DNA from: an uncultured Candidatus Saccharibacteria bacterium | GTDB taxonomy: Bacteria > Patescibacteriota > Minisyncoccia > Phycocordibacterales > UBA918 | Assembly: GCA_964626635.1 (NCBI GenBank) | Contig: CAZVFY010000003.1 | Span: 7,449-71,448, forward strand | DNA length: 64,000 nucleotides | Direction of reading: 5' to 3' | Shown here: positions 1 through 64,000 of the stretch, piece after piece | Position numbering within the stretch: the stretch's first letter is position 1 | Layout: every line of letters begins with the position of its first letter | Made by a program: the position numbers and the translations under genes | Notes under the pieces: generated by a model | The model's database searches: none | What the model was told of the DNA's origin: nothing | Seen by the model: only the letters and a program-made list of their open reading frames with translations

Positions 1-2
1 TG

Positions 3-146
3 GTTAATGCCCCAGCAGTTCCAGTCGCTATGGCCCATGTATGTCCAAAGTGCGGAAGTGAACTTACCAAGCGTAAGGGTAAATATGGTCTGTTTCTCGG
101 TTGTACTACGTACCCAGATTGTGACTATACAGAGAAACTTACCTAA
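3..146 (+). CDS. 3' end of a gene truncated by the window start. It encodes a topoisomerase-type C4 zinc ribbon (CPKCGSELTKRKGKYGLFLGCTTYPDCDYTEKLT).
   Basis: Frame-3 translation gives Cys-x2-Cys ... Cys-x4/5-Cys spacing, as in the C-terminal Zn ribbons of Topo I/III and of primase-like proteins. Stop at 144-146. No start codon in the window. Confidence 0.45.
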   Translation, partial: VNAPAVPVAMAHVCPKCGSELTKRKGKYGLFLGCTTYPDCDYTEKLT

Positions 147-1618
147 GTTCGTAGCTTACTCAACTCATCAGTAAACATCTCTAATCCCTCATTCTGTTTC
201 GGAATGAGGTTTTGTATTGTAATACTTGGGTCAGGTAAGAAGGTTTGTATTGGATATTTAATGTTTCCCTTACTATAGATAATCTCCTGCACGTGCTCAT
301 CGGTGTTCCGTAGGTAGAAATTTAGAGTGTTGATGGAGTCTGAAATTTCAGCAAGGTGTTGTAACACTTTCTCACTTAAATCCTCTCCAATAATTTCTGA
401 CATTCTCTCAGCAATAGCCTTGAAAGCTAGTAGATGACTATAGCTCTCAAATACTGACGATTCATGGACTAGAAAAGCTGGATAACTGTACATCATTAAG
501 TCAGTAATTTGATTTTGATAATCATCCACAAATGGTAGTTGTATATTTGATTGCACAAGACTTTCTCCAGTTATAAACGTCTTGTTGAGACACGCTTCAA
601 AAAACTTAGTCGGACATTCTTTAAGTACTAGGACACCACTAGAAATATATTGCTGTAGCAGATTTACTGTTTTATCTTTAGCCTTTAACCAAAGTCGCAT
701 TATTTTATCGTGTCTGATTTCGGTTTCGCCTTCGAAAGTCAGATGCCCCTCGCTGTTACACAGCGGTGTATATTCATTAAAAAATAGACCTTCACGTATG
801 GTGTCCCGAACAATACCCTCAAGCTTGTATTTCAGATCAGGTAGCTTAGCCAGTTCAGCATGAAGCTCGTCTTCAGTTTTGAATAAAATACTGTTTCGAC
901 TAGCTAATCGTTTCCCGAAGCTAAGTAAAGGATAGCCAGCAAAGTGAGTTTTAAAGACAACCTCTTTAACGCTTATTTTTACTACACTAAAATTAGCCTC
1001 TTGCCCCCAAGGGATTGAGTCGATAACTATCTTGGTAAGAAGGTCTACTTCTTTTTCAGAGAGTGACTGCTTACTAGTAAGGATACGGGCTAGTTGCTCC
1101 TCAGCTAAAAAGTATGAGTGATCTGATGTTACAGAAGGATCGAGTAGTAATATATCCTGCTGAAGTTTTTTAGGTAATGAATAGAATGTATACAGATGCA
1201 CCAGTCTGTCATATTCAAAGCCAGAGTGCTGTAAAAAGAAGTTGCGAAACTCTTTGGTATGATCATCGGGAATTACTCGACTAAGAAAGTGCTCATGTTG
1301 CTTTGGACTATCACTTTTATAGTAAAACATTTGAGCAATCTGCTCCAAGCGAGCAATAGATAACTGCGACACCAAGTATGAGGTCTGCATATCTATTTCG
1401 AGGCGGCCGAACATGTTCCAAACATCTAGATATTTATTGTACTGCTCAGCTTCTCTATAATCACGAGGTTTCCAACTCGTTGTCAGGGCTACAATATCAG
1501 CTTCAGTAACAAGACCCTTCCCAGTCTTTCGCTCATGAGCTTCATTTCGTATCACTAACAAAACTCGCTCCCGAGGGGATAGATTTCCTTTAGCAAGTAA
1601 TTTAGTAATGTCTTTCAT
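143..1618 (-). CDS. Hypothetical 491-aa protein at the distal end of the methyltransferase operon
   Basis: Long intact ORF in an AT-rich segment, tightly packed with downstream small ORFs on the same strand. No motif recognised with confidence; a weak PD-(D/E)xK-like FEGETEIRHDK stretch only. Confidence 0.5.
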   Translation of the reverse strand: MKDITKLLAKGNLSPRERVLLVIRNEAHERKTGKGLVTEADIVALTTSWKPRDYREAEQYNKYLDVWNMFGRLEIDMQTSYLVSQLSIARLEQIAQMFYYKSDSPKQHEHFLSRVIPDDHTKEFRNFFLQHSGFEYDRLVHLYTFYSLPKKLQQDILLLDPSVTSDHSYFLAEEQLARILTSKQSLSEKEVDLLTKIVIDSIPWGQEANFSVVKISVKEVVFKTHFAGYPLLSFGKRLASRNSILFKTEDELHAELAKLPDLKYKLEGIVRDTIREGLFFNEYTPLCNSEGHLTFEGETEIRHDKIMRLWLKAKDKTVNLLQQYISSGVLVLKECPTKFFEACLNKTFITGESLVQSNIQLPFVDDYQNQITDLMMYSYPAFLVHESSVFESYSHLLAFKAIAERMSEIIGEDLSEKVLQHLAEISDSINTLNFYLRNTDEHVQEIIYSKGNIKYPIQTFLPDPSITIQNLIPKQNEGLEMFTDELSKLRT

Positions 1619-1620
1619 AG

Positions 1621-1827
1621 TTACTTTCTTTGAGTAAGCATTTGTTCCAGTACATCGATACGCTGTTTGAGTTCCATGTTAGTAATGTTTTTAGACAAGG
1701 CTAACGCTATTCGAGATATGACCTGAGCCCGCTTAGGTGAAATCTTTCGAGCGGCTACTTGAAGCAGAGCATCGGAGAGGATTTCATTAACTTCAGCTAA
1801 GTCTAGTGTTTTCTTTATTTCTTTCAT
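1621..1827 (-). CDS. Hypothetical 68-aa protein
   Basis: ORF separated by 3 nt from neighbours on the same strand, inside the operon. Confidence 0.3.
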   Translation of the reverse strand: MKEIKKTLDLAEVNEILSDALLQVAARKISPKRAQVISRIALALSKNITNMELKQRIDVLEQMLTQRK

Positions 1828-1830
1828 AAG

Positions 1831-2217
1831 CTAAAAGTTTTCGATTATTTCAAACCAAGTTTTTACCTCTTTTGATTTACCGTACTTGGTCGCATTTTTA
1901 TACAAGGCCAACACTACGTTTGGTGTCAATTTTCTGGCCCATGTATAGGTATGTTCAAGTAAGCCCTCGTCTTCGATCCGTTTATTCCAGTCAGTGAGTG
2001 TGCCAAGGTCTTTGACGTTGTAGTGTGAAGCAAAGTCTTTTTGGGTCTTTATCTGCAATAACTCAATGGTGATGTCGTCATCAATACCCATCTTTCTAAG
2101 TACAGCGTCAGGTTGACCTCGCAGGAATGTCGGCAGTGATTTCCACGTCACATACGCCGCAAAGTCCTGTTTGCGATATACACCAGTATTTCTTTTTTCA
2201 TTAGACTGTACGCTCAT
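1831..2217 (-). CDS. Hypothetical 128-aa protein, possibly a phage small-terminase-like DNA-binding protein
   Basis: Sits immediately downstream of the two DNA methyltransferases, a position typical of phage packaging modules. No diagnostic motif. Confidence 0.35.
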   Translation of the reverse strand: MSVQSNEKRNTGVYRKQDFAAYVTWKSLPTFLRGQPDAVLRKMGIDDDITIELLQIKTQKDFASHYNVKDLGTLTDWNKRIEDEGLLEHTYTWARKLTPNVVLALYKNATKYGKSKEVKTWFEIIENF

Positions 2218-2974
2218 ACTTTGTGATCAATACTCGCTTCTGCTTTGTTAGTGCCTCTAGTCTTTTTAGACATATCTCTACATACTCAGAGTCTTGTTCA
2301 ATTCCGATACAGATACGACCGAGTTGAGCACAAGCAACAGCGGTACTGCCACTTCCTAGAAAACCGTCATACACCACATCACCAATACTGGTGACGTTTT
2401 GTATCAGCTTACGTAATAGTCCAATTGGCTTTTGGGTCGGGTGGAGTTTTGACTTCTGTGGTCGAGGATGGAAGATGGCGCTACTCATCTGAGCTTTCAC
2501 TCGTTTATGTTTCTTATACCAACCATAAGCAATCAGCTCCTGTTGGGGAAGGTAATCCATACGACCCATTACCGATTGGTTCTTGATCCATATCAGCATC
2601 TGGCTAAAGTGTAGCCCTGCGGTATGCATACCTGTGCGAAGAGCTAGAAACATCGTGTCGCAATTGAAGATATGGAAGGTGTTATATGAGTTCAAATGCG
2701 GTTGGATTGCTTCAATCCATGACTGAGTAAACCGAGCGTACTCATATTCGCTCTGTATGTGATCACCCTTAATCGCTTTAGCGTTTTTCTTGCCAAGTTC
2801 AGCTACTCCTACTTTGTTCTCAACGTACGCCACTCCATAAGGCGGATCGGTCACAACTGATTGAATCTTTTTGGTACCAATGACCATCGCTACAAAATCT
2901 TTGTTAAGTGAGTCTCCACAAGCAACTATATGACTACCAACTGAGTATATTTCTCCTGCTGTTACAGTTTTCAT
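2201..2974 (-). CDS. Beta-class N6-adenine/N4-cytosine DNA methyltransferase
   Basis: Motif IV VVTDPPYGV occurs before motif I FLGSGSTAVACAQLGRICIGIE (beta-class order). 257 aa. Confidence 0.8.
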   Translation of the reverse strand: MKTVTAGEIYSVGSHIVACGDSLNKDFVAMVIGTKKIQSVVTDPPYGVAYVENKVGVAELGKKNAKAIKGDHIQSEYEYARFTQSWIEAIQPHLNSYNTFHIFNCDTMFLALRTGMHTAGLHFSQMLIWIKNQSVMGRMDYLPQQELIAYGWYKKHKRVKAQMSSAIFHPRPQKSKLHPTQKPIGLLRKLIQNVTSIGDVVYDGFLGSGSTAVACAQLGRICIGIEQDSEYVEICLKRLEALTKQKRVLITKYERTV

Positions 2975-4254
2975 ATTCGCTTAGCTGTTAGCTTGGTAAA
3001 TTTTTCCCATCTATCAATGATGATGCTGGCGAATACTGGATCTTGTTCTACTCCAAACCAGATACGGCGTAATTGCTCGCAGTCAATTAGGTCGCTACCA
3101 CTACCACCAAAGCCATAGAAGACGACGTGACCTGGAGCAGTGCATCGTCTGAGTGGCTTTTCGTTTAGACTGACTGGCTTTTGAGTTGGATGAAGATAGC
3201 TCTGCACATCGTCTCGCTTCACAATCCAGAGGTCGATCATATCTAAGAGCTCGTTGTGGAGCTGGTTGCCAGTAGTGACTTCTTGATTAAGGATTTCGTT
3301 TACGTTCTTGAGATTATTGTTTAGAAAGGCTTTACCTGTCGTGCCGTAGATTGCGGGCTCATGTACTCGGTTAAACGCAACCTTCGGCGTCATGTTCTGA
3401 TTATTCTTTACCCAATAGCAGATACGCCTGAAGAGTATCTTGCGTTGTTTATACAGTGCTTGAATTGCTCCCACGTACTTAGCGTCACACCAGTACAGAT
3501 AGTGAGCATCGGCATGAGCTATTACTTTAGCCGTACTGATACTTGCTTCAATAAACGCGTAGTACTCAGCATCACTCATCGAGTCTTTCTTGCTAGAGTA
3601 CTGACCCCCGTATTCCTTAGTGTTACTAATTCCTTTGTTATATGAAAGCCCAATGTTATAGGGCATATCTTGAAAGATGAAGTGGGCTTTTGTTTCTCCC
3701 ATAAACGTTGATACCAGTTCTTTATCAGTAGAGTCTCCTACGAGTAATCGGTGCTCTCCTAATTGCCACACTTCGCCAACCTTTGCTCGGGGTTCGTTCA
3801 TCTCTTCAATTGCTTTGTCGACATCGTATTCATCTTCGGCTAATTCAACATCATCGAAGAAGTTCTGTAGTTCGTCATCCTCGAATCCAACATCAAGTAG
3901 AACAGATAGGTCGAAATTCTTTAGGAGCTCGTCATCCCAAGAGCCAGTATTTTTGTTGAGTCTAAGATTCAGCTCACGCTCTTCTTCTAGTGATAGTTCC
4001 CGAGAAGGGATCATGCATTCGACTGTCTTGTATCCTAAGTCAGCGTAGATTTTTATTCTCTGCTCGCCCCCGATGATTACATCAGCCCGTGAATCAATAT
4101 TGAGAACTACTGGCACAACCGCACCGAATGTCTCAATCGATTTCTGCAGGTCTTGTTTTTGGTTACCACTAACTTTACGTGGGTTGTATCCGTTAGGTGT
4201 AAGGTCTTGCACCTTACGAGTGGTGGATGACCACGTTATCTTTTTTGTTTTCAT
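2971..4254 (-). CDS. ParB-like nuclease domain fused to a DNA methyltransferase
   Basis: N-terminal ParB/Srx-like block (VVPVVLNIDSRADVIIGGEQRI). Motif IV-like FQDMPYNIG and C-terminal motif I FYGFGGSGSDLIDCEQLRRIWFGVEQD. ATGA overlap with the downstream methyltransferase. Confidence 0.8.
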   Translation of the reverse strand: MKTKKITWSSTTRKVQDLTPNGYNPRKVSGNQKQDLQKSIETFGAVVPVVLNIDSRADVIIGGEQRIKIYADLGYKTVECMIPSRELSLEEERELNLRLNKNTGSWDDELLKNFDLSVLLDVGFEDDELQNFFDDVELAEDEYDVDKAIEEMNEPRAKVGEVWQLGEHRLLVGDSTDKELVSTFMGETKAHFIFQDMPYNIGLSYNKGISNTKEYGGQYSSKKDSMSDAEYYAFIEASISTAKVIAHADAHYLYWCDAKYVGAIQALYKQRKILFRRICYWVKNNQNMTPKVAFNRVHEPAIYGTTGKAFLNNNLKNVNEILNQEVTTGNQLHNELLDMIDLWIVKRDDVQSYLHPTQKPVSLNEKPLRRCTAPGHVVFYGFGGSGSDLIDCEQLRRIWFGVEQDPVFASIIIDRWEKFTKLTAKRI

Positions 4255-4407
4255 AAGACTTATATTTAGGCACGTTGTTATACGTGTTAAGTCTCATGGT
4301 GGCACCTAAAAATAAACCTCCAAAATGGAGGAAATTGGAGGAAACTTTAGAAAAAGTAGAAGGTGTCTTGTGGTATTTAAGCTTATCCACAGCCATTTTC
4401 CTCCACA

Positions 4408-5553
4408 CTACTCCAATGAGTATAAATTGTTGAATCTGATACTCGTACGAGAAATATTGAAGATTGGCTGATTGTCATTTGGGTGCGAATTTATGATTTC
4501 ATGTTTCTTTAGTAGTTGCTCAAAACTTGTGTTGTTTCCAATAAGTTGAGTGCGATATTTTTCAGGATCATTTTCTACTCCGTCTGGTAGGAGTTTGATG
4601 AATTCATTTATATTTAATTCAATAACACCCTTTGGCATATACCGAATAACATTCTTAAACAGTTGTATGTACTGGTAGTCATCACCCTTGTTTGTTGTTT
4701 TGTATAAAAGTTTACTGTTTTGAAAATATATATGGTCCTGTTTAATTTCGAACAGCTTTGCTTGCTGTATTTCAGAGAGAGCAAAGACAATGCTGTTATG
4801 TAGACGACTTAAGTCTTGTGATATCCCTGCTTGGGGGTAGGCGTTTGTTGCACTAAGGGTGGCCTGTTTAATTTTATTTATATATGTGACACGAGCTATT
4901 GGTTTCTGCATCATTTCTACAAATTCACTCAATGTGATTTTAGTGCCATCATTAAAATTCAACATTTGATGATAAAGCTTCACTCCTCGCATTAATGCAC
5001 CAGATACAGACAAAGCATCCTGATCATGAAATGTTCTGTGAAGTCCTAAAAAGTCAGCTCGCTTTTCAAACGCAATTAGATTATCACTCCTCATATCTTT
5101 AGCAGGATTAAAAGTCTCGTTGAGAAATGACCTTGCTTCATCTTCATATCCTAATCTCTGCAATTCCTTCACTGCATCAAGTAATTCAAGTTCATTTGAG
5201 CCAAGCGGATGTTCATTTGAACCATGGTGGTTATGGGTCGCAAACGTCCGAAGACAATTTATCCGATCAGCAAGTAGAGCATTACTTTTTAAATCATTCT
5301 TTTCAACTATAGCTTCAAGCATTTCAACTGCCTTACCCGCATTCTGAACAATCTCATCGTATTTATTTTGAAGTACTTTGAGATCATTTTCTCTGGCTAC
5401 TACTGCTGGTACTAAATGTTCAATCAAAGTAAATCCATCAGTAACTAAAAAACTAAAATAGTCAGCAAAGGCAGTAAGGAAAGTGTTTGTGGAGTGACTG
5501 TTTTGCTGTGTGGATTCATACAGCTTTTGCTCCTTATCTACCATGCTTTTCAT
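4408..5553 (-). CDS. Hypothetical 381-aa protein with a possible HEPN-like Rx4-6H motif (RTFATH)
   Basis: Intact ORF upstream of the methyltransferase pair and co-oriented with it. No confident domain. Confidence 0.45.
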   Translation of the reverse strand: MKSMVDKEQKLYESTQQNSHSTNTFLTAFADYFSFLVTDGFTLIEHLVPAVVARENDLKVLQNKYDEIVQNAGKAVEMLEAIVEKNDLKSNALLADRINCLRTFATHNHHGSNEHPLGSNELELLDAVKELQRLGYEDEARSFLNETFNPAKDMRSDNLIAFEKRADFLGLHRTFHDQDALSVSGALMRGVKLYHQMLNFNDGTKITLSEFVEMMQKPIARVTYINKIKQATLSATNAYPQAGISQDLSRLHNSIVFALSEIQQAKLFEIKQDHIYFQNSKLLYKTTNKGDDYQYIQLFKNVIRYMPKGVIELNINEFIKLLPDGVENDPEKYRTQLIGNNTSFEQLLKKHEIINSHPNDNQPIFNISRTSIRFNNLYSLE

Positions 5554-5716
5554 AGCTAAATAGTATCACTTTGAGCATATTTATACAGAAAACCAAATCG
5601 CCCAAGAATTGGCATTGTTTGGCATTTGGGTCTTGAGTATGGGAACGGGGTTGATTTTTCCATATTTTATGACATTGTACTAATGGAAATAGAAACTTTG
5701 ACTCGAGGTGAACAAG

Positions 5717-5899
5717 ATGAACGTCTTTAAACTCTTCTTCAATTGGCTTGGCGAAAAGTTTGGCGCCTGGCTTCAAAAAGTCGGCGAGGAAAATCGCCCT
5801 ATAGAGAGCGACTACGATGCTCCGTTCGACGATGAACCGATGTTCAGCCGTTCAGATCTTATGCCTGACGAGCGAGGCGATTTTGACAATCGGTTCTGA
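5717..5899 (+). CDS. Small hypothetical protein (60 aa, acidic C-terminus)
   Basis: GAGGTGA RBS 5 nt upstream of ATG at 5717. Followed by a TTGACA-containing promoter-like region. Confidence 0.3.
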   Translation: MNVFKLFFNWLGEKFGAWLQKVGEENRPIESDYDAPFDDEPMFSRSDLMPDERGDFDNRF

Positions 5900-6011
5900 A
5901 ATGTGTTGACAAAGTACATTTTTTTGTGTTGAATACAAGAACTCGCAGGCTTACGAGAAGCTGTGAGCGTTCCTAGGAAACTGAAACCCTTCAACCTCAT
6001 GAGGTGAAACA

Positions 6012-6500
6012 ATGCAAGCGAAAAGCAACCTTGCGGCCCTTTCGGTCCGCGCGAAACTCGCCAATGATCCGGCGCTCTTGGATCGGATGATGGCCTACGA
6101 CCACCCGGCGCTCCGTGAGCGCATGCAGGTCAAGTACGGTTGGAGTCCGGAGAAGACCGACGAGCTGTTCGGCGAGATGAAGAAGTTCATGTATCTCTGC
6201 GCGACCAACGACGGTGCCATGGCACCGCCCGAGGACATCGACGAGATCTGGCACAACTTCATCCTGTTCACCGGCGACTATGCCGACTACTGTCAGGACA
6301 CTGTCGGCATGTTCCTTCATCACCAGCCGCTCACGGTCGCCCAGCGCGCCCAAAGCGACGGCTCGATGATCACGAACACGCTGGACGCTGCCCGTCGTGC
6401 CTTCGGCGACGATGTGCCCGAGAAGTACTGGTCCTTCCAGAAGATCCCGGGCAGCTGTGGGCCGGGCACCTGTGGTGCTTCGACCAACTGCCAAGGCTGA
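6012..6500 (+). CDS. Hypothetical 162-aa protein in a ~62% GC island. It has a Cys/Gly-rich C-terminal tail (PGSCGPGTCGASTNCQG).
   Basis: AGGTGA RBS upstream. Composition differs sharply from the flanks. Conserved-looking EIWHNFILFTGDYADYC block. The overlapping antisense ORFs are GC-rich artefacts. Confidence 0.5.
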   Translation: MQAKSNLAALSVRAKLANDPALLDRMMAYDHPALRERMQVKYGWSPEKTDELFGEMKKFMYLCATNDGAMAPPEDIDEIWHNFILFTGDYADYCQDTVGMFLHHQPLTVAQRAQSDGSMITNTLDAARRAFGDDVPEKYWSFQKIPGSCGPGTCGASTNCQG

Positions 6501-6581
6501 CGATCGGCCGACGGCAATCATGAATCGCGCGTCATCCTTTCGAGGGTGGCGCGCATTTTTTTCACAACCAGAGGAATCATT

Positions 6582-7085
6582 ATGGATAACTGGAGAATTG
6601 TTCCTGCTACCCCAGAAGATGCACCGAGGTTGTCGCGTCTTATGGATAGATTGGAGTCAGAAAGTGACTTCATGATGTATGAAGTTCAAGAAGTTCCAAC
6701 TAGGGAGCTGCTTCGCCGACGCCTTGAAGCAGGAGTTAAAACTACGAAAGAGACCTTTCTGCTTGCAATTGCAAACGAAGATATCTATGGATACGCACTA
6801 GTATTCCGTGGAAATTTTGCTCGCAATTGTGGTGTAGGGACTCTCGCACTGGGTGTTGCAAGGGCTGCACAAGGGTATGGCATCGGATCAGCGCTCATCG
6901 CAGAATCGATTGCTTGGGCTAAACATCAGGGTCTGTACCGACTCCAACTACAAGTTCAAACTAGCAATACGGGGGCGTTTCGTCTTTACCAGAAGTTTGG
7001 TTTCCAAAACGAAGGCACTCTATACCGTTGCGCACTTGTGAATGGTAAGTACGTCGACAAGTACCAGATGGCCCTTCTGTTGTAA
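6582..7085 (+). CDS. GNAT family N-acetyltransferase
   Basis: GAGGA RBS 6 nt before ATG 6582. GNAT motif A region QGYGIGSALIAESIAWAKHQGLYRLQLQV and FRLYQKFGF. Confidence 0.75.
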   Translation: MDNWRIVPATPEDAPRLSRLMDRLESESDFMMYEVQEVPTRELLRRRLEAGVKTTKETFLLAIANEDIYGYALVFRGNFARNCGVGTLALGVARAAQGYGIGSALIAESIAWAKHQGLYRLQLQVQTSNTGAFRLYQKFGFQNEGTLYRCALVNGKYVDKYQMALLL

Positions 7086-7158
7086 CTGGAACCCTGTTTT
7101 ACGAATGTATTTCAGGGTTTCTTTTTTTCTTAAGCTTCTATACAATAACTTTACTATT

Positions 7159-7755
7159 ATGAATGAAAAACAAACCAAATGGGACGAGGGATTTAAAGCT
7201 GGTCGAGACTACAATCCAATGAATGAAATTTTATTGGATCTTATTTTAAATAAAGTCGAGAACGACAAAAAGAATGCTATTGATCTTGGTTGCGGTACCG
7301 GTGATGCTGTGATGAAACTCGCTAAACGTGGAATGACCGTTACGGGTACGGATTGGTCGCCTGAAGCATTACATAAAGCACAGGAGCGCGCCGAAGTAGA
7401 GGGTGTAGCAGAAAATATAAACTTTCAAGAGGTGGATCTTGATTTATTAGCAGAAGCTAATTTAGACAAAGGTCGGGCGGATATAATCCTGTGCAAATTA
7501 GTTATAGCATTTGTATCTGACAAAAAAGCTTTTTGTGAAGAAGTGAAAACATTGATGAATAAGAATGGTGTTTTTGTAATACAAACACCTGTATTACATG
7601 AATCAGTAAAATACACATCCGAAGACAAACCTGGCATTGCCGTTCAATACGTTGAATTTAAAAACATGCTAGAGGATGTATTTACAGACGTAATAGAATT
7701 TAATCACTCCTACTATAGTGATCGTGGTGATCTGGTCACATTTTTGGTGAAGTAA
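7159..7755 (+). CDS. Class I SAM-dependent methyltransferase
   Basis: Motif I DLGCGTGDAVMKLA and motif post-I TGTDWS. Start assigned to the internal ATG 7159 (MNEKQ). Confidence 0.75.
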   Translation: MNEKQTKWDEGFKAGRDYNPMNEILLDLILNKVENDKKNAIDLGCGTGDAVMKLAKRGMTVTGTDWSPEALHKAQERAEVEGVAENINFQEVDLDLLAEANLDKGRADIILCKLVIAFVSDKKAFCEEVKTLMNKNGVFVIQTPVLHESVKYTSEDKPGIAVQYVEFKNMLEDVFTDVIEFNHSYYSDRGDLVTFLVK

Positions 7756-7875
7756 GTCTTCTGACCTACATTTAGTTATATTTTGACCCCGACCCACTTA
7801 CCTAAATTGATCTAGCCCAAAGACCCTAAAATGCCCTTACAAGGCCTTGCCTGTGGGGTACTTAACCCACATAGC

Positions 7876-7939
7876 CCGCAACAAAACCAGCAAGCAATGA
7901 CTTGCTGATTTTTGGTTAGGGAGTGGGCTGGTCGAACTT
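7876..7939 (+). repeat. Family-A intergenic repeat, copy 1. Imperfect hairpin ..CAACAAAACCAGCAAG/CTTGCTGATTTTTGGTTAG.. followed by GGGAGTGGGCTGGTCGAACTT.
   Basis: The right arm and 3' tail are near-identical to copies at 9242..9304 and 11373..11435. Confidence 0.7.
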
Positions 7940-8020
7940 ACTATGATTTTTTATAAAAAAGTGTATGTTGTTTAATGGCTGCACATTACATTTCAACGTC
8001 CACATACAGGAGGAACTACC

Positions 8021-9136
8021 ATGGACGCAGTTCAAGCAACGAACGGAGCGACCACGGTCACTCCTACGAATACGCCGACGTGGTGGCATCAAGACGAAGC
8101 ATCAGGGCGCATTGACCCTGCTCTACTTGCTCCCGATCCCGAACAACCCCGAAAGCACATGGATGAGGCTGCACTTGAGGAACTTACCGAAAGTGTTGCC
8201 TCTGTTGGAGTGCGTGAACCGATCACCGTTACCCCGTGCGACAAAGCTCCCTGGTCAACTACTGATAACCAACATCAAGGATTGCCGTTCTTGGTGGTTA
8301 GCGGGCATCGGCGCACACGTGCAGCGATCAACGCACAGCTCGACTCCGTTCCCATACGTGTGAGGATCTATACCAGTGCTCAAGAGCACGAACTTGATCG
8401 TTCGCTCCTGAACAAAAATCGAGCTGATCTGACTGAACTCGAAGAGGGGTATGAAATCGTCCGACTCAAGGAGAAGGGTTTGACCCTCGGTGAGTTGGGT
8501 AAGGCGTTTGGATGTTCGGTTACACACCTGTATAACCGTATGCACCTGACCGCGCTTCACCCAAGTCTACAGGAGATGCTCGATCCTGCTCTACCACCCA
8601 AACGGCGTTTACCGACAACAGTTGGTGCAGCGCTGGGTAGCGTAAAGGTTCCGACAGTAGAAGAGCTGGAGGGATTGCACGCCTCATTTGGTGATATGAC
8701 CACTCAATCAGTTGAAGAAGTTGAGTATCTAGATGACACAGAACGTCGTCTCCACGTTCAACTTCTTTTCCACGATGTGATTAATGCCCGAAGTTTAAGT
8801 TCCGTCCGAGCAGTTGCTCTTGTGAAAGAGCACGCACTCAAGTTGAGTGCTTCGGGTACAGGTAGACACCCACGAGTCAAACGTCAAGAGCCAGCGCGGC
8901 GTCGAGAACTGTTTGATACATGGTTGTCTAGTCTTTCAGACTCGCCCATCATTGATTGGCGACCTGAAGAATGGCGTCGTGTCTTCGAGTACGTTTCTTA
9001 TGAGGACTTGGAAGAGATTATCGGCAATGTTCAAGACGCAACTGGTTTGCTTATTCAAATCAAAAAGCGTCTTGAGTCGATCAAATCAACCAAGCGACCG
9101 ACTTCTGAAGCGGTGAAGCGGGCGCTTGATAGTTAG
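8021..9136 (+). CDS. ParB/Srx N-terminal domain protein with a probable HTH
   Basis: AGGAGG RBS. ParB box-like VVSGHRRTRAA. GC content is higher than in neighbouring genes. Confidence 0.6.
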   Translation: MDAVQATNGATTVTPTNTPTWWHQDEASGRIDPALLAPDPEQPRKHMDEAALEELTESVASVGVREPITVTPCDKAPWSTTDNQHQGLPFLVVSGHRRTRAAINAQLDSVPIRVRIYTSAQEHELDRSLLNKNRADLTELEEGYEIVRLKEKGLTLGELGKAFGCSVTHLYNRMHLTALHPSLQEMLDPALPPKRRLPTTVGAALGSVKVPTVEELEGLHASFGDMTTQSVEEVEYLDDTERRLHVQLLFHDVINARSLSSVRAVALVKEHALKLSASGTGRHPRVKRQEPARRRELFDTWLSSLSDSPIIDWRPEEWRRVFEYVSYEDLEEIIGNVQDATGLLIQIKKRLESIKSTKRPTSEAVKRALDS

Positions 9137-9138
9137 TC

Positions 9139-9190
9139 GCCCCACCACAGAGAGCACCCCGCTTTCAGTGGTGGGGTGTTTTCTTTTATT
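9139..9190 (+). terminator. Intrinsic terminator (GCCCCACCAC ... GTGGTGGGGTG + T-tract)
   Basis: GC-rich inverted repeat followed by TTTTCTTTTATTT. Confidence 0.6.
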
Positions 9191-9244
9191 TAAATAACCA
9201 CTTCCTCCATCAAAGCGGTTCTAACGTCATCTAGGTACCTCCGC
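9186..9244 (+). repeat. Family-B conserved element, copy 1 (TTATTTAAATAACCACTTCCTCCATCAAAGCGGTTCTAACGTCATCTAGGTACCTCCGC)
   Basis: About 80% identical copies at 10161..10219 and 12114..12173, each immediately after a GC-rich terminator. Confidence 0.7.
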
Positions 9245-9304
9245 AACGAAAATCAGCAAGCTATAGCTTGCTGATTTTTGGTTAGGGAGTGAGATACTCG
9301 AACT
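9242..9304 (+). repeat. Family-A repeat, copy 2 (CAACGAAAATCAGCAAGC TATA GCTTGCTGATTTTTGGTTAGGGAGTGAGATACTCGAACTT)
   Basis: 18-20 bp imperfect hairpin with a bulge. Abuts B copy 1. Confidence 0.7.
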
Positions 9305-9386
9305 TTTCTTGTATATCGTGCTTTTATGTGGCATTGTTGCTGTCGAACGGACACCCTGTCCACCCAGTACATAAAGGATCATTCAC

Positions 9387-9818
9387 ATGCAACCAACCTT
9401 TTATCAGGTTCACGCACCACAGCACATGATGCACTGCTTTGCCATTCGTCGCGCTGTGTTCATTGAAGAACAAGGCGTCGACGAAGAGCTAGAGATCGAC
9501 GGCGAAGACCCAAACTGTGTCCACTTCCTCGGGGAGTTGAACGGACAACCGATCGCCACCCTGCGAATCAAAACTATCGGACCGACAGTGAAGATCCAAC
9601 GAGTGGCTGTTCTCAAAGACTACCGAGATGGATACGGCGTTGGTCGCGGCATCATGGAAGCGGCTCTGAACTGGGCACGCGATAGCGGCTACGAACAAGC
9701 TATCCTCGGCGCACAAGTCACAGTCATCGGCTTCTACGAGAAACTCGGCTTCGTTACCTACGGCGACCAGTATGAGGAAGCTTACATCATGCACCAAGAC
9801 ATGAGTTTGGAACTCTGA
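9387..9818 (+). CDS. ElaA-like GNAT acetyltransferase
   Basis: RRAVFIEEQGVDEELEIDGEDPNCVHFLG and LGAQVTVIGFYEKLGFVTYGDQYEEAYIMH closely mirror the E. coli ElaA motifs. Confidence 0.7.
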   Translation: MQPTFYQVHAPQHMMHCFAIRRAVFIEEQGVDEELEIDGEDPNCVHFLGELNGQPIATLRIKTIGPTVKIQRVAVLKDYRDGYGVGRGIMEAALNWARDSGYEQAILGAQVTVIGFYEKLGFVTYGDQYEEAYIMHQDMSLEL

Positions 9819-10129
9819 TGAGCAAAGCAACTATTCGTATTTCGCTCAAAACGATTGCGATGCGTTTCCCTGCTGGCAGTATCGAACGCGTGTATCTACA
9901 TGGTACGTGGCAGATGGAGCGTGGGCGCAACCCGTCTATGCTCTATGGAAATCACCACTCGGCACGTGTGGCGTATGCTGCTGCCAAAGCCATGCTCGGA
10001 TCATACTTTGATGAGATCAGGCGACAGCATTATGCTCGTCAAGATTTCTTCTGGAGTGATCAGATGATCGTCGATGTGACGAACCGAGTTCCCGTCCGTG
10101 AGCTACGACTCATGGACAAGTATCGCTAG
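9818..10129 (+). CDS. Hypothetical 103-aa protein, translationally coupled to the GNAT (ATGA overlap)
   Basis: Start overlaps the GNAT stop. Followed by a terminator. Confidence 0.4.
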   Translation: MSKATIRISLKTIAMRFPAGSIERVYLHGTWQMERGRNPSMLYGNHHSARVAYAAAKAMLGSYFDEIRRQHYARQDFFWSDQMIVDVTNRVPVRELRLMDKYR

Positions 10130-10160
10130 GCCGCCTTCCCTACGGGGTGGGCGGTTTTCA
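10129..10160 (+). terminator. Intrinsic terminator (GCCGCCTTCCC tac GGGGTGGGCGG + TTTTCATTT)
   Basis: GC-rich stem plus T-tract. Confidence 0.5.
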
Positions 10161-10219
10161 TTTATTTAATCACCACTTCCTCCAACAGCGCGGTTCTAAT
10201 GTTATCCAGTTCCCTCCGC
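10161..10219 (+). repeat. Family-B element, copy 2
   Basis: TTTATTTAATCACCACTTCCTCCAACAGCGCGGTTCTAATGTTATCCAGTTCCCTCCGC. Confidence 0.65.
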
Positions 10220-10261
10220 ATCATCGTGCTAGCACGAGACACCTCGTGATAACATGAATTT

Positions 10262-10654
10262 ATGAAATACACACTAGTCTTCCTAGGCATTCTGTGTTTG
10301 GTGGCAGTAGCTTCATTTGTTAATGGTGGTGTATACAATCTACATGCTGGAAATGTTGCTTATCCAGAAGGATTTAAACCTGTTTACAAAATATGTAATG
10401 GATTGACGATTGTTGTAGGAGATCCTATTGCACACCACTACGACTTACCCGTTAATGGTATTTGTTTTGGATCGATAGTCGATAGACCAGAACTCACATC
10501 CGAACAGAAGAAAAAGATTAATGGTCCCCAGGTTTTTTACATGATATCTTCAAACGAGTTGGATGACCATGATTATAGATGTAAAACAGATCCCCTCTAT
10601 GATCCTGCAGATCCGTGTGAGTATAGTTTTGAAGGTGTTCAAGTCGATATTTAG
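10262..10654 (+). CDS. Small secreted Cys-containing protein (130 aa, N-terminal signal peptide)
   Basis: MKYTLVFLGILCLVAVASFVNG signal. AT-rich. Confidence 0.45.
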   Translation: MKYTLVFLGILCLVAVASFVNGGVYNLHAGNVAYPEGFKPVYKICNGLTIVVGDPIAHHYDLPVNGICFGSIVDRPELTSEQKKKINGPQVFYMISSNELDDHDYRCKTDPLYDPADPCEYSFEGVQVDI

Positions 10655-10894
10655 CGCATTTGAGATAATCAACATAAAAGTTTTTTGTTGTATCTTACAG
10701 AAAATATAGAGCTCGAGACAGTATCGAATTGATTTTAAAAATAGTACTGAATCAGACAAGCCAAGCTTGGTATCACACAGTTCTAACTCGAGACAGCCCG
10801 CCAAGTCCAGCTAGCACGACATATCACGTGCAAAGCAATTGGATAATAAAAAGAAAAGCTTTAGATTACAGAGAATGTGTACGAAACCTGTTTA

Positions 10895-11245
10895 TTAGAA
10901 GTATCCCCCGGCTATAAATATCAAGGAGGTTACTACAATTAAAATGCTTACTATCAGTGTTAACTTTTCGATGATTGACCAGTTATTTTTTCGCAAAGTA
11001 GAAATTATAAAAGCCAGAGATAGAAAAAACGAAAAACCGAATGTGAGAATAAGATATGGCATGGCAAAAAACCAAGCAATACTCTCAATCTGAAGCACCC
11101 AAGCGAAGTAATACCAAGTACCAAAAGGAACTCCCAGTTGTAGTAGCAGAATCAACCAGGCGGGTAATTTTGATTTCACAATACATATTATACACATTTG
11201 CTTACGAATTTTGGTTTGCGAGACAGCGTTAAGCAGTGAATTCAA
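10895..11245 (-). CDS. Small integral membrane protein (116 aa, 3-4 TM)
   Basis: Hydrophobic segments throughout. Confidence 0.4.
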   Translation of the reverse strand: MNSLLNAVSQTKIRKQMCIICIVKSKLPAWLILLLQLGVPFGTWYYFAWVLQIESIAWFFAMPYLILTFGFSFFLSLAFIISTLRKNNWSIIEKLTLIVSILIVVTSLIFIAGGYF

Positions 11246-11372
11246 AAAACATTAATAAATGTTTTTTGTTCACTTGAAAACTTGCGCTCGAGACGCTACG
11301 ATAGACTACTTGGGAATTAAGAGATTCGGTCAAGCAGGGCTTGGCTGCCCACGGTTCTAGCCCGAGACGGCC

Positions 11373-11435
11373 AGCAACGAAAATCAGCAAGTAATAGCTT
11401 GCTGATTTTGATTAAGGAGTGGGACGCTCGAACTT
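11373..11435 (+). repeat. Family-A repeat, copy 3 (CAACGAAAATCAGCAAG TAATA GCTTGCTGATTTTGATTAAGGAGTGGGACGCTCGAACTT)
   Basis: Same architecture as copies 1 and 2. Confidence 0.7.
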
Positions 11436-11516
11436 CGCCTTGCACCAACAGTATATTTCCTGCATAGTGCTTTTGGTACCTGTACCACTTTGAAACCTAA
11501 GTAGGAGACTGTCACA

Positions 11517-12080
11517 ATGGAGACGGCAAAAGCTGTCGGCGACGGTAAGCTGACTGATGACGAACTTGGAACAATGACTCGGCGTCTGATGGAAATAGTT
11601 CGCCGAATCAACGAGGGGTCCCTTGATAAGCGAAAAACGCTTACAGCGTTCCAGATGCTGATTGAGGGCAAGGCTGGACAGATGACTGAGCCGTGTCCGC
11701 GAAAGCACCGCTCAGAAAGTCGTCCATTCAAGATGCTCCCGATAGCTGAGCGTCGCAAATCAACCGCTCCTTTGAGAATGCGTACAGAGCAGTATCTCAA
11801 GCGACTGTACTACCACTACAAGTTGTTTCTCTTCACAGATCAATACTGGGGAGAAAAACGTCTGAATGCAGAAGATATTTTTGCCTTGATGTGGGAAGCA
11901 GAAAATATTCCTGACCAGTGCATAAACCACGGTTGGACACCGGTGCAAAGTATTCTCGGTGATTTTTATGCTAGCGAGCATGATCGAGCGATCGTCGCAT
12001 CGACGCTGCAGTGGCTCGGGACAAACTCCGGCAAGGAGTACCTTCGTAGAATGATTGCGACCGCTGACATCGACGTGTGA
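11517..12080 (+). CDS. Hypothetical 187-aa protein
   Basis: GGAG RBS. Flanked by A copy 3 and terminator + B copy 3. Confidence 0.45.
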   Translation: METAKAVGDGKLTDDELGTMTRRLMEIVRRINEGSLDKRKTLTAFQMLIEGKAGQMTEPCPRKHRSESRPFKMLPIAERRKSTAPLRMRTEQYLKRLYYHYKLFLFTDQYWGEKRLNAEDIFALMWEAENIPDQCINHGWTPVQSILGDFYASEHDRAIVASTLQWLGTNSGKEYLRRMIATADIDV

Positions 12081-12084
12081 CACC

Positions 12085-12120
12085 GGGGCGCCCGCTTAGT
12101 GTGGGCGCCCCTTCTTATTT
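12085..12120 (+). terminator. Intrinsic terminator (GGGGCGCCC ... GGGCGCCCC + TTCTTATTT)
   Basis: Perfect 9-bp GC stem. Confidence 0.6.
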
Positions 12121-12173
12121 AAATGCTTACTTCCTCTACCAAAGCGGTTCTAACGTCGTCTAGGTACCTCCGC
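12114..12173 (+). repeat. Family-B element, copy 3
   Basis: TTATTTAAATGCTTACTTCCTCTACCAAAGCGGTTCTAACGTCGTCTAGGTACCTCCGC. Confidence 0.65.
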
Positions 12174-12437
12174 GAGCTAGAAAACAAACATGCAAGTGTT
12201 TGTTTTTGTTTGCGAGCGCGAGGGAGAGGGATGAGAAAAAAGCGAAGTCTATCGCCCAGAGCGGAGCGAGGACGGTACGAGCGTCGGGGTCGCGTCGCAC
12301 AGTATTTGAGGTAACAAAAATACTGCTGCAAAGGCGGCCGAATCCCTCTCCCTCCGCAAAACGATATTCGTCCGCGTAAACGGACTTCTGTTTTGCAGAC
12401 TGCACGATCCAGGTTCACCATTTGCTATTATATAGCC

Positions 12438-12746
12438 ATGAATTCATTCACCGTCCTTACACCCGAAGAGATTACAACTCGACTGGCCGCCCATCCCGAA
12501 TGGTCAATACAAGAACAGAGACTCGTGGCGATATTTACCTTTAAGGATTTCAAGCAAGCCTTTGCGTTTATCAGCATGGTGGCGCTGTACGCCGAGCAGC
12601 ACGATCACCACCCTGAATGGAGTAACACATACAACAAAGTATCGTTTCAACTTTCGACCCATGACGCGGGGAACAAAATTACTACCCTAGATACCGACGC
12701 AGCGCTATACATCAGCCAAGCCGCTGCGCGGTTGAAACGGCAGTGA
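12438..12746 (+). CDS. Pterin-4a-carbinolamine dehydratase (PCD/DCoH)
   Basis: EQHDHHPEWSNTYNKV signature ([ED]xHHP). 102 aa from ATG 12438. Confidence 0.75.
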   Translation: MNSFTVLTPEEITTRLAAHPEWSIQEQRLVAIFTFKDFKQAFAFISMVALYAEQHDHHPEWSNTYNKVSFQLSTHDAGNKITTLDTDAALYISQAAARLKRQ

Positions 12747-12856
12747 GGTAATGGTGCCGTTACAGCCGCGACACGGGCAATTTCCTTCAGAAGCAGGCAT
12801 AAGAGGTAAGATCGTTAATTAATTGCGAGACTAGTATACCGCATCACTATTAACGG

Positions 12857-12895
12857 AAACACAAACAGCAACACGGTGGTGTTGCTGTTTGTGTC
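12857..12895. terminator. Bidirectional terminator between PCD (+) and rpsT (-)
   Basis: Perfect 16-bp inverted repeat AAACACAAACAGCAACAC cggt GTGTTGCTGTTTGTGT. Confidence 0.6.
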
Positions 12896-12908
12896 TGACT
12901 AGTCCCAG

Positions 12909-13175
12909 TTACGCTTTTGCTTTCCCCACTCGTACGGCGAGGCGAGACTTCTTGCGCGCAGCGGTATTTTCTTTGATGATGCCCCGCTTGGCCGCTTTGT
13001 CGATGGCTTTGTACGCAGTTGGTACGAGCGCTTCGGCCGTGGCTGCGTCACCAGCAGAGAGAGATTTATCAATTTTTTTAGTGACGTCTTTGAGGGCGCT
13101 TTTGCGGCGGATATTAAATACTTTTCGGCGCTCGGACTGCGCGTGCGCTTTTTTGGCGTTTTTAGTGATTGGCAT
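12909..13175 (-). CDS. rpsT: 30S ribosomal protein S20
   Basis: MPITKNAKKAHAQSERRKVFN ... typical S20 sequence. 88 aa. Confidence 0.85.
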   Translation of the reverse strand: MPITKNAKKAHAQSERRKVFNIRRKSALKDVTKKIDKSLSAGDAATAEALVPTAYKAIDKAAKRGIIKENTAARKKSRLAVRVGKAKA

Positions 13176-13280
13176 ACGAATTAGTGAGCACTACTGTACC
13201 GTAGAGCGACGTATTACGCAAGTGCCTACCAGTCTGTCACCGTACTGTGTCATCGATTAGTAGGTTATACTGAGCACACT

Positions 13281-13844
13281 ATGATTGGTGTACTCCAAGG
13301 CGAAGTGTACGCAGTCGGCGAAGGCCACATTACCCTAATGTGTCATGGGGTTGGCTACGACATAGCTGTTGCTGACCCAGGCGCGTACGTGACCGGTGTT
13401 ACTATCACGCTGCACACCTATTTGGCCGTTAGGGAAACCGCTCTAGATCTCTATGGCTTTGCCGGCGAACGCGATAAACAGCTGTTTGCCTTACTACTGA
13501 GCGTTCCAAAGATCGGTCCAAAATCAGCGCTCCAAGTCATGACCCAGGCCAGCACGCCATTGCTCGTTGAATGTATCCAAACCGAAAACCCCGGTAAACT
13601 CTACAAAATGTCTGGCGTTGGCAAGAAAACCAGTGAGAACATCGTCAATGCGTTACAAGGTAAGGTGGAAGCGTTTGGTGTTATGGCTGATGCAACTGAA
13701 CAGTCTCGCCTCACCACAGAGCAAATGGACGTGTTCGATGCGCTCATCGCGCTCGGGTTCACTCCCGAAGAGGCGCGTGAGCGAGCGAGTACCCATACTT
13801 CAGTAGACAATATCTCAGATTCAATCAAAGCCGCTTTATCTTAA
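13281..13844 (+). CDS. ruvA: Holliday junction branch migration complex subunit RuvA
   Basis: MIGVLQGEV... N-terminal OB domain, HhH region, C-terminal domain III. Confidence 0.85.
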   Translation: MIGVLQGEVYAVGEGHITLMCHGVGYDIAVADPGAYVTGVTITLHTYLAVRETALDLYGFAGERDKQLFALLLSVPKIGPKSALQVMTQASTPLLVECIQTENPGKLYKMSGVGKKTSENIVNALQGKVEAFGVMADATEQSRLTTEQMDVFDALIALGFTPEEARERASTHTSVDNISDSIKAALS

Positions 13845-13897
13845 ACACCGTCAGAATATGTCACCCGCTGTGGGTACAGAGAAAGGGATAATATGGA

Positions 13898-16800
13898 CTA
13901 TAATTCCTGAAGCTCTGGTACCACTTCAATTCGGCCCGTGTATGTGAGTGGAGTACTAAGTGGTTGTCCAAAAGCTTCTGTACAGCGGATTTGAAATTCT
14001 GAGGTGCGTTCAACAGTAATCGGCAGAGTGCCAGTGTGAGGATTCATGCCAAGTGGATTGGTTCCGCCTAAAATAGTAATTGTTTGGGGACTAATTCCTG
14101 GCGCAATCAGTTCACACCTCATATCGTAGTTCACGTTTATAGACCACTCAATATCAAATGTATTACCTGACCGCAGTATCGTCGCGGGCACCGTATTTGT
14201 TGCAGCCGTGTTAATGACCTTAGATGCAGACGTACTAGTCGAATTTAATGTATTGAGCGTAATGTGTGGAGTTGGTAGGGGTATTGTGATGGATTGATTA
14301 AAGGCATTGTTGGTGTAACCGGCTCCCTGTTCCGGGTAGCGCTCCGTTACTGCGGGGTCTGGATCAGTGTCATAGTTAAGTTCACCACTGAGTGTGTAAC
14401 TACCGAATTGAAGGGCGGTGATATTTTCGTCAAAAAATGGAACGGCGTCATTGGCAATCATTGTTGCTGGCAGTGATTCCGAAAATGTGTCAGGTACGCC
14501 GCCATCCGGGAACGACATATTGAATAAACCGTCGTCTGCTACTAACGATATTTGGTATGGCATTCTGGTATTAGCTGGCAAAGCAACAGCCGCCTCGTTA
14601 TGTACTCTTGCCACTACTCTGACATCCGACGTTCCGTTCACATTGTCCACACCATCATCACTTCTGGTAACATCATCGTTTGTTGGTAATAGATACCCAC
14701 TGTTTACAAACAGATCAACTAACGGTACGCACACTGCTGTAGTGAAAGGCACGGCGGCATCACGAGCACCAGGGAAAGCGTCTGTCAATCTACCCACCAG
14801 GACAGGTGGCATTTGTGTATGCTGCGCATATAACGGATCGGTCGGCAATATGGCCGCACCAGTGGCGTCCAAACGACAATTACCTGGTGTAATTGAGATT
14901 CCGTCCGCCAGTACAACATCCGGCACCACCGGTGGTACCGGCGTGGTAGCAATAAAGGAAACTAGCGAGTCTTCGAGATTAACGTTACCCCCTGGTATTC
15001 TTTGCATACACTCAACGGTAAACTCTGTTTGGCCAGTATCCGCCCGATTGAGGGCTTGATAAAAACCAAACCTCGCTTTGACACCCTGTAGCGTGTGCCG
15101 GTCAAACCATCCGTACGTACTTCCTCCTTTAGGGTCAGCATTAAATCTGTAGCAACGCACCGCGTTACTTGAAACCCATAATAGATTATGGCTTGGTTGC
15201 GCCGTATCGTCGACCGTTGCAATCGGAGCTCCACTGTCAAGTGCGCCAAAGAATACTTGTGCAAAATTACATTCATCGCCATTATTCACTTGGCAGCTGA
15301 TAGTGATCGTATCACCATCAGTAAGGCTCACCCCACTGGCTAATTTGGCTGGATCAAACGTATCACGATCACAAGTATCAGACCCGCTCCAATTATTATC
15401 TGCTGTATAAGTGCTCATATGCCCACCAGAAGTGGTAATGGTGTACTGCGCGACCCCGTCGATTTCATCGCAAATCAAAAGATGAATGTCATATAGGTCT
15501 GTAAATCCACTGCCGTATGGATGCGTAAATGTGAAAGTAATACCACCCTCGCTCTCCCCGCTCGTAACCCGGATCACATCATCTATTCTGTCATAGGCAG
15601 TTTGTGAGACACGGTCACGACTGGTTGCCAGTGCCCACAAGTCTGCAGATTCAATAACAAATGATGGCCCCCCGTAAATATTAGTCTGCACTGGCTGGAG
15701 GACTTCGACCGTTTCATTAATGACGAAATCTGCCTCGGCTTGTACGGTCGCGACTGCCTGTTGAGCTGGCGTGCCATTTTGGTATAAAATGTTATTGCAA
15801 ACAACGAACAGCCGGCTAGATTCTGACCGGGCAGAAGTAAGCAGTTGCGACAACGCTGTATGCATATGTGTTCGAATTACCGTCCACGATGGGTCAATTA
15901 TATAATCAGCTGACGTCGATAATGCACCCGGGGATAGTGTTCGGTATTTATACCAGCAGGCGTTTACGAACGTAGCATTTAGCTGTGCATCGAACAAGAC
16001 GTGTGTGTTTCTCGGGATTTTCGCTTGCTCTTGGTAGGCTGGTGTAAGACTAAGCGTTGGAGTTGTGGTTGACGTAGGAGTCAGCGGTAATGGTATGTAC
16101 CCATCTGGATCTACCACATCAACTCGAAACACATGGTTCACGCTGTCACCAGCGTAAGTGATCCCATTAAATACACGTTCATCCCTTTCGCAACGTATTG
16201 TAAAAATAGTTGATTCAGTAAGTTCTATATACATGGATCGCACCGGTGAATCATCTCGAGCATCATCAAACCCTAAAGGAAGCGTTTTCTCTGTAGTTGG
16301 ATAATCAACAATGTTATATGCTTTAAAGTCTGTACAACGATCGGCATTATTAGCTAAAAAAGCAAAATTCACATTTGCAATATGGGTAGCCGCATCACGA
16401 ACAACTGTGTGTGGATTGGCGGTAGGAGCCGTTTGGGTAAACATAATTGGCGAATCAATTGTCGGATCAGTCACCAAAATATCAATGGTGGCAGTGGTTT
16501 CCGCGCCGGTAATACCATTTCGACAAGTGATTGAATATCGGCTTGATTCCGTGGGGTTAGCTTGGAAATCCCCCTGTTCATCATTCCGGTCGCTCACCGA
16601 CATTCCGTTGCGGACGCTATCATACGCGCTTGCAGAAATTGGGGTTGGACTACCCGGCGTCATCAGCGACTCTCTAGTTACGTCGGAACAAGTTGCGGCA
16701 TAAATTGCTTGCCATGCTATCCCTACCCCATCAACTGGGGGAAGGGTGTTGTTGGCACTTCCATAAATGATACTGAAATCAACAATTGGATTCAACGAGT

Positions 16801-17170
16801 GAGTTGTCGAATCTGCGGGCGTGAGAATTGTGCCATTCGCAGCCGTAACCGTGCAGCTCAAGTCGACATTCTTCTGAATTGTTGGAGCGGGTAGATCGCT
16901 AGCGGTACCAGTGGTCAGGCCACCGGACGTAGCAAACGTAGCCAGCACAGCTGCCTCACCCTGAAAGGTAATATTACACGTGGCAGTACTATCGATCGGT
17001 ATGTCCACCTCCCAATCAGCACTAAAAGTGGTGCCGCCCACAATCTCTGTCGGGTTTGGAATATCAATGAGCACCGAGCTGCTGGCTAGTACGGGGGCCG
17101 CTGAATAAAGAAAAATGGCTGACGCAATTGCTGCAACATAGTTGAATTTAGTAAGGCTATCTTTTATCAT
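13898..17170 (-). CDS. Giant secreted surface protein (about 1090 aa, Thr/Ser-rich, Ig-like repeats)
   Basis: Signal peptide MIKDSLTKFNYVAAIASAIFLYSAAPVLA if started at ATG 17170. An upstream ATG at 17245 is possible. Confidence 0.6.
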   Translation of the reverse strand: MIKDSLTKFNYVAAIASAIFLYSAAPVLASSSVLIDIPNPTEIVGGTTFSADWEVDIPIDSTATCNITFQGEAAVLATFATSGGLTTGTASDLPAPTIQKNVDLSCTVTAANGTILTPADSTTHSLNPIVDFSIIYGSANNTLPPVDGVGIAWQAIYAATCSDVTRESLMTPGSPTPISASAYDSVRNGMSVSDRNDEQGDFQANPTESSRYSITCRNGITGAETTATIDILVTDPTIDSPIMFTQTAPTANPHTVVRDAATHIANVNFAFLANNADRCTDFKAYNIVDYPTTEKTLPLGFDDARDDSPVRSMYIELTESTIFTIRCERDERVFNGITYAGDSVNHVFRVDVVDPDGYIPLPLTPTSTTTPTLSLTPAYQEQAKIPRNTHVLFDAQLNATFVNACWYKYRTLSPGALSTSADYIIDPSWTVIRTHMHTALSQLLTSARSESSRLFVVCNNILYQNGTPAQQAVATVQAEADFVINETVEVLQPVQTNIYGGPSFVIESADLWALATSRDRVSQTAYDRIDDVIRVTSGESEGGITFTFTHPYGSGFTDLYDIHLLICDEIDGVAQYTITTSGGHMSTYTADNNWSGSDTCDRDTFDPAKLASGVSLTDGDTITISCQVNNGDECNFAQVFFGALDSGAPIATVDDTAQPSHNLLWVSSNAVRCYRFNADPKGGSTYGWFDRHTLQGVKARFGFYQALNRADTGQTEFTVECMQRIPGGNVNLEDSLVSFIATTPVPPVVPDVVLADGISITPGNCRLDATGAAILPTDPLYAQHTQMPPVLVGRLTDAFPGARDAAVPFTTAVCVPLVDLFVNSGYLLPTNDDVTRSDDGVDNVNGTSDVRVVARVHNEAAVALPANTRMPYQISLVADDGLFNMSFPDGGVPDTFSESLPATMIANDAVPFFDENITALQFGSYTLSGELNYDTDPDPAVTERYPEQGAGYTNNAFNQSITIPLPTPHITLNTLNSTSTSASKVINTAATNTVPATILRSGNTFDIEWSINVNYDMRCELIAPGISPQTITILGGTNPLGMNPHTGTLPITVERTSEFQIRCTEAFGQPLSTPLTYTGRIEVVPELQEL

Positions 17171-17174
17171 ACCG

Positions 17175-18581
17175 TTATTCTGGTTGGTGCATTGCTTCTT
17201 GATCTGCGCTTGACTCCTTTCTATTACTGTAAGCAATAAATACAATTATACCCAACAACACTACAATCACCGACAAAGCCAGGTACACTACCCACCCCCC
17301 AATAGCCGGCGCACCCACCTCTGTTACTGATAAAGAATTGATTTCGTTTGGTTGTACTGCACATTTTTCGTCACACGGAACTGCAAGCTGGTACGCAGAG
17401 AATAAGATAGTCGTGGCTGGTTCATTAGCAATCGCGGCTTCACCAACCGTAGTGCCCGCTACCGGTCGATAGAATTCATATGCAACTGTACTTGAGCCCA
17501 ACTCAGCCGGCCATGAAACCAGCAGGCCTCCACCAGCAGCGACTTCGGTCATCTGGGTAATAGGCGGTGCGTCAGCTAACGTAACCTGCGCGCCGACCGC
17601 GCCCACTGGCCGCCCCTGCCCTCCAAGACTTTCCAGACAAGTGACGGACTGGATTGTCCGCTGGTCAGCAGTATCGAGCTGCACCCCGGTCGCAACCGGG
17701 TATACTGCTGGCACAGTACGGGTGCCAGCAGTATTGAATAATTGAGTCACTACCGGCAAAAACTGATTATTGTTATGGTTTATGCCAATGACGGTGTAGG
17801 GGGTACTAACGTCAATCGCGGTAGTAAGGGTTGTTTCCTCACTCCCGCCACTTATCATTTTAACTGGAGATTGATTTTGATGTAGTACCGCACTTCCACC
17901 AGCGACAGTCCCAGTAAATACTGCGATGTGCTGCTCAAAACCTCTAACAGAACGAGCGGTATTGTTACTGGCTATCACACTGTGCTGTCTAATGGTGTCT
18001 GCGTCACTCCTGGTACTAAGTGTGACGCTGTACTGCGGATCAGTCTCGGCTACTACAAGCTCGACTGCCTGCTGTTGCAAGCTATTACGCATGACTGCAA
18101 ACAAGTCACCTTGGTGGACACCAACTCGAGCCACATAGGTACCCGACTGCACTTGACTGAGGTCTACGTCGGCAGACAAGATCACTTGCTCACCCGGTGC
18201 GACACTCGGTAAAAAATCTAAGGCAGACCAGTAGACTGGAACAGTCGCTTCTTCTGACTGATACAATCCGATCGCTAGGTTGTTATCGTGATAAGTAAAT
18301 GCAAAGGATTGATTTTGTAAATAGATATCAAATGCCGCCACAGCGTCATCGGTAGCGTCCATAATTACCTCTAATCCGGCATCAATATACCCGTCTAATG
18401 TGCACACGGATTGCGTTTCAAAAGTCACATCATTCACAGCTGGCTGGGCAGTTACGGGTGTAGGGGCGAAGCCTAAGAACAGTAATAGACCGACCGCCGT
18501 TGCGATTAGGGTGTACACTCGGTTTACTGCAGCCATGGGCGCGTTGCTAGTACCAGTCATTCGTACTGCGTATAAATCCAT
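17175..18581 (-). CDS. Secreted protein with a C-terminal membrane anchor (468 aa)
   Basis: N-terminal signal/TM. C-terminal TM GWVVYLALSVIVVLLGIIVFIAY followed by a charged tail. Stop lies 4 nt before the next start. Confidence 0.55.
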   Translation of the reverse strand: MDLYAVRMTGTSNAPMAAVNRVYTLIATAVGLLLFLGFAPTPVTAQPAVNDVTFETQSVCTLDGYIDAGLEVIMDATDDAVAAFDIYLQNQSFAFTYHDNNLAIGLYQSEEATVPVYWSALDFLPSVAPGEQVILSADVDLSQVQSGTYVARVGVHQGDLFAVMRNSLQQQAVELVVAETDPQYSVTLSTRSDADTIRQHSVIASNNTARSVRGFEQHIAVFTGTVAGGSAVLHQNQSPVKMISGGSEETTLTTAIDVSTPYTVIGINHNNNQFLPVVTQLFNTAGTRTVPAVYPVATGVQLDTADQRTIQSVTCLESLGGQGRPVGAVGAQVTLADAPPITQMTEVAAGGGLLVSWPAELGSSTVAYEFYRPVAGTTVGEAAIANEPATTILFSAYQLAVPCDEKCAVQPNEINSLSVTEVGAPAIGGWVVYLALSVIVVLLGIIVFIAYSNRKESSADQEAMHQPE

Positions 18582-18635
18582 ACATATATACTACGTCAAC
18601 AATCTAAAGAGGTTGTAGGCTATACACAATAACTG

Positions 18636-20012
18636 TTGTATGATTTTACTAACAAGATTAATCCGCCAACTGACTCCTCGCACTTAATTTTGCACTCATA
18701 CTATATGAATACACATCAACTCTTACAGTACATCAAGCGCTATATTCCAAATTTTATTCTACTTGTACTGCGACCACCCTACCATCACTTTATGGCTTTT
18801 GCCGGAGCGTGCGCGTATCACTTCCCATCCCGTAAGTTGCATGTGATTGCAGTGACCGGTACGAACGGTAAATCATCAGTAGTTGAAATGATGACACACA
18901 TTTTACGCACTGCCGGCCATCGTACCGCCTCTATTTCGACCATGCGGTTTACCGTGGGTGATGACCAGACCGCGAACCGTTATAAAATGACTACTCCGGG
19001 TAGATTTTTTGTACAAAAATTTCTCCGTCAAGCCGTCTCGGCTGACTGCACCCACGCCGTGGTCGAAATGACAAGCGAAGGGGCGGTACAATCGCGACAC
19101 CGGTACATCGCTTTTGATGCCTTAGTGTTCACTAACCTCACGCCTGAGCACATCGAGTCGCACGGATCTTTTGAGAATTACAAAAATGCCAAATTGCTTA
19201 TTGCGCGAGCGGTCACCGCTAGCCCCAAGCGGCCGCGGACGATTGTAGCGAACACCGATGATGCGCATGGCGCTGATTTTCTACTACCTGCTATCGAGCA
19301 CCCATTGGGATACAGCTTATCGGACTTATCTTCGTATACTCTACACAGTGACCACGTCACCCTTACAATTGATAAAATGGAGATTCGTGTTCCCATTGCC
19401 GGTCTCTTTTCTTTGTATAATGCGTTAGCGGTGATCAGGTACGCCCGGGCAATCGGGATCACCCTTCCCACGCTGCAAAAAGCGTTTGCAACCCTGCCCA
19501 CTATCCATGGTCGCGTGGAACAATTCCACTCACCAACTACCGCGGACAAGCAAGTTACGGTCGTGGTCGATTATGCCCACACGCCAGACTCACTGGAGCA
19601 GCTCTACCAAACGTTTGCTGGTGCCTCGCCTGCGCGCAGTCTGATTGGTGTACTCGGCAACACCGGTGGCGGTCGTGATACGTGGAAGCGACCAGCGATG
19701 GGTGCCCTGGCTGAACAGTATTGTGATCAAGTGATTTTTACTAACGAGGATCCATACGATGAGGATCCCGCCGCGATTCTGCACGCAATGCAAGCCGGCA
19801 CTAAAAACCCCGCAGGCATACACATTATTTTAGACCGACGTGAAGCCATTAAAACTGCAATAGCTACAGCGCCAAACAACGCTGTAGTACTGATAACTGG
19901 TAAGGGTACCGACCCTTTCATTATGGGACCCAACGGCAGTAAAGAGCCGTGGGACGATGCAACTGTAGTGAAAGAAGTGCTTAGTGAACAGTTCGGCGGG
20001 TACCAGTCCTAA
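18636..20012 (+). CDS. murE: UDP-N-acetylmuramoyl-tripeptide synthetase (MurE family Mur ligase)
   Basis: VTGTNGKSS P-loop, DYAHTPDSL, C-terminal Mur ligase domain. Start uncertain (18636 or 18705). Confidence 0.75.
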   Translation: MYDFTNKINPPTDSSHLILHSYYMNTHQLLQYIKRYIPNFILLVLRPPYHHFMAFAGACAYHFPSRKLHVIAVTGTNGKSSVVEMMTHILRTAGHRTASISTMRFTVGDDQTANRYKMTTPGRFFVQKFLRQAVSADCTHAVVEMTSEGAVQSRHRYIAFDALVFTNLTPEHIESHGSFENYKNAKLLIARAVTASPKRPRTIVANTDDAHGADFLLPAIEHPLGYSLSDLSSYTLHSDHVTLTIDKMEIRVPIAGLFSLYNALAVIRYARAIGITLPTLQKAFATLPTIHGRVEQFHSPTTADKQVTVVVDYAHTPDSLEQLYQTFAGASPARSLIGVLGNTGGGRDTWKRPAMGALAEQYCDQVIFTNEDPYDEDPAAILHAMQAGTKNPAGIHIILDRREAIKTAIATAPNNAVVLITGKGTDPFIMGPNGSKEPWDDATVVKEVLSEQFGGYQS

Positions 20013-21466
20013 CGAATTGGAACCGATGCTCGTCGTATTTCGAACTGTTCGGCTGCTTGGAGGAGCGCCGGGCGCTCCACTGCACCGGTTGGTAATATTA
20101 ATTCCCCCGGTGCGTGGTTCCCAGCGCTGATAATCGAGACTTGGTTGTGTACCGCTTGTACCCGCAGCATTGACCGTAATTGATGTCGCAATGTGACAGG
20201 CTCATGGAACCATGAATGAGAGACGACGTGCGCTAAAAACGGCGTGTCTGGCTGCGCCTTCAGTAAAGTCCGGGCACCCTGTGGGTTAACTGACTCAAAA
20301 CAAAATAATATTGCTGGGATATGTGTCGGGGTGTTACTGATGATCTGTCGCCCTGGCACGTAAGACATTTGTTCACGTAAGGAACGACCAACAGCACCCA
20401 ACCCCAGCGCCTGTAATACAAATGAAAACTTGTAGGTAATATATTCACCCTGCGGAACTAAATAGTGTTTGTCAGTTTCGTACACGATGGTGTCGGCGCC
20501 GTCGTAAATACGCGCTCGTAGGATTGCTCCAGCGGCAGTATCAGTACGCCCAGAATCAATTAACACCCCGTCAAAGTCAGTACTGAATTGCAATACGTCA
20601 CTGAGCTGTGCGCCGGTGTAGTGCACGGGAAATAAGCGACTATCTTCCGGAAAGAGTATGTAATCGGGCGCCTCATCAAGCGCCAACACGCGATCTAAGG
20701 CTGTTTGTCGTTGTCTAGCGTTATTCATCTGTACCGATTGTTGATTACCACGCGCTAAGTAAGTATCAACAATTACCACATCAGCTGTTTCTTTCGACAT
20801 AGCCAAATAGCTTGTAATTGGGGCGTACGCTGAGAGCACCAACGCTACGAATGCAAGTACACTCAGTAAACGTTGAAACTGGTAGAGGGTATACAAACCT
20901 ACGGCGATACCTATTAGTAGCGCACTTAGGCCGTACACCCCCCCAATCCGAGCAAACTGTAACAAGGTCGCATGTTCTGCCAATAGATACCCCACAAACC
21001 CGAAGCTAAATGAACTATTGATACCAGCCGTTCCTGCGCCGTATGTCACAATTGAAAACGCTGCCGCACCAACTAATTCGCCCACCACCCAATAAACTGG
21101 CAACCCCCACAGCGCCCGATCTGTCACGATTTTTAGTAGCGAGTACAATCCAAATACCACTACCCCACCCAGCCCCAGACTAATAGCGGCCGTTACCCAA
21201 TTCAGCCCAATGGCACCAAGCGCCACTGGACCAGTAATCGCGGCTGGCACCCAAGACAGTGGGTACACCGACCAAAACCACGCAAGCACCATTAGTGCAA
21301 CACTAAACCATAATAGAAATGTGGTGAGGTACGTTTCTTTGTCATCCCTTAGAAGCGATACCCAGTATGCAACTGCCAGCAAACCGAGCCACCATAATAG
21401 TGGATGTAAAAAGGCCAGCCCCAACAGACAGCCAAGGACGATTGATCTACCGTACGAGCGCATCAT
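20009..21466 (-). CDS. lnt: Apolipoprotein N-acyltransferase-like protein (Lnt: multi-TM N-terminal half plus CN-hydrolase domain)
   Basis: YILFPE (catalytic Glu), TDKHYLVPQGEY (matches Lnt KHHLVPFGE Lys motif), ILFCFE (Cys-x-Glu). Confidence 0.65.
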   Translation of the reverse strand: MMRSYGRSIVLGCLLGLAFLHPLLWWLGLLAVAYWVSLLRDDKETYLTTFLLWFSVALMVLAWFWSVYPLSWVPAAITGPVALGAIGLNWVTAAISLGLGGVVVFGLYSLLKIVTDRALWGLPVYWVVGELVGAAAFSIVTYGAGTAGINSSFSFGFVGYLLAEHATLLQFARIGGVYGLSALLIGIAVGLYTLYQFQRLLSVLAFVALVLSAYAPITSYLAMSKETADVVIVDTYLARGNQQSVQMNNARQRQTALDRVLALDEAPDYILFPEDSRLFPVHYTGAQLSDVLQFSTDFDGVLIDSGRTDTAAGAILRARIYDGADTIVYETDKHYLVPQGEYITYKFSFVLQALGLGAVGRSLREQMSYVPGRQIISNTPTHIPAILFCFESVNPQGARTLLKAQPDTPFLAHVVSHSWFHEPVTLRHQLRSMLRVQAVHNQVSIISAGNHAPGELILPTGAVERPALLQAAEQFEIRRASVPIR

Positions 21467-21926
21467 ACAGCACTATACCAGCTGTGGTGGCGACATTCAG
21501 CGACTCTTTTGTACCCTGCATTGGCAGTGCCACCACGTAATGTGACTGCTGTAACACCGCTGCGGGCACACCAGTTACCTCATTACCAAATATATAGATT
21601 CGGGGACGCACTGTGTCATGAGGCAGCTCTCTAAGCGCAATTGCATCTACTGTACGCTCTACAGCAACAATGTCTGTGTCTGGAGCAGCGGTGCGAATAT
21701 GACTAAGCAAATGATTGGCGTTAGCGTGATACGACCATGACACTGTGTTTGATGCACCAAGCGAGGTCTTTTTGATATCTGGCCGCATTCGTCCAAAGCG
21801 GTCTATTGGCGTTGGTGTATGTCCGCACAAATATAGATGAGACACCCCCGCACCGTCGGCCGTACGAAATATTGCCCCGACATTATGCGCACTGCGAATA
21901 TCAAGAAGGATGGCCGAGTGTTGCAT
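21447..21926 (-). CDS. SpoU/TrmH-family RNA 2'-O-methyltransferase
   Basis: LLDIRSAHNVGAIFRTADGAG and IFGNEVTGV motifs. 159 aa. Confidence 0.75.
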   Translation of the reverse strand: MQHSAILLDIRSAHNVGAIFRTADGAGVSHLYLCGHTPTPIDRFGRMRPDIKKTSLGASNTVSWSYHANANHLLSHIRTAAPDTDIVAVERTVDAIALRELPHDTVRPRIYIFGNEVTGVPAAVLQQSHYVVALPMQGTKESLNVATTAGIVLYDALVR

Positions 21927-22025
21927 GCCCCGAGCCTAACAGGCTTGAATCAAGTCGGCAACGCTGGTATAGTGTGCTGCATTCTGTACGCTGGTTGCGA
22001 AAGAATTTTAGAAACTCATACCCTC

Positions 22026-22098
22026 CCCGCCCTTAGCTCAGTCGGTAGAGCAGCAGCCTTTTAAGCTGATGGTCCCAGGTTCGAGCCCTGGAGGGCGG
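22026..22098 (+). tRNA. tRNA-Lys (anticodon UUU)
   Basis: Manual cloverleaf: acceptor CCGCCCT/AGGGCGG, D arm GCTC-AGTCGGTA-GAGC, anticodon loop CTTTTAA, T arm CCAGG-TTCGAGC-CCTGG, discriminator A. CCA not encoded. Confidence 0.85.
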
Positions 22099-22110
22099 AC
22101 ACAGGCAAAA

Positions 22111-22150
22111 AGAAAACACTTGGCATTGCCAAGTGTTTTCTTTTTAGCAG
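22111..22150. terminator. Bidirectional intrinsic terminator after tRNA-Lys (GAAAACACTTGGCA TT GCCAAGTGTTTTC flanked by A- and T-runs)
   Basis: Perfect 13-bp stem, T-run on the + strand, A-run upstream. Confidence 0.7.
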
Positions 22151-22297
22151 TTGCCTGAGGCAACTGCGGCCTGTGTCCGCGGGGGAATATATTGCTTTCA
22201 TTATGACACCGGGAACTAGCACGGTTGGCCGCGGCTGAGTATATTGCGTGAGCAGTTCGAAGCCGGGGATATAGGCGGTTGTCCAGGGATAGACATC

Positions 22298-22994
22298 TTA
22301 TTTTTCCTGCCCCGTGACTAGTTTACGAAAGACTGTTCCAACGACTCCAATTAAAAGACCAAGTAGTAGTAACCCCGTAAATCGAGTCAGCACATACAGC
22401 ACCTCCCCAGCTTGGCTGACCGGCTGCTCGACTGGAATTCCAGCCATGAATACTTTCAATGACCACCACATACCAGCCGGAATACTCGCGAATGAATTTG
22501 TTGCTGGTTCGACCAAATATTAAGAGCGATCCAGTCACCAGCAGTGATACAGTCAATAATGGTACGTAAATCAATACGTTGAAAGAAAGAATACTCACGT
22601 CTTCGGCGTTTACCCCACTGCGACTCAATTTGGTCAGACGTAAGAGTCGTAATAAGCGAATAATTCGCAGGGCTCGCGCAGATTTAAGAAAACTCAGATT
22701 GCCTAGTCCGAGTAAGGTTGGGAGAATTGCTACCAAGTCCACGATCCCAAAAAAGCTAAAGATGTATGAGCGGCGTGGTTTGGTGACTGCGACACGAGCA
22801 ATATATTCAAGTGTAAATAACCCAACCATCAGCCACTCCGTTAGCACAAACCAGCGCTCATATATCCCAAAGACTGGTACTGTCTCCAGGACCACCACCA
22901 GTACCGACACAACAGTAGCTACCGCCAGCACGTCACTCACCCAAATATACGTACGACTATGCGGGTCGAGTAGTGCTCGGCGCAGCAAATTCAT
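22298..22994 (-). pseudogene. Voltage-gated ion channel family (6TM), interrupted by one frameshift near 22505..22520
   Basis: Frame A (22994->22323) encodes S1-S4 with a classical S4 (RALRIIRLLRLLRLTKL) and S5, then loses sense. Frame B (22516->22298) continues with a pore-helix-like FASIPAGMWWSLKVFMAG and an S6-like LYVLTRFTGLLLLGLLIGVVGTVF. Confidence 0.5.
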
Positions 22995-23044
22995 GTGCTG
23001 AGTATAGCACTGTACCCAAATTGCTTACTACAGTGGTACTGAGA

Positions 23045-23746
23045 TTATCTCCCCAACAAGATCCACCGTTCAAGCACATCAGATAATTGCCCCTTGCCTA
23101 CCCGCACATGATGAAAGCCAGCCAGTAGCCGAGCGGCTAGCTGTTCGACCTCGCCAGGCTTGAACGCTCCGAGTGAGCGCTTAGCTTTATTATAGGTGAA
23201 CTCTTTCATGCTAGCCTCTTTGGCCGTTTTGGTGCGGTCGGCTAGCAGCAGCGATTTTAGCTGCCACCACAGTACCCCTACAATTTCTTCTTCGGTGACG
23301 CCGGCTTGCACAGCTTGCTGTAAAATCAGCCACATCTGCCGCCGGTCACGCCGCAACAGGGCATCAGTCAGCGCGAAGGTATTAATGCGTTCGGCTTTCG
23401 CGGCAGTGAACTGCTCGATCGCGTCAGTGACCGCCTTGAATGGCTTGAGATCAGCGGCGAGCAGTACCCCTTCTAACACGATATAAGTGCCAGGCGCCGC
23501 CGCTAGCTCATCAAGCAATTGTAATACGTCTGATTTAAATTCAGGATTTGTGCTCGGGGTATCAAATAAGTACCACGTCTCACCGCCAAACAGTGATTGC
23601 TCCCCAATGGCTGTACTCACTAGACCTGAGCGATACGTATCAGCCGTGATAGTTTCAAGTGTTGGGACGGACGAAGCATTTGCGACCAGTGCGTGAATAG
23701 CGTTCCTCGCTGCTGTACGATCGGTCCCGTAATAGAGTGAGAGCAT
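23045..23746 (-). CDS. holA: DNA polymerase III delta subunit-like protein (short HolA)
   Basis: MLSLYYGTD N-terminus, SLFGG. Located immediately downstream of polA. 233 aa. Confidence 0.45.
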   Translation of the reverse strand: MLSLYYGTDRTAARNAIHALVANASSVPTLETITADTYRSGLVSTAIGEQSLFGGETWYLFDTPSTNPEFKSDVLQLLDELAAAPGTYIVLEGVLLAADLKPFKAVTDAIEQFTAAKAERINTFALTDALLRRDRRQMWLILQQAVQAGVTEEEIVGVLWWQLKSLLLADRTKTAKEASMKEFTYNKAKRSLGAFKPGEVEQLAARLLAGFHHVRVGKGQLSDVLERWILLGR

Positions 23747-23760
23747 ACGTGGACAGTGTA

Positions 23761-26175
23761 TCAGGTGCTTGGATATGGCTCTAGTTCGAACCAGTTCTGG
23801 CCAGTTTTTACTTCGGCGATGACCGGCACACCTTTGGTATCTTGCTCTGATAAAACTTGCTGCATCAACTCGACGAGGGTTGGTATCGTTTGGTCTAGTA
23901 GATCGGATCGGACTTCGAAAATAAGTTCGTCGTGCACCTGCAGCAATAGTCGGACGTCAGTCACCTGCCCGCTAATGTCAATCCAGTTGGCGATATCGCG
24001 CATAGCAATCCGCATGGCGTCGCCGCTCGTGCCTTGGATCGGAGCGTTGATTGCAGCGCGCTCGGCGCCGGCGCGTAAGTACGGGACATTCGATGACAGC
24101 GCTGGAAAGTACCTCCGCCGACCGAGCATTGTGCTGGTGTAGCCAGCGCTCGTGGCGTCGCTTTTAACTTGATCCAGGAATGAAGCGAGGCCACTGAACG
24201 TCGCAAAGTACGCGGCGAGGTACTCGGCCGCTTCGGCGCGAGTGGTGTCTTCCCCCAGGTTGGTGCGCAGCGCATTGACGCCCATGCCATACAGGATCCC
24301 AAAGTTAATAACCTTGGCTTGGCGGCGCATATTGTCGGCCACCTGGTCGAGCGGCACACCGAACACTCGGCTCGCAGCTCCCGCGTGCACGTCTTCTCCG
24401 TTCTTAAAAATCTCTATCAGCGCCTGGTCGCCGGACAACATCGCGGCAATCCGTAACTCGATTTGCGAGTAATCAATTGCGACCAGGGTGTAACCGGGTG
24501 TCGCCACAAATGCCTGACGAACCTTCCGGCCGGCTACAGTCCGGACTGGGATGTTCTGCAAATTTGGATCACGGCTGGCCATGCGTCCAGTAGCGGTACC
24601 GGTCTGCAGCAGTGTCGAGTGTACTCGGCCATCGTCCCCGGTTTGCTCGGGCAGGGCATCAACGTAGGTCGACAGAATTTTAGACAGTTCACGGTACCGT
24701 AAAATCTCAGCGATGATCGGGTGCTCGTCCCGCAAGGTATCAAGCACTGCTTCGGCGGTACTACGTTTGCCGCCGGCGGTTTTCTTCTGTTTGGAGCCGG
24801 TAGCAAGCGCGAGTTTGTCGTACAGGATATTTCCCAATTGTTTTGGTGAATTGATATTAAATACTTCGCCGGCGTGCTCGTGAATAAGTGCCTCGATACC
24901 AACTAACTCTTGATGCAGTTCTTGGCTAAACGTCTCGAGGAATCGTGTATCTACTAGTATTCCCCGTCGCTTCATTGCGCTTAAAATGTCGATCAGCGGT
25001 AGCTCAATAGTCTGATAGAGATCGAGTAAACCACGTTCGGTCACTAGCTGTAGCAAGGCTTGTTTGGTGTCCGTAAAACCTTGAGTCGATAAAAAAGCCG
25101 CGCCGTATTCGACCACATCATCATAACTGGCATTGGTTCGCTCTGAATCTACTAACCACAATAAAATTGCCGCTTCTTGTATGTCGCGCTCGCTCGCACT
25201 TTCGCGCTCTGTCTCGCGCGCCATCGCCATCACCTCGCTGTCATACAGTCGCTTAACCCGATCCCCTAAGTTCCGAAACCCTAACGCTTGGAACAATTGC
25301 AGCAGCGCATCTATATCACCGGTCACCTTCCATTCGGTATCAATTAATTCAAACTCTGCCATCGCATCTGTACGGATCGTAGCTAACATTTTAGAAAATT
25401 CTGCCTCTTCTTGATGTTCTTTAAGGAGATTAATAATGCGTGGCTTTATCCCGGCGTCGAGGAATTGCTGCTCATCAGCTTGAAGTTTTTCGTAGATTTT
25501 TTCTAAACTACCAAAACTAGAGATGAGGGTGGTAGCCGTCTTTTCACCAATTCCGGGAACACCCGGGATGTTATCACTGGGGTCGCCGCGCAAACCTTTA
25601 TAGTCTGGCACTAATTTTGGCCCGAACCCAAACCGATGCTTTACGCCTGCTTCATCGTAGATAACCGTATCATTAAGTCCGCGTTTAAGCGTAAATACTT
25701 CGACACGTTTTTTATCGATGCATTGCAGTGTATCCATGTCACCAGACGCGATGATTACGCGCACCGGTGTGTCACGAGTCAGGTGCGCAATCGTCCCCAA
25801 AATATCATCAGCTTCGAATCCAACCTTTTCGTAAATTGGCACACCAAAAGCTTTCATTAAATCGCGTGAGCGTTCGATTTGCGACACCAGCGCGGGGTCA
25901 GTTTTGCGTCGACCTGATTTGTATGCATCATACGCGTCGTGCCGGTACGTCGGCTGCGGCAAATCGTAACAAGCCGCCAGATACTGTGGGTTGAAATCCT
26001 CGATAATTCTGAGGAGCATTGTCGTCACACCATAGAGCGCGCCAGTTGGGTCACCACTTGGTGAGGCAAAGTCTGGTAATGCGTGATACGCGCGATGCAG
26101 GATTGCGTGTGCATCAAGTAACACCAGGGTCGGTACCTCATTTTCCTTCTTTGGCATATAGGCAGTATACTGCAA
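23761..26175 (-). CDS. polA: DNA polymerase I
   Basis: 5'-3' exonuclease N-terminus (LLDAHAILHRAYHA). Motif B RRQAKVINFGILYGMG. Motif C LLLQVHDELIFE. 804 aa. Confidence 0.9.
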   Translation of the reverse strand: MQYTAYMPKKENEVPTLVLLDAHAILHRAYHALPDFASPSGDPTGALYGVTTMLLRIIEDFNPQYLAACYDLPQPTYRHDAYDAYKSGRRKTDPALVSQIERSRDLMKAFGVPIYEKVGFEADDILGTIAHLTRDTPVRVIIASGDMDTLQCIDKKRVEVFTLKRGLNDTVIYDEAGVKHRFGFGPKLVPDYKGLRGDPSDNIPGVPGIGEKTATTLISSFGSLEKIYEKLQADEQQFLDAGIKPRIINLLKEHQEEAEFSKMLATIRTDAMAEFELIDTEWKVTGDIDALLQLFQALGFRNLGDRVKRLYDSEVMAMARETERESASERDIQEAAILLWLVDSERTNASYDDVVEYGAAFLSTQGFTDTKQALLQLVTERGLLDLYQTIELPLIDILSAMKRRGILVDTRFLETFSQELHQELVGIEALIHEHAGEVFNINSPKQLGNILYDKLALATGSKQKKTAGGKRSTAEAVLDTLRDEHPIIAEILRYRELSKILSTYVDALPEQTGDDGRVHSTLLQTGTATGRMASRDPNLQNIPVRTVAGRKVRQAFVATPGYTLVAIDYSQIELRIAAMLSGDQALIEIFKNGEDVHAGAASRVFGVPLDQVADNMRRQAKVINFGILYGMGVNALRTNLGEDTTRAEAAEYLAAYFATFSGLASFLDQVKSDATSAGYTSTMLGRRRYFPALSSNVPYLRAGAERAAINAPIQGTSGDAMRIAMRDIANWIDISGQVTDVRLLLQVHDELIFEVRSDLLDQTIPTLVELMQQVLSEQDTKGVPVIAEVKTGQNWFELEPYPST

Positions 26176-26207
26176 TTAGCGCGGCGCTGCTTGGGTCTCG
26201 TTTGCAC

Positions 26208-26708
26208 CTAAGCAACGTCGGCTACGACTTGCCGTGAAATAGCAAATGTGCGCACTTTGTTTGCACCAATAATAACTTCTACAGTAATACAATTTACCGG
26301 GAGAATTGTCTGAATTCTTTCCGGCCATTCAATACACAGTAAGTTTTGTGTGTCGAGGATTATTTCCTCAAGACGTAATGGGGCGATCTCTGACTCATCT
26401 TCAATCCGATAGGCATCAATGTGTACCAGCTTCGTATAACACTGATACTCGATTGGGTAGAGATTCATGATTCCAAAGGTCGGACTGGTCACAGTTTCGT
26501 GCACCCCGACCGCATCCGCCACTGCTTGCACCAATGTGGTTTTACCAGCACCAAGATCGCCACTGAGCGCTATGACCGCCGGCCCACGTGGTGGGAGGTG
26601 TGTTAACAATCCGTTCACTACTTGAGTGAGGTCAGCCCCCTCGGGTATCGTGTACGTTTCCATTACTACCAGTATACCCAACGTGATACGATTAGCGATA
26701 TGCTGCAA
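26208..26708 (-). CDS. tsaE: tRNA threonylcarbamoyladenosine biosynthesis ATPase TsaE
   Basis: [21 protein letters not shown]-loop and [11 protein letters not shown]. Confidence 0.8.
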
Positions 26709-28448
26709 TTTAATGATGACATTGCGAACAAAAAAATTGCCTCACTTCGGTTAAGTGAGACTGAGCGACGCACCGCTGCTTTAGCGGCACAATCAGGGTA
26801 CGAATACATCAATCTTCAAGGCTACACTATTAATCCTGAGGCGTTGGCAATAGTACCGGAATCGCTAGCGCGCGCCGGTGAATTTACAGCCTTTCAACTC
26901 ATACAAAAGACACTGTCGATTGGGGTCAAAGATCCGCACGCAACGAACACCAAGGCCGCTATCGCGCGTTTGCAGAACGAGGGATACACCGTTCTTATAT
27001 ATTTAGTGTCGCAAAGTAGCCTGGAACACACCTGGAAACGGTACGCTGACATTAGTAACATTTACGCTGAGAAAAAGGGTGTGTTTGAAATTAGCGCCGT
27101 TGATATCGACCGTTTAACAAAACAAATCACCACCATTGCTGATATCAGACCGCTACTTGTAGAGATAAAAACAGCCAATACCTCGTATCGGATTTCTCAG
27201 ACTCTGGAACTGCTGTTTGCTGGGGCGCTGGCGCTTGACGCATCTGATGTTCATATTGAACCCGAAGCAGAGGCAATCCGAGTTCGTTACCGATTAGACG
27301 GAGTATTGCATGATGTGGCGGAACTAGAAAAGTTCACCTACGAACGAATTATGTCTCGACTAAAATTACTGTCTGGCATGATTTTGAATAATAAAATTGC
27401 TGCCCAAGATGGACGCTTCACTTTTGATACCACAAATAAAGAAGTGGAAGTGCGCGCCTCAGTTATCCCTGGTGCGATTGGCGAGTCAATCGTCATGCGA
27501 CTACTTGATCCAACTGTCGCTAGTTTCCAAATGGCTCGATTACAACTAAACCCGCATGTCGAAGCTGTTATAGAGCGCGAGCTAAAGAAACCAAACGGGT
27601 TGATTATTACTACCGGCCCAACTGGTTCAGGAAAAACGACTGCACTTTACGCATTCTTGCAGCAAGTGCACAGTGAGGGGGTAAAAATTATTACTATTGA
27701 AAACCCCGTGGAGTACAAGTTAGACGGGATTGTTCAAACCCAAATTGGTGATGACTACACTTTCGCTTCAGGGTTGCGCGCGATCTTGCGACAAGACCCC
27801 GATGTGATTCTAGTCGGTGAGATTCGTGACCGAGAAGTCGCCGAGACCGCTTTCCATTCGGCGCAGACTGGTCACCTGGTGTTCTCTACCCTACACACCA
27901 ATAGCGCGGTCGCTGGGTTCGCGAGACTGATGGATCTAGGAGTTGACCCACGAATTTTTGGTTCATCCCTCAATATGATGCTTGGCCAACGATTAATCCG
28001 AGTATTGTGCGATGACTGCAAACAAGTACACACGCCAACTGCTACGGAGATTCGTTTAATAAAACGTATTCTTGAAACCTATCCGCACCCCGAAGAACTC
28101 CAGGCTATTAAACAAATTTACACTGCGACTGGATGCGATAAATGCGAGCGAAGTGGCTACCGCGGCCGAGTAGGAATTTACGAAGCAATTGTAATGGACG
28201 AAGCAGTCGAGGAAATTGTACTCCGTGATCCACGAGAACATATGATAAAGGAGGCTGCCTTACCTCAAGGGATACCAACTCTTGAGCAAGATGGCATTAT
28301 CAAAGTATTACAAGGTGTTACCTCACTTGCCGAACTGGAACGAGTGGTTGAATTACCACGCGAGCAAGAGTCCATGGCTATAGAAAATTCGACTACGTTT
28401 AATTCTGATGAGGAATATAATGACGATTTCCTTAGGCATGTTGTCTAA
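26700..28448 (+). CDS. pilB: Type IV pilus / type II secretion family assembly ATPase (PilB/GspE)
   Basis: Walker A TGPTGSGKTT, VITIENPVEY, Asp and His boxes, C-terminal tetracysteine CDDC ... CDKC. Start placed at ATG 26700 to avoid the 86-nt antisense overlap with tsaE. Confidence 0.85.
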   Translation: MLQFNDDIANKKIASLRLSETERRTAALAAQSGYEYINLQGYTINPEALAIVPESLARAGEFTAFQLIQKTLSIGVKDPHATNTKAAIARLQNEGYTVLIYLVSQSSLEHTWKRYADISNIYAEKKGVFEISAVDIDRLTKQITTIADIRPLLVEIKTANTSYRISQTLELLFAGALALDASDVHIEPEAEAIRVRYRLDGVLHDVAELEKFTYERIMSRLKLLSGMILNNKIAAQDGRFTFDTTNKEVEVRASVIPGAIGESIVMRLLDPTVASFQMARLQLNPHVEAVIERELKKPNGLIITTGPTGSGKTTALYAFLQQVHSEGVKIITIENPVEYKLDGIVQTQIGDDYTFASGLRAILRQDPDVILVGEIRDREVAETAFHSAQTGHLVFSTLHTNSAVAGFARLMDLGVDPRIFGSSLNMMLGQRLIRVLCDDCKQVHTPTATEIRLIKRILETYPHPEELQAIKQIYTATGCDKCERSGYRGRVGIYEAIVMDEAVEEIVLRDPREHMIKEAALPQGIPTLEQDGIIKVLQGVTSLAELERVVELPREQESMAIENSTTFNSDEEYNDDFLRHVV

Positions 28449-28535
28449 ATTCTCTTGTCTGGGTAACGAAGTGATAAAAGGTCAATACCTAGCGTACAAA
28501 ATTCATGCTATCTTCGAACTGGATCTCGAACCGAT

Positions 28536-28662
28536 AACTCTCTAAGCAAAGCTTCCGCATTGAAAGTGAATGCCGCGCTAAGGAGACTGCGAGCGCTCTG
28601 GGTCTAAGCCTAGTGCCAGCAAGATCCTCGCAACGCACCCAAGTTGCTTAGAGAGTTATAGG
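28536..28662 (+). ncRNA. Candidate structured RNA. A closed ~125-nt domain in which CGATAACTCTCTAAGCAA pairs with TTGCTTAGAGAGTTATAG around internal hairpins.
   Basis: 17-bp long-range complementarity plus internal stems (GCATTgaaagtgAATGC; CGCGCT..AGCGCTC) in the 320-bp pilB-ruvB spacer. No match recognised to RNase P, tmRNA or SRP RNA motifs. Confidence 0.25.
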
Positions 28663-28832
28663 TTTGAAACTCATTGTCGGTAGCCTATCGTTGACTACTG
28701 GAACTCTAGTCACAATTGCATGCGACGGGGAACTGCTGTAACTCAAATAAGATAGCATACTTTATATAATTGTCAACACTTTACAGTCAACCCGTGCGGT
28801 CATCTACAGATATTGTTAGAATAAGTAAGTAT

Positions 28833-29825
28833 ATGAGTAATCCCCCTATCCAACGCGATGCCACGGCAAACTTAGATCGTACCCTGCGTCCGCACTCATG
28901 GGAAGAATACGTCGGGCAAAGTAAAACTAAAGAAAATCTACGTATCCTGTTGACCGCCGCTCGAGAGCGCGGGCACGCGGCTGAACACGTTTTATTGTAC
29001 GGCCCCCCTGGCCTAGGTAAGACCACTCTAGCCAACTTAATCGCCGAGACGCTTGGCACTAACCTAAAGACTACTTCTGGTCCAGCTGTCGAAAAAGTAG
29101 CCGACTTAGCAGCCATTCTGACCAACTTAGGCCCGGGAGACGTACTATTTATTGATGAGATTCACCGCCTCAGTAAAAGCATCGAGGAAGTGCTCTATCC
29201 AGCTATGGAATCAGGCGTGCTTGATATCATTATCGGCAAAGGACCCTCGGCGCGCACCGTGCAGCTAGAGCTACCGCCATTTACGATGGTGGCAGCCACC
29301 ACCAAAGTGTCAGGTATTTCGGCGCCACTGCGATCACGGTTTTCTGGTGGTGCGTTTCGATTAGAATTTTATACCCCCGAAGAAATTGCCCACATCCTAG
29401 AACGATCAGCCGGCATTCTCGAGGTACCAGTGGCGACCGCGATGCTGCATGACATTGCGGCGCGTTGTCGAGCGACGCCGCGCACGGCGAACTATTTATT
29501 AAAGCGCTGTCGCGATCTGGCGCAACTCGACAACTCCCCGATTACGCCCGAGGTGGTCGCTCGCACCTTTGGTTTATTGGGTATCGACAGGGCGGGATTG
29601 ACCGAGAGCGATCGCGGCGTACTGCGCTATATTATCGAAAAGGTTGGTGGGGGCCCGGTTGGTTTATCAACGATCGCCGCCGCAACAGGTGAAGAGGTTA
29701 GCACTATTGAGGAAGTGATCGAGCCCTACCTCATCCGTCTCGGTTTTATCGAGCGTACACCGCGCGGTCGAATCGCTACAAGTGCCGCATATCAGCATGT
29801 AGATGAAACTGGCCGTACGACTTGA
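28833..29825 (+). CDS. ruvB: Holliday junction ATP-dependent DNA helicase RuvB
   Basis: LLYGPPGLGKTTLANLIA Walker A, LFIDEIHRL Walker B, C-terminal winged helix. Confidence 0.9.
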   Translation: MSNPPIQRDATANLDRTLRPHSWEEYVGQSKTKENLRILLTAARERGHAAEHVLLYGPPGLGKTTLANLIAETLGTNLKTTSGPAVEKVADLAAILTNLGPGDVLFIDEIHRLSKSIEEVLYPAMESGVLDIIIGKGPSARTVQLELPPFTMVAATTKVSGISAPLRSRFSGGAFRLEFYTPEEIAHILERSAGILEVPVATAMLHDIAARCRATPRTANYLLKRCRDLAQLDNSPITPEVVARTFGLLGIDRAGLTESDRGVLRYIIEKVGGGPVGLSTIAAATGEEVSTIEEVIEPYLIRLGFIERTPRGRIATSAAYQHVDETGRTT

Positions 29826-29856
29826 GTCTCGCCACACGCTGGGCTATGCTAATACT

Positions 29857-30387
29857 ATGTCGGGTCATAACAAATGGAGCAAAATAAAACACAAAAAAGC
29901 CGCGACCGATGCCGCTCGCGGTAAAGTGTTCTCGAAGCATTCCAAACTTATTACAATGGAAGTTCGCAACGCTGGTGGTGACTTTACCGTGGCAAATGTG
30001 CTTGCAGCCGTTGAACGAGCCAAACGCGACAGTATGCCAAAAGACAACATTGAGCGCGCCCTGCAAAAAGGTGCTGGGGCCGGGGCAAGTGAATTACAGT
30101 CAGTCCAGTACGAGGGTTTTGGGCCGGGTGGCGTACCGCTACTGATTAATGCTGTCACTGATAACAACAATCGGACAGCAAGCGAAATTCGGCATACGTT
30201 TAGCAAGGCTGGGTTAGAATTAGGGGCGCCTGGTTCAGCAGCTTGGGCATTTACTCGCACTGAAACCGGTTATAAACCACTCACACCGATTGAAATAACC
30301 GACGAGAAAGCTGATGCATTGGAGGTATTTATTGATGCGCTAGAAGCAAACGATGATGTGACCGAAGTATTTACCGGCGCTCAATAA
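29857..30387 (+). CDS. yebC: YebC/PmpR family DNA-binding regulator (short form)
   Basis: MSGHNKWSKIKHKKAATDAARGKVFSK N-terminus. Confidence 0.75.
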   Translation: MSGHNKWSKIKHKKAATDAARGKVFSKHSKLITMEVRNAGGDFTVANVLAAVERAKRDSMPKDNIERALQKGAGAGASELQSVQYEGFGPGGVPLLINAVTDNNNRTASEIRHTFSKAGLELGAPGSAAWAFTRTETGYKPLTPIEITDEKADALEVFIDALEANDDVTEVFTGAQ

Positions 30388-30393
30388 TTGTCT

Positions 30394-30873
30394 ATGCGTG
30401 TTATCGGTATTGACCCAGGATACGACCGAGTCGGGGTCGCAGTACTAGAATACCAAATGGGACAGGAAGTGGTTCTGTTTTCTACTTGCATTGAAACTGA
30501 CCGCACCAAAACTTTAACTGCTCGCTGCGTCTTTATTGGACAACAGCTATGTTCCATTATTGAGGATCAGTGTGTGACACACCTGGCCATCGAGAGTCTT
30601 TTTTTTAATCAAAATGTTAGCACCGCCCTTAAAGTTGCCGAGGCTCGAGGAGTGATTTTATACGTTGCCTCTCTAGCTGGTTGTACCATTCACGAATTCA
30701 GTCCCCAAGCAATCAAAATCGCTATCACTGGTACTGGTAATAGTAAAAAGACTGACATTAAACGTATGTTACACCAGCTACTCCCCACCACCCCGCAACA
30801 TGCCCTTGACGACGAGTACGATGCAATTGCTATCGGTATAACCTGCCTTGCGCATCATGGGCGGGGCGCGTAA
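30394..30873 (+). CDS. ruvC: Crossover junction endodeoxyribonuclease RuvC
   Basis: MRVIGIDPGYDRVGVAVLE catalytic Asp region. Position after ruvB-yebC. Confidence 0.8.
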   Translation: MRVIGIDPGYDRVGVAVLEYQMGQEVVLFSTCIETDRTKTLTARCVFIGQQLCSIIEDQCVTHLAIESLFFNQNVSTALKVAEARGVILYVASLAGCTIHEFSPQAIKIAITGTGNSKKTDIKRMLHQLLPTTPQHALDDEYDAIAIGITCLAHHGRGA

Positions 30874-30906
30874 AATCGGATCGAAATTAGCGGTAAATTA
30901 TTTCTT

Positions 30907-31173
30907 ATGTCCGACGAATTAGATCCGATCACACCCGAAGAGACTGAACTCGATGACGAGGATGCTACCATCGACGACGAAGCGCTTGCTGCTGTCGACG
31001 AGGAAGAAACCGTAACCGACACTGAAGAAGAAGGATTTGGTCGGACCGATGAAAACGCAGAAGCTGATGACGAAGAAGAGGAGTCTGAAGATGATGTCGA
31101 CACCCTAGACGAGTTAGAAGAAGACGCGGAAGACGTCGATTTTGATACCTTTGATGACGTTGACGAACGGTAA
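30907..31173 (+). CDS. Hyper-acidic 88-aa protein (about 50% Asp/Glu)
   Basis: Intact ORF in the ruvC-tyrS spacer. Weak RBS. The overlapping antisense ORF is Ser-rich and judged an artefact. Confidence 0.4.
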   Translation: MSDELDPITPEETELDDEDATIDDEALAAVDEEETVTDTEEEGFGRTDENAEADDEEEESEDDVDTLDELEEDAEDVDFDTFDDVDER

Positions 31174-31192
31174 ATAGATCAGGCCCTTAGGT

Positions 31193-32431
31193 CTAATCTA
31201 TTTTCTTTAAAACCATACAAGACCGCTTCTTGCCGCGACGAATAATCTGGGAATCCGCCACCCAGTCCGTGACTTGGTCAGTTTCAGTGGTCACTGTTTT
31301 TGTACCAACCTTAACAGCTCCGGCAGTGATGAATTCTCGCGCTTCGCGTTTACTGCTGGCGAGTTCAGTCTGTACCAATAAATCCAAAATGGTTTCGCTC
31401 CCACTAACCGAGTAGGTTGGTATGGCACTGCGTAATGTTTCCACTGACAGCGCACTCAGTTCAATCTCGCCACCGCTAAACAACACGGCATTGGCAGCTT
31501 CAATTTTCTCAACCTCAAACTCACCATGCACTAGCTTCGTCACGTTCTGTGCCAAGGTTTTCTGCGCCATGCGGGCAGCCGGTTCAGCTTGCATGTTTGC
31601 TGCAATTTGTTCTACTTCAGACAATGGTAAAAACGTGAACAAACGCAAATAATCAATCACACTTTCGTCGTTCACATTAAACCAAAACTGGTAAAACTCA
31701 TAGGGTGAAGTCTTTTCTGGATCAAGCCACACGGCGTTCCCTTCACTCTTACCAAATTTTTTGCCAGTCGCTCGGTCAGTAATGAGTGGAGTGGTCAGGA
31801 CATGCACTGACGCCCCTTCTTTACGCCTCACAAGATCAACCCCGGCGACCATATTCCCCCACTGGTCCGAGCCGCCAGTTTGTAGTGTGCAGTTATGAGT
31901 TCGGTATAGCTCGAGATAGTCATACCCCTGGATGAGTGGGTACGCGAACTCGGTGTACGATAAACCAACTTCGCTTTGTAAACGGGTTGCAATCGCGTCT
32001 TTTTTAAGTAACTCGTTAACGGTGAAATGTTTACCAACATCACGTAGAAAATCAATTACCTTGATGTTCTGAAACCAGTCATAGTTATTGACTAGCGTTA
32101 CTTGCTTACCGAGTAGTCGCTCGGCTTGGGCGCGCATCTTGGTAATCCGGTTTTCAATTTCTGCCTCGTCGATCAGTGGTCGTTCACTGTCTGGTTTGGG
32201 GTCACCAATCCGACCAGTTGCACCGCCGACCAGCAACACTACCTGATGGCCGTGATCGACCAAGTGTTTGAGTAGCACCCACTGCACAAAGTTACCCGCA
32301 TGGATTGAGTCGGCCGAGGGATCAAAACCGTGGTAGACTACGCGTTTTTCCTGATCAGTGATAGCGGCAATTGATTCGGCGGTCGACTGATGGACGAAAC
32401 CACGGGCCGCGAGCTCTTCGGACAGTGTCAT
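31193..32431 (-). CDS. tyrS: Tyrosine--tRNA ligase
   Basis: HIGH-region variant (PSADSIHAGN), KMSKS-type KFGKS, C-terminal S4 domain. Confidence 0.85.
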   Translation of the reverse strand: MTLSEELAARGFVHQSTAESIAAITDQEKRVVYHGFDPSADSIHAGNFVQWVLLKHLVDHGHQVVLLVGGATGRIGDPKPDSERPLIDEAEIENRITKMRAQAERLLGKQVTLVNNYDWFQNIKVIDFLRDVGKHFTVNELLKKDAIATRLQSEVGLSYTEFAYPLIQGYDYLELYRTHNCTLQTGGSDQWGNMVAGVDLVRRKEGASVHVLTTPLITDRATGKKFGKSEGNAVWLDPEKTSPYEFYQFWFNVNDESVIDYLRLFTFLPLSEVEQIAANMQAEPAARMAQKTLAQNVTKLVHGEFEVEKIEAANAVLFSGGEIELSALSVETLRSAIPTYSVSGSETILDLLVQTELASSKREAREFITAGAVKVGTKTVTTETDQVTDWVADSQIIRRGKKRSCMVLKKID

Positions 32432-32512
32432 AAACGAAATAATAGTAACACGCAAGCGTAGTAGACGTAACTAGACAACACTTATCCCTTTCGTGCTAGT
32501 ATTGGCATACTC

Positions 32513-34801
32513 ATGGTTAAACGCAAAAACATTCGCTGGTGGCAACTAGCGAAAAATATACTCATTGACGGCTTTATTTTTATTCTGGCTTTTTTAATTA
32601 TTGTGTTTGCCGGCATACTGATTTGGGTGTCCAGCCTCAATATTCCTGATCTGAATGCGTTCGATGAACGGCAAGTTTTACAGTCGACAAAAATTTATGA
32701 CCGTACCGGAGAAATCTTGCTGTATGACCTCCATGAAGACGTCAAGCGTACTATTATTCCACTTGAAGAAATGTCGAGACATATCAAAAACGCAACGATC
32801 GCGATTGAAGATGATCAATTTTACAATCACATCGGCGTTGATGTCCGGGCAATTGCCCGCGCCGCTGTGTCAAATCTCCAAGACGGCGATCTCCTTGGTG
32901 GACAAGGTGGTTCAACCATCACCCAACAGGTTATTAAAAATTCAATTTTAGAGAACGATAAAACCCTCACCCGAAAAGCCAAAGAGGCAATTCTTTCCAT
33001 TAAACTCGAACGTACCTTAGAAAAAGATGAAATCCTTGAGGTGTATCTTAACGAATCACCTTATGGTGGCACCATTTATGGGGTCGAAGAAGCAGCACAA
33101 ACATTCTTCGATACTTCAGCGCGCGATATTACATTAGCTGAAGCTGCTTATTTAGCTGCCCTTCCCCAGGCCCCTTCACGCCTTTCGCCATACGGTAGCA
33201 ACCGAGAACTCTTAGACAATCGTCAGCAATTAGTGCTTGAGCGTATGCGCATCAATGGTTTTATTTCGGTTGAAGAGTACGAAGAAGCATCAGCAGCCGA
33301 GGTGGAATTTGAACCGGCCGCAATTACCAGTATCAATGCACCACATTTTGTAATGCATGTGATCGAGGAACTAACCGAACGATATGACGATAAAACGTTG
33401 GCTGAACAAGGTTTACGCGTTATTACGACACTCGATTACGAACTTCAGAAATCAGCTGAGGAGATTGTCGCCAAGCGTGTGGCTGAAAACACTGAGAAGT
33501 TTAACGCCACAAACGCTGCGCTAGTAGCCACCGATCCACAAACTGGTGATGTGCTAGTGATGGTGGGTTCACGGGACTATTTTGATGAAGAAAACGACGG
33601 TAATTTTAATGTAGCTAAAGCCAACCGCCAACCAGGGTCTTCCATCAAACCGTTTGTGTACGCAAACGCCTGGCGTAAAGGGTATCTTCCAAACACAATC
33701 CTATTTGATGTACCCACGCAATTTTCTCCCGCCTGTGAACCGTGGGAAATCACGTCCGAATCACCGTGTTATGCACCCCGTAATTATAATAATCAATTTG
33801 TAGGGCCAATTTCTATGCGTAACGCACTCGCTCAATCACTCAACATTCCAGCCGTCAAAACACTTTACTTGGCTGGTCTAGACGATACTGTGCAATTCGC
33901 TACGGAAATGGGGTTGACGACACTGACGGATACTGAACGGTATGGCCTTACCTTGGTGCTGGGTGGTGGTGAGGTGCGTCTACTGGATATGACGCACGCA
34001 TACGGCGTATTTGCTAACGAAGGAGTTCGAGCCGAGCCACGTAGCATTTTAAAGGTTGAGGATGTGAACGGTGAAACCATCGAGGATATGACCGAGATAA
34101 CATCAAGGCGAGTCTTAGATGAGAACACTGCCCGAATGGTGAGTGATGTGCTGTCAGATAATGTTGCTCGGGCGCCATTATGGGGTGCGTTTTCGCTCGT
34201 TAATTTTGCCGACCGTGATGTTGCACTTAAATCAGGCAGTACCAATGATTTACGTGACGCTTGGATTATGGGGTACACCCCTAACCTGGCCGTTGGAGCA
34301 TGGGTGGGAAATAATGACAACGCTACGATGGGTGGAGGATTGTCTGGGCTTATTACTACTCCAATGTGGCGTGAATTTATGGATGTCGCCCTCTCTGATC
34401 TCGAGTCACAAACGTTCACTCAGCCCCAAATCAACACTAGCGGCGTCAAACCAGTCGTCCGTGGACAATACTTGCGCCTAGCCGACCTCTCGAACGCCTC
34501 TGGCACGAATGCTCTCGACCTCGCTGCCCCGTACCGAAATATCAATAATATCCTGCACTACGTAATCAAATCAGATCCCAACGGACCACTACCTAACAAC
34601 CCCGCCAGTGACCCCGCTTACGACAACTGGCAGTATGGTGTGCGTCAGTGGGTAGAAACCACGTACGGCCCCCTTATCAGCGCGCTCGAAGCTAGTGCCG
34701 CTGCGACCGCCGCCCTGGAAGAATTAGAACAAGAGGTAGCTGATCAAGAAGATGATGAGAATGAGAGTGAGCGCTCAACACGCCGCCGCCTGCGCGACTA
34801 G
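32513..34801 (+). CDS. Class A penicillin-binding protein (glycosyltransferase + transpeptidase)
   Basis: GT51 motif IEDDQFYNHIGVD, GGSTITQQ, transpeptidase SSIKPF (SxxK), N-terminal TM anchor. 762 aa. Confidence 0.85.
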   Translation: MVKRKNIRWWQLAKNILIDGFIFILAFLIIVFAGILIWVSSLNIPDLNAFDERQVLQSTKIYDRTGEILLYDLHEDVKRTIIPLEEMSRHIKNATIAIEDDQFYNHIGVDVRAIARAAVSNLQDGDLLGGQGGSTITQQVIKNSILENDKTLTRKAKEAILSIKLERTLEKDEILEVYLNESPYGGTIYGVEEAAQTFFDTSARDITLAEAAYLAALPQAPSRLSPYGSNRELLDNRQQLVLERMRINGFISVEEYEEASAAEVEFEPAAITSINAPHFVMHVIEELTERYDDKTLAEQGLRVITTLDYELQKSAEEIVAKRVAENTEKFNATNAALVATDPQTGDVLVMVGSRDYFDEENDGNFNVAKANRQPGSSIKPFVYANAWRKGYLPNTILFDVPTQFSPACEPWEITSESPCYAPRNYNNQFVGPISMRNALAQSLNIPAVKTLYLAGLDDTVQFATEMGLTTLTDTERYGLTLVLGGGEVRLLDMTHAYGVFANEGVRAEPRSILKVEDVNGETIEDMTEITSRRVLDENTARMVSDVLSDNVARAPLWGAFSLVNFADRDVALKSGSTNDLRDAWIMGYTPNLAVGAWVGNNDNATMGGGLSGLITTPMWREFMDVALSDLESQTFTQPQINTSGVKPVVRGQYLRLADLSNASGTNALDLAAPYRNINNILHYVIKSDPNGPLPNNPASDPAYDNWQYGVRQWVETTYGPLISALEASAAATAALEELEQEVADQEDDENESERSTRRRLRD

Positions 34802-35064
34802 CTAATCCGCTTGGGGGCATTATCGGGCCCGAGTATTTCACGAAGCAATCCAATGATTCGCTCTTCCTTGCGTTTTATTTCTGTTCGCAATAAGGCTGGT
34901 GTATGAAGCGTGATGGTTCGGGTAGCCGGCACGTACAACACTGATTGGGGTGTGATGTCTAGGTGACAGAATTTTTGGATTGCTTTGACACACTCTTCTT
35001 CAACGTGTTTTTGTGGTGGCCGCAGCGTCAGCGCGTATTTCTGGAATAACTTGCTAATGTGCAT
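34798..35064 (-). CDS. DUF721-like small protein downstream of dnaN
   Basis: Position (dnaA-dnaN-x) and size are consistent with DciA/DUF721-like proteins. Weak sequence support. Confidence 0.35.
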   Translation of the reverse strand: MHISKLFQKYALTLRPPQKHVEEECVKAIQKFCHLDITPQSVLYVPATRTITLHTPALLRTEIKRKEERIIGLLREILGPDNAPKRIS

Positions 35065-35065
35065 A

Positions 35066-36160
35066 TTAGCGGTTCATCGGCATTACCAAATAACGCACCG
35101 TAGCGCTCCCCTTTGGACTAATCACTAGCGGCCGACCGATCCCGGCAAACCGTAACTCGAGCGTGTCACCCACAAAGTGCTGCAGTGACTCCACCAAATA
35201 CTGCTGGTTGAAATTAAGCGATAACTCTTCCCCGTCAACGGCCGCATTAATCGTATCAGTGGTCTGCCCCACGTCGGCGTTCTGCGCCGACACCGTCAGT
35301 GACTGTTCACCAATTACCAAGGCTACTTGACGGAATTTATTTAAAAAGATATTGGTTTTTTTAGTTGATTGCTGGAAATCGGCCTTGAGGATATCTACAG
35401 TAGTGACGAATTCTTTAGGGATGATCTGCTCGTAGTCTGGAAATGTTCCAGTCACTAAGCGACTGGCAATGTAAGTCCCGTCAGACCAGCGCAACGCGCA
35501 TTGACTGTCGCTAATGCCTAATTTTGGATCATCGGATTTTAGGTCACACACCCGAGCCAATTCTAAGGCATTCTTTTGCGGCACCATAAGCGATGTCTCG
35601 AACTGCAACCCTGGCTGTGACACAGTCCGCTCCATTAACCGAAACGAGTCTGTCGCCACAAAAGTAAGAGTATCACTTTGTGACTGCTGGATGAACACAC
35701 TACCTAACTCCGGCTTGATTGATGTCTGAGAGGCCGCAAAGGCCACGCTCTTGATCCCTTCGGCGAACAACCTCCCTTTAATTTGTAGCGGTACGTCAGT
35801 GATTTGCTGTAGATTAGGGAACTCATCAGCGGCAAATAATTTGATCGAGGTATTGGAGGTGGTTGTCTCGATTTGCAATGTGTCCCCTTCAGTCCGCAGA
35901 GTAATGTCTGACCCTGACACAAACTGAATACTTTGCAGGAACGTAATAGCGGGGATCGCGATCACCCCCTCACTGACGACCGTACCCGAGAGCGGCACCA
36001 TCACCGATAGTTCCAGGTTCGTTGCCTGAATTGTGATATCACTACCTTTTGCTTCGAGCAGTACACACTGTAAAACAGGGAGGGTTGGATGCTTGCTGGT
36101 GATTCTCGAGACCAGCTCAAGCGCATTCGTTAATTCACTGTGGAGAAGGGTTAGTTCCAT
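35066..36160 (-). CDS. dnaN: DNA polymerase III beta sliding clamp
   Basis: 364 aa, three-domain clamp pattern, immediately downstream of dnaA. Confidence 0.85.
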   Translation of the reverse strand: MELTLLHSELTNALELVSRITSKHPTLPVLQCVLLEAKGSDITIQATNLELSVMVPLSGTVVSEGVIAIPAITFLQSIQFVSGSDITLRTEGDTLQIETTTSNTSIKLFAADEFPNLQQITDVPLQIKGRLFAEGIKSVAFAASQTSIKPELGSVFIQQSQSDTLTFVATDSFRLMERTVSQPGLQFETSLMVPQKNALELARVCDLKSDDPKLGISDSQCALRWSDGTYIASRLVTGTFPDYEQIIPKEFVTTVDILKADFQQSTKKTNIFLNKFRQVALVIGEQSLTVSAQNADVGQTTDTINAAVDGEELSLNFNQQYLVESLQHFVGDTLELRFAGIGRPLVISPKGSATVRYLVMPMNR

Positions 36161-36450
36161 ATCTTTCTTTATACCTTATTTCTTCTTTATTATTAGTGCT
36201 GGGGATAGGGGTATAACTTGATTGTGTGCAAAATAGTAAAGCTATTCTCGTCCCCAATACCCACCGTTTAGGGTGTATTGTTCGGAACCAGGCGCGAACT
36301 ACATGGGGGTAAGTATACCGTATTAGTGGTCAGCTGGGTATAAACAGGACTTATTCGACCAGCTTCCCCACCTCGGCTGTAGCACTACACACACGGTAGT
36401 GCACAGCCTCGCCCAGTGTCTATCCACTTGTACATTGGCAGTTGTTGTAT

Positions 36451-36492
36451 ACATAAAAAAATCCCGCTAATGCGGCGGGATTTTTTATTTAA
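36451..36492. terminator. Hairpin with flanking A/T runs at the dnaA 3' end (ATCCCGC taatgcg GCGGGAT)
   Basis: On the - strand the stem is followed by a U-run. Lies between dnaA and dnaN. Confidence 0.5.
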
Positions 36493-37873
36493 GGAGGATA
36501 CGCACTTGTTCGATCTCATCTTTTAGTTCGTGGTCGGTTTTGATCTCGTTTTTGATTTTTTCACACGAGTGGATAACGGTGGTGTGGTCGCGTCCGCCTA
36601 ACTTTTTACCAATGGCTGGGTACGAAATTTGGAAATCTTCCCGAAGAATATACATGATAATTTGCCGGGGTTTGACAACTTCTTTGCGGCGCGTCTTTTC
36701 GTAAATGCTGGCGTGGTCGATGTCAAAGTATCGCGCTACTTTCTCTACCACATCAGTAATAGCTAGCGTTTTGCGTGGCCGAGAGCTATTTTTGATGATG
36801 GTGCGGACTTCATCGAGCTCTAACACCTTACCGAGTAATTGTGACTGGCACAGGATGTTATTGAGGGCTCCCTCTAACTCGCGGACGTTCCCTTCAATAC
36901 TAGCGGCGAGGTGCTCGATCACATCATCAGCCAGTACGAGGCTGTGTTGTGATGCCTTGGCGCGCAAAATTGCAGCGCGCGACTCAATATCGGGGGCAGG
37001 CAAATCAACGATCATCCCCTGCGCAAAGCGTGACTGTAAACGCTCTTCCATGCCGTTTAATAAGGCTGGGTGGATGTCACTACTAAAGACAATTTGTTTG
37101 TTATTGTCGTGAAGTGCATTAAAGAGATGAAACAGCTCTTCCTGCGTTTTTTCTTTTTGAGCCAAGAATTGCACGTCGTCCATGATCAAGACGTCGTACT
37201 GTCGGTACTTGTCTTTGAAGCTGTTGGCACTACCGGTCTGTAGAGAGTTCATGTAATCGACCGTAAACCGTTCAGAGGTTACATAAAAGACTTTCTTGCC
37301 AGCCTTTTTCACCATGTTCCCAACCGCCTGGATCAGGTGAGTTTTACCGTGGCCAGTTTTACCGTAGATAAACAACGGATTATACGACATACCAGGCTTT
37401 TCCGCGACGGTTTTGGCGGCTGCGTGCGCCAGGGCGTTGTATGGACCAACTACAAACGTTTCAAACGAGTATTTCGGGTTGAGGTTGTCGTTTTTGTTGA
37501 CGTAGTACTCCTCAAGCGGCAAGGCGGCGTTGACGGTTTGATTTTTGGTTGATTCTTGTTTGCGTTCGTTACGCTGCGCTACGATGTACTCGACACTGCG
37601 TACATGCGGGGTCAAATCGCGCAGGGTTTTAAGTATCAGCGTGTGAAATTTGTCCTGCAACCAGTCTTTGACAAAGATACTAGGCACCCCAATAGTGACG
37701 GTGCCGTCTTCGAGCGTGACAATGTGTGTGTCACGGAACCAGGTCTTAAAATTAGCGGTAGTGATTGAAAGTTCAATTTTGACCAGGGCGTCATTCCATA
37801 GCTGCTTTACGTTCACCTGTTCAGTTTTCACAATACTATTTGGTTTTGAAAGTGAAGTTAATACCGGATTCAT
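36485..37873 (-). CDS. dnaA: Chromosomal replication initiator DnaA
   Basis: Walker A GKTGHGKTHL, box VII, C-terminal DnaA-box-binding HTH (DHTTVIHSCEKI). Start placed at the internal ATG (MNPVL), because the upstream in-frame extension overlaps DnaA boxes. Confidence 0.9.
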   Translation of the reverse strand: MNPVLTSLSKPNSIVKTEQVNVKQLWNDALVKIELSITTANFKTWFRDTHIVTLEDGTVTIGVPSIFVKDWLQDKFHTLILKTLRDLTPHVRSVEYIVAQRNERKQESTKNQTVNAALPLEEYYVNKNDNLNPKYSFETFVVGPYNALAHAAAKTVAEKPGMSYNPLFIYGKTGHGKTHLIQAVGNMVKKAGKKVFYVTSERFTVDYMNSLQTGSANSFKDKYRQYDVLIMDDVQFLAQKEKTQEELFHLFNALHDNNKQIVFSSDIHPALLNGMEERLQSRFAQGMIVDLPAPDIESRAAILRAKASQHSLVLADDVIEHLAASIEGNVRELEGALNNILCQSQLLGKVLELDEVRTIIKNSSRPRKTLAITDVVEKVARYFDIDHASIYEKTRRKEVVKPRQIIMYILREDFQISYPAIGKKLGGRDHTTVIHSCEKIKNEIKTDHELKDEIEQVRILLK

Positions 37874-38104
37874 AGATAGTAAAAGTATACGGCTAATGTA
37901 AAAAGATTCCAACGCTTGGCAGACACGCATAGAACGCGTTTGTTTTAATACCCCAAACTGTGGATTAGTAATGCAACTGGGGATAAATTGGGGATAAGTA
38001 GTGAACAAATTGATTTATGTATGTACTTGTTGCTTTAAACGAGCACAACAGCTTGCAAAGCCAGGATATTTTGATATGGTTCTAGGCACACACAATAATT
38101 TCCT
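37874..38104. promoter_or_regulatory. oriC candidate between dnaA and rpmH: DnaA boxes TGTGGATTA (37959), TGGGGATAA (37978), TGGGGATAA (37989) next to an AT-rich segment
   Basis: Three close matches to the TTATCCACA reverse complement within 40 bp. More boxes (TGGGGATAG, TCTATCCAC) lie in the dnaA-dnaN spacer at 36161..36484. Confidence 0.55.
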
Positions 38105-38254
38105 ATGCCAAAACGAACCTATCAACCAAAAAAGCGTAAGCGAGCTAAAACGCATGGATTTCTCGTGCGTACCGCCACGCCGAGTGGCCGCAAGATCGTC
38201 CAAGCCCGCCGCCGCAAGGGCCGCCACCAGCTGACAGTCAAAAAAGCGCGCTAG
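38105..38254 (+). CDS. rpmH: 50S ribosomal protein L34
   Basis: [49 protein letters not shown]. Missed by the ORF track because it is under 60 aa. Followed by a terminator-like palindrome. Confidence 0.85.
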
Positions 38255-38329
38255 CGCTTTTTTCGTAGTAATCGTGCTCACAATGGTGCGTGACGATCCA
38301 TTGCTGGGTACTATATTAAATTAATAGGT

Positions 38330-38665
38330 ATGTTCAAAAAGTCACACCGATTAACTCGCTCTGCGTTCACTACCACCTTCCAGCAGGGTAAACGGTTCCA
38401 CTTCCCTACCCACACCATCATTATTGCTCCCCACGACACCCTTGCTGTGGCGGTAGTGACAAGTAAAAAGGTGGCGCGTTTGGCGGTATTGCGCAACCGT
38501 CTACGACGAAGAGCGTACGCCGCTATGTGTAACGCTGTGCTGCCGCCGGCGCAGTACATTGTGCTACTTAAACCTACGTTTGCGGCCCTCTCGCGTCGTC
38601 AGCAGCAAGCTACTATCAGTGACTCACTTGCCCGAACCATAAAACCCAGTACACTGACCCCATGA
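38330..38665 (+). CDS. rnpA: RNase P protein component
   Basis: RLTRSAFTTTF and VVTSKKVARLAVLRNRLRRR (RNR motif). Follows rpmH. Confidence 0.8.
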   Translation: MFKKSHRLTRSAFTTTFQQGKRFHFPTHTIIIAPHDTLAVAVVTSKKVARLAVLRNRLRRRAYAAMCNAVLPPAQYIVLLKPTFAALSRRQQQATISDSLARTIKPSTLTP

Positions 38666-39405
38666 GTTTTATTTGGCACACGTTTTTCTACGATCCGGTC
38701 TATAACGCCCTGGTATTTTTTATTAATGTATTCCCTGACGGCGATATCGGTCTAGCGATCATCGCGACAGTGGTGCTGGTCAAGATGATCTTGCTGCCTT
38801 TATCAATCAAGGCCGCCAAAACGCAGCGGATCATGCGCGAGATCGAGCCGCGCCTCAAGGCATTAAAAGAAGAGTTCAAAGACGACCGCCAACGCCAAGC
38901 AGCGGAAATGATGACAATCTATAAAGAAGCGGGGATGAATCCGTTCGCGAGCTTTTTGGTAATTCTTCTCCAATTACCAATCTTTATTGCGCTCTATTTT
39001 GCAGTCTCTAGTTTGGTCGACGTAGCCGAAGATGGTTTGATCAGTATCAATTTTGATCCAGATATCTTGTATACGTTTGTCGAGGTACCGGCTGAGGCGA
39101 CTACCCTATTACTTGGAGTGTTTGACGTTGCGTCGCGTAGCTTGCCACTCGCGATCCTGGCTGGAGCGACGATGTTTTTGCAGATGAAACTGACGCTACC
39201 GGTACTCCCGCCCAAGGAAGCTGGCGCCAAGCCAGATTTCAAGGACGATTTTATGCGCAACATGCAAGTGCAGATGAAGTACGTAATGCCGGTAGTGATC
39301 ACGGTGATCGCGTACCTATTCCCGACCGCTATCATCTCGCTCTACTTTGCGGTTAGCAATATCACTGCGATCGCGCAGGAGTACTGGGTGAGAAGACATC
39401 GGTAA
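38662..39405 (+). CDS. yidC: Membrane protein insertase YidC (short Gram-positive-type)
   Basis: KAAKTQRIMREIEPRLKALKEEFKDDRQRQAAEMMTIYKEAGMNPF conserved region. 5 TM. Confidence 0.8.
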   Translation: MSFIWHTFFYDPVYNALVFFINVFPDGDIGLAIIATVVLVKMILLPLSIKAAKTQRIMREIEPRLKALKEEFKDDRQRQAAEMMTIYKEAGMNPFASFLVILLQLPIFIALYFAVSSLVDVAEDGLISINFDPDILYTFVEVPAEATTLLLGVFDVASRSLPLAILAGATMFLQMKLTLPVLPPKEAGAKPDFKDDFMRNMQVQMKYVMPVVITVIAYLFPTAIISLYFAVSNITAIAQEYWVRRHR

Positions 39406-39410
39406 TCAAC

Positions 39411-40337
39411 CTATGATCCATCTACACACGTCGCATAGCCGCTTTGTGGATCGTACACTAGTTCAATAGCGGAATTTTCATTTGCTTGCGCGTACGCACT
39501 ACATATGCCCTCTAACTGAGATTCAAACCCATCAGGATAGCCATTAGCTGCTGACGGTACACCATCAGGCAATGGAGTTTTCACTGCAAAAATTATCCCT
39601 TCTTCAGTAACAGCGAGATCTTCTTGAATTTGGACTAATACGTTTTCTTCAACTTCATAAGGGTTAATGTATATAGGGTATCTATTTAATACGGAATTGA
39701 TGACATTAGAATTTACGTTTCCATCACCATTAATTAAGTTTTCTTCTACTATATCTAATGCAGCATTATCCCTTTCAAAACAGCGTATCTCATTACTGCC
39801 GGTAGAAGGTCTTTGAATTATATTACCGTTTAGTGCACAGTCTCTTGAGTAGGCTAATTGATCTTGGTTTGAAGCTGTTCCAGGTATGTATGAATAACCG
39901 TCTTCCTGAATAACAATAGCTTCAAAAGCTCTGACATTCTCCCTCACCACCGGTCCCAAATTCCTAGTCTGTTCAATATTTAACTCAAACCGTGTTAAAT
40001 CAGGATTGATCACCGTCAGGATCAAAACGGCGGACAGCACCAGCACCAGACCAAACACTGCCCCTTTGATGTCTTTCTTAGCATCTCCCTTGTCGGTGGC
40101 GATGTCGGTGAACATATATTTAACACCGGCAATGATGATTTTGATCACCGCCAGTAGCGCCGCCAGGCTGATAGCCAGACCATACACGGCATTGATGTAG
40201 GTATTGAAATCCGCATTCCCTTCTAGTCCCGGGATCCCGACCAGCGGCGTAAAGGTCTGTGCCCAGGCTAGGCCTGGTAGTAGCCAGACAGCGAGGACTG
40301 CGAGCGCAAAGGTTAGATGGTGGTGTCGAATTGCCAT
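39411..40337 (-). CDS. Membrane/secreted protein with an N-terminal VirB2/TrbC-pilin-like segment (signal peptide plus two hydrophobic helices) and a C-terminal extension
   Basis: MAIRHHHLTFALAVLAVWLLPGLAWA, then LAISLAALLAVIKIIIAGVKYMF ... AVFGLVLVLSAVLILTVI. Last gene of the T4SS-like operon. Confidence 0.4.
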   Translation of the reverse strand: MAIRHHHLTFALAVLAVWLLPGLAWAQTFTPLVGIPGLEGNADFNTYINAVYGLAISLAALLAVIKIIIAGVKYMFTDIATDKGDAKKDIKGAVFGLVLVLSAVLILTVINPDLTRFELNIEQTRNLGPVVRENVRAFEAIVIQEDGYSYIPGTASNQDQLAYSRDCALNGNIIQRPSTGSNEIRCFERDNAALDIVEENLINGDGNVNSNVINSVLNRYPIYINPYEVEENVLVQIQEDLAVTEEGIIFAVKTPLPDGVPSAANGYPDGFESQLEGICSAYAQANENSAIELVYDPQSGYATCVDGS

Positions 40338-41491
40338 AACGTGTTGTCTGATTTGTTGATAAAGTGTAGCACCTCGCCGGACTCCGTCAGCGTCGGGCGA
40401 ACGACATCGATCCTCTGCCCCGCTACATCAGACAGGTTGGACAGTAAACTGGCCGAGCCAAACTGCGCGTTCACTTCCCACAACGCATCCGTCGTCTGTA
40501 GCGCACCGCGATACCATGGGTCCGGCATAGCGCCGGGGTAAGACTCGAAACTGCCACCACACAGCGCATTCACGCTGCCGCGGACAAAGGTGCACTTTTC
40601 AGGAATAAACGAGAGTGGTGCGAGGGTGTTTTGGTCCGTCTCGGGGTCGTACAGATTGGTGGTGTACAACCGGTCAACGATGCTGCTGCTCAGTACCGCC
40701 AGTTCGTTACCAACCGCCGAGAATCCGTATCCAGATACAGGCAGTCGATCCCCGGCTCCGTCGGTGTACATGTACAGCATGCCTTCTAGTCGGCTGTTAG
40801 CTCGGGGATAGACATAATGCGGTCCGGCAGTAGATTCGTGCCAGTCAATGGTGATATCGCGAAGTGGTACAGAAAAGGCGGTACGGGTGGTGTTTTCCGC
40901 TGGATTGAACACTCGCACGATAGTCTCACCGGCATTAGCTACGGCATACATAAACTCGTTCTCGTCGGTAACGGTAAAATCAAAGATTGGATCTGTCAGC
41001 GCAAAGTTGACCAGTGATTCTGTGTTCGGAGTGATGGTGCCCATGATGTACTCGGTTTCGCCATTCCTGATTGCTTTTAACATGATGTATCCCCCATTAG
41101 GAGTAATAGCCGCACGCTGCACGAATGGAATGGTGGTGCCAGATAGACGGGTCCGCTCGCCACTGCTGGTATTGATGGAGAACACATGACCGGTTCCAGC
41201 TTGAGCGTAATATATTTGGCCGGTAGTGCTGGTACCGATACGAATACTTTGGAAACCAGCAACAGGATCGGTCGTTAGCTGTTGGAGGGCGATGGTATCA
41301 CTGATAGCAACTATTGGCTCGGTTACACCAGTTGGCACCGTTGCCCCTACGTTTGGATCTGTCACATCCGTCCCGAATTGTGGCTCATTAGGCACTGTAG
41401 GACTACTATGAGTTATCAATAAGTACGTCCACAAACCAATCAATAGCAGTACAATTAGTAATCCAACAATAATTAGCAATGATCGTTTCAT
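40313..41491 (-). CDS. Secreted beta-propeller-like protein (392 aa)
   Basis: N-terminal anchor/signal and repeated beta-strand-rich segments. Confidence 0.45.
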   Translation of the reverse strand: MKRSLLIIVGLLIVLLLIGLWTYLLITHSSPTVPNEPQFGTDVTDPNVGATVPTGVTEPIVAISDTIALQQLTTDPVAGFQSIRIGTSTTGQIYYAQAGTGHVFSINTSSGERTRLSGTTIPFVQRAAITPNGGYIMLKAIRNGETEYIMGTITPNTESLVNFALTDPIFDFTVTDENEFMYAVANAGETIVRVFNPAENTTRTAFSVPLRDITIDWHESTAGPHYVYPRANSRLEGMLYMYTDGAGDRLPVSGYGFSAVGNELAVLSSSIVDRLYTTNLYDPETDQNTLAPLSFIPEKCTFVRGSVNALCGGSFESYPGAMPDPWYRGALQTTDALWEVNAQFGSASLLSNLSDVAGQRIDVVRPTLTESGEVLHFINKSDNTLWQFDTTI

Positions 41492-41493
41492 AT

Positions 41494-42507
41494 TTAAAAG
41501 CGGAGAATCAATTGTTCCTCGTCACCCTGGAGTACCTGTTGTAATGACCGGACATGAAAACCAAGCGACACACGACGCTGTCCCGCTGGCTGGCGCAGGG
41601 TGATTAGGTAGGGGTTTTGGGTGTTGTTGCTGGTGGTCTGACTGTTGATTTGCCATTCTGATACATCGGGGTTGTTGTAGACGCGAATATCGAGATTAAA
41701 TGGCTCGGCTCGTACAGTCATTGTGTTACCAATCACCGTTTGCTCGGGGCGTAATGGTGTTTGTTGGAGGCCGTAAAGCGAGTGTTGCTCGTAAAATAGT
41801 AGCTCTGGTTCACCAATCTCGACCATTTTACCCGCTTTGCCGACCACAACACCGTTTAGGGTGCTAACGGTTACTGTCACCGCTACTCGACCACCACGTG
41901 GCGTGAGAAAGGACGTTTTATGTCTGCCACGAACTGCTCCACCTTCTAGCACTTGCTGGCCGACACGCCATTCGTACACGTGAGTAGCGGGATCAATAAA
42001 TGAACCATCGTTCACTATTGCGGTCACATTGACAACACTACTAAAACTAGGCAGTCCTCGTCCGGCGTACCAGTCAGGGACACGAGTTTGCGGTTCGACG
42101 ACAATATCGGTATAAGTCGGTATAAAAGACGCCGTGAGCGTCTGCTCTGTGCCGCTACCACGAGTGAGGGTGGCGGTGAGAGTTTGTGGCGTACCAACTG
42201 TTCCAGCCACAACCTCTATCTGTCTACGATTGGTGGCTGTTTCTATCAACACACCGTCGAGTCGCCAGGTTACTTGTGGCCCGGTTATGCCACTCGAGTA
42301 ATCATTTAAGGTCGCTGTCACTACAGTGCCGGGTGTAGGCCTAATCTGATCGAGTACGATCTCGTCAGCGATACCTAGTCCTAAGCTATCCGTTGCAAAT
42401 TGTCCTTGCGCGACCTCCGGCGTGAGCCAGGTGATCAGTCCGGCTATAATTCCCCACACCACCAGCAATACACCTTTTGATAGACTGCGAACAAATATTG
42501 TGCCCAT
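41494..42507 (-). CDS. Secreted protein (337 aa, Ig-like/Thr-rich)
   Basis: Signal peptide. In the operon. Confidence 0.45.
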   Translation of the reverse strand: MGTIFVRSLSKGVLLVVWGIIAGLITWLTPEVAQGQFATDSLGLGIADEIVLDQIRPTPGTVVTATLNDYSSGITGPQVTWRLDGVLIETATNRRQIEVVAGTVGTPQTLTATLTRGSGTEQTLTASFIPTYTDIVVEPQTRVPDWYAGRGLPSFSSVVNVTAIVNDGSFIDPATHVYEWRVGQQVLEGGAVRGRHKTSFLTPRGGRVAVTVTVSTLNGVVVGKAGKMVEIGEPELLFYEQHSLYGLQQTPLRPEQTVIGNTMTVRAEPFNLDIRVYNNPDVSEWQINSQTTSNNTQNPYLITLRQPAGQRRVSLGFHVRSLQQVLQGDEEQLILRF

Positions 42508-42564
42508 ATAGTATTACTAATAGTAACAGAGCGTTCTATCTGGATTTGGGCTCGCTGTGCGTAT

Positions 42565-44352
42565 CTACTGGGCCGATAGTTCGGCTCGCGCTTCACGAAT
42601 CTTCATCAGCTGTCCTGGATCAGTGGTAATGATTTGGTCTTCAGTGTAACTGGCAATGATTTTGATGGCCACATGCTTGAGACCCACGAAGAAGATACCT
42701 TCCCCTACTCCCGATTCGAGTAATAAGTATTTCTCCTCATCAGTTAGATTGAAAGTCTTTTGAATATTATCAATTGCCGTAGGCGATTGCTTCATCAATA
42801 GTTGCATGCTGGAGTTGGTGATCATCGGTACTCCGTATGGGCTACGTAAAAAGTCGTCCACGTCCTGCGTGATGGTCGCAATGCCGAGGTAGTATTTGCG
42901 GCCACGCTTGGCGAGGGAGAACAAAAACGAGGCCGTATCTTCGCTTTTCATCATCCACCACGCCTCGTCGATTACCATCAGGCGCTTTTTCAGATTGCGT
43001 CGGATGCTGCCCCAGATAAAGTGAGTGACGATGTACATGGCGATAGTCTTGAGCTCATCCTCCATGTCGCGCAGCGAGAACACCACAAATTTTTGATTGA
43101 TATCAACATTCGTGGATTTATTCATGAATCCGGCCCAAGTGCCCGAGGTGTACTTTTGAATGCGTGAAATGAGCGATTGTGAGCCTTCCATTCCAGCTAA
43201 CACCATTTCAAAATCAGATAGTAGCGGCGGTTCCATACCAGTAAAATCAACCTCACCGGTAATGTCTTTGAGGGCGTAGGTTTCTTGGAGGGCGAGATCG
43301 ACCAATGTCTCTTCTTCTGGTGTCAAGCCGCCGAGCATTAGTCTAAATAGTCCGATCATCTCGATGATGTGGGTGCGTAGCACGTCGCGCGGGTCCTCAT
43401 CACTGGCTGGCGGCGGTAAATCAAACGGATTGACGTGGTGGTTACTAGAAAGCGAAATATTAAAGAACCGACCACCGGTCGCTTCGGCCAAATACTCATA
43501 CTCACGTTCGGGGTCGAGCACGATTACTTCGGTGCCGAACATAAGTGAGCGCAAAATTTCTAACTTAAGGCCATAGGACTTACCGGCCCCGGAGGTAGCG
43601 AATGTGACCGAGTTATAGTTCGTCAGTGAATACCGGTCAAACAATATGAGCGACGAATTGTGGCGATTGATCCCGTACAAAATCCCGGTGTCAGAGGTTA
43701 GGTCAAATGAAGTGAATGGGAAGAAGCTCGATAACGGTGACGAGTTAAATTTGCTGTGCACCTGCAGGATATCATCATTGAGCGGAAAGACGCTTTTGAT
43801 ACCCTGTTCCTGCTGGAAGAGCGCCGGCTTCATACTGACTAACTTGGCATCCAAAATCCCCCGCAGATCATTCTCAACTTTATTGATTTCGCTTTCATTT
43901 TCACCGTACAGCGAGACGTAAAAGCCGACATTAAATAACTTTTCCTCGGCTTGTTGGAGTTTGTCACGCAAATCCTCTAGATTACGGTACGAGGCTTCTA
44001 GTTGCGGATCGCGGACTTCACCTCGTTCGGCCTTGGTCATAATCTGGCTTTGCACCTCGGCAACTTTCTTCTGGAATTTTTTGAGGGTTTCAGCGGTGTC
44101 AATCGGGTGAATGAAAATAGACACATCTAGTTCTTTGGCCAAGTTCAGTACCGGTTCGATCCAGCCGTCGCTCAGGTAACGAGGGTATGCCACCGCGTAG
44201 TACGTGCGGGCGTTAACGCCCGAGATATTAATACTGCGCGGTTTGATCTTGATCGCGGCCGGAGAGATCACATCAGTCAGTGTCAAGAGCTGCCCCGCCA
44301 AGGCCTCAGTAGTAGTGTCGGCGCTCGGACGCAAGAAATCAAATGTACTCAT
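42565..44352 (-). CDS. VirB4/TrbE/CagE-family type IV secretion ATPase (short form)
   Basis: Walker A FATSGAGKSY, Walker B RLMVIDEAWWMM, C-terminal ATPase fold. 595 aa. Confidence 0.8.
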   Translation of the reverse strand: MSTFDFLRPSADTTTEALAGQLLTLTDVISPAAIKIKPRSINISGVNARTYYAVAYPRYLSDGWIEPVLNLAKELDVSIFIHPIDTAETLKKFQKKVAEVQSQIMTKAERGEVRDPQLEASYRNLEDLRDKLQQAEEKLFNVGFYVSLYGENESEINKVENDLRGILDAKLVSMKPALFQQEQGIKSVFPLNDDILQVHSKFNSSPLSSFFPFTSFDLTSDTGILYGINRHNSSLILFDRYSLTNYNSVTFATSGAGKSYGLKLEILRSLMFGTEVIVLDPEREYEYLAEATGGRFFNISLSSNHHVNPFDLPPPASDEDPRDVLRTHIIEMIGLFRLMLGGLTPEEETLVDLALQETYALKDITGEVDFTGMEPPLLSDFEMVLAGMEGSQSLISRIQKYTSGTWAGFMNKSTNVDINQKFVVFSLRDMEDELKTIAMYIVTHFIWGSIRRNLKKRLMVIDEAWWMMKSEDTASFLFSLAKRGRKYYLGIATITQDVDDFLRSPYGVPMITNSSMQLLMKQSPTAIDNIQKTFNLTDEEKYLLLESGVGEGIFFVGLKHVAIKIIASYTEDQIITTDPGQLMKIREARAELSAQ

Positions 44353-44375
44353 ATTGATCTAGTATACACCCCGCA

Positions 44376-45011
44376 CTACGATTGTGTTGCCGGTGCCGTA
44401 CCGGTGGTATCAGCTGGGTTATATAAATGGTAGAAGAGCTCTACTAACTCGTCGCGCCCGAGCGGCATGGTGCGGACCCCGACACTAGCCAGTCCCTGAG
44501 TCACGAGTGACGCGCGTTGTTCCAGTTGCAGTCGGTGTTCTTCAAACTGTTGGTCATCGGTATTCACAGCTGTCTTGGAGCCGCTGAATATGTTGGTGAA
44601 TTTATTGGCGACGTTTAGTTTAGTCGGTGAGTACGGCACTACAATAAAAAAGCTTTTACTCATAACATCAGTATCATTAGTAAAGCTTCTAATAAATTCG
44701 ATGTATTCCGCGAGCTGCACGCGCATCAAATCGTTATTTTGTTTACCTTGTAGATTATCTAATACTTCGAGATACGGCTCGATGTTTAACTTGCGGGACT
44801 GGACACAGATCTGTAAAGAGAAATCAAGCGTGTTCAAGAAATTTTGAAACTGCAGCAAAATTGCGCGCTGCTCATCGTAGGATTTGAGCGCAAAGTTAAT
44901 TGAAGACGCCAAGATCACCAGACACATCTCGCCATTTTTCTTAATTATCACCCCGTCTCGAATGTTTTTGATCGGGACAAAGTTCTGCGTACTGGTTGCG
45001 GTGGTGGCCAT
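44376..45011 (-). CDS. Hypothetical cytoplasmic protein of the T4SS-like operon (211 aa)
   Basis: Intact ORF. No motif. Confidence 0.45.
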   Translation of the reverse strand: MATTATSTQNFVPIKNIRDGVIIKKNGEMCLVILASSINFALKSYDEQRAILLQFQNFLNTLDFSLQICVQSRKLNIEPYLEVLDNLQGKQNNDLMRVQLAEYIEFIRSFTNDTDVMSKSFFIVVPYSPTKLNVANKFTNIFSGSKTAVNTDDQQFEEHRLQLEQRASLVTQGLASVGVRTMPLGRDELVELFYHLYNPADTTGTAPATQS

Positions 45012-45022
45012 AGTGCTGCGGA

Positions 45023-45460
45023 TTAGTCTTTTTGAAGAGCTTTTAATTCGAGATCTCTCGTCAGTGAGGTGATACTTTTATGAGTGTTGCCCCGGTTTTG
45101 TGAGTTCACAAGCGGGTTGCTATTTGCTCTATTAGAACTAGTCGTATCGCGATAGACAATCCCCTCTTTTTGCCGCCAGAGATACAGCCGACTGCTTGTA
45201 AAATAGGTCCAAATGGCCTCGAGAAAATACGAGAATGGCCGGTTATTGATTGGATAAAACGACAATGCTCCCACCAGTAGCAGCACCGGGATACTCAGTA
45301 GCACGGCTAGGAATAAGTCAAAGACAATAAACATGATGACGAAGAACCCGATCCCGCCACCGAGGTACACTGCCTGACGCCAGGTGAAGGGGCCGAAAAT
45401 TTTATCTTCGATATCAATGAACTGTGGTACCGCAAAACGCATACGTTCGTAGTATATCAT
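45023..45460 (-). CDS. PrgI/VirB3-like small membrane protein
   Basis: 145 aa with a hydrophobic hairpin FFVIMFIVFDLFLAVLLSIPVLLLVGALSF. Adjacent to VirB4, as in Gram-positive T4SS. Confidence 0.45.
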   Translation of the reverse strand: MIYYERMRFAVPQFIDIEDKIFGPFTWRQAVYLGGGIGFFVIMFIVFDLFLAVLLSIPVLLLVGALSFYPINNRPFSYFLEAIWTYFTSSRLYLWRQKEGIVYRDTTSSNRANSNPLVNSQNRGNTHKSITSLTRDLELKALQKD

Positions 45461-45489
45461 CCACGCGTGCAGCTGTGGCAGGGTAATTA

Positions 45490-45993
45490 TTACACGCGGG
45501 GGTTGCCCTCGCCCGAGCCGGATTGCCGACTACCGAGCAGGTCCGCCTGCGGGATACTGGCGTGGGTGTTCGGGTCTGCTGCCGCGGCGTGGTCTCGTGC
45601 GCGCCCGGCGTCACCGGCCATGGTGCGGATGGGTTGCAGCTGCGCAAGAGCTTGTTCCATTTCGGCAATTTCAGCGGCGGTGCTGGTGGCGGTGTGACTC
45701 GCAGGTTGATGTAATGGTTGCAAGAAATCAGCTACCTCAGCAGTGATCGTCAACGCCTCTGCATGTGTGATACCTAGTCTCTCGACTAACAGTTCTAGTA
45801 GTTTATCCTGTGGGACGAGACCGAGGATGACGTCGCCAACGGCGACGGCAAATTCTGTAATCTTATCATTTATTAAACCATTCTTTGCACCTAGATCAGT
45901 AAGTTTTAAACTGGTTTCCGAAGAGTCGTACATCTCTCTTGCAACCCCGGTTAATTGCTCATAAGTATTAATCCTTTGTTCGAAATTAATCAT
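45490..45993 (-). CDS. Hypothetical protein (167 aa)
   Basis: Intact ORF in the operon. Confidence 0.4.
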   Translation of the reverse strand: MINFEQRINTYEQLTGVAREMYDSSETSLKLTDLGAKNGLINDKITEFAVAVGDVILGLVPQDKLLELLVERLGITHAEALTITAEVADFLQPLHQPASHTATSTAAEIAEMEQALAQLQPIRTMAGDAGRARDHAAAADPNTHASIPQADLLGSRQSGSGEGNPRV

Positions 45994-45996
45994 ACG

Positions 45997-48525
45997 TTAG
46001 AGATAGAAGTCTTCCTTACCTTTGTTTGAACCGAGATATGTGATTGTGGACAAAGATACCCCACCAGCAACTCCAAGAGACAGTAGTTTTCTAGCTAACT
46101 CTCGGCGTTGTTGTTCATTTATATCTGACTTACCATCATTAGCCTTTTTTGCCAGAGCTTTAAGAACGTCGGCTGTAAGGTATGGGATGCTGTTACTGTG
46201 TATGGTATTGGTATTGGTGTCGACAAACGCTTCGTATGGTAATGAAGCAATGTCAACTGCCTTACGAGCTTTGCTTTTAGGAGTTGCTCGCCTGGCACCA
46301 TTAATCCATTTTGTTTCAGTGCCAGTAAACATCGCTTTTCGAGTTGGTGCTTGAGCAGCTCGCCTCTTCTGTTCGTCTCCACGCGCTTTTTGGAAAGTGT
46401 CTTTTTGCCGCTGTGTAAACGCATCACTTTTCTTAAAGTCCTCAACTTGAGAATCTGTAAAGCCATGCGCAAAATCTTTAGCGAACTCGTCACCGAGTAT
46501 TTCGATCTGTTGCTTCGTCAGTTTTGCAAACTCATCATTAATGACACGGCCGTTTTCGTCGAGTACGCTACTTTTAATAATATCTTCGTATTCTTTTCCA
46601 AGAGCTTTTTTATCAGCCTCATTGACGTTATCACTTTCAAGCAATTTAGAAACCGTTGGAGCTTTAAGGTAGCGTAGTACTTTCAGTCGATCGTCGTTAG
46701 ACATCTCTTCCAGCTCTTTTAATGAAATGCGATTCGCTGCTTTTTCAGCCGCATCAAGCTTCTGTCGATCGTCTGCAGACATGTTTTCTTGTACCAAGCT
46801 AATATCTTTCGCCGCTTCAATATCACTGTTTCCTGTAGTTTTACGAGCAATCGTAGCAAAATTTTTGTCCTGCTCCGCTACACGCTTACGCTTTTGTTCA
46901 ATGGTTTCAGAGCCTGCAACTGAAGCACTCTCCATTTTTTTGTATGCTGGTGTAAACGTCTTATCCATACCCCGAGCAACTTTTGCGCGCCAACCACCCT
47001 TCTGTGCTTGGAGTGCCATTCTGCGCTGGAAATTTTTTCTGCCTTGTTCAGCCTCTGCACCAAGGGCTTGCGCACCGTATCCAGCCGTGTTTCTAGCCGC
47101 GAATTTACCAGTTCGCATGGCTGCATTACTGGCCATACGTCTCCCTCCTCGCGCCAACCGCTGTCCCGTGCGCATCGCCAGTTTTGATCCATCAGCACTC
47201 AGGTACCCAGCCACCATGACCGACATAATGAGGAACACGGCCGACAGCGCGAATGGTCCGATTCCGGCTGCAATATCCCCCGCAGTGTTGGCTAAACCAG
47301 TTGTGTTGGTGGTAGCACCAGGCATGGCGTCGCCAATAGTTAAAGAATTCTGACCAACAGTAGCCACGATCACCGCCGACGAGAGGTAAATCATGATCAT
47401 GTAGGCGGGTGCAAAGAACGCGCGCCCCAGGAAATTCCGCCAGTATTTTTCCATTGTGCCCCTAAAATTGGGCAGTATCCAGCCAATGAACATCAGCGGT
47501 GAAAACACCATAAACACGCATAGCGCTGCGTATCGGATCAGCAACATGATGGCCCCAGCCATAAACGCAAATATGGCTATGACATACACAATGGCGTTTC
47601 CAAAAATGTAGCCCCACGGTAATACACCGCCCCTGGTCAGGTTACCGTCGGCCGCGAGCGATGTAGTGAGCCTCATGTTATTAAAGAAGGTCTGACCCAC
47701 CAGAATTTCTCCTTCGCGATCCGGAGTAATTGTCGCCTGCGCTGCCCCGGCATTAGGAAAGCCGGCTTGACCAATCTCGGTTGCCAGTAAGTTAGTAAAA
47801 TCAACGATGGCCTTGGAGATAAACAAACTAAAGTTGATTAATAGTGCCGCCATTACAAGGTATGCGAGCGCTTTCTGCGCCCCACCTTCATCGCGCCGTA
47901 AGATCATCTTGAAACCAATGTAGATAATAGCGAAAATAAAGAGAATATTGAACAAGTCGCGCACCAATGCCCATAGCGTATCAATGGCGGAACCAACCCC
48001 ACTGCTGTCAACACTGCTGCCAAATCCAATAACAAAGTCCTTGATGACATAATCTAAAAAGCCAGCTGCCCACCCCGCGAACCAACCGAGGAAACTCATA
48101 ACAATGAAATAAATTTTACCCTCGAGGCTGTCGTAATCAGACCAGCTGCGTACTTCTACCTGGGGGTTCCGGGCATCGTTCCCTGTACCGGCAGCTCTAG
48201 TGACACCGGCCGGAGCACCGGGAGGTGTGACCACGCCCGGGCTCACACTGTTTCCGGTCGGCGTGGTAGGGGTAGTGGGGACGGGACTAAGGTTGTTAAC
48301 CGCCGCATCAAAACTCGGCAGTCCGTTCGATCCAGTCGGAATAGGAGGTGGTGTAACCGCCGCATCAAAACTCGGCAGTCCGTTCGAGCCAGTTGGGAGA
48401 GAGGGTGTATCATTTGTCTGGGCTTTTGCCGCAGCGGGCGGTATCAGGAAAATACTGATGATGGCTAGGCACCAAACCCAAAATCGCAGCGCGGGTGTAA
48501 GAGTAAGATATATAGAGTGTTTCAT
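45997..48525 (-). CDS. TrbL/VirB6-like polytopic membrane protein with an N-terminal repeat region and a long charged C-terminal tail
   Basis: 842 aa. Central cluster of at least 6 TM helices. N-terminal tandem TGSNGLPSFDAAV repeats. C-terminal Lys/Glu-rich domain. Confidence 0.55.
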   Translation of the reverse strand: MKHSIYLTLTPALRFWVWCLAIISIFLIPPAAAKAQTNDTPSLPTGSNGLPSFDAAVTPPPIPTGSNGLPSFDAAVNNLSPVPTTPTTPTGNSVSPGVVTPPGAPAGVTRAAGTGNDARNPQVEVRSWSDYDSLEGKIYFIVMSFLGWFAGWAAGFLDYVIKDFVIGFGSSVDSSGVGSAIDTLWALVRDLFNILFIFAIIYIGFKMILRRDEGGAQKALAYLVMAALLINFSLFISKAIVDFTNLLATEIGQAGFPNAGAAQATITPDREGEILVGQTFFNNMRLTTSLAADGNLTRGGVLPWGYIFGNAIVYVIAIFAFMAGAIMLLIRYAALCVFMVFSPLMFIGWILPNFRGTMEKYWRNFLGRAFFAPAYMIMIYLSSAVIVATVGQNSLTIGDAMPGATTNTTGLANTAGDIAAGIGPFALSAVFLIMSVMVAGYLSADGSKLAMRTGQRLARGGRRMASNAAMRTGKFAARNTAGYGAQALGAEAEQGRKNFQRRMALQAQKGGWRAKVARGMDKTFTPAYKKMESASVAGSETIEQKRKRVAEQDKNFATIARKTTGNSDIEAAKDISLVQENMSADDRQKLDAAEKAANRISLKELEEMSNDDRLKVLRYLKAPTVSKLLESDNVNEADKKALGKEYEDIIKSSVLDENGRVINDEFAKLTKQQIEILGDEFAKDFAHGFTDSQVEDFKKSDAFTQRQKDTFQKARGDEQKRRAAQAPTRKAMFTGTETKWINGARRATPKSKARKAVDIASLPYEAFVDTNTNTIHSNSIPYLTADVLKALAKKANDGKSDINEQQRRELARKLLSLGVAGGVSLSTITYLGSNKGKEDFYL
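48298..48411. repeat. Two tandem copies of a 57-bp unit inside the VirB6-like gene (encodes PTGSNGLPSFDAAV)
   Basis: AACCGCCGCATCAAAACTCGGCAGTCCGTTCGA(T/G)CC occurs at 48298 and 48355. Confidence 0.7.
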
Positions 48526-48537
48526 ATAATATCTACT

Positions 48538-50073
48538 CTAGTTGCGGCTGTCATTTGCTGGTCTCAATGGTGGCGGTACGTTCGGTCCAGCTTCGAGAGT
48601 AGTGGTGGTGGCCTGCTCCCTATAAGGGTCAATACTATTTGTTAACCGCAAAGGTGTAGCACCGAGCGCGGTCGCCGGCACTACGATGCCAAGGTCATCA
48701 GCGGTGCGCGTCCAGTTTTCGATTCGCGAGTCGGCCTGAGACTTGGTTTGAGAACTAAGATTAGAATATTCGATTAGCACTTCAATTTGTTCGCTTTCGT
48801 CTGGGGTTTGATACCGTATTTCTAATACCTCTAGTTCAGTAATCAACAATCGGCTGTCGGCCAATCGCCTCTCGATGTCAGCGAGTGCAGTTTGGGCTCG
48901 ATTTCGGTTTGTAGAATTAGTACTGTTGGCAATGAACAATACATAGCCAGTCCGCAGTGCCTCGGCCCGGGCAACAAAATCACGCTCAATTTCTAGCGAC
49001 CGACTGATAATATTGTCAGTGTCAGTGCCACTGACTGTCGCTCTACCAGAATCATTATATAAGTCGTCAAGAAACGAGCTAGAACCGCCTGAACGCCCTC
49101 CCCCCGGATCAGATAGGCCGAGTAATCCTGATACGCCTGAGAGTGCTTTGTTTGCTAACTGCGCCAATAAGGCTGAGATCAGCTCATTTACTTCATCAGC
49201 CTCTACTAACGTATCTTGCCCAGCACCCAGCGCCTTATTGATCTGGGCAGCAATAACCTGACCTGGTTTTACGATCGAGCAGTTTTTAGTGCCGGTCACG
49301 CCTTGTAGGGGTTCGCACACTCGCTGCGAGAGGAAACCACCACCGAACTTGAGGAGGTCGACTTCCTGTCCCTGGGCATTGATGATCCGGGCTCTCGCCT
49401 GTCCTTCGGCGGTGAGGACGGCACCGTACGGTGTATAGGTTTGCGGCGTGGCGGTGATTGTGAGCCAGTCACGGATACCGCCGCTCGTGTCTACACCATC
49501 AATGAAGCCCTGGATATTGCTGACAATACCCGATAAGCGACACGCTGGCGCCGACCCCCCTGCTCGCCCACGCTGATACTGGGTTTCAATGGCAATCTGC
49601 ACATCTAGTTTGAAGGGCGAACAAATAAACGAACCAATGCCACTGTCACCACCAATCTGGCTAATCAAATTGCCAATTTCCTGATCGGCAATATCAGTTA
49701 AAAAACCAGTAAAATCTTGTATAAATGCTGGTCTACCCTGAAACCCTGAGTTGACCCAGTTGATCAGACTGCGAATCATACCGGACATAATACGCTTGGC
49801 AATTGCCCACCCTAGGCCGTCGAGTACATTATCATTTAACCATGAACCAGCAGTACTAACTGCGGTTATTGTATTTTGTGCCAAGTTTGAACCCAGGAGC
49901 GTATTGTTCGCCAACTGCGTGAATTCCGTCGCGCCAGCCCCTAGACCACCCCCCGCCTGTACAGGCTGGACATTATTGCTCGGTAATTGTGGGGTGTAGG
50001 TAGCAACGAACCCAACCACCACAAGTAATCCTAATACAACTGCTTTTTTTAAGAATAGAAAGAATACAGTCAT
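48538..50073 (-). CDS. Secreted/anchored protein of the T4SS-like operon (511 aa)
   Basis: N-terminal TM/signal. Gly-rich. No motif. Confidence 0.5.
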   Translation of the reverse strand: MTVFFLFLKKAVVLGLLVVVGFVATYTPQLPSNNVQPVQAGGGLGAGATEFTQLANNTLLGSNLAQNTITAVSTAGSWLNDNVLDGLGWAIAKRIMSGMIRSLINWVNSGFQGRPAFIQDFTGFLTDIADQEIGNLISQIGGDSGIGSFICSPFKLDVQIAIETQYQRGRAGGSAPACRLSGIVSNIQGFIDGVDTSGGIRDWLTITATPQTYTPYGAVLTAEGQARARIINAQGQEVDLLKFGGGFLSQRVCEPLQGVTGTKNCSIVKPGQVIAAQINKALGAGQDTLVEADEVNELISALLAQLANKALSGVSGLLGLSDPGGGRSGGSSSFLDDLYNDSGRATVSGTDTDNIISRSLEIERDFVARAEALRTGYVLFIANSTNSTNRNRAQTALADIERRLADSRLLITELEVLEIRYQTPDESEQIEVLIEYSNLSSQTKSQADSRIENWTRTADDLGIVVPATALGATPLRLTNSIDPYREQATTTTLEAGPNVPPPLRPANDSRN

Positions 50074-50076
50074 GCG

Positions 50077-50970
50077 CTAAGAAGTAAATTGTGGACTAAA
50101 TATCGCAAACAATACCGCAGGGTCGTCGTTGGTCACTAGTGACGAGTATGGCAGTAAGGCTCGATACATATTTTGTAGAGCGTATTGTAACCCCAGGGCG
50201 TCGTCTTCATAACGTTTGAGGCGCATGAGCGCAAAGGCGGGGTCTTCAAGCGTGATAGCCATCGCCTCAACGTCTTTATGTAAGGCGTGGTACGTATTGA
50301 TCAGGTCTAAATGCTCTTTTACGAATGTGCGCGGGACCGGTGTCTGTAACATATCGTCGCGCATACCAGCGTAAGCGGCCGAAATCAGTTGTAATTCAGC
50401 AATTCCTTGGGGATCTTCGGTTTGTAGTGCATCGTACAAGATAAATAATTCTCCTTGCTCGAGAACGACGTTGTTGTTTGTGATGGCTAAAGCTGCGGTG
50501 TTGGCATAATTGACAATATCTTCATTTTCCCAATCATCCATGATCTCTAGTTGACGGGCACTATAGAGTTTGTGAGCAGTTTCTGCAGCCAGTACGTCTA
50601 CGGTATCAGACACGAGTTCGTCGGTACTGCGGCCGAATGTACCTTGGGTTTTGGTGAGGAGATACGATTCAATAAAGTTCTCGCCAAGGCGCCCGGTCAA
50701 GGTGGTTGGTGGCACGTATGGTTCGGTGGATTCAGGTGCAGGCACAAGAATTTCTGCGTTATCGACAAACTCATCTCGCCAATCTTCGATACCGTTATTG
50801 TCCGTGTCTACTACTACAATTGCCTCACGAACCGGCACTGCAGATTGCGACACGATTGCCGTTTGGCGTTCTGGCATATAGCCAAAATTACGCATAACAA
50901 AAGCACCTGCCACCAACGCCACACCCACCAAGATAGAACCGATTATTCGGGGATGTAGATAACCTGCCAT
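50077..50970 (-). CDS. N-terminally anchored protein, possibly VirB8-like (297 aa)
   Basis: Single N-terminal TM followed by a ~250-aa extracytoplasmic domain. First gene of the cluster after rsmA. Confidence 0.4.
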   Translation of the reverse strand: MAGYLHPRIIGSILVGVALVAGAFVMRNFGYMPERQTAIVSQSAVPVREAIVVVDTDNNGIEDWRDEFVDNAEILVPAPESTEPYVPPTTLTGRLGENFIESYLLTKTQGTFGRSTDELVSDTVDVLAAETAHKLYSARQLEIMDDWENEDIVNYANTAALAITNNNVVLEQGELFILYDALQTEDPQGIAELQLISAAYAGMRDDMLQTPVPRTFVKEHLDLINTYHALHKDVEAMAITLEDPAFALMRLKRYEDDALGLQYALQNMYRALLPYSSLVTNDDPAVLFAIFSPQFTS

Positions 50971-51005
50971 ATTAGAAAGTATACCGACTGAGGAAACTGG
51001 TTTCG

Positions 51006-51824
51006 TTATCCCCTACTGTCGTCTGTGTATAAGTGGTGGAACAAGTGGATAAACTGGGTAAATGGTATATCCTCGGCGCGCACGGTTGGGGATAGCTCTA
51101 ATTTGTGCAGTGTGGACACTAGTACGTCGCGTTCGACTGTCGCGGCGAGGTTGCGCACCAGCTGTTTGCGCTTGCCGGCGAACGCGGTGTGTAGGAAAGA
51201 AAAATACGCGGCTGCAGGCACACCCCGCAAGGCAGCGTTCGAAATAGCGCGGACTGCAATGATGGCCGAATCAACTGCCGGCGGCGGCGTAAAATGTCCC
51301 CGCTTGACAGTGCATATATATGCAGGTTCACCAAACACGCGAATCGCATACGACAAGATCGATCCTTTAGGATCACGAGCAATCCGTTCCGCCACTTCCC
51401 TTTGTGCGAGGAATACTAGATCAGTTGGTTGCACAGCAGTCTCGAGGCACTGCCGAAACAATAGGCCGGACAGGTAGTACGGAATGTTGGCGACCGTTTT
51501 GTAGCTGCCACTTAGGAGGCCGTATGACGCTAAATCCAAATGCCGTGCGTCACCGTGATGAATGGTGAGCTGCCCTCCGTTGACCTCACTCGGAAATGTG
51601 TTTTGGAGAGACGTGATAGCGCGCGCGTCAGTTTCGAGCGCGACGACCCGCGCGCCGCGCTCCAACAACACGCGGGTGAGCGCCCCGGTGCCGGGACCAA
51701 TTTCGAACACAACGTCCCCCGCAGCGACGTTCGCTGCGTCGCACATTTTGTGCGGGATGTGATCGGAGTTAAGGAAGTGTTGGCCGAGGGACTTTTTGTG
51801 TTGAAAACGCTCGCTTTTATTCAT
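51006..51824 (-). CDS. rsmA: 16S rRNA (adenine1518/1519-N6)-dimethyltransferase RsmA/KsgA
   Basis: KKSLGQHFL, VFEIGPGTGALT. Confidence 0.85.
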   Translation of the reverse strand: MNKSERFQHKKSLGQHFLNSDHIPHKMCDAANVAAGDVVFEIGPGTGALTRVLLERGARVVALETDARAITSLQNTFPSEVNGGQLTIHHGDARHLDLASYGLLSGSYKTVANIPYYLSGLLFRQCLETAVQPTDLVFLAQREVAERIARDPKGSILSYAIRVFGEPAYICTVKRGHFTPPPAVDSAIIAVRAISNAALRGVPAAAYFSFLHTAFAGKRKQLVRNLAATVERDVLVSTLHKLELSPTVRAEDIPFTQFIHLFHHLYTDDSRG

Positions 51825-51850
51825 GCTAGCACAGTGACAGAAATGATGGA

Positions 51851-53833
51851 TTAGTCAAGATACACTGTCGTTTCGTACCCGCTCGCTTCCCCGCCGCCGT
51901 ATCCACCAGGCTCTGCGGCTTCGACGTACTGGGGCGAGATGTCATTTAGAAATTCTGACGGCAAGTTCACGCGCGATTGCCCGAACACCGTGCGCATATG
52001 CGCGTACGTAAGAAAGATCTTTTTCTCGGCGCGCGTGAGCGCGACGTAAAACAGTCGACGCTCTTCTTCGGTATCGATCCGTCCATCATCGATCCGTTCG
52101 TGCGGGAACAACCCTTGCTCTAGTCCAGTGATAAACACGTACGGGAACTCCAGACCCTTGGCGGCGTGGATCGTCATGAGGCGTACGGCGTTCATCTCCT
52201 CTTTATCTTTCATGGTGTCCTGGTCGCTCTCGAGGGCTGCACTTTCCAGCATGGTTTCGATCGCCTCCTCGGGCGGCAGCGTGTCGTAGCGCGTGGCGAG
52301 TGTCACCAACTCACGCAGGTTTTCGATCCGCTCGAGTGCGTCCTCGGTCCCTTCATCTTTGAGGGTGTCTTCGATGCCGCTGCGCTTCATGATGAATTTG
52401 ATCGTCGCAGACAGTCGCTCGGTCCGGGCCGTTCTGGCTACATCCATCATGATCGCATCAAACTGCCCGACCTTAGCGGCGGCGCCGGCATTGAGGTCGC
52501 CACGTCTCCCCTCGATGACTTTGAGCATCGTGACCTTGCCGATGCCGCGCGCGGGGGTGTTGATGATGCGCACGAGGTCGGCGTTGCTGCCGGGATTGAG
52601 CGATAGTCGCAAGTATGAGAGTACGTCTTTTACTTCTTTTCGTTCAAAGAACTTGGTACCAAGCAGTTGGTACGGGATATCGAACCCGAGGAAGGCTTCT
52701 TCTAGTACGCGCGACTGAAAGTTCGTCCGGTACAACACCGCGATGTCGGTCGGCTCGGCACCCGAGGCGATCAGGTCGCTCGCGGTGAGCGCAATGTATT
52801 CCGCCTCATCGTAGCCAGACATGCCAGCGTACAAGGTGACTTTGTCCCCCTCACGGTTGTTGGTAAAGACGGTTTTGTCGACGCGGTTTTTGTTCTTTTT
52901 AATAATGTCATTACTCGCGCCGATGATGGTCTGGGTCGAGCGGTAGTTCTCTTCAAGGAGGATGGTGTGTGCGTTCGGGAAGTGACGCTCGAACTGCAAG
53001 ACGTTTTTAATATCCGCGCCGCGCCACGAATAGATTGACTGGTCGATGTCCCCGACGACACATATATTATTGTGTCCCCCTGCGAGCAACTCGGCGATAT
53101 GAAACTGGACTTTGTTCGTGTCCTGGTACTCGTCGATGTGAATGTACTGGTAACGAGTCTGTAGAGTTTCACGAACCAGTAGGTTAGAGCGTAACAAGCG
53201 TAATGTCTTGACGAGAAGGTCATCGAAGTCGAGTGCCTGTTCGTTGTGCAGCGCCGTTTCGTATTTGTCCCAGACACTTGCGACCACTTCCTCAAAGTAC
53301 GAAGATGCGGCGTCAGAGTAAGCGAGGCGGTCTACGGCATCACCCTTGGCGCGCGAAACGGCACCGAGGATTTTCTTGGGTTCGAATTCTTTGGGGTTGT
53401 AGCCGGCGTCAGTGACAGCAGTTTTCATGACCCGCAGTTGGTCCGAGCGATCGTAGATCGTAAAGTGGCGACGCAGTCCCGCTGTCTCATGGAACTCACG
53501 CAGTAGTCTCACACCGAGCGAGTGGAATGTCGTAACGACCGGCCAGCCGTCCAGGGTCGCCCGGTGGGTGGGGGGATACTGCTGGGTGAGAGTCGTGGCG
53601 CGTTCTCGCATTTCGGTGGCGGCTTTGTTCGTAAATGTCACCGCGAGGATGTTATGCGGCGCCACACCGGTATGAATCAGGTGGACGATGCGGTGGGTGA
53701 TGACGCGGGTCTTACCCGACCCTGCCCCAGCCAGCACCATCAGCGGCCCGTCGGTGTGTAACACTGCCTGTTGCTGTGGTTCATTAAGACTTTCTAAATA
53801 TGGTGGAACTGATGATGAGGTGGCGTCAGACAT
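51851..53833 (-). CDS. pcrA: UvrD/PcrA-family DNA helicase
   Basis: LNEPQQQAV, Walker A AGAGSGKT, and helicase motifs through to the C-terminus. Start placed at the internal ATG (MSDAT); upstream in-frame sequence lacks homology. Confidence 0.85.
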   Translation of the reverse strand: MSDATSSSVPPYLESLNEPQQQAVLHTDGPLMVLAGAGSGKTRVITHRIVHLIHTGVAPHNILAVTFTNKAATEMRERATTLTQQYPPTHRATLDGWPVVTTFHSLGVRLLREFHETAGLRRHFTIYDRSDQLRVMKTAVTDAGYNPKEFEPKKILGAVSRAKGDAVDRLAYSDAASSYFEEVVASVWDKYETALHNEQALDFDDLLVKTLRLLRSNLLVRETLQTRYQYIHIDEYQDTNKVQFHIAELLAGGHNNICVVGDIDQSIYSWRGADIKNVLQFERHFPNAHTILLEENYRSTQTIIGASNDIIKKNKNRVDKTVFTNNREGDKVTLYAGMSGYDEAEYIALTASDLIASGAEPTDIAVLYRTNFQSRVLEEAFLGFDIPYQLLGTKFFERKEVKDVLSYLRLSLNPGSNADLVRIINTPARGIGKVTMLKVIEGRRGDLNAGAAAKVGQFDAIMMDVARTARTERLSATIKFIMKRSGIEDTLKDEGTEDALERIENLRELVTLATRYDTLPPEEAIETMLESAALESDQDTMKDKEEMNAVRLMTIHAAKGLEFPYVFITGLEQGLFPHERIDDGRIDTEEERRLFYVALTRAEKKIFLTYAHMRTVFGQSRVNLPSEFLNDISPQYVEAAEPGGYGGGEASGYETTVYLD

Positions 53834-53977
53834 GTGTAGTGGAATGAACGATGAGTAAGATACGGGCATGGTAGCACGCGGGTGGGTGGGGATGAAACAG
53901 GGTAGCTGATGGATGGGTTCCTTGTGATACGACGGAAAACTTGTATGCTGAAGACCGGTAACCCGCAGGAGGTAAAA

Positions 53978-54256
53978 ATGGTTCCTTTGGAAATGAGTTA
54001 TTGGTGTCACGGAGAAAGTAAGGGTCGGTCGGTGTATCGCATTGGGACTGTCGATATGTCCGACGTGAACTTCCCGCCCAATGACGTGCTTGAAACAGAG
54101 TGGGATCAGGTGTTCTCTAAGTGGTCTGGGGCGCTGCGTGTCTTTGATCGCGGTGCCTGCAACTGCATAACCGTTGAGATTCCCGCTAGGATCAATCAGG
54201 TATGCCGAGAGAAGTTCGTGGACCGCCTGTCCCAACTGGTGCAACCAGTGCAGTAG
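53978..54256 (+). CDS. Small hypothetical protein (92 aa)
   Basis: Perfect AGGAGG RBS 6 nt upstream. Followed by a strong GC hairpin terminator. Confidence 0.5.
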   Translation: MVPLEMSYWCHGESKGRSVYRIGTVDMSDVNFPPNDVLETEWDQVFSKWSGALRVFDRGACNCITVEIPARINQVCREKFVDRLSQLVQPVQ

Positions 54257-54285
54257 GTCGAGATTTCTTTCTCGTAGCCACTGCC

Positions 54286-54330
54286 TCCCCCGGCGCGCAT
54301 GCGTGCCGGGGGGTTCTTTCTTTTTAAACG
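54286..54330 (+). terminator. Intrinsic terminator CCCCCGGCGCGCATGCGTGCCGGGGGG + T-rich tail. The same stem is reused at 58652..58690.
   Basis: Near-identical 24-nt hairpin at two loci. Confidence 0.7.
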
Positions 54331-54399
54331 TGTACATATTAATAATGAGCAGTTGCATCGTCGTACACTGTAATTGTTACTGAACTATAAAAACGAATC

Positions 54400-55455
54400 A
54401 TGATTTCACAAGAACTTCTCGGCTACATCGGTCAACAAACGGCGGCTGGCGTTGCGACCGCTGATATTCGCCACGCGCTCATTACCTCTGGCTGGGACCA
54501 AGCGACGGTTGATGCAGCACTGTCCGGACGAACTGCCGGCAACGCACCGACACCGGCCGCGGTGCCAGCGGCGACACAACTATCCCAATCTGACGCGGCC
54601 GCGCAGGTAGAGCGGATGGGTCGCTTCAAAGCAAGCTGGCTCCTTTTGCGGCAATCAGCTGGGCTCTTAGGAAAGGATAAAGAAATTCTCCTCTTCCCAG
54701 TCTGTTCTGGTGTATTTTTGACTATACAGCTACTGCTGTTTGTCGCGGTCATTTCATTCATAGAGTGGGATCAGTACGAAGACTCAATCGTGGACGTATT
54801 GCTCTATGGGGCGCTCTTTGTGTATTACGTGGGCGCGTATTTCATTCTCACCTTCTTTCGAGTGGCGCTGACAGCAGTGGTATACGAGCGGATCAATGGT
54901 AGTGATATTGGGTTTCGGGACGGGGTGTCTCGCGCCAAGAGCATCGGAGGTAAACTATTTGCCTGGAGTCTCATCGCTGCGACGGTTGGAATCATTCTCA
55001 AGATTATTTCTGATCGATCGAAGTGGCTCGGCAAGTTGGTCGCATCGTTGTTGGGGGTGGCGTGGAATATCGCCACGATGTTCATCGCACCTACCCTGCT
55101 GCTAGATAACGTGTCAGTCACTAAGTCAATTAAAAACTCAGCCAACGTATTTAAACAAACCTGGGGCGAATCAATCATCTTGAATGTGTCACTTTCGCTC
55201 ATACAGACAATCGTGATCTTTGGGCTGGTGCTGTTCTACATCAGTCTTGCTTTGCTGCTGGCGTCTGCGGGTGTGGGTGTCTTCGCTCTCGTTGCGGTGG
55301 CGGTCCTCGGTATCGTTACCTTGAGTATTGCGATCATTATCTTTTCAACACTCGAGCAAGTGTTTCGGGTAGCACTCTACTCCTACGCGCGCTTTGGCGT
55401 CATCGCCGAAGGGTTCTCACCTGAATTAATTGTTGGTGCGGCAAAATCAAAATAA
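54400..55455 (+). CDS. Polytopic membrane protein with an N-terminal soluble domain (351 aa)
   Basis: At least 6 TM helices after a ~70-aa N-terminal region. Confidence 0.5.
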   Translation: MISQELLGYIGQQTAAGVATADIRHALITSGWDQATVDAALSGRTAGNAPTPAAVPAATQLSQSDAAAQVERMGRFKASWLLLRQSAGLLGKDKEILLFPVCSGVFLTIQLLLFVAVISFIEWDQYEDSIVDVLLYGALFVYYVGAYFILTFFRVALTAVVYERINGSDIGFRDGVSRAKSIGGKLFAWSLIAATVGIILKIISDRSKWLGKLVASLLGVAWNIATMFIAPTLLLDNVSVTKSIKNSANVFKQTWGESIILNVSLSLIQTIVIFGLVLFYISLALLLASAGVGVFALVAVAVLGIVTLSIAIIIFSTLEQVFRVALYSYARFGVIAEGFSPELIVGAAKSK

Positions 55456-55459
55456 GTAC

Positions 55460-55488
55460 TTGACAAATTTTCTACTACCCGCTACTAT
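55460..55488 (+). promoter_or_regulatory. Sigma70-like promoter: TTGACA, 17 nt, TACTAT
   Basis: Consensus -35, optimal spacer, 5/6 match in the -10. Confidence 0.5.
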
Positions 55489-55500
55489 CAAACCTGAAGT

Positions 55501-55578
55501 ATGAATGTATTTATTTGTCCAATGCGCCGTCACTGGAAGAGCCTCGAGGAGGTGTGTGTTCTGCGTTATGACCGGTAA
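55501..55578 (+). other. 25-codon ORF (MNVFICPMRRHWKSLEEVCVLRYDR). It sits directly after the promoter and before a strong terminator, and could be an sRNA or a leader peptide.
   Basis: ATG about 5 nt from the predicted TSS (leaderless-like). Terminator at 55605..55649. Confidence 0.3.
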
Positions 55579-55604
55579 ATAGATTCATCAAATTACCCCA
55601 GAAC

Positions 55605-55649
55605 CAAACCACCCTTCTCGCTTCGGCCAGAGGGGTGGTTTGTTTTTGA
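55605..55649 (+). terminator. Strong intrinsic terminator (CAAACCACCCTTCTCG ctt CGGCCAGAGGGGTGGTTTG TTTTT)
   Basis: 15-bp stem, T-run. Confidence 0.7.
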
Positions 55650-55762
55650 CTAACGGTCGGTACGCTCATGGGGTCTAGAAGCCATGAGCGTGGCGCCCAT
55701 TAGAACTATCTAGGAATAGTGGGTGCCGCGCTTGTTCTTTTTCACAACTCATGGAGGTGGCT

Positions 55763-56806
55763 ATGCCACTGGTCATCGAAAATAACTACGATTGCGTTTC
55801 GCTGGCGGATCTGGTGCGACTGCGCCAAGCTGGCTACTCGGTGTTGAAGTCACCACATGTCGGTAACCAGCACCCCAGTAACTTGGTCTGTGCTGCGCTG
55901 CGTATCCCGATGGAGATGGTGAGTTTTACGATTGGTACACGCGACTGTAACTTCCATCCGCACGCTCGGATTGAGGGTGGTGTTGCCAGAGCGCTCTACC
56001 CCGCTGATACGTACACTCCGTTTGGTGTACTCCCGTGCGGTACTGCCGCGACGGAGTATCACCAGGCGGCTGTGCGCCGCGTGTTCCCACATACCGAAGT
56101 CATGACGGATATGGAACGGATGCAGCAGTATCCGGCGCTCGCCGCCACTGTTTTGCGGGCGACCAACCGCGTGGTGCGCGGACTGTGGTATCGGCGTGTG
56201 AGCGCTATCGGCAAAGTCAGCAAGCGCACCTTGCGCGAGCTTGGTCCAGAGCACATGGAAACGGAAGTGTTCCAGTTCTCGAACGATCGCTTTGGTTGGG
56301 TAGTACCCAACCGCGTACACATAGTGTTCGATCTGGTGTACCAAGCACTGTCGTCCGGCCGCGATGTGATTTACCACCTCTCGGGGCCACAGATGGTGCA
56401 CTACGTCGACGGTATCACGGCTGAATTGTCACTCATGTACGATGCGGTGCGGGCCAATATCCCGCAATTGCCGCTTGTATTGCGGGCAAAGGTCGTGCCG
56501 GTGGCAAGTGCGCGGCTGGTGACACATCAGAGTAACGCTGGTGCGCTCGCTGACGTAAATGAGCTCTTGGAGCGGTTTGGTGCGAGCGGGTTGTCGCCAG
56601 GGTTGGTGGCAGATGTGCAACAGGCCTTGCCGGAGCTGACTGTCCCGATCGAACGCGGGACGTTCCTGTCACAGTACGACCTGTCGAGCGCCGACGATCT
56701 CTACTTGGCGCCATGGATGCTCGAAGCGCCGCTTTCGGCAGTGACGGCACTCCACCAGCGGCTCTCTACGGTGACTGCGACCGCGCCACCTCTTCCCGTA
56801 CCGTAA
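55763..56806 (+). CDS. Hypothetical 347-aa protein in a ~61% GC island
   Basis: GGAGG RBS 5 nt before ATG 55763. Composition foreign to the flanks. No motif recognised. Confidence 0.5.
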   Translation: MPLVIENNYDCVSLADLVRLRQAGYSVLKSPHVGNQHPSNLVCAALRIPMEMVSFTIGTRDCNFHPHARIEGGVARALYPADTYTPFGVLPCGTAATEYHQAAVRRVFPHTEVMTDMERMQQYPALAATVLRATNRVVRGLWYRRVSAIGKVSKRTLRELGPEHMETEVFQFSNDRFGWVVPNRVHIVFDLVYQALSSGRDVIYHLSGPQMVHYVDGITAELSLMYDAVRANIPQLPLVLRAKVVPVASARLVTHQSNAGALADVNELLERFGASGLSPGLVADVQQALPELTVPIERGTFLSQYDLSSADDLYLAPWMLEAPLSAVTALHQRLSTVTATAPPLPVP

Positions 56807-56894
56807 CTAGGTACCGCGACTAGCGCGCGTACATATATATGTGCGCTAGTCTTTCTATATTAAACGTATGTCCCTATAATCTTGTCTACACTAT

Positions 56895-57830
56895 ATGAAA
56901 CTCTACGACCTACACCAAGACCTGATGACGCACCTGCGCTTTCGCGAGCGACTGCAGCAAACGCAGCAAACCGACTGGGATATGCTCGAGGGCAGCGAAA
57001 CGGATTTACTTATTGCCACCGCATTTCCGTTCCCGGACAACGACGATCAGTTGGATCTAGTGGTAGCTGAGTTGATCACCGAAGAGCTTGAGCTGTACCG
57101 CCAGTACGTTGCCAGTTCAGATGCGTGGCAATTGGTAACACGGGCGAGTGACCTCGACTCTAGTCAGAAAAAGCTACTGCTGCATATCGAAGGCCTCAAT
57201 GTGTTCGATGGTATCGAGAATTCCTGGACGCAGTTGCGTCAGTGGGTCGAGCTCGGGGTGCGATCAGTCGGGACGCACTGGAATATTGATAATCAACTCG
57301 GTGGTGGCACCCTCTCCCCCGAGCGACCGCTGACAGATCTGGGTCGCGAGGTGATCCAGTTTCTGGAATCAAACCACATCTTGTTCGACATGGCGCACAT
57401 GGGACGAGCGAGTTTTTGGGACGCAGCGGCAGTTACATCGCGACCACTATATGTCAGTCACGGCAACACCAACGCAGTCTGTGGCAACGTCCGTAACTAT
57501 ACAGACGAACAACTCCGCACCATCGCCGAGACTGACGGCGTTATTGGCGTCTTTTTTGCCGGGACGTTTGTGGCGGGTAAAAGTCGCCCGAGTACGATCG
57601 CTGACGTGGTGGCGCACATCAACCACCTCAAGCAACTCATCGGCACCCGTCACATCGCGATCGGCAGTGACTGGGGTGGCATCGTCAGTGGAGGTGTCAC
57701 CGGACTCGAGCGCGTGGATCAGATCGATAATTTGTTCGCTGCACTGCGTGCGATCGGCTACACCGAAGAAGAGTTGGAGCAAATCGCGTGGCGCAATGCG
57801 GAACGGGTGTTGCGAGCGCATCTCCGTTAA
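56895..57830 (+). CDS. Membrane dipeptidase (peptidase M19 family)
   Basis: LYDLHQDLM (like DGHNDL), FDMAHMG ... VSHGN (like DLSH..SHS), GSDWGG (like GSDFDG). Confidence 0.6.
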   Translation: MKLYDLHQDLMTHLRFRERLQQTQQTDWDMLEGSETDLLIATAFPFPDNDDQLDLVVAELITEELELYRQYVASSDAWQLVTRASDLDSSQKKLLLHIEGLNVFDGIENSWTQLRQWVELGVRSVGTHWNIDNQLGGGTLSPERPLTDLGREVIQFLESNHILFDMAHMGRASFWDAAAVTSRPLYVSHGNTNAVCGNVRNYTDEQLRTIAETDGVIGVFFAGTFVAGKSRPSTIADVVAHINHLKQLIGTRHIAIGSDWGGIVSGGVTGLERVDQIDNLFAALRAIGYTEEELEQIAWRNAERVLRAHLR

Positions 57831-57905
57831 ATATTTGGAGACTGCACTGAGGTGCAGGATAGAGACTGTCACAAATATTGCAATATTATATATTTGTGAC
57901 ATAGT

Positions 57906-58616
57906 ATGAGAGTCTTCGCCACACGGTGTGGTCCGGACAGTTCTTCAACACAGTTAGGAGTATGCGACATGGCGTCGTCTGCCTATGACACACAAACTGC
58001 AGAGCTTCTCGTCCAAATCGCGAGAAATATACCTCGGGATATTCCGTCCTCTATCATGCAGGGCTGGATCGAAAACCCGCGCACATTGCAGAGAGTACTG
58101 CGAGAAGCGCTTTTACCACCTGAGCGCGAATTCATGTTTTCAGCATGGAAAACGGTGAAGGTGGGACTGCTGGAGAGTGTCAACCATGCCCTTACCCAGC
58201 TGAAAGCAATGGGTGTAGAGGTGCTCGATCCCGAAGATGAGATCTTCAAGAGCATGTCGCTCGAGACACAGGAACGCGAGCTCGATCTAGTTCGTATCCC
58301 GCTGACAGCTCTTAGTTTGCCTGAAGGCTACCATTCAGTTGCGGACATTCATGCCGCAGCATTGAAGCGGGGTTTGGAACCTTGCCCCGCAGAAGTCGGT
58401 CTGGTGCTTTGGTTGCAATATCCAGCTGTACTGAAGCCGGGTGATAATGCGACCATTGCAATGGAGCCGGTAGTTGGCTTTAGTGGCATGTGTGGGGGTT
58501 TTACTCTCGACAACGATAGCGGTGTTCGGCTGCTTGTGCTTGGCGAACGCCATCCTGACGATGAGCGACAGTCTTCAGAAATGGAGCGCTGGATCTTCGT
58601 CCGTCCCCGCACCTGA
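57906..58616 (+). CDS. Hypothetical protein (236 aa)
   Basis: Intact ORF followed by tandem hairpin terminators. Confidence 0.45.
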   Translation: MRVFATRCGPDSSSTQLGVCDMASSAYDTQTAELLVQIARNIPRDIPSSIMQGWIENPRTLQRVLREALLPPEREFMFSAWKTVKVGLLESVNHALTQLKAMGVEVLDPEDEIFKSMSLETQERELDLVRIPLTALSLPEGYHSVADIHAAALKRGLEPCPAEVGLVLWLQYPAVLKPGDNATIAMEPVVGFSGMCGGFTLDNDSGVRLLVLGERHPDDERQSSEMERWIFVRPRT

Positions 58617-58651
58617 ACAGTTCCTCAGTCACCCACCCCGGTGACCTCGCC

Positions 58652-58745
58652 CCCGGCGCGCATGCGTGCCGGGGGTTTTTTTAACCGCATCTATAATTCA
58701 TCAACAAAAGAAAAAACCCGGCGCATGCGCCGGGTTTTGTTGCTG
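58652..58745. terminator. Two tandem hairpins between convergent genes: CCCCCGGCGCGCATGCGTGCCGGGGG and AAAAAACCCGGCGCATGCGCCGGGTTTT
   Basis: First stem is identical to the 54292 terminator. Second is a related palindrome, bidirectional for the downstream minus-strand GNAT. Confidence 0.65.
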
Positions 58746-58758
58746 TGCAGTCTTGTTT

Positions 58759-59343
58759 TCAAAGACCTTTCTTGTACTCTTCCCATAACGGTAACCAGTC
58801 ATCTCGGAATACCGCTAGCATGATGTCGTCATGACGTTCACCATGACGGAACCATTGCGATCGCTTGCGACCCTCTTCAACGTAGCCGCACTTGCGACTG
58901 TACGCTGCCGAGCGACCATTGAACGCGATCACACTCGAACAGACTTTGTGCAGCCCGAGCTGATTGAACGCATAGTCAAGAAGAAGCATTTTGGCATCGG
59001 TGCCGTAGCCGTGGTTCTGGTGTTCCGGGCGGAAGATGACCGAGCCGGTCGTAGCCACCCGATTGATGAGGTCAATCTGATGCAACCCCATTGTGCCGAT
59101 CAGTGTGCCGTCTGGCAGACAGATCGCAATAGTATGATCAGTGGCGCTCGGCGTTTGCTTAGAGCGGATCCACTCCTCCTCAAAGCCAAGGCCTTTTGGT
59201 CCGTGCGACGCGAGGTACTGATTGACCAATGGATCGTTGATGCCGCGATAGATGGTCGGTGCGTCGCTCATTTCGAGGGGACGCAGAATGACCAGTTTTC
59301 CGCGACGCCAGACGATTGGACCGTTCGTGGTGTCTTGGGTCAT
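58759..59343 (-). CDS. GNAT acetyltransferase, RimJ/RimL-like
   Basis: Acetyl-CoA binding region QNHGYGTDAKMLLLDYAFNQLGLHKV. 194 aa. Confidence 0.7.
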   Translation of the reverse strand: MTQDTTNGPIVWRRGKLVILRPLEMSDAPTIYRGINDPLVNQYLASHGPKGLGFEEEWIRSKQTPSATDHTIAICLPDGTLIGTMGLHQIDLINRVATTGSVIFRPEHQNHGYGTDAKMLLLDYAFNQLGLHKVCSSVIAFNGRSAAYSRKCGYVEEGRKRSQWFRHGERHDDIMLAVFRDDWLPLWEEYKKGL

Positions 59344-59415
59344 TAGATTTACTTTCCTTTATCTTCCAGAATTTGGTGGAGTGATCGGGCGGAAACATTC
59401 CCGCCCGATCAGTGT

Positions 59416-61296
59416 TCAGGCCGCCTGCCCAATCCCTTCTGGCACAAATCCCTGCGCGTCGGCCATCTCCCGAAAGAGCGGCTCGGCGCGGTAGAGTTCG
59501 GCCAGTGAATTGTGCATGGTGACTTGCTCGGTGTCGTTATCACACCGGTGTAGCGGTCGCACAAAGATGACCTCATCAAGATCAGCCACTGTCGACAGAC
59601 GGTGAGCAATCATGATCAGCGTCGTCTTGGGGCCGAGACCCTTTACAAGATGCTGCATTACCTTACTCTCAGACAGCGAATCAAGTGAGGCGGACGGCTC
59701 GTCGGCTTCCAACAAGTAGTCCGGACTTGCACTGAGTGCAATCTTTAGGAAGGTTCGCGCAATCTGAAGACGTTGTTGTTGTCCGCCAGAAAGTTTGAGT
59801 CCCTTGTACCCGATGTCAGTGTGCAGTCCGTTTGAGAAACTCTCTGTTGGCAACCCAGCCTGCTCGAGTGCAGCAACAGCCTTGCTGTCAATTGAAGCTC
59901 GTTCAGTTTTGGGCAGCTCGTGATACGCCACCGGCATATCCTCGAGCGACACACTAAAGAGTAAGTTGTCGAGGATTGTCCCCTCGAACGGTTCACTCTT
60001 TTGCATTACCACGCCAACATGACGCAGTACTGACTTGGTCGACACGTGACGTATGTCTTGCTCGCCAATAAGCACACGACCATTCTCGGGGTCGCTGGCT
60101 CTGGCAAGCAGTGTCATCAGTTGGGATTTACCTGCCCCGCTTAGTCCGACAATACCGACCTTTTTACCTGCTTCGATGTGAAGGTTGACGTTACGTAGTA
60201 CTGGTATCCGCTTTCCGTTATCAATCACGCTGTGATCAACTCCGTCAAACGTCACTGACATTGGGCCCGGCTCGAACGCTGGCCCCTGGTTGTACGAGTA
60301 AGGTACCGGCATCTCAAGCACCCGCCGGTACTTGTCGATACTGGCGAGGTCAAACTGCACTTCCCGCGCCCCGTCAGCGATCACCTGAAACGACTTGAGC
60401 ATCTGCTCGAGCGCAAAGACAATCACTATCAGGGAAGAAAGTGGTAGCTTGTCATCTAGGGTAAGATGTCCCACGTACAGATACACTGGTACTGTGAACG
60501 CGATCCCGCGCAGACGACGGTTAGTTACTGCGCGGGCAAACAGGTGCTGCCATACCTTCTTATCAAGTTGCAGCGCTGGTTGCACTAGGTCGCGAATGGC
60601 TTTTAGCATTTTGTCTTCGACGCCGTTCATTTTGACATGATCAACGTGTTTCCAGACTTCATCCTGAAAACGGTCCCATTTTTTAAAGCCTTTGATGATG
60701 GGCTTCATCTGGACCTGCATTCGCTTGTTCAGTGCAATGGATACTCGCCACTCAATTAAGAGATAGCTGATAACCAGCCCGCCAATCACGGGTGCTGCGA
60801 GAGTCACCATGACGACACCAAACCCGATAATTCCCCATCCTGGTAGGATCGAAAACAGATACATACCAATTAGGTTCCAGATGCGGTTTTTGAGCGCCTC
60901 CACCCCGCTGCCATCGATATCGGCGTTACTACTGGTGAGCCACGACAGTGGCCGCGCCAGGTATTGTTTAGTGATAGCGTACGGAACATGCCAAAAGAAC
61001 GCGCGAAAAAATGGTTCTCTGGCCTGAAAACGCAGCCACCCGACAGCAGCCTCGGTAAGATTGATGAGGGTGTAAATAGCTAATCCAGCTAACGCAACCG
61101 TCTCGGCAGTCACAGTTACACCGTCAATGATCAAGCCAAGCGCATACGGCGTCAGCATCAAGAGCGCTGAGCCAGTCATGGTCAGTGCGAACGTGGTAAT
61201 TGCCAGTCGGCGACTACGTTCGTCGAACGTAGTAAGCCAGACGTAGCGGTAGTTCGGGTTCATTTTATTTCTGAACCACTCTTTGGTAATACGCAT
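59416..61296 (-). CDS. ABC exporter, fused permease plus ATPase
   Basis: 6 TM N-terminal half. Walker A GLSGAGKSQLMTL. Signature LSGGQQQRLQIAR. Walker B LLEADEPSASLD. Confidence 0.8.
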   Translation of the reverse strand: MRITKEWFRNKMNPNYRYVWLTTFDERSRRLAITTFALTMTGSALLMLTPYALGLIIDGVTVTAETVALAGLAIYTLINLTEAAVGWLRFQAREPFFRAFFWHVPYAITKQYLARPLSWLTSSNADIDGSGVEALKNRIWNLIGMYLFSILPGWGIIGFGVVMVTLAAPVIGGLVISYLLIEWRVSIALNKRMQVQMKPIIKGFKKWDRFQDEVWKHVDHVKMNGVEDKMLKAIRDLVQPALQLDKKVWQHLFARAVTNRRLRGIAFTVPVYLYVGHLTLDDKLPLSSLIVIVFALEQMLKSFQVIADGAREVQFDLASIDKYRRVLEMPVPYSYNQGPAFEPGPMSVTFDGVDHSVIDNGKRIPVLRNVNLHIEAGKKVGIVGLSGAGKSQLMTLLARASDPENGRVLIGEQDIRHVSTKSVLRHVGVVMQKSEPFEGTILDNLLFSVSLEDMPVAYHELPKTERASIDSKAVAALEQAGLPTESFSNGLHTDIGYKGLKLSGGQQQRLQIARTFLKIALSASPDYLLEADEPSASLDSLSESKVMQHLVKGLGPKTTLIMIAHRLSTVADLDEVIFVRPLHRCDNDTEQVTMHNSLAELYRAEPLFREMADAQGFVPEGIGQAA

Positions 61297-61788
61297 GAGC
61301 GTCTCCTTCTGGTTGCATGGGTTGTAAAGACCTTACTCCATCCCGCAGAAACGGGTCGAGAGAAAGAACAACAGCGTCGCCTGAAGGCGACGCTGTTTCA
61401 GGTTCACAATATAAAATTTACGAAATCAAAACAGATTGCCTACACGGAATGAGGAATAGAGACGTACACACCATGGGAATGGCTAGTAGTTGACTTGAGA
61501 ATGTGTGGGCAAAATATTGCATCCACGTAAATTATCACACTAATAAGAAAGTGTCAACAGACGGTATGGCCTAAGATAAAAGCGGATTTTAGACCTTGAT
61601 TATGGTGACCACTGATCCGTCATATTGTCAATTGTGAGCCCGGACATGTCCGATACAATAGCTCGCATACCAGTTTTAGGTAGCTACGTTCTGCGCGAAC
61701 GTAGGCAGACAGCACTGATGTACCGGTAGATAAAGGCGACGCGTTCACCCTCAAGCTTATAAAACAGATTACTCAAGACGTTGTTCCC

Positions 61789-62793
61789 TTGCGACCTAGT
61801 CTCAAACAACTGACATACGCCACAGTCACACTCGCCATTGCGGCGATGGTTCTGCCGACATTCGTGACTGCCACCAAGGAACCAGCTGTGGGCAGTCAGC
61901 TACCAATTGAAAATACTACCGTGGCCCAACACGAACTGGCGCAGCTACAGACTATGCCGCTGTTGTCGTACACACCGCCGCGCGCTCGGGGTGGTTCTGA
62001 CATTTCGATTGATGATACCGCGCTCCTCGCGAATGCCCGCGTCGGCGCCTCAGAAATTGCCCCCAAAGGCAGTAGTGAAATCCGGGTGTACACCGTCCGT
62101 GAGGGAGACACCCTATCACGAGTCGGCGACATGTTTGGCGTGACGAGCAATACTATTTTGTGGGCCAACGACCTGCCTCGCGCCACGCAAATCCGTCCGG
62201 GCGACACCCTCATTATTCTACCGATTGCCGGCGTGCAGCACACTGTTGCTAGTGGCGACACGATCGATGCGATTGCCAAGCAATACAATGGTGACGCTGA
62301 AGAGATTCTCCAGTACAACGAATTAGGCGAAGACGCCGAACTCGCGCTCGGCGATACGTTGATTATTCCCGGCGGAACGGTGCGTAGTGTGCAGGCCCGC
62401 GCAGCCTCGGCCGTGCCAGTGCAAATTAATGGCTCAACCGCCCAAGTATCAGGCGGCCTCGTTCATCCAGTGCCGGGTGCCGTGCGCACCCAAGGACTGC
62501 ACGGCCAGAACGCAATCGATTTTGCGGCTGGTCATGGCGCGACTATCCGAGCAGCTGCCGCTGGCGAAGTTATTGTTTCAAGAAGCTCTGGATGGAACGG
62601 TGGATATGGTCAGTACATTGTGATCAGACACAACAATGGTACCCAAACGCTATATGCTCATTTGTCGAGCAACTACGTTGGTGTCGGCGCGTACGTCGCC
62701 CAGGGTGAAGCCATTGGTGGTATGGGTAACACTGGTCGCTCGACCGGAACGCATTTGCACTTTGAGGTGCGCGGCGGCCGCAACCCATTCTAG
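61789..62793 (+). CDS. LysM-domain M23 family metallopeptidase
   Basis: Two LysM repeats (YTVREGDTLSRVGDMFGV; HTVASGDTIDAIAKQYNG). M23 motifs HGQNAIDF and GNTGRSTGTHLHFEV. Confidence 0.8.
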   Translation: MRPSLKQLTYATVTLAIAAMVLPTFVTATKEPAVGSQLPIENTTVAQHELAQLQTMPLLSYTPPRARGGSDISIDDTALLANARVGASEIAPKGSSEIRVYTVREGDTLSRVGDMFGVTSNTILWANDLPRATQIRPGDTLIILPIAGVQHTVASGDTIDAIAKQYNGDAEEILQYNELGEDAELALGDTLIIPGGTVRSVQARAASAVPVQINGSTAQVSGGLVHPVPGAVRTQGLHGQNAIDFAAGHGATIRAAAAGEVIVSRSSGWNGGYGQYIVIRHNNGTQTLYAHLSSNYVGVGAYVAQGEAIGGMGNTGRSTGTHLHFEVRGGRNPF

Positions 62794-62855
62794 TAGCGTA
62801 CTTACTTCGGGCCAGTACGTTTGCCCCCCCCTTAATATCTCTTGCGTACCGAGAC

Positions 62856-63506
62856 TTACCCCCAATTAGCATTCTCTTCGACCGCTTCTTCTAGTGTGTC
62901 CTCGCCAAGCGGAATGGATTGTTGTGACCTGTGCGGATGCCTCGCCCGGCGCAATACATACAGTCCCCCGATTGCACCAATCAGTGATCCGGCAACTTCT
63001 AATTGTAAATCGTGCATGGTGTCGGCCAGACTCGGTTGCATATTGCTCCCAAACAGCGCATCAATATAAAATTCGATTATTTCCCATAGTACCCCCACTG
63101 TTACTGCGGCAAAGAACGCAAACAAAACAATTAATATAGTTGGTTCCTTAATATGGCGTTTGCGAGCAACTATCACGAGCGGAACCACCGCAAAAAATCC
63201 AACCAGTACCGCCGAGCCAAAATGCAGTACAGAATCAAACCAATAAAAACGTTCATAAAAATTAGCGTACTCACCGAACCCAATCGCGATTGCCGTAAAA
63301 AACAGCAACAGTATAACGATACTGATCGGTACGTGGAGTCGCACGTACCTTTTTAGTATGACCGGCAAGAGAGTAATTCCGGCCAACAACATGACAAATA
63401 GTGCGATCCTGCCCATACCCATTAGCGCAGCAATACTAGCAATAGCCACCATAACGGCGGCTACTACTAACAAGCTCAGCTGTTGTCTGCGATGCTTGCG
63501 ACTCAT
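62856..63506 (-). CDS. Polytopic membrane protein (216 aa)
   Basis: 5-6 TM. No motif. Confidence 0.5.
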   Translation of the reverse strand: MSRKHRRQQLSLLVVAAVMVAIASIAALMGMGRIALFVMLLAGITLLPVILKRYVRLHVPISIVILLLFFTAIAIGFGEYANFYERFYWFDSVLHFGSAVLVGFFAVVPLVIVARKRHIKEPTILIVLFAFFAAVTVGVLWEIIEFYIDALFGSNMQPSLADTMHDLQLEVAGSLIGAIGGLYVLRRARHPHRSQQSIPLGEDTLEEAVEENANWG

Positions 63507-63931
63507 TACAGATTATCTTCAATAATCTCGATGTGATGCGCCTCAAAATCGTTTATTATAGCCGTGGCCTCAGAAGCGTCATCACCTGTTGCAACGCTGA
63601 CTAGTACCGCACCGGCACTGATAGCCTCTTCGTATTCACGAGCGCGCGGTTCGGAAATCCCTAGATTGGTAAGGGCCCCGATCAATCCGCCGGCCGCTGC
63701 TCCCACTACCCCGCCGGCGACTACTGTACCAGCGGCACCGGTAATACCGAGGGCTGTAAGGATCGGTCCAGCTGATACAACGGCTCCAATCGGGCCGAGC
63801 ACTCCTAAAGATGCAACTAGTCCAAGTGCTGCACCGATCACCCCACCAGTCGTTGCGCCCGAGGCAGCGCCTTCGGTAACGGTATCATCGGCGACCGTGG
63901 TAGCGTCACCGGCTACTTTCTCACCATCCAC
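63506..63931 (-). CDS. Glycine-zipper membrane protein with a C-terminal DUF1269/general-stress-17M-like domain
   Basis: GxxxG-rich TM region, then REYEEAISAGAVLVSV ... FEAHHIEII. Confidence 0.4.
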   Translation of the reverse strand: MDGEKVAGDATTVADDTVTEGAASGATTGGVIGAALGLVASLGVLGPIGAVVSAGPILTALGITGAAGTVVAGGVVGAAAGGLIGALTNLGISEPRAREYEEAISAGAVLVSVATGDDASEATAIINDFEAHHIEIIEDNL

Positions 63932-64000
63932 GTTACGGTAGACATAGGAAATGTCATCCTTGTCTATGCGTAGTTGCTGATGCAGTTGGTTAATGGCTTG

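Follow-up and report, generated by a model that had tools for sequence, protein, structure and literature searches.

A probable array of integrase-less gene cassettes in the distal part of a tRNA-Ser-seeded island of a CPR bacterium

Analysis of the window, a stretch of 64,000 nucleotides, indicates that positions 7756-12356 probably form the distal part of an additive island of ~19.7 kb. This island of a CPR bacterium (Parcubacteria-type), seeded at tRNA-Ser(tga), would carry mobile cassettes without an integrase, stacked head to tail. The array holds five or six of these tiny cassettes. They are best explained as integrase-less units put in by site-specific recombination at tDNA 3' ends, the array being integron-like in function, yet no integron. 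Each cassette would consist of a 5' element (A), one or two cargo genes, its own intrinsic terminator and a 3' att-like block, either B or the related C. The features of the array are as follows.

7850-7875, plus strand: junction X, where the preceding element ends in a B-like sequence (GTGGGGTACTTAACCCACATAGCCCGC) directly 5' of A1, similarity weak
7873-7939, plus strand: A1, hairpin with A-tract and T-tract, then GGTTAGGGAGTGGG..TCGAACTT; 7888-7907 scored terminator-like
8021-9136, plus strand: cassette 1 cargo, ParB-like protein of 371 aa (ParB_N and HTH)
9149-9184, plus strand: intrinsic-terminator-like hairpin of cassette 1
9186-9245, plus strand: B1, att-like block TTATTTAAAT..ACTTCCTCC..CAAAGCGGTTCTAAC..ACCTCCGC; reverse strand RRYLDDVRTALMEEVVI, then stop
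9242-9337, plus strand: A2, hairpin and A-right, then promoter-like TTGTAT (9309-9314), 17-nt spacer and CATTGT (9332-9337)
9387-10129, plus strand: cassette 2 cargo, GNAT acetyltransferase (9387-9818) and overlapping 103-aa ORF (9818-10129)
10139-10220, plus strand: terminator-like hairpin (10139-10151) and B2 (10161-10220); reverse strand RRELDNIRTALLEEVVIK, then stop
10224-10257, plus strand: non-A hairpin (CGTGCTAGCACG, CACGAG..CTCGTG), directly 3' of B2, start of cassette 3
10262-10654, plus strand: cassette 3 cargo, 130-aa protein, N-terminus signal-like (read in the sequence), GC 0.38
10673-10806, plus strand: C1, T-rich hairpin, GCTCGAGAC, CCAAGCTTGG, CAGTTCTAAC, TCGAGAC, CCCGCC
10807-11253, no strand assigned: cassette 4, low-GC segment (0.36), coding uncertain; the cargo might be a minus-strand ORF of 116 aa (10895-11245) or short ORFs on the plus strand
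11254-11375, plus strand: C2, second C copy, its 3' end CGGTTCTAGCCCGAGACGGCCAGC directly 5' of A3
11373-11468, plus strand: A3, hairpin and A-right, then promoter-like TTGCAC (11440-11445), 17-nt spacer and CATAGT (11463-11468)
11517-12080, plus strand: cassette 5 cargo, 187-aa protein whose relatives form a family occurring widely in Parcubacteria
12085-12174, plus strand: terminator-like hairpin (12085-12111) and B3 (12114-12174); reverse strand RRYLDDVRTALVEEVSI, then stop
12175-12337, plus strand: last segment, apparently non-coding, with an A/T-tract hairpin (~12183-12206) and, at 12221-12235, part of the tRNA-Ser 3' end in inverted orientation
12338-12356, plus strand: displaced tRNA-Ser 3' fragment CGAATCCCTCTCCCTCCGC, distal att (attR) of the composite island

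Two repeat families, with three A and three B copies, had been described in a sequence-only reading of this DNA, and both are confirmed, with the B cores at the same coordinates. The A copies span 7883-7939, 9249-9305 and 11380-11436 (with leader bases, 7873-7939, 9242-9305 and 11373-11436), and the B copies span 9174-9245, 10149-10220 and 12103-12174. All lie within 7.8-12.2 kb; none is found in the rest of the 64 kb, scattered beside core genes, as the same reading would have expected of generic repeats. Over these 64 kb, the degenerate core patterns match only the A and B copies, for a chance expectation of 0-0.4. The distance from the end of A to the start codon (ATG at 8021, 9387 and 11517) is 81-82 nt, in line with the ~80-100 bp first given. 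A terminator-like hairpin (9149-9184, 10139-10151, 12085-12111) directly precedes each B, as had been claimed for the module ends, and B1 both abuts A2, again as claimed, and overlaps it at CCTCCGC/AAC (the slash marks the boundary).

A third motif, CTCGAGAC, had been seen at four places. It has exact matches at 10712, 10787 and 11287 and a one-mismatch occurrence at 11361, all of them parts of two copies of a ~130-nt repeat, C (C1 10673-10806, C2 11254-11375). The alignment score of C1 against C2 is 39, while the maximum among 1000 shuffles is 29. C is a third 3'-element family, a point missed by the sequence-only reading, and has the GTTCTAAC core in common with B. The A, B and C copies are all co-oriented and confined to the array. 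Under the B HMM, the degenerate junctions X, C1 and C2 gave no significance, which counts against the cassette model.

The heterogeneous composition noticed earlier is borne out by a module GC range of 0.36-0.61. Domain matches identify ParB_N and HTH in the product of cassette 1 and GNAT in cassette 2, in agreement with the first assignments, and the 103-, 130- and 187-aa products showed no family match in this domain and family comparison. Such typical accessory genes of mixed GC favour the cassette model. Small, mostly co-oriented accessory genes of mixed composition (GNAT, NUDIX, DoxX and DUF1801-type cargo) are also a property of integrons, whose units likewise lack a recombinase, end in a structured, partly palindromic site and start from a fixed primary site at one end. 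A classical integron or CALIN, in which A (alone or with B) would be an attC recombined by an IntI integrase, is nevertheless highly improbable. The A hairpin is indeed flanked by GCAAC ... GTTAGGG, like R''/R' boxes, and the B-A composite folds as a long imperfect palindrome (z about -4). However, these boxes are not conserved: AAC is not kept (AAT and AGC in contig L016) and A3 has ATTAAGG instead of GTTAGGG. The module boundary lies left of the hairpin, not at G/TT, and no IntI or other tyrosine recombinase was found among the ORFs scanned. Unlike integron cassettes, those found here have their own promoter-like sequences and terminators, and in place of attI, the 3' end of a tRNA or tmRNA gene serves as primary site.

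On its sequence, A combines a hairpin that resembles a terminator with a conserved promoter-like sequence behind it (TTGyry, 17 nt, CATwGT). This putative promoter, overlooked before, is deduced from its conservation in front of unrelated genes. With a ParB_N and HTH protein encoded right behind A1, and three near-identical palindromes (13-bp arms) just 5' of promoter-like sequences, the hairpins might be operator or centromere-like sites (parS or KorB OB type), bound by the ParB-like protein of cassette 1, which would co-regulate the three transcription units. This function, which is compatible with the main explanation, seems unlikely. Hairpins at the same position elsewhere (L015, L018, window 12183-12206 and tmRNA-linked loci) differ in stem sequence and keep the A-tract, stem and T-tract; a terminator therefore fits better than a sequence-specific operator. 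In addition, the 2.5-kb contig L016 has A copies and no parB in view.

The earlier reading had missed the link with a tRNA gene. The 3' end of B, CCTCCGC, is the same as the last bases of tRNA-Ser (acceptor strand). This end and the T-loop-like GGTTCTAAC are the sole tRNA-Ser-like parts of the right half of B, which otherwise is no copy of tRNA-Ser, a point against the cassette model. The B core CAAAGnGGTTCTAAC recurs in many CPR contigs, where tmRNA, tRNA-Trp or tRNA-Gly genes are the anchors and the blocks always lie downstream, co-oriented. A pattern built on this core matched 13 genome and 39 metagenome loci, mostly CPR. At the nine loci with a tmRNA gene in view, the block is downstream in the same orientation in 9/9. 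By sequence comparison, B belongs to a CPR-wide junction family on which related bacteria also build arrays of cassettes, behind tmRNA and further tRNA genes.

The 3' tail of the block varies with the 3' end of the anchoring gene. For tmRNA, ...TCTCCAC(CA) corresponds to ...TCTTCCAC(CA) in the block; for tRNA-Ser, ...CCTCCGCCA to ...CCTCCGC in B; for tRNA-Trp, ...CCCTGCCA/AG to ...CCCTGCCA/AG in L037; and for tRNA-Gly, ...CGCACCA/AATC to ...GCGCCA/AATC in L031. The boundaries are sharp to the base, falling after CCACCA or CCACA in L039 and L034 and after CCTCCGC in the window. In L039, the sequence 3' of tmRNA (...CTCCACCA) is closely like that 3' of the block (...TTCCACCA), which places the cassette boundary right after CCACCA. 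L034 and L039 have one block in common and diverge directly after CTTCCACA.

These properties bear on a second explanation, possible but doubtful, in which A and B would be passive intergenic repeats of the REP/MITE kind that are specific to the lineage, or shared promoter and terminator modules, and ordinary homologous recombination or gene conversion after DNA uptake would shuffle the modules, with no dedicated site-specific system. Like REP/BIME or MITE repeats, A and B are short, hairpin-containing, intergenic and near terminators: A includes a promoter-like sequence besides its terminator-like hairpin, and B sits 3' of terminators. There is no adjacent recombinase, and elements of 60-110 nt that are 76-90% alike might serve as portable homology. 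REP and MITE repeats, however, occur genome-wide in both orientations, whereas A and B form one polar, co-oriented, tDNA-tied array and are absent from the ~59 kb of core genome. The same-orientation tie to tDNA 3' ends at all the tmRNA loci, the tail following the anchoring tDNA, the base-sharp boundaries and the displaced tRNA fragment in which the array terminates also speak against passive repeats.

B is also coding-like on the opposite strand, another feature overlooked earlier. It is quite unlikely that B is kept mainly for a reverse-strand micro-protein (M-x-[DQ]-VRT[SA]L...), such as a peptide with a stabilising or regulatory role, and is no recombination site. Substitutions in the reverse frame are of the coding type (variability at codon position third > first > second), and among the six frames this one has the top amino acid identity (0.74), with a single stop located at its end. 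Forms of 32 aa have a Shine-Dalgarno sequence and ATG, a profile search yielded 38 small proteins and no larger family, and several of the changes that separate B1, B2 and B3 leave the peptide unaltered or alter it conservatively. The window copies, on the other hand, are without a start codon (CTA or CTG there) and shortened to 14-15 codons; VRT, which is conserved best, corresponds to the T-loop-like DNA core, and the 3' tail follows the tDNA, a DNA-level property. The coding-like constraint has no place in the cassette model and is a point against it.

Re-use of a window module between different neighbors was observed in one independent contig, L016 (2.5 kb); that it is seen in no more than this one counts against the cassette model. 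L016 contains the 187-aa module (94% amino acid identity), flanked on either side by a B-A composite and set between a different upstream gene and a 281-aa gene. Per 40 nt, its identity with the window amounts to 80-100% between ~11375 (A start) and 12173 (B end) and is at background outside. Together with the displaced tRNA-Ser fragment and the tDNA-anchored B family, this supports the earlier suggestion of a modular, site-specific gene-capture region.

An intact tRNA-Ser(tga) gene lies ~7.4 kb left of window position 1, and 12338-12356, which marks the array end, is identical to its 3' end (19/19). The ~19.7 kb stretch is therefore a tDNA-seeded island, of which the A/B cassettes are the distal part. 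Also left of the window are an AbiEii gene and a 440-aa large serine recombinase (Resolvase/Recombinase/Zn_ribbon), separated from the tRNA by AbiEii. Located ~12-14 kb upstream of the array, outside the window, the latter falls within the ~20 kb in which the sequence-only reading had proposed to look for a recombinase. No link connects it with B, a point against the cassette model. Neither the cassettes nor their immediate surroundings encode a recombinase, and no integrase family recurs across 24 related loci. Counting against the model as well, no circular junction or empty site was observed, and the cassette order is identical in every contig of the source population.

In the cassette model, the att-like block combines the constant, tRNA T-loop-like core with CCTCCGC as a copy of the tRNA-Ser acceptor-strand end. 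A recombinase supplied from elsewhere, with the serine recombinase of the island as candidate and an unlinked integrase as alternative, would act on a circularised cassette, recombining its B end with the tDNA 3' end or a resident B. The incoming cassette would be placed right after ...CCGC(CA), displacing older cassettes distally. Its leading hairpin would stop transcription from the tDNA or upstream cassette, and its own promoter would provide expression of the cargo.

Comparable composite islands are the staphylococcal SCC elements, which use Ccr large serine recombinases and of which ccr-less pseudo-SCC forms exist. They resemble the array in integrating into a conserved single-copy gene at its 3' end, in their tandem elements with short integration-site repeats, and in having some recombinase-less elements, which a recombinase from elsewhere would move; they differ in their protein-coding target (rlmH/orfX), their size of many kb and the lack of a conserved hairpin-plus-promoter 5' element.

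The tandem ssrA-specific islands of Dehalococcoides (McMurdie et al. 2011, PMC3146451) are, like the array, stacked head to tail downstream of a tDNA. They are separated by copies of the tDNA 3' end, and immediately upstream of each copy is an additional conserved motif; both traits are found in the array. About half are without an integration module; the integrase is a large serine recombinase, and ParB-domain and DNA-methylase genes are carried, just as the island described here encodes a large serine recombinase together with ParB_N proteins and N6_N4 methylases. In contrast to these ~12-kb islands, the present units are single-gene cassettes of 0.6-1.4 kb. In place of a faithful 20-bp tDNA repeat, their junction consists of a block of 60-115 nt that contains a constant non-tDNA core and matches the tDNA end over only ~7-9 nt; insertion would occur at the very 3' end instead of the T-loop, and the recombinase is not next to attL.

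In Prochlorococcus tycheposons (Hackl et al., bioRxiv 10.1101/2020.12.28.424599), targets include tRNA-Ser(tga) and tmRNA, and newer elements displace older ones distally, with a build-up of remnants and partial tRNAs. Growth from the proximal tDNA is common to both, and the polarity of the window, where the intact tRNA-Ser is on the proximal side and the displaced fragment on the distal side, fits these islands. Tycheposons themselves encode a tyrosine or serine recombinase as well as replication modules, whereas the present cassettes have neither and, unlike tycheposons, carry conserved 5' (A) and 3' (B) elements. Strain variation, a point in favor of the cassette model, was seen between L073 and L075, with an extra element at the tRNA-proximal end of L073, in which the junction type of X (GGGGTACTTAACCCTAGTGGCCCGCCA/ATAGAAC) also joins two elements.

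Two repeat families delimit the genes at 7756-12356: A, a 5' hairpin followed by a promoter-like sequence, and B, a 3' repeat placed after the gene terminator. Repeat finding over the whole window returned A and B as its two strongest direct repeats; both are thus real, as a sequence-only reading had claimed in describing a gene-capture array bracketed by them at 7756-12437. A third family of 3' elements, C, is defined by local alignment. The copies are the following:

7883-7939, plus strand: A1, repeat finding
9249-9305, plus strand: A2, repeat finding
11380-11436, plus strand: A3, repeat finding
9174-9245, plus strand: B1, repeat finding
10149-10220, plus strand: B2, repeat finding
12103-12174, plus strand: B3, repeat finding
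10673-10806, plus strand: C1, local alignment with C2
11254-11375, plus strand: C2, local alignment with C1

As that reading also described, each A stops 81-82 nt 5' of an ATG, a GC-rich terminator-like hairpin precedes every B, and B1 abuts A2 at the joint CCTCCGC/AACGAAAA. The short motif that it saw recurring, CTCGAGAC, belongs to the two copies of the ~130-nt repeat, C1 and C2, which align with a score of 39 (maximum of 29 among 1000 shuffles). The 8-mer GTTCTA(A/G)C is common to C and B and occurs four times on the plus strand of the window, always between 9.2 and 12.2 kb. The similarity of C1, C2 and X (the B-like junction before A1, at 7850-7875) to B is weak, and an HMM did not support the three as B homologues; C1 and C2 are supported by their pairing and the 8-mer. 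Rfam holds no family matching A, B or the tmRNA-linked blocks described below, at the gathering score or at E-values up to 10.

Dispersed repeats, the alternative named in the same reading, would be spread between genes in both orientations, as REP, BIME and MITE elements are. The copies found here are all co-oriented within 4.7 kb. Degenerate A and B core patterns with up to three mismatches match only these copies in 64 kb, for a chance expectation of 0-0.4, and the other 59 kb of the window and ~10 kb of upstream flank contain no further copy. On the scale of the 64 kb and this flank, the region is not a REP-like scatter.

Element A is composed of a 13-bp-stem hairpin (A-tract before, T-tract after), the sequence GGTTAGGGAGTGGGAyGCTCGAACTT and a promoter-like part. 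The latter, CTTG(C/T)(A/G)(C/T) and CAT(A/T)GT separated by 17 nt, is present in five of the six aligned A copies, before three unrelated genes. Because of this conservation, it is read as the putative promoter of the cassette itself; a consensus promoter scanner did not flag it. A palindrome co-occurring with a ParB-like HTH gene recalls ParB-parS and KorB-operator pairs, but the hairpin sequence varies between related loci. These loci keep a hairpin at the A position with differing stem sequences, so a terminator or insulator would fit better than a sequence-specific operator. In the cassette standing first in the array, this front hairpin would end the tDNA transcript.

Another palindrome, GGTACnTGTACC, is located at 11476-11487, downstream of the promoter-like -10 of the 187-aa gene and before its Shine-Dalgarno sequence. 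It occupies the same position in the contigs L016, L018 and L015 and is kept in homologues down to 80% identity, which makes it gene-specific. It may act as an operator or as a hairpin of the 5' UTR.

The cargo is heterogeneous in composition, as previously noted, with module GC contents from 0.36 to 0.61. The ParB-like and GNAT assignments are borne out by a ParB_N + HTH protein and a GNAT, and the 103-, 130- and 187-aa proteins match no family. Homologues of the 187-aa protein are labelled Kaiserbacteria and Pacebacteria, which assigns the organism to the CPR (Parcubacteria type); the window itself is represented among JGI metagenome contigs. The surroundings of the array are organized as follows:

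Left of the window, in window orientation: tRNA-Ser(tga) / AbiEii, 440-aa large serine recombinase, 392-aa protein, 843-aa methylase, Mrr, window start
Left of the array: DNA methylases, ParB-methylase fusion, second GNAT, SAM methyltransferase
Right of the array, core genes from 12438: pterin dehydratase, then S20, RuvA, Mur ligase

None of the 40 window ORFs scanned is a recombinase. The divergent 381-aa ORF at 4408-5553 was considered as a hidden integrase and rejected; it belongs to no family, and its single-sequence AlphaFold model was uninformative (pLDDT 41). A comparison of the locus across strains was sought via the pterin dehydratase, which has no relative above 63% identity outside the source population. 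Two long ORFs, 5997-6521 (minus strand) and 6012-6500 (plus strand), overlap within a segment of 61% GC; no other piece of the island is as GC-rich, and the gene caller chose the plus-strand ORF (UCP032817-like).

The sequence-only reading proposed to look for a recombinase nearby; the only one seen is of the serine type and is present outside the window, between the tRNA-Ser gene and the window start. The intact tRNA-Ser(tga) is positioned about 7.4 kb left of the window, and the bases at 12338-12356 (CGAATCCCTCTCCCTCCGC) reproduce its 3' end from the T-loop onward (19/19). As in the islands recognized by Islander and TIGER, the intact tDNA and the displaced 3' fragment lie at opposite ends, with a candidate integrase inside, here the 440-aa Resolvase + Recombinase + Zn_ribbon_recom protein. 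The intact gene and the 19/19 fragment together indicate that the ~19.7 kb from the tRNA gene to 12356 form a composite island, of which the A/B cassettes, five or six units of 0.6-1.4 kb, are the distal end.

The array junctions resemble this tRNA gene to different degrees. All of them end in CCGC-type bases, and only the last one is a faithful tRNA-Ser copy. B1-B3 have an exact CCTCCGC and the T-loop-like GGTTCTAAC in common with tRNA-Ser; the intervening sequence is different and has 5 additional nucleotides. The bases left of the displaced fragment, CAAAGGCGGC, resemble the CAAAGCGG of B. In L073, a contig from another sample, an extra element is found on the tRNA-proximal side, with a joint (...GGGGTACTTAACCCTAGTGGCCCGCCA/ATAGAAC) of the same type as that at 7850-7875 before A1.

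The source population varies on the tRNA-Ser-proximal side (L073 19000-21476 versus L075 13600-16162), one variant having extra genes (231 aa, an FtsK_gamma-domain protein, 139 aa and 205 aa) instead of tRNA-Ser directly. At 12221-12235, about 105 nt 5' of the displaced fragment, GCGAGGGAGAGGGAT is an inverted partial copy, over 13 nt, of the tRNA-Ser 3' end (compare 12341-12356). Both copies might pair as a long hairpin or have been left behind by an inversion.

The idea of a modular, cassette-like capture region stands, and re-use of a window module, that of the 187-aa gene, is seen in one independent contig. In L016, from a different sequencing run, a 94%-identical homologue is flanked on both sides by a B-A composite; an unrelated gene lies upstream of it, and a 281-aa gene on the other side. 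Identity to the window is 80-100% per 40 nt from ~11375 (start of A) to 12173 (end of B, CCTCCGC) and falls to background outside these limits, which indicates that A, gene, terminator and B move together, with the joint directly after CCGC. Neither circular nor empty-site junctions were seen. In L015 and L018 (80-89% identity), the GGTTCTAAC core and the hairpin are present in diverged form. Homologues at 57-73% identity are found in unrelated contexts with no trace of A or B; at that distance, the elements do not accompany the gene. The L016 gene contains one in-frame TGA (883-885) where the window reads TGG, which could represent a pseudogene, a sequencing error or recoding.

Scans with the exact first A and B patterns, on collections that did not hold the source contig, gave no match among metagenome and genome contigs and, among viral contigs, none for B and one for A. 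This viral contig (L008) was rejected, as an HMM search aligned only the palindromic stem of A. Contigs from other samples break inside or a few dozen bases from B1 or A3 (the end of L002, the start of L006, the ends of L004 and L007), and two contigs of sample 3300040798 meet halfway through B1. Such breaks fit a branching of the assembly graph at the joints of the cassettes, or simply the presence of repeats.

A pattern of 22 nt, limited to the best-conserved bases of B (AYCAAAGNGGTTCTAACKTNNT), was found at 13 genome and 39 metagenome loci, mostly of Patescibacteria, and not in viral contigs. About ten of these matches are chance matches within genes of other phyla. The true ones are blocks of 85-115 nt, in a short group (19 distinct copies) and a long group (10). 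The block lies 3' of the tmRNA gene, and co-oriented with it, in all nine loci whose fetched DNA includes tmRNA, which correspond to eight distinct sequences (L041 and L059 are identical). The contig L039 has the following order:

SmpB, tmRNA / NUDIX + deaminase, block / DoxX (reverse), block / NUDIX, degenerate block / DUF1801

The sequence following the tmRNA of L039 (...CTCCACCA) closely resembles, from its first nucleotide, that following its second block (...TTCCACCA). L034 and L039 have one block and its upstream gene in common and diverge directly after CTTCCACA. Both observations indicate that the last bases of the block replace the tDNA 3' end and that a cassette starts immediately after. 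In the contig L055, copies of the tmRNA 3' flank (TTCGCTCTTCGCTAC..GCAGGGCGGGCAC) follow two blocks (7917-7990 and 10128-10200 in reverse-complement coordinates) and have the appearance of native flanks displaced into the array.

The core CAAAGnGGTTCTAAC is constant across all four anchors, and the end of the block follows the anchor:

tmRNA: anchor 3' end ...CATCTCCAC(CA), block end ...TCTTCCAC(CA)
tRNA-Trp (L037, ~640 nt upstream, co-oriented): anchor ...GCCCCTGCCA/AG, block end ...ATGCCCTGCCA/AG
tRNA-Gly (L031): anchor ...CCCGCACCA/AATC, block end ...CTGCGCCA/AATC
tRNA-Ser (window genome): anchor ...CCCTCCGCCA, B end ...ACCTCCGC

Such co-variation of tail and anchor is expected if recombination occurs in those last bases.

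On its reverse strand, the block has a protein-coding appearance. Variability within the short group is highest at the third codon position, followed by the first and then the second. Amino-acid identity is higher in this reverse frame (0.74) than in the five others, and the frame has exactly one stop, which is terminal. The predicted micro-ORF, on the strand opposite to the tDNA, has 23-32 aa and the pattern M-x-[DQ]-VRT[SA]L-[IVM]-E..., the VRT being encoded by the T-loop-like core. Copies of the long group have a Shine-Dalgarno GGAG and an ATG followed by 32 codons (for example MNDVRTSLIEINNTQYLQAMMEFVKTLNAKGV). Micro-ORF copies are located at:

L055: 2560-2660, also 3870, 5110, 6085, 7685 and 8660
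L039: 5017 and 5563
Window: 9186-9243, 10161-10218 and 12114-12172, reverse strand

A word-indexed search and an exhaustive profile search of 1.84 billion proteins recovered small ORFs only, with 38 homologues, many of exactly 32 aa. The reading frame of the Dehalococcoides integrase gene dsiB extends across attL, which gave rise to the idea that the peptide is a vestige, or the tail, of some larger protein; this was rejected, since neither search returned a larger family. The window B copies read RRYLDDVRTALMEEVVI, RRELDNIRTALLEEVVIK and RRYLDDVRTALVEEVSI, each ending in a stop, and have CTA or CTG at the start-codon position, for which reason they look like decayed versions. The presence of a micro-ORF inside a putative att site raises the new question of why it is conserved there. 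In some block copies (P0049-P0054), a segment of ~20 codons (DLVF..YKNGN.LV) is inserted once or twice in tandem, at the exact boundary of QV and (R/K)TSL and thus inside the GGTTCTAAC core, a position that hints at the core itself being a breakpoint.

Either strand of the B-A composite folds well as single-stranded DNA (z about -4.4), with CCACTTCCT of B pairing with AGGGAGTGG of A around the inner hairpin. Between the two composites of L016, one pair is changed on both sides (C-G to T-A), three become G-T and one is broken; the three composites may represent a folded-DNA site or plain inverted repeats. Two other interpretations of B were dropped from its sequence: a tRNA-like fold, as the T-stem is not complementary, and a dif site, as the two arms have no common inner palindrome.

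The region is not an integron. No Phage_integrase is present among the 40 window ORFs scanned, and the IntI-type tyrosine recombinase of integrons and CALINs is lacking next to the array; the conserved R'' (RYYYAAC) and R' (GTTRRRY) boxes of attC are lacking, the boundary is not G/TT, and the cassettes have promoter-like sequences of their own. In some copies, the A hairpin is flanked by GCAAC...GTTAGGG; AAT or AGC replaces AAC in L016, and ATTAAGG is found in A3. Module homology starts left of this hairpin.

The closest known systems are tandem integrative islands, and the anatomy of the region agrees with their additive model. Incoming tycheposons are inserted at the tDNA and displace previous elements outward (Hackl et al., bioRxiv 10.1101/2020.12.28.424599). 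The tandem ssrA islands of Dehalococcoides follow an additive model with a large serine recombinase (McMurdie et al. 2011, PMC3146451); they carry ParB-domain and methylase genes, and about half are without an integration module (PMC3146451). In contrast to both, the cassettes described here are complete transcription units of 0.6-1.4 kb, which share their 5' element (A) as well as an att block (B) of mostly non-tDNA sequence. The serine recombinase module found next to attL in many Dehalococcoides ssrA units is lacking here: the five or six cassettes are all devoid of recombinase genes, and no recombinase recurs near the tmRNA-linked arrays or the 24 related loci. For this reason, an enzyme encoded elsewhere in the genome would act on the cassettes, the nearest candidate being the serine recombinase of the island. 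The region is a miniaturized, tDNA-anchored variant of tandem integrative islands, whose junction family is widespread in CPR. In the searched literature, no description of such a system was found.

A broader hypothesis, to which we give somewhat less than an even chance, is a capture system spanning CPR/Patescibacteria, in which integrase-less cassettes of one or two genes are stacked behind tRNA and tmRNA genes via a common att block, by a recombinase encoded elsewhere in the genome and serving all of them. The att block would consist of the constant core CAAAGnGGTTCTAAC, the 23-32-codon micro-ORF and a 7-9-nt tDNA-matched 3' tail.

CPR genomes are tiny, and little is established on how they gain and exchange accessory genes. 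If this capture system exists, it would be the functional counterpart of the integron with a different machinery, and much of CPR gene flexibility would run via short polar arrays behind tmRNA and tRNA genes, made of ready-made transcription units without their own recombinase. The core CAAAGnGGTTCTAAC followed by a tDNA-matching tail would then be a searchable signature for the variable gene pool of CPR in metagenomes, and the block a defined substrate for finding the recombinase.

Three further features were observed in the remainder of the window. A TrbC/VirB2-type T4SS pilin gene (39411-40337) belongs to a same-strand run of large ORFs (39.4-50 kb), which may encode a machinery for conjugation or of the DNA-uptake type. 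The 842-aa ORF at 45997-48525 contains two tandem 54-nt copies (48297-48407), which are 89% identical and spaced 57 nt from start to start. A 33-nt GC-rich palindromic terminator-like sequence (CCCCCGGCGCGCATGCGTGCCGGGGG and a T-run) is present at 54287-54319 and 58650-58682, in copies 94% identical and 4.4 kb apart.

Follow-up and report, generated by a model that had tools for sequence, protein, structure and literature searches.

A tandem array of small cassettes with tRNA-like ends in a Patescibacterium, and the composite B+A junction at 9186-9304

Cassettes and repeats of the array

The window, the 64-kb stretch of Patescibacterial DNA analysed here, carries a tandem array of 0.2-1.4 kb cassettes with seven equivalent junctions (J0-J6). 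The cassettes lie on the same strand, are mosaic in G+C and include two GNATs among their cargo, and the architecture common to the seven junctions is a terminator, a tRNA-like end, a seam and a hairpin. Read from left to right, with cassettes, ends and genes all on the plus strand, the array starts at S0 (7853-7880), the tRNA-like right end (GTGGGGTACTTAACCCACATAGCCCGCA) of an upstream serine-recombinase element and the left half of J0, with a spacing of T-arm-like stretch, 7-nt acceptor, G and CA. S0 directly precedes A1 (7881-7939), so that the first A copy does not stand alone, as the earlier note had it, but next to another tRNA-like end. A1 is the left end of cassette 1 and consists of a hairpin listed as terminator-like (7883-7912), followed by an inverted partial tRNA-Ser 3' end (GGTTAGGGAGTGGGCTGGTCGAACTT); its reverse complement aligns with the tRNA-Ser 3' end at p 0.002. 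The cargo of cassette 1 is a ParB_N/HTH protein of 371 aa (8021-9136; Pfam PF02195, E 3e-12), after which the terminator scan found a G+C-rich hairpin (9149-9184). B1 (9186-9245) forms the right end, with the T-loop-like GGTTCTAAC at 9217-9225 and an acceptor-like CCTCCGCA end at 9238-9245.

Cassette 2 begins with A2 (9246-9305), composed of a hairpin (9249-9278) and an inverted partial tRNA-Ser 3' end (9279-9305; p 0.0006 against the tRNA-Ser 3' end), with a promoter-like TTGTAT-17-CATTGT downstream of the arm. It encodes a GNAT acetyltransferase (9387-9818; Pfam PF00583, E 5e-13) and, overlapping this gene, an ORF of 103 aa that matched no Pfam family (9818-10129), and closes with B2 (10149-10220; GGTTCTAAT ... 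TCCCTCCGCA), in which TCCCTCCGC equals the tRNA-Ser acceptor end at 9/9 positions. A C-type rather than an A-type left end comes next, namely that of cassette 3 (10221-10803), where the C1 palindrome TCGTGCTAGCACGA and the tRNA-like end S1 (...AGTTCTAACTCGAGACAGCCCGCCA) enclose a secreted 130-aa ORF (10262-10654). Cassette 4 (10804-11376) runs from C2 (GCTAGCACGA...) through small ORFs only and a terminator (11244-11268) to the tRNA-like end S2 (...CACGGTTCTAGCCCGAGACGGCCAGCA). Cassette 5 (11377-12174) is again of the A...B type, with A3 at 11377-11436, a 187-aa ORF at 11517-12080, a terminator at 12085-12111 and B3 at 12114-12174. Finally, an empty cassette 'X' (12175-12358) holds a hairpin (12181-12206), an inverted partial tRNA-Ser (12220-12232; GAGGGAGAGGGAT), a spacer of ~105 nt and a direct partial tRNA-Ser (12339-12357; CGAATCCCTCTCCCTCCGC). 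Beyond the empty cassette lie the presumed original chromosomal flank of the tRNA (12359-12437), with a terminator-like hairpin of its own (12370-12385), and then a pterin-4a-carbinolamine dehydratase gene.

The repeat search delineated the B family (D1) at 9174-9245, 10149-10220 and 12103-12174, and the A family (D2) at 7883-7939, 9249-9305 and 11380-11436. An nhmmer profile search of the 64 kb returned exactly three A and three B copies (E 1e-24 to 1e-31), all between 7.8 and 12.4 kb, and no further copy in the window; the repeats are far beyond chance. In all A copies at least 19 nt past GTTAGGG (AGTGGG....TCGAACTT) are conserved, the ATG of three transcription units lies at a constant 81 nt from the A element (for A2 counted from CGAACTT), and promoter-like hexamers are present in L2 and L3. 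A further family, D5, links 17 nt of B1 at 82% identity with the true partial tRNA at 12342-12358. On the minus strand the substitution pattern of B resembles protein-coding sequence, and peptides read from B matched none of the ORFs of the window and the related loci. The exact B pattern ACTTCCTCNANCANNGCGGTTCTAA, which is over-specific, had 0 matches in genome, viral and metagenome collections, the last of which does not include the source samples. Rfam gave no relevant match at the gathering threshold or at E <= 10, and no phage DNA similarity was detected over 7-13 kb.

Left A ends pair with right B ends (three cassettes and the empty one), and left C ends with right S ends (two cassettes, both ~40% G+C). 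Since the end types pair per cassette and not per junction, the seams show B|A, B|C, S|C and S|A. The B or S type gives way to the A or C type immediately 5' of the hairpin, and the conserved stretch past GTTAGGG belongs to the downstream cassette, which places the seam 5' of the hairpin and not at G|TT. The composite at 9186-9304 is one of seven equivalent cassette junctions and not an integron attC. Cassette order is identical in all contigs carrying the cassette proteins, and mobility of the A/B cassettes was therefore not observed. A contig break inside A3 (L009) is probably an assembly effect of the near-perfect 30-nt palindrome rather than evidence of rearrangement; nor do the breaks inside B1 (L002/L011 and L006) constitute such evidence.

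Fold of the composite junction and comparison with integron attC sites

Both strings that the earlier note had read as attC cores are indeed present in the composite, the R''-like GGTTCTAAC within B1 and, 54 nt beyond it, the R'-like GGTTAGGG (9280-9287). The same holds for the imperfect palindrome of 18-20 bp between them, where a perfect 13-bp stem with a 4-nt loop (AAAATCAGCAAGC TATA GCTTGCTGATTTT, 9249-9278) is lengthened by AAC/GTT across a 1x2 internal loop, and for the divergence of the third A copy from the GTTRRR-like core (GATTAAGG, 11410-11417). The reported complementarity of the cores, CTAAC/GTTAG, is real, however it spans 5 nt only and is lost in B2 (CTAAT) and A3 (ATTAA). As DNA the A hairpin reaches -20 kcal/mol (z -4.4) and folds well on either strand, while the A2 hairpin as RNA reaches -22 kcal/mol (z -6.3). 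Folding of the bottom strand, which had been suggested as a check, yielded a compact imperfect hairpin of 47-51 nt with the 13-bp perfect stem, the 4-nt loop and the 1x2 internal loop, but no variable terminal structure (VTS) of the attC type.

In attC sites the AAC/GTT triplets are conserved, and the VTS of known sites measures 20-100 nt (PMC4889954). Regarding the cores, RYYYAAC and GTTRRRY would be expected at every site, whereas the AAC..GTT pair (CCGCAAC...GTTAGGG) occurs in J0 and J1 only, two of the seven junctions; it is absent from J2, J3, J5 and J6, the J4 core is degraded to ATTAAGG, and the G-to-A change in A3 is uncompensated. Regarding the fold, an R box, unpaired central spacer (UCS), L box, extrahelical bases and a VTS of 20-100 nt are set against a loop of 4 nt. 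Between the GGTTCTAAC string proposed as R'' and the stem lie 23 unpaired nt, so that the R box cannot form; the string appears instead as a T-loop-like motif in an end that finishes with CCTCCGCA. Regarding the boundary, G|TTRRRY would fall inside R', whereas the conservation in the A copies extends at least 19 nt beyond GTTAGGG. The R'-type role of the A arm gives way in turn to that of an inverted partial tRNA-Ser 3' end (p 0.0006-0.018 across the A copies), and both attC-like cores are, as far as sequence comparison goes, explained by partial tRNA-Ser copies. We also compared the junctions with a home-made attC model built from the arms of eight class-1 attCs. Its own types score 30-47 bits, and no junction from J0 to J6 was reported at E <= 10; the model is of low power, since held-out real attCs reach only 14 bits (ereA2) and 11 bits (VIM-2).

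As the earlier note stated, the window holds no intI: among the 57 substantial non-nested ORFs scanned, drawn from 95 of at least 110 aa (the rest mostly nested inside these), there was no tyrosine recombinase (PF00589), nor any other recombinase. In the ~10 kb to the left, where three proteins were scanned and others assessed by precomputed Pfam, Phage_integrase was likewise absent, and the sole recombinase on record is the serine recombinase. A canonical integron array, in which B+A would be an attC acting through its bottom-strand hairpin, with IntI encoded elsewhere and the array being a CALIN (an attC cluster without integrase), would agree with the small same-strand cassettes of mosaic G+C and their two GNATs, with the compact and imperfect bottom-strand hairpin CTCC-GC-AAC-G-[13 bp]-TATA-[13 bp]-TG-GTT-AG-GGAG, and with GTTCTAAC, a legitimate R''-type core that occurs in the real gcuF attC. 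Considering the sparse and uncompensated cores, the short loop, the position of the seam, the missing integrase, the silent attC model and arms accounted for by tRNA-Ser copies, this account has next to no chance of being correct. What persists of the attC-like junction is a recombination-type seam between mobile-looking, same-strand cassettes of mosaic G+C, each seam having an imperfect palindrome, not its identity as an integron site.

The tRNA-Ser(TGA) anchor and the large serine recombinase

The strain-variant contig L012 is collinear with the window (99.98% identical) and contains an intact tRNA-Ser(TGA) gene ~7.4 kb left of the window start. From this gene the island extends for ~19.8 kb, with the cassette array as its distal part. 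The last 19 nt of the tRNA before CA recur 19/19 at 12339-12357, the best match in the window (p <= 2e-4). As in a tRNA island, an intact tRNA marks the proximal end, and its 3' end is repeated directly at the distal one. Between them, the arm GGTTAGGGAGTG..TCGAAC that had been called R'-like is an inverted partial copy of the same 3' end, as seen when the A right arms are reverse-complemented and aligned. S0, S1 and S2 all keep a tRNA-like spacing (T-arm, 7-nt acceptor, G, CA/CCA). B1-B3 match the tRNA in the last 7-9 nt and a T-loop-like motif only (individual p 0.016-0.12) and are 5 nt longer than tRNA geometry permits. The Rfam tRNA model reported no internal-seam partial copy.

Comparison of strain variants places a polymorphism exactly at the tRNA terminus. 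L010 and L012 are 99.99% identical up to ...CCGCCA and then diverge, with the tRNA in one variant and an extra element with an S-type end in the other; the 14-mer GGGGTACTTAACCC of S0 also closes this extra element of L010, exactly at the tRNA-Ser junction. This concerns the proximal element. Furthermore, the related contigs L014 and L016 carry, after real tRNA-Ser genes, a module equivalent to the empty cassette 'X', with the same terminator-type hairpin, inverted partial tRNA and direct partial tRNA; next to it, a homologue of the 187-aa gene of cassette 5 has a B-like end. Those close homologues of this gene that were checked (64-80% identical) have B-like, tRNA-like flanks, whereas distant ones (35-57%) lie among core-like genes without such flanks, and varied context alone is therefore no proof of mobility. 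RuvA synteny revealed no empty site and no close relative among GTDB species representatives; the RuvA encoded beside the island has its best non-self homologue in the protein database at 58% identity. The anatomy of the array, its direct and inverted tRNA-derived repeats and the polymorphism at the tRNA terminus are directly observed.

At the tRNA-proximal end of the island, 1.5 kb from the tRNA, lies a large serine recombinase of 440 aa with Resolvase, Recombinase and Zn_ribbon domains. Its homologues, 80-99% identical, number more than 120 and are distributed across many Patescibacteria. At all five independent loci examined the recombinase is positioned one or two genes from a tRNA-Ser 3' end: the homologues in L054, L058/59 and L060 adjoin tRNA-Ser itself, while in L056/57 the 3' end is partial and tRNA-like only. 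As in tRNA islands, the recombinase is thus near the tRNA-proximal att site, with the linkage kept in relatives. In L054, L056/57, L058/59 and L060 a conserved arm, AGTATCGG(A/T)GTGAC, directly follows ...CCGC(CA), and the tRNA junction of the present island shows the left arm A(T/G)A(G/C)AA(C/T)T(A/T)AGTATCGG(A/T)GTGAC. A putative attP would join 7853-7880 to ATAGAACTAAGTATCGGAGTGACC.... The conserved left arm of the family is found at none of J0-J6 and is absent from the A and C left ends, GGAGTG being the sole part of it common to the A arm, and so the serine recombinase may not act on the cassettes. An inverted-repeat geometry test for dyads of the serine-recombinase type recovered a recurrent spacer of 21-22 nt in three site types, inconsistent with the position of the seam at the B ends.

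Proposed assembly of the array and related systems

Aggregated, these findings point towards 9186-9304 being the seam between two integrase-less cassettes, in a tandem array that grew through successive site-specific insertions at the tRNA-Ser(TGA) 3' end, a reading to which we assign a probability of roughly 0.6. B, with its T-loop-like and acceptor-like motifs, would be a degenerate tRNA-like 3' end that closes the upstream ParB cassette on its right, and A the three-part left end of the downstream GNAT cassette. The first part of A would be an A/T-flanked hairpin of the intrinsic-terminator type, as found after real tRNA-Ser genes in related genomes, which at any landing site may act as the terminator of the tRNA or of the preceding cassette; the second would be the tRNA-Ser 3' end, copied in part and in inverted orientation, and the third a promoter-like leader with its fixed distance to the start codon. 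With B as right end and A as left end, the composite would be an attR/attL-type hybrid, attP-like in appearance. New insertions at the tRNA would push older ones outward, and in this manner a tRNA-like end would be kept at every seam. We infer that site-specific recombination placed the A...B cassettes, and any assignment of a recombinase to that step is equally inferential. Counted against accretion are the uniform cassette order in all contigs with the cassettes, the protein-coding-like pattern on the B minus strand, which an att-site role does not explain, the distant 187-aa homologues among core-like genes, the weak tRNA match of B1-B3, the missing left arm of the family and the lack of another recombinase among the ORFs scanned.

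A purely regulatory origin, with A as an operator or bidirectional terminator and promoter of three operons (bound, for example, by the ParB/KorB-like protein of cassette 1) and B as a 3' UTR element, would fit a perfect 30-bp palindrome upstream of three transcription units, the ParB-like gene included, as well as the constant distance to ATG, the hexamers and the terminator-like A hairpin. It leaves unexplained the direct and inverted tRNA-derived repeats, the pairing of end types by cassette, the gene-less A4...B4 module and the same architecture beside tRNA-Ser genes of other genomes, and we consider it unlikely; terminator and promoter roles of A are compatible with, and part of, the explanation by cassette seams. 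Rather unlikely, too, is a new structure-dependent, integron-like site, at which direct and inverted tRNA-like ends would pair across an extruded hairpin (compare attC and the attP of CTX phage) and an unnamed recombinase would cut the resulting duplex, so that cassettes are excised or shuffled from any seam. The hairpin sequences vary while the structure is kept, with a compensatory A-T to G-C change between two L016 copies. In J0 and J1 the stem is enclosed by outer CTCC/GGAG and AAC/GTT pairing, the J5 hairpin of unrelated sequence has an equivalent outer stem (CCTCCGCG/CGCGAGGG), and a near-palindrome of ~100 nt arises in L016 from the real tRNA end together with the inverted fragment. Nevertheless, the C-type left ends of the same array have no inverted tRNA arm, the hairpins resemble ordinary bidirectional terminators, and neither a candidate enzyme nor excision products were observed.

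Very improbable, in our view, are non-autonomous MITE-like elements with cargo, whose terminal inverted repeats would mimic the tRNA-Ser 3' end and whose transposase would act in trans. In favour, the B end is an imperfect inverted repeat of the A right arm, and gene-less versions of ~180-235 nt with the same ends exist in three genomes. On the other hand, there are no target-site duplications and no transposase, the C...S cassettes lack the inverted arm, and the insertions sit at one tRNA-linked locus rather than being dispersed. The accretion reading may also be extended to a tRNA-anchored integron analogue of Patescibacteria, in which short single-gene cassettes with a 5' terminator hairpin and a tRNA-mimicking 3' end would be inserted serially at the tRNA-Ser terminus, and a recombinase acting in trans would be able to excise or reshuffle them from any seam; this we hold to be doubtful. 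Candidates for that role would be the large serine recombinase, which is widespread and nearly invariant, or else an enzyme reading the folded palindrome.

Patescibacteria (CPR bacteria) have tiny genomes and poorly described mobile elements, and the locus illustrates a way in which they may acquire accessory and defence genes. The tRNA-Ser gene is a landing pad for a serine-recombinase family that is 80-99% identical across many lineages, whose hosts share far less, as judged from the RuvA next to the island, and behind the serine-recombinase element trails a series of very small recombinase-less cassettes. If these can be mobilised, they would represent integron-like gene capture with a different target and a different recombinase class. 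For integron surveys the array serves as a warning, as tandem partial-tRNA scars around terminator hairpins can mimic both attC cores (AAC...GTT, GTTCTAAC) and arrays.

Serial insertion at one tRNA with scattered partial tRNAs is known from the tycheposon islands of Prochlorococcus, a work that covers tRNA-Ser(TGA) and a minority of large serine recombinases (Hackl et al., bioRxiv 10.1101/2020.12.28.424599). The present island would share with them integration at a tRNA, including tRNA-Ser(TGA), newcomers that push older elements into the island, full tRNAs and putative partial ones at the seams, and adaptive or defensive cargo. It differs in its Patescibacterial host, in a recombinase of the large serine rather than the tyrosine type, in distal units that are single-gene cassettes of 0.2-1.4 kb without recombinase or replication genes, and in the many seams where a terminator hairpin precedes an inverted partial tRNA. 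With integron arrays (Cury et al. 2016, PMC4889954) it has in common small same-strand cassettes, imperfect palindromes between them, chimeric seam sites, AAC...GTT flanking the stem (two copies here) and GNAT cargo. Unlike these, it revealed no IntI among the ORFs scanned, its cores differ from junction to junction, the loop measures 4 nt, the seam lies 5' of the hairpin and the arms are tRNA-derived.

Modules that lack an integrase, are flanked by att sites and lie in tandem beside an integrative element are represented by the CIMEs that arise by accretion in the Streptococcus ICESt elements, and by composite SCC islands, which Ccr serine recombinases move at the rlmH 3' end. As there, recombinase-less modules bounded by att-type repeats stand in tandem beside a recombinase-bearing element, with the 3' end of a conserved gene as target; here, however, the target is a tRNA terminus, mobilisation in trans is only putative, and the A/B cassettes do not carry the conserved arm of the resident recombinase's own element. 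Finally, the hairpins share with intrinsic (rho-independent) bidirectional terminators an A-tract, a 10-13 bp stem, a 4-6 nt loop, a T-tract and a position directly after a tRNA or tRNA-like 3' end, but in contrast to plain terminators the palindrome belongs to a repeated mobile-end module and is placed immediately downstream of a G+C-rich terminator.

Seven junctions and the cassettes between them

The B|A composite at 9186-9304, for which an earlier note had proposed a resemblance to an integron attC site, was correctly described at the level of its sequence: all stated sequences were confirmed, with the proposed R'' core in GGTTCTAAC at 9217-9225 and the R' core in GGTTAGGG at 9280-9287, as was the palindrome between them, a 13-bp perfect stem with a TATA loop at 9249-9278, prolonged by AAC/GTT across a 1x2 internal loop. 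A repeat-family search of the window returned the tRNA-like right end, B, in three copies (9174-9245, 10149-10220 and 12103-12174) and the hairpin-bearing left end, A, likewise in three (7883-7939, 9249-9305 and 11380-11436). Profiles of both recovered exactly these 3+3 copies in the 64 kb (E 1e-24 to 1e-31), with no further copy of either.

When all intergenic regions from 7.7 to 12.4 kb were aligned, the composite proved to be one of seven equivalent junctions, J0-J6, each with the same order of parts: the terminator hairpin of the upstream gene, a right-end element, the seam, and a left-end element that begins with its hairpin. Right ends are of type B (...ACTTCCTCC..GCGGTTCTAAC..CCTCCGCA) or S (...CAAGC..GCTTGG..GGTTCTA(A/G)C..GCC(C/A)GC(C)A) and left ends of type A (the palindrome plus GGTTAGGGAGTGGG....TCGAACTT) or C (..GCTAGCACGA..), with all four combinations present at seams, namely B|A (J1, J5), B|C (J2), S|C (J3) and S|A (J0, J4). 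Cutting at the seams gives matched ends for every unit, which places the seam directly after ...GC(C)A, 5' of the hairpin. The A...B units hold a ParB-like gene (8021-9136), a GNAT gene with a 103-aa ORF (9387-10129) and a 187-aa ORF (11517-12080), while A4...B4 (12175-12358) is gene-less; the two C...S units (10221-10803 and 10804-11376) are both at about 40% G+C, as compared to 45-52% in the A...B units. The units hence behave as separate cassettes that belong to two families. The A arm ends in CGAACTT, and each of the three A-type cassettes has its start codon 81 nt from there (7940-8020, 9306-9386 and 11436-11516); despite this constant length the leaders are only weakly alike, with promoter-like hexamers (TTG.A.-17-CAT.GT) common to leaders L2 and L3.

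A stable hairpin follows every seam (RNA -10 to -28 kcal/mol; z -1.8 to -7.3), mostly with an A-tract before and a T-tract after it, and that of A1 is listed as terminator-like by a simple terminator scan. The sequence varies between sites while the structure is kept, including one compensatory A-T to G-C change between two hairpin copies in the compared contig L016. The simplest role for the seam hairpin is that of a bidirectional intrinsic terminator, which would close the tRNA or the upstream cassette wherever a unit lands.

tRNA-like ends and the integron resemblance

The attC identity itself did not hold. The stem is flanked by AAC...GTT in J0 and J1 only, two of the seven junctions, the change to ATT in A3 is uncompensated, and R''/R'-type cores are absent from the four remaining junctions. 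The hairpin loop measures 4 nt, against a variable terminal structure (VTS) of 20-100 nt in attC sites, which are further defined by conserved AAC/GTT triplets and R and L boxes (PMC4889954), and the proposed R'' lies 23 nt away from the stem. Moreover, conservation continues for at least 19 nt past GTTAGGG and travels with the downstream cassette, so that the boundary is not at G|TT. Scanning 57 substantial non-nested window ORFs yielded no tyrosine-recombinase domain (the window has 95 ORFs of at least 110 aa, the remainder being mostly nested inside the 57), and an Rfam search of the junctions gave no match. A home-built attC covariance model was based on the arms of eight out of ten attCs extracted from plasmid class-1 integrons, which were retrieved by searching for their 5' conserved segment, carried at 100% identity by at least 5000 plasmids. 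It scored its own kinds at 30-47 bits and returned no junction at E <= 10 in window 1-40000, a search of low power given the 14 and 11 bits of the held-out real attCs of ereA2 and VIM-2. The motif GTTCTAAC is indeed a real R'' core, present in the gcuF attC, but the likeness of the locus to an integron is only superficial.

The window is contained in JGI contig Ga0450788_111448, and same-population contigs of other samples reach further left. One of these, L012, matches the window at 99.98% identity over 6.3 kb and, about 7.4 kb to the left of where the window begins, holds a tRNA-Ser(TGA) with the end ...GGGTTCGAATCCCTCTCCCTCCGCCA. The last 19 nt before its CA are repeated exactly at 12339-12357, the best match to the tRNA end in the entire window, exceeding all shuffles. 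The tRNA and this direct repeat of its 3' end thus delimit a tRNA-Ser-anchored island of about 19.8 kb.

An inverted copy of the tRNA end, GAGGGAGAGGGAT, stands at 12220-12232, right after the A4 hairpin, and the right arms of A1-A3 align in reverse complement to the tRNA-Ser end (GTTCGA--ATCCCTCTCCCT vs GTTCGAGTATCTCACTCCCT; p 0.0006-0.018). B1-B3 terminate in (T)CCCTCCGC or ACCTCCGC, equivalent to the acceptor strand, and contain a T-loop-like GGTTCTAA that lies 5 nt too far upstream for tRNA geometry, their individual likeness being weak (p 0.016-0.12); S ends have the correct T-arm/acceptor spacing, with termini G-CA or G-CCA. The distal array consists of cassettes whose tRNA-like ends are paired by cassette. 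On the strength of these alignments both proposed cores read as tRNA-derived, the R'' appearing to be the T-loop-like motif of a tRNA-like cassette end and the R' the acceptor part of an inverted partial tRNA.

The B element also reads, on the minus strand, as the last ~18-27 codons of a protein (..L..VRT.L.E..*; 9190-9243, 10165-10218 and 12119-12172), with RRYLDDVRTALMEEVVI*, RRELDNIRTALLEEVVIK and RRYLDDVRTALVEEVSI* in B1-B3 and ..QVRTSLIE(I/M)E..NFLKV... in two B-like copies of contig L019 (3106-3186 and 3987-4067). Differences between B copies fall 15 : 2 : 15 over codon positions 1 : 2 : 3 (P about 3e-4, or 1e-3 allowing three phases); no parent gene was found among the ORFs of the window and the compared loci. 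Judged from sequence, B is possibly what remains of a gene that overlapped, at its 3' end, with an ancestral attachment site.

Polymorphism and a serine recombinase at the tRNA-Ser terminus

L010, another strain-variant contig, follows L012 at 99.99% identity as far as ...CCGCCA and diverges beyond it, demonstrating that the population is polymorphic for insertion exactly at the tRNA terminus. At the position of L012's tRNA, L010 has another element ending in the S-type end GGGGTACTTAACCCTAGTGGCCCGCCA, a 14-mer that also terminates the element upstream of A1 (7855-7868). The divergence point lies at ~19016 in L010 and ~13702 in L012 (window about -7391), and the variants co-occur; the window's own contig stops within a few bases of it, and the extra element of L010 carries a gene with an FtsK_gamma domain.

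Among the genes of the tRNA-proximal element are those for AbiEii and for a large serine recombinase of 440 aa (L010 16185-17507, about 4.6-5.9 kb left of window position 1; domains Resolvase, Recombinase and Zn_ribbon_recom). More than 120 database homologues share 80-99% identity with the latter, those with a named source all being Patescibacteria (Giovannonibacteria, Minisyncoccia); for comparison, the closest match of the host RuvA is at 58%. Four further genomes were examined (L054, L056, L058, L060). In each of them, one or two variable genes, mostly of defence type (SduA, AAA_15, DUF4238, an unannotated 367-aa gene), come after the homologue, and restriction-modification, Zorya-like or DGR genes lie on its opposite side. 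Beyond the variable genes lies a tRNA-Ser (GCT or TGA) on the opposite strand, in L056 a partial tRNA only, and a conserved arm, A(T/G)A(G/C)AA(C/T)T(A/T)AGTATCGG(A/T)GTGAC, directly follows the tRNA 3' end in the examined loci. The recombinase family is thus tied to tRNA-Ser 3' ends, which we read as its integration site. Its arm was not found at J0-J6, GGAGTG alone being common to the A arm. The tRNA-proximal element (1-5553 plus ~7.4 kb to the left) is a defence-type island, with AbiEii, an Eco57I-like restriction-modification enzyme, Mrr, two N6/N4 DNA methylases (one ParB_N-fused) and several 381-491-aa proteins without Pfam match.

Related cassettes and a proposed serial insertion

Homologues of the 187-aa cassette protein at 54-89% identity occur in unrelated gene contexts, the closer ones again flanked, in this order, by a terminator, ..ATCAAAG.GGTTC(T/G)AAC...(A)GCCCGCA or CTCCGC, and a hairpin. 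In L016, a real tRNA-Ser ending in ...GGGTTCGAATCCCACATCCTCCGCA has AATGCC directly after it, then a hairpin and a partial tRNA in inverted orientation (GAGGAGGTGGGATTCGAACC), with a 19-nt direct repeat of the tRNA end ~100 nt beyond; the 187-aa homologue comes after this repeat, with a B-like end and a second AATGCC-plus-hairpin copy. Contig L014 has two gene-less modules of the L016 type adjoining two tRNA-Ser(GGA) genes, and the window's A4...B4 is the same thing. Distant homologues (35-57%) sit among core-like genes without tRNA-like flanks, hence the 187-aa gene is not always in cassette form. The 5' leader of the family, CATAGT...GGTAC....GTACC...GGAGACTGTCACAATGGAGACGG, is kept even in distant homologues (11440-11520; L014 4825-4909; L016 2002-2086; upstream of the homologues in L020-L023). 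For the C-terminal ~70 residues of the protein family, viral contigs contain relatives at 25-38% identity. Two closely similar, convergent RecQ genes of L014 (1459-2961, plus strand; 5629-7116, minus strand) bracket 2.7 kb with the two divergent tRNA-Ser(GGA), the gene-less modules and the 187-aa homologue, which looks like a large inverted duplication around a tRNA hotspot.

The locus works like a tRNA-anchored accretion island of the tycheposon kind, and is presumably also comparable to CIME or SCC islands. We infer that the cassettes were brought in by events of the same kind as the insertion at the tRNA terminus. Recombination would take place between a circular form bearing B|A (or S|C) and either the tRNA terminus or an existing seam, the 9186-9304 composite then representing an attR/attL hybrid, and later arrivals would push earlier cassettes outward, as described for older insertions in tycheposon islands (10.1101/2020.12.28.424599). 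Unusual are the Patescibacterial host, the serine recombinase aimed at tRNA-Ser, the very small cassettes without recombinase, and seams that consist of a terminator hairpin between convergent tRNA-end copies.

Elsewhere in the window, dnaN and dnaA (35066-38008) mark the chromosomal origin region ~23 kb from the array, beside a type IV secretion-like cluster (39411-48525) with a TrbC/VirB2-type pilin, a TraG-like ATPase and PrgI. An 842-aa ORF (45997-48525) contains two tandem 57-nt copies, 89% identical (48297-48407). The G+C-rich palindrome CCCCCGGCGCGCATGCGTGCCGGGGG, with a T-run after it, is present in two copies, 4.4 kb apart and 94% identical (54287-54319 and 58650-58682), and is probably a shared terminator.

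Follow-up and report, generated by a model that had tools for sequence, protein, structure and literature searches.

Which kind of machine is encoded by the T4SS-like genes lying between yidC and rsmA-pcrA in this stretch of DNA: a module for conjugation, or an apparatus for contact with a host? The whole stretch of 64,000 nucleotides that was analysed is called the window below. The earlier note on it had favoured a chromosomal, non-conjugative host-interaction apparatus, and our analysis supports this reading by the fixed core position of the locus, its co-divergence with neighbouring genes, the lack of relaxase, T4CP and integrase genes nearby and a native-like GC content. With a probability of about 0.8, we consider that the locus is a chromosomal and vertically inherited T4SS of the Patescibacteria clade, mediating host contact or serving as a conduit, in a Paceibacteria/Kaiserbacteria-like CPR genome. 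As judged from its phylum, the source organism would be an episymbiont.

Gene organisation of the locus

ORF calling on the window yielded exactly ten ORFs between positions 39411 and 50970, in agreement with the ten-gene operon announced in the earlier note. They are all on the minus strand, tightly packed with gaps of -25 to 57 nt, and are numbered here g1 to g10. The two flanks named previously, yidC on one side and rsmA-pcrA on the other, were both confirmed by Pfam matches. Upstream, rsmA/ksgA (51006-51824, minus strand; RrnaAD, E=1.8e-39) is located 35 nt from the cluster and pcrA/uvrD (51851-54358, minus strand; UvrD-helicase, E=1.9e-85) 26 nt beyond rsmA; both are co-directional with the T4SS genes and possibly belong to the same transcription unit. 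The downstream flank is an origin-proximal core block (35066-39405) comprising yidC (38662-39405, plus strand), rnpA (38330-38665, plus strand), rpmH (about 38.1-38.25 kb, plus strand), dnaA (36485-38008, minus strand) and dnaN (35066-36160, minus strand), with rpmH taken from the gene calls of the source contig and the other four from Pfam matches. Hydropathy matched the topologies described earlier (secreted or anchored, polytopic and cytoplasmic proteins), a single N-terminal hydrophobic segment being found in the 297-, 511-, 337- and 392-aa proteins and none in the 167-, 211- and 595-aa proteins.

The GC content of the cluster resembles that of the neighbouring genes. Elsewhere, a low-GC island with ParB-methylases occupies positions 1-10 kb of the window, and a restriction-type nuclease, a serine recombinase and AbiEii are encoded just beyond that end.

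For comparison, related genomes were defined as the best 80 of at least 574 CPR matches to VirB4 in a scan of species-level genomes. The 84 loci compared by tblastn consist of the 80 loci of these genomes and of four copies of the window's own locus.

The cytoplasmic-membrane core and the pilin

The 595-aa product of g7 (42565..44352, minus strand) is classified, by its family score and its nearest solved structure, as the ATPase core of a VirB4 of the monoderm, MPF_FATA-like type. Its identification as VirB4, already made in the earlier note, is borne out by a match above the cut-off to the NCBIfam conju_CD1110 VirB4-like family (E=1e-105, 354.7 bits for a cut-off of 325, model residues 174-733) and by a match to Pfam P-loop_TraG PF19044 (E=1.5e-24, 86.9 bits). 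The Walker A (SGAGKS) and Walker B (VIDEAW) motifs, read in the translation, are both intact. The closest solved structure is the C-domain of Thermoanaerobacter VirB4 (4AG5, E=1.2e-38), TrwK reaching 2.4e-4 only, and the similarity to CedB is weak (E=9e-8, 31 bits, far under the cut-off of 700). Among the best 80 of at least 574 CPR genome matches, identity to g7 ranges from 66 to 87% and all the informatively named relatives are CPR.

The adjacent g6 (211 aa, 44376..45011, minus strand) is TrsD-like and corresponds to the VirB4 N-terminal domain, made here as a polypeptide of its own. It matched the NCBIfam models VirB4_plasma (E=4.5e-12, model residues 100-250), CD1110 VirB4 (E=6e-6, residues 2-129) and TrsD/TraD (E=2.1e-5), together with a precomputed match to PF26593, TraC-like, and its ORF ends 23 nt upstream of virB4. 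The limits of g6 could be set in 77 related genomes, and in nearly all of these it is a separate ORF of about 211 aa (lengths of 206-226 aa, with one outlier of 272 aa), so the split is not a frameshift; on these sequence comparisons, the division of VirB4 into a TrsD-like protein and an ATPase core is ancestral.

The PrgI/VirB3-like membrane protein expected in the cluster is present, encoded by g5 (145 aa, 45023..45460, minus strand), which matched Pfam PrgI PF12666 (E=6.5e-10, 39.9 bits for a cut-off of 27), exhibits a hydrophobic hairpin at residues 28-72 and was found in 79 of the 84 loci. It had previously been assigned to the 211-aa ORF, a candidate that we rejected since that ORF matches the VirB4 N-terminal/TrsD models and the PrgI match falls on the 145-aa one. 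The same revision affects the "two unknown cytoplasmic proteins" of the earlier note: the 211-aa ORF being the VirB4 N-domain, the 167-aa g4 (45490..45993, minus strand) is the sole truly unknown one. This accessory, poorly conserved cytoplasmic protein has no TM segment by hydropathy and no Pfam or NCBIfam family match, and was found in only 16 of the 84 loci, four of them copies of the window's own locus.

The polytopic g3 (842 aa, 45997..48525, minus strand) is a VirB6/TrbL-like membrane protein of the "extended VirB6" type, made of a signal peptide, a Pro-rich repeat, about 6 TM segments located between residues 183 and 445 by hydropathy, and a long charged C-terminal domain, with a conserved core at residues 138-603. 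Its own matches are weak (NCBIfam CD3337/EF1877, E=0.0011; a precomputed, sub-threshold "weak" match to TrbL_3), and the assignment, which agrees with that proposed earlier, is supported mainly by its syntenic orthologues, 9/29 of which match Pfam TrbL/VirB6 (best E=2e-8).

The last gene of the cluster, g10 (308 aa, 39411..40337, minus strand), encodes a VirB2/TrbC-type pilin domain fused to a C-terminal domain of 190 aa. The pilin domain (residues about 1-120) comprises a signal peptide and two TM helices, and the pilin-like character noted before is upheld by a match above the cut-off to Pfam T4SS_pilin PF18895 (E=1.6e-9, 38.1 bits for a cut-off of 26.6), with TrbC just under its cut-off (E=8e-6) and the NCBIfam Mbov_0395 pilin-like family at E=1.9e-6. 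The C-terminal domain is extracytoplasmic, contains Cys residues and is hypervariable, evolving fast. Over 64 loci, similarity of g10 to its relatives ended at a median residue of 120 and at residue 209 for the longest, never extending to the C-terminus. A word-indexed search with this domain retrieved itself only; among 1.84 billion representatives, 5 relatives were found (29-40% identity), of which 4 are full pilin fusions and the fifth (P0243, 225 aa) begins inside the pilin domain. No second pilin copy was detected in the window with the pilin HMM, g10 being the sole pilin gene there.

The core at the cytoplasmic membrane is thus composed of a split VirB4, PrgI/VirB3 and an extended VirB6/TrbL, accompanied by one VirB2-type pilin. 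An extra membrane-protein gene, found after virB4 in close relatives, is absent from the window's locus, whose composition is therefore slightly reduced in comparison.

Four envelope proteins outside known T4SS families

The remaining genes g1, g2, g8 and g9 encode four conserved envelope proteins that do not belong to known T4SS families. The bitopic g1 (297 aa, 50077..50970, minus strand) has one hydrophobic segment by hydropathy (residues 5-31), serving as an N-terminal TM anchor, and a predicted extracytoplasmic all-helical bundle. It matched no Pfam or NCBIfam family, and its family profile gave no match to PDB sequences. Its 325 homologues are all "hypothetical", the few named ones being Kaiserbacteria, Nomurabacteria or Paceibacteria. 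With tblastn, it was found in the corresponding position in 40/80 related-genome loci, the others being incomplete there or below threshold. The earlier description of this protein as VirB8-like relied on topology only and did not withstand the fold test: the AlphaFold2 model (mean pLDDT 85.7) contains helices only and no strands, and Foldseek against the PDB gave a best E of 0.46 with no VirB8/NTF2 match. Membership of the VirB8/PrgL/TraM family was rejected on this ground, as the bitopic topology fits but the all-helical model lacks the NTF2-like alpha+beta domain. From the model, g1 is predicted to be a clade-specific T4SS-associated component without the VirB8 fold.

The product of g2 (511 aa, 48538..50073, minus strand) is N-terminally anchored or secreted, with a hydrophobic segment at residues 1-31, a conserved Cys-containing domain at about residues 59-323, a coiled coil and a variable C-terminus. 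W106, a GFQGxPAF motif and C151/C178/C253/C265 are invariant in 52 homologues. Conservation stops at about residue 323, and some orthologues carry additional Ig-like, F5/8-type-C or fn3 surface modules. We found no Pfam or NCBIfam family match and no fold match for g2, a Cys-rich helical/coiled-coil protein. Its AF2 model has a low overall confidence (pLDDT 60.9), apart from a confidently predicted helical stretch at about residues 350-470.

The secreted or anchored g8 (337 aa, 41494..42507, minus strand) has an N-terminal hydrophobic segment and is syntenic in 65/84 loci. Its Pfam matches to BiPBP_C and C2-set are sub-threshold; among its orthologues, 10/37 match BiPBP_C (best E=1.9e-5) and 2/37 match Ig_3. 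By sequence it is probably made of Ig-like beta-sandwich domains. Finally, g9 (392 aa, 40313..41491, minus strand), anchored by a hydrophobic segment at residues 1-30, contains TolB-like beta-propeller repeats. Its family profile aligned the propeller part of TolB 6pnv with E=1.7e-5, and ten further TolB sequences followed at <=3e-4 with two stretches each, which supports at the level of profile similarity the beta-propeller suggested in the earlier note. It is conserved over its full length in 64 loci, with C300 and C311 invariant.

Absence of DNA-processing and coupling genes

The cluster had been described as devoid of relaxase, coupling protein and VirB11. Using Pfam, no relaxase, T4CP, VirB11 or integrase was detected in the 64-kb window or in about 5-7 kb of the contig beyond either end; a relaxase/T4CP pair just outside the window, which the earlier note had named as evidence for an ordinary conjugative element, was thus not found over that distance. 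The low-GC island, more than 29 kb from the cluster, likewise gave no relaxase or T4CP match. VirD4 homologues are reported in 2,918 Patescibacteria genomes, with a minority of them (148 of 5,713) near virB4 (PMC12102498); since they are reported to be common away from virB4, a T4CP or a relaxase may be encoded elsewhere in the genome.

The only T2SSE (PF00437) protein in the window is of the PilB type (608 aa, 26622-28448, E=5e-109) with an MshEN domain. It corresponds to the lone, separately encoded PilB ATPase reported earlier, and its gene lies 11 kb from the T4SS cluster, adjoining tsaE, polA and ruvB. No VirB8-fold or VirB1-like protein was detected in the operon, the closest cell-wall hydrolase being a LysM-M23 protein located 11 kb away (61789-62793).

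Conservation and inheritance

The earlier note had proposed to check conservation across related genomes. In about 80 species-level CPR genomes (the best 80 of at least 574), the T4SS locus was found in a fixed core position between pcrA-rsmA and yidC-rnpA-dnaA-dnaN. Synteny with rsmA and pcrA was observed in 49 and 40 of the 84 loci, respectively, and synteny with the downstream block from yidC to dnaN in 58-63 of them. Across these loci the median identity was 70% for VirB4, 63% for PcrA, 58% for DnaA and 37% for DnaN, which places the locus, fixed beside the replication origin, under stronger constraint than DnaA. Divergence of the T4SS proteins tracks that of the housekeeping genes on either side (Spearman 0.5-0.86). 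The locus is a vertically inherited core machine and not an integrative conjugative element.

Comparison with known systems

A Patescibacteria survey described T4SSs of MPF_FATA origin with TrsD, PrgI, VirB6 and VirB2, without relaxase, neighboured by dnaA, dnaN, rnpA, ksgA and rpmH, and explicitly included Paceibacteria (Quinonero-Coronel et al. 2025 Microb Genom, PMC12102498). The same features recur in the window's locus. Its VirB4 is MPF_FATA-like and adjoins the TrsD-like gene; PrgI/VirB3, VirB6 and a pilin are encoded in the cluster; neither a relaxase nor a T4CP was found close by and, as in those systems, VirB8 is not recognisable. The position, too, is chromosomal and next to the same five genes. 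CPR T4SSs are considered unique among monoderm systems (FEMS review 2025, PMC12857230), and CPR VirB4 is monophyletic according to a 2026 preprint, which also describes tubular structures, possibly T4SS pili, joining a Microgenomatia parasite and its host (10.64898/2026.06.21.733656).

The T4SS of Ca. Southlakia epibionticum (SEML1_0006-0019), which has pilins and is without coupling and relaxase proteins, is essential for epibiotic growth by Tn-seq (Wang et al. 2023 Cell, PMC10633639). Judged by its locus tags, it is also origin-proximal. It exhibits an array of six divergent pilins (PMC12857230), whereas the window's locus has one pilin with a long and rare C-terminal domain. No peptidase or lysozyme gene directly follows virB4 here, its place being taken by the genes of the Ig-like and TolB-like proteins. 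Essentiality for epibiotic growth is established in Southlakia only; for the locus studied here, the Paceibacteria version, a VirB4 more conserved than DnaA gives indirect support to such a role.

The Patescibacteria-clade T4SS derives from monoderm conjugation machinery (MPF_FATA). In the window's locus, VirB4 passes the cut-off of the family of CD1110 from C. difficile CTn2 and PrgI is present; VirB4 is split into TrsD and VirB4 as in pGO1 (pGO1/pSK41 Trs); the pilin has similarity to Mbov_0395 of the Mycoplasma ICE, and the closest solved VirB4 structure is from a Firmicute. In contrast to these systems and to pCF10 Prg, the window's locus has no relaxase, T4CP, VirB1-type hydrolase, VirB8-fold or PrgB-type adhesin. 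A VirB2-type pilin is generally missing from Gram-positive conjugative systems (PMC12102498; PMC12857230; PMC10633639). The window's locus differs from MPF_FATA conjugative systems by having one, and by its fixed core-genome position and vertical inheritance.

ComB (DNA uptake), Ced (DNA import) and Ptl (toxin export) are known to work without a relaxase or coupling protein, and their ATPase of the VirB4 type is associated with VirB2-, VirB3- and VirB6-like parts. The same combination is seen here, as far as genes are concerned. However, ComB and Ptl are found in diderms and possess an outer-membrane core of VirB7/9/10, and Ced is set apart by the 31 bits obtained by g7 against a CedB cut-off of 700.

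Proposed mechanism and alternative functions

In the mechanism that we propose, VirB4 would dock to the membrane through PrgI and VirB6, and would pull the Sec-inserted pilin out of the membrane for polymerisation into a pilus or channel of the VirB2 type. Pilin extraction and pilus biogenesis are known from Agrobacterium to require VirB4 and not the coupling protein. The wall-spanning and distal parts would be made by g1, g2, g8 and g9, in replacement of the VirB8, VirB1 and adhesins of Gram-positive conjugative systems. Recognition of the host cell may fall to regions displayed at the surface, namely the hypervariable domain at the C-terminus of the pilin and the variable modules that end g2. 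With core, pilin and surface parts so arranged, the machine would thus serve to bring the ultrasmall cell into close contact with its host, or to open a conduit between the two, and not to conjugate.

Other functions can be envisaged for the same parts. The pilus or channel could take up host nucleic acid or macromolecules, like H. pylori ComB or archaeal Ced, and feed a cell unable to make nucleotides, which we hold to be rather unlikely. VirB2-, VirB3-, VirB4- and VirB6-type parts without T4CP or relaxase, as in ComB, the weak CedB similarity of the ATPase and an extreme conservation compatible with an essential feeding function would fit such a role, as would the host RNA uptake and tubular connections described in a Microgenomatia parasite (10.64898/2026.06.21.733656), but no nuclease or nucleic-acid-binding component was recognisable in the operon with Pfam and NCBIfam. 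Moreover, Southlakia viability is unaffected by the loss of comEC-dependent DNA uptake although its T4SS is essential (PMC12857230), a result by which the role of the T4SS is distinguished from classical transformation, but not from the uptake of RNA or nutrients.

Somewhat less probable is the export of protein effectors or toxins that manipulate or damage the host cell, with substrates recruited without T4CP or via Sec, as for Bordetella Ptl. Protein-secreting T4SSs lacking T4CP do exist, namely Ptl and Brucella VirB (PMC12102498; PMC12857230), Wang et al. suggest that the system "may instead export proteins" (PMC10633639), and several operon proteins have Sec-type N-termini. In conservation and synteny, the secreted proteins of the operon nevertheless resemble structural parts and do not show the variability of effectors, and no effector or immunity gene was recognisable in or beside the operon.

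We give a similarly low standing to a pure adhesion organelle, in which the machine would build an attachment pilus and move no cargo. Pilus biogenesis is possible without T4CP, as in Agrobacterium, and the pilin and g2 carry variable C-terminal domains of surface type; the extended VirB6 and the highly constrained ATPase, on the contrary, suggest a translocation channel. CPR bacteria, furthermore, already adhere by type IV pili (PMC12102498; PMC12857230), and PilB is encoded in the window.

The last alternative, an ordinary or decayed ICE of which the cluster would be the mating-pair-formation module, with relaxase, T4CP and integrase located elsewhere or lost, is largely refuted and retains hardly any credibility: its VirB4, PrgI, TrsD and pilin families are those of Firmicutes/Mycoplasma conjugative elements, the "conjugal transfer ATPase" cut-off of CD1110 is passed and the 1-10 kb island with the nuclease, recombinase and AbiEii beyond it looks mobile, but that island is distant and itself without relaxase or T4CP match, no integrase, relaxase or T4CP occurs in the window or flanks, no GC anomaly marks the cluster, and the same core genes flank the locus in about 80 species-level genomes (the best 80 of at least 574), where it co-diverges with its housekeeping neighbours and has a VirB4 more conserved than DnaA.

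We retain the chromosomal Patescibacteria-clade T4SS mediating host contact or serving as a conduit. A more specific version of it, in which a Paceibacteria-clade T4SS with a lineage-specific extracellular half (g1, g2, g8 and g9) would use the near-unique, disulfide-bearing C-terminal domain of its single pilin as host-recognition determinant and its tube to import host RNA or nucleotides, appears to us improbable. As homologous systems have already been interpreted in the literature as host-contact machines, the interpretation is right but not new: the locus is an intact but ordinary copy of the kind of T4SS described in papers from 2023 to 2025.

Organisation of the T4SS locus

The T4SS cluster consists of exactly ten ORFs lying within positions 39411-50970, all on the minus strand and spaced by -25 to 57 nt. 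They encode, in order, proteins of 297, 511, 842, 167, 145, 211, 595, 337, 392 and 308 aa, and their GC content (0.47-0.52) is that of the adjoining genes. Downstream and convergent with the cluster lies yidC (38662-39405, plus strand), past which rnpA, rpmH, dnaA and dnaN are found. Upstream, rsmA/ksgA and a UvrD/PcrA helicase gene (51851-54358, minus strand; longest ORF 835 aa versus a JGI call of 660 aa) are on the same strand, with gaps of 35 and 26 nt. Scans for promoters and terminators gave counts close to chance (20 versus 18.6 and 20 versus 15.8, respectively), so that the operon limits are drawn from gene spacing alone. The pcrA-rsmA arrangement upstream of the T4SS genes is kept in 40-49 of the 84 loci compared. 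It is probably a case of housekeeping synteny, co-transcription with the T4SS genes being possible.

Searching the window with Rfam returned one tRNA and nothing else, and no tandem repeats of note were detected within the T4SS locus. Just upstream of the JGI-called dnaA start, three DnaA-box-like 9-mers with one mismatch each are packed into 40 bp (37959-37997) and may belong to oriC or serve dnaA autoregulation; the tally of such boxes across the window is not above chance. Two adjoining large minus-strand ORFs at 13898-18581 (1115 and 468 aa at their longest, 1090 and 420 aa in the JGI calls) match no Pfam family and are unannotated.

Identification of the core components

The 145-aa protein was identified as PrgI (PF12666, 39.9 bits for a cut-off of 27). 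The 595-aa protein matches P-loop_TraG (86.9 bits, above its curated cut-off) and the NCBIfam model "VirB4-like conjugal transfer ATPase, CD1110 family" (E=1e-105, 354.7 bits for a cut-off of 325), and its Walker A (SGAGKS) and Walker B (VIDEAW) motifs are intact. Among solved structures its nearest relative is 4AG5, from a Firmicute (Thermoanaerobacter VirB4 C-domain, E=1e-38); TrwK, encoded by the Gram-negative plasmid R388, reached only 2e-4. PADLOC gave a generic P-loop match only. The match to the CD1110 model is restricted to model residues 174-733. The 211-aa protein matches residues 2-129 of this model (E=6e-6), residues 100-250 of a Mycoplasma ICE VirB4 model (E=4.5e-12) and TrsD/TraD (E=2e-5), and has a precomputed PF26593 TraC-like match. 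Thus, VirB4 is split between two genes, one for a TrsD-like protein and one for an ATPase core. A sequencing frameshift or a pseudogene was ruled out as the origin of the split, because, among the 77 related genomes that allowed the TrsD-like gene to be delimited, nearly all encode it as an ORF of its own, about 211 aa long. The earlier note had listed two unknown cytoplasmic proteins followed by PrgI. PrgI is indeed present, but corresponds to the membrane protein of 145 aa, and the 211-aa ORF encodes the VirB4 N-domain. The sole unknown cytoplasmic protein of the cluster is the 167-aa one, poorly conserved and found in 16 of the 84 loci.

The 842-aa protein, predicted to be polytopic, produced sub-threshold matches only when searched alone (CD3337/EF1877, E=0.0011; a weak TrbL_3). 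Pfam TrbL/VirB6 was matched by 9 of its 29 syntenic orthologues (best E=2e-8), and on these matches we accepted the protein as a predicted extended VirB6. In its N-terminus (48200-48420), PTGSNGLPSFDAAV is present two times in a Pro-rich region past the signal peptide. The JGI call starts downstream (745 aa) and places there a 100-aa ORF on the opposite strand, which is probably spurious.

The 308-aa protein matches T4SS_pilin (PF18895, 38.1 bits for a cut-off of 26.6). Its N-terminal VirB2-type domain is conserved; in most of 64 loci the similarity ends around residue 120, and it never reaches the C-terminus, even at 87% VirB4 identity. When the C-terminal 193 aa were compared with 5.8 billion clusters by word-indexed search, only the query itself was returned. 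Using exhaustive HMMER on 1.84 billion representatives, five relatives of the C-terminal domain were found at 29-40% identity, four being full pilin fusions that share conserved cysteines and the fifth beginning inside the pilin domain. The window has a single pilin gene, as do 63 of 69 related loci, whereas the T4SS of Southlakia comprises a six-pilin array (PMC12857230). By these comparisons, the 308-aa protein is a single pilin with a very rare, rapidly evolving appended domain.

Analysis of the unannotated envelope proteins

The 297-aa protein had been described as a VirB8-like anchored protein. Its predicted bitopic topology is that of VirB8, but the VirB8 fold was not recovered: the AlphaFold2 model (58 homologues, mean pLDDT 85.7) is helical throughout, with no strands, and Foldseek against the PDB gave a best E of 0.46 and no VirB8 or NTF2 structure. 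We thus did not retain it as a member of the VirB8 family, in accord with the published remark that most Patescibacteria have no recognisable VirB8 (PMC12102498).

Residues ~59-323 of the 511-aa protein form a conserved domain marked by four invariant cysteines and the motif GFQGxPAF; a confidently helical region and a variable tail follow in the AlphaFold2 model. The model as a whole is poor (pLDDT 60.9), the conserved domain included, and Foldseek with it returned insignificant helical matches only and no fold match. Some orthologues carry additional Ig-like, discoidin or fn3 surface modules. For the 337-aa protein, the Ig-like BiPBP_C family was matched by 10 of 37 orthologues. The family profiles of these two proteins, of the 297-aa protein and of the predicted VirB6 gave no meaningful match among PDB sequences. 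The 392-aa protein, previously noted as beta-propeller-like, is supported as such by its family profile, which matches the TolB beta-propeller (E=1.7e-5) and ten more TolB sequences at 3e-4 or below.

Search for conjugation components

Precomputed and fresh Pfam annotations were examined for every sizeable ORF of the window and of about 7 kb to the left and 5 kb to the right on the JGI metagenome contigs with which the window is identical. Over this region, no relaxase, VirD4/TcpA coupling protein, VirB11 or integrase could be tied to the cluster. The earlier note had reported a cluster devoid of relaxase, coupling protein and VirB11, and had considered that a relaxase and coupling protein with an oriT just outside the window would make it an ordinary integrative conjugative element; the composition holds, and neither protein was found in the flanks. 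The only T2SSE ATPase of the region is the 608-aa PilB-type protein (26622-28448), encoded apart from the cluster as had been observed.

No VirB1-like hydrolase was found in the operon. The nearest candidate for this wall-opening role is a LysM-LysM-Peptidase_M23 protein, 11 kb away (61789-62793, plus strand).

The left part of the window (1-10000) is of low GC content (0.39-0.43 versus ~0.49) and contains two ParB_N/N6_N4 methyltransferase genes and several ORFs without family match. Just past the left end (contig Ga0450788_111448, L087 14109-21284) are a Mrr_cat nuclease, an Eco57I-type methylase, a serine recombinase and AbiEii, and the whole has the appearance of a mobile or defence island that has integrated. 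Neither a relaxase nor a coupling protein was detected in it, the ~7 kb outside the window included, which rules it out as the source of the missing conjugation genes. On the other side, about 2.5-4 kb past the right end (L085 896-2416), a ComM/YifB-like ATPase of the Mg-chelatase family (Lon_C, ChlI, Mg_chelatase_C) is encoded; in other bacteria, this family has been associated with natural transformation.

Conservation of the locus among related genomes

Scanning one genome per species yielded at least 574 relatives of VirB4, the best 80 of which (66-87% identity) were used. These 80 belong to MAGs labelled Paceibacteria, Kaiserbacteria, Nomurabacteria, Parcubacteria or generic Patescibacteria/"Saccharibacteria", and the few organism-named homologues of the 297- and 511-aa proteins come from the same groups. 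From these labels, the genome is Paceibacteria-like, not Saccharimonadia.

The whole T4SS gene set is found in related loci in constant order between pcrA-rsmA and yidC-rnpA-dnaA-dnaN. Variation is only local: the last two genes vary in order, a few genomes have a second pilin, and at least 17 relatives, the closest included, carry an additional membrane-protein gene that separates virB4 from the Ig-like gene (11885-12730 in locus L006, 11815-12954 in locus L012). The N-terminal half of its product is basic and disordered, and the C-terminal domain is multi-TM. This gene is missing from the window, where the equivalent site is a 57-nt gap (42508-42564), and tblastn detected no remnant of it. 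By this comparison, the genome has lost one accessory membrane-protein gene relative to its close relatives.

Median identities between the related-locus proteins and those of the window were 70% for VirB4, 63% for PcrA, 58% for DnaA, 52% for the TrsD-like protein, 47% for PrgI, 43% for both YidC and RsmA, 39% for the pilin domain, 37% for DnaN, and 27-34% for VirB6 and the other four envelope proteins. Machine-facing domains are conserved, and the distal domains of the pilin and of the 511-aa protein are hypervariable. The T4SS proteins have diverged to a degree that parallels the housekeeping genes on either side (Spearman 0.5-0.86). This pattern marks a core trait inherited vertically under strong constraint, and sets the locus apart from an integrative conjugative element. 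As an explanation of the locus, conjugation or a decayed ICE is very unlikely.

Comparison with known systems and proposed function

The T4SS of Ca. Southlakia epibionticum (SEML1_0006-0019) is essential in co-culture, resembles Gram-positive conjugation systems and has essential pilins but no recognisable coupling or relaxase proteins (Wang et al. 2023, PMC10633639). In a survey of the phylum, the Patescibacteria VirB4 formed a monophyletic, MPF_FATA-related clade; TrsD was the commonest associated component, PrgI/VirB3, VirB6 and VirB2-like pilins were found near virB4, VirB8 was seldom detectable and relaxases were almost absent, the neighbours in Paceibacteria and Microgenomatia being dnaA, dnaN, rnpA, ksgA and rpmH (Quinonero-Coronel et al. 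2025, PMC12102498). A 2025 FEMS review regards these systems as a distinct novelty among monoderm T4SSs (PMC12857230). All the defining features that can be tested on sequence are found in the window locus. The reading as a non-conjugative host-interaction machine was therefore correct, but had already been published. As judged from sequence, the system is real, well delimited and intact, an unexceptional Paceibacteria representative of the Patescibacteria T4SS already known. New here are the lack of a VirB8 fold in the 297-aa protein, the TolB-like and Ig-like accessory proteins, the lone pilin with its very rare appended domain, a VirB4 better conserved than DnaA, and the loss of one accessory gene.

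We propose that TrsD and VirB4, docked through PrgI and VirB6, would power the extraction of pilin inserted by Sec and its assembly into a polymer; pilus biogenesis in Agrobacterium requires VirB4 but is not known to require VirD4. The anchored or secreted 297-, 511-, 337- and 392-aa proteins would build the distal part of the structure and the part that spans the wall. The domain appended to the pilin would be oriented outward, C-terminal epitope display being tolerated by F-pilin, and the assembled structure would touch or penetrate the host.

What such a structure does there may be one of three things, to which we give roughly equal and modest credence: export of effectors, import of host nucleic acids or nutrients, or adhesion only. 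Protein export or another role was proposed for the Southlakia system (Wang et al. 2023, PMC10633639). A 2026 preprint on a cultured Microgenomatia parasite describes tubular connections, possibly T4SS pili, together with host RNA uptake (10.64898/2026.06.21.733656).

CPR/Patescibacteria represent a large share of bacterial diversity, their host dependence is poorly understood, and the T4SS is among the few machines proven essential in the one genetically tractable species. The locus adds no new type of system; it provides a clean Paceibacteria example of a core, inherited machine and corrects its component list, with VirB4 split and the VirB8 fold absent. The four conserved unannotated envelope proteins and the rapidly evolving pilin appendage are candidates for work on host specificity.
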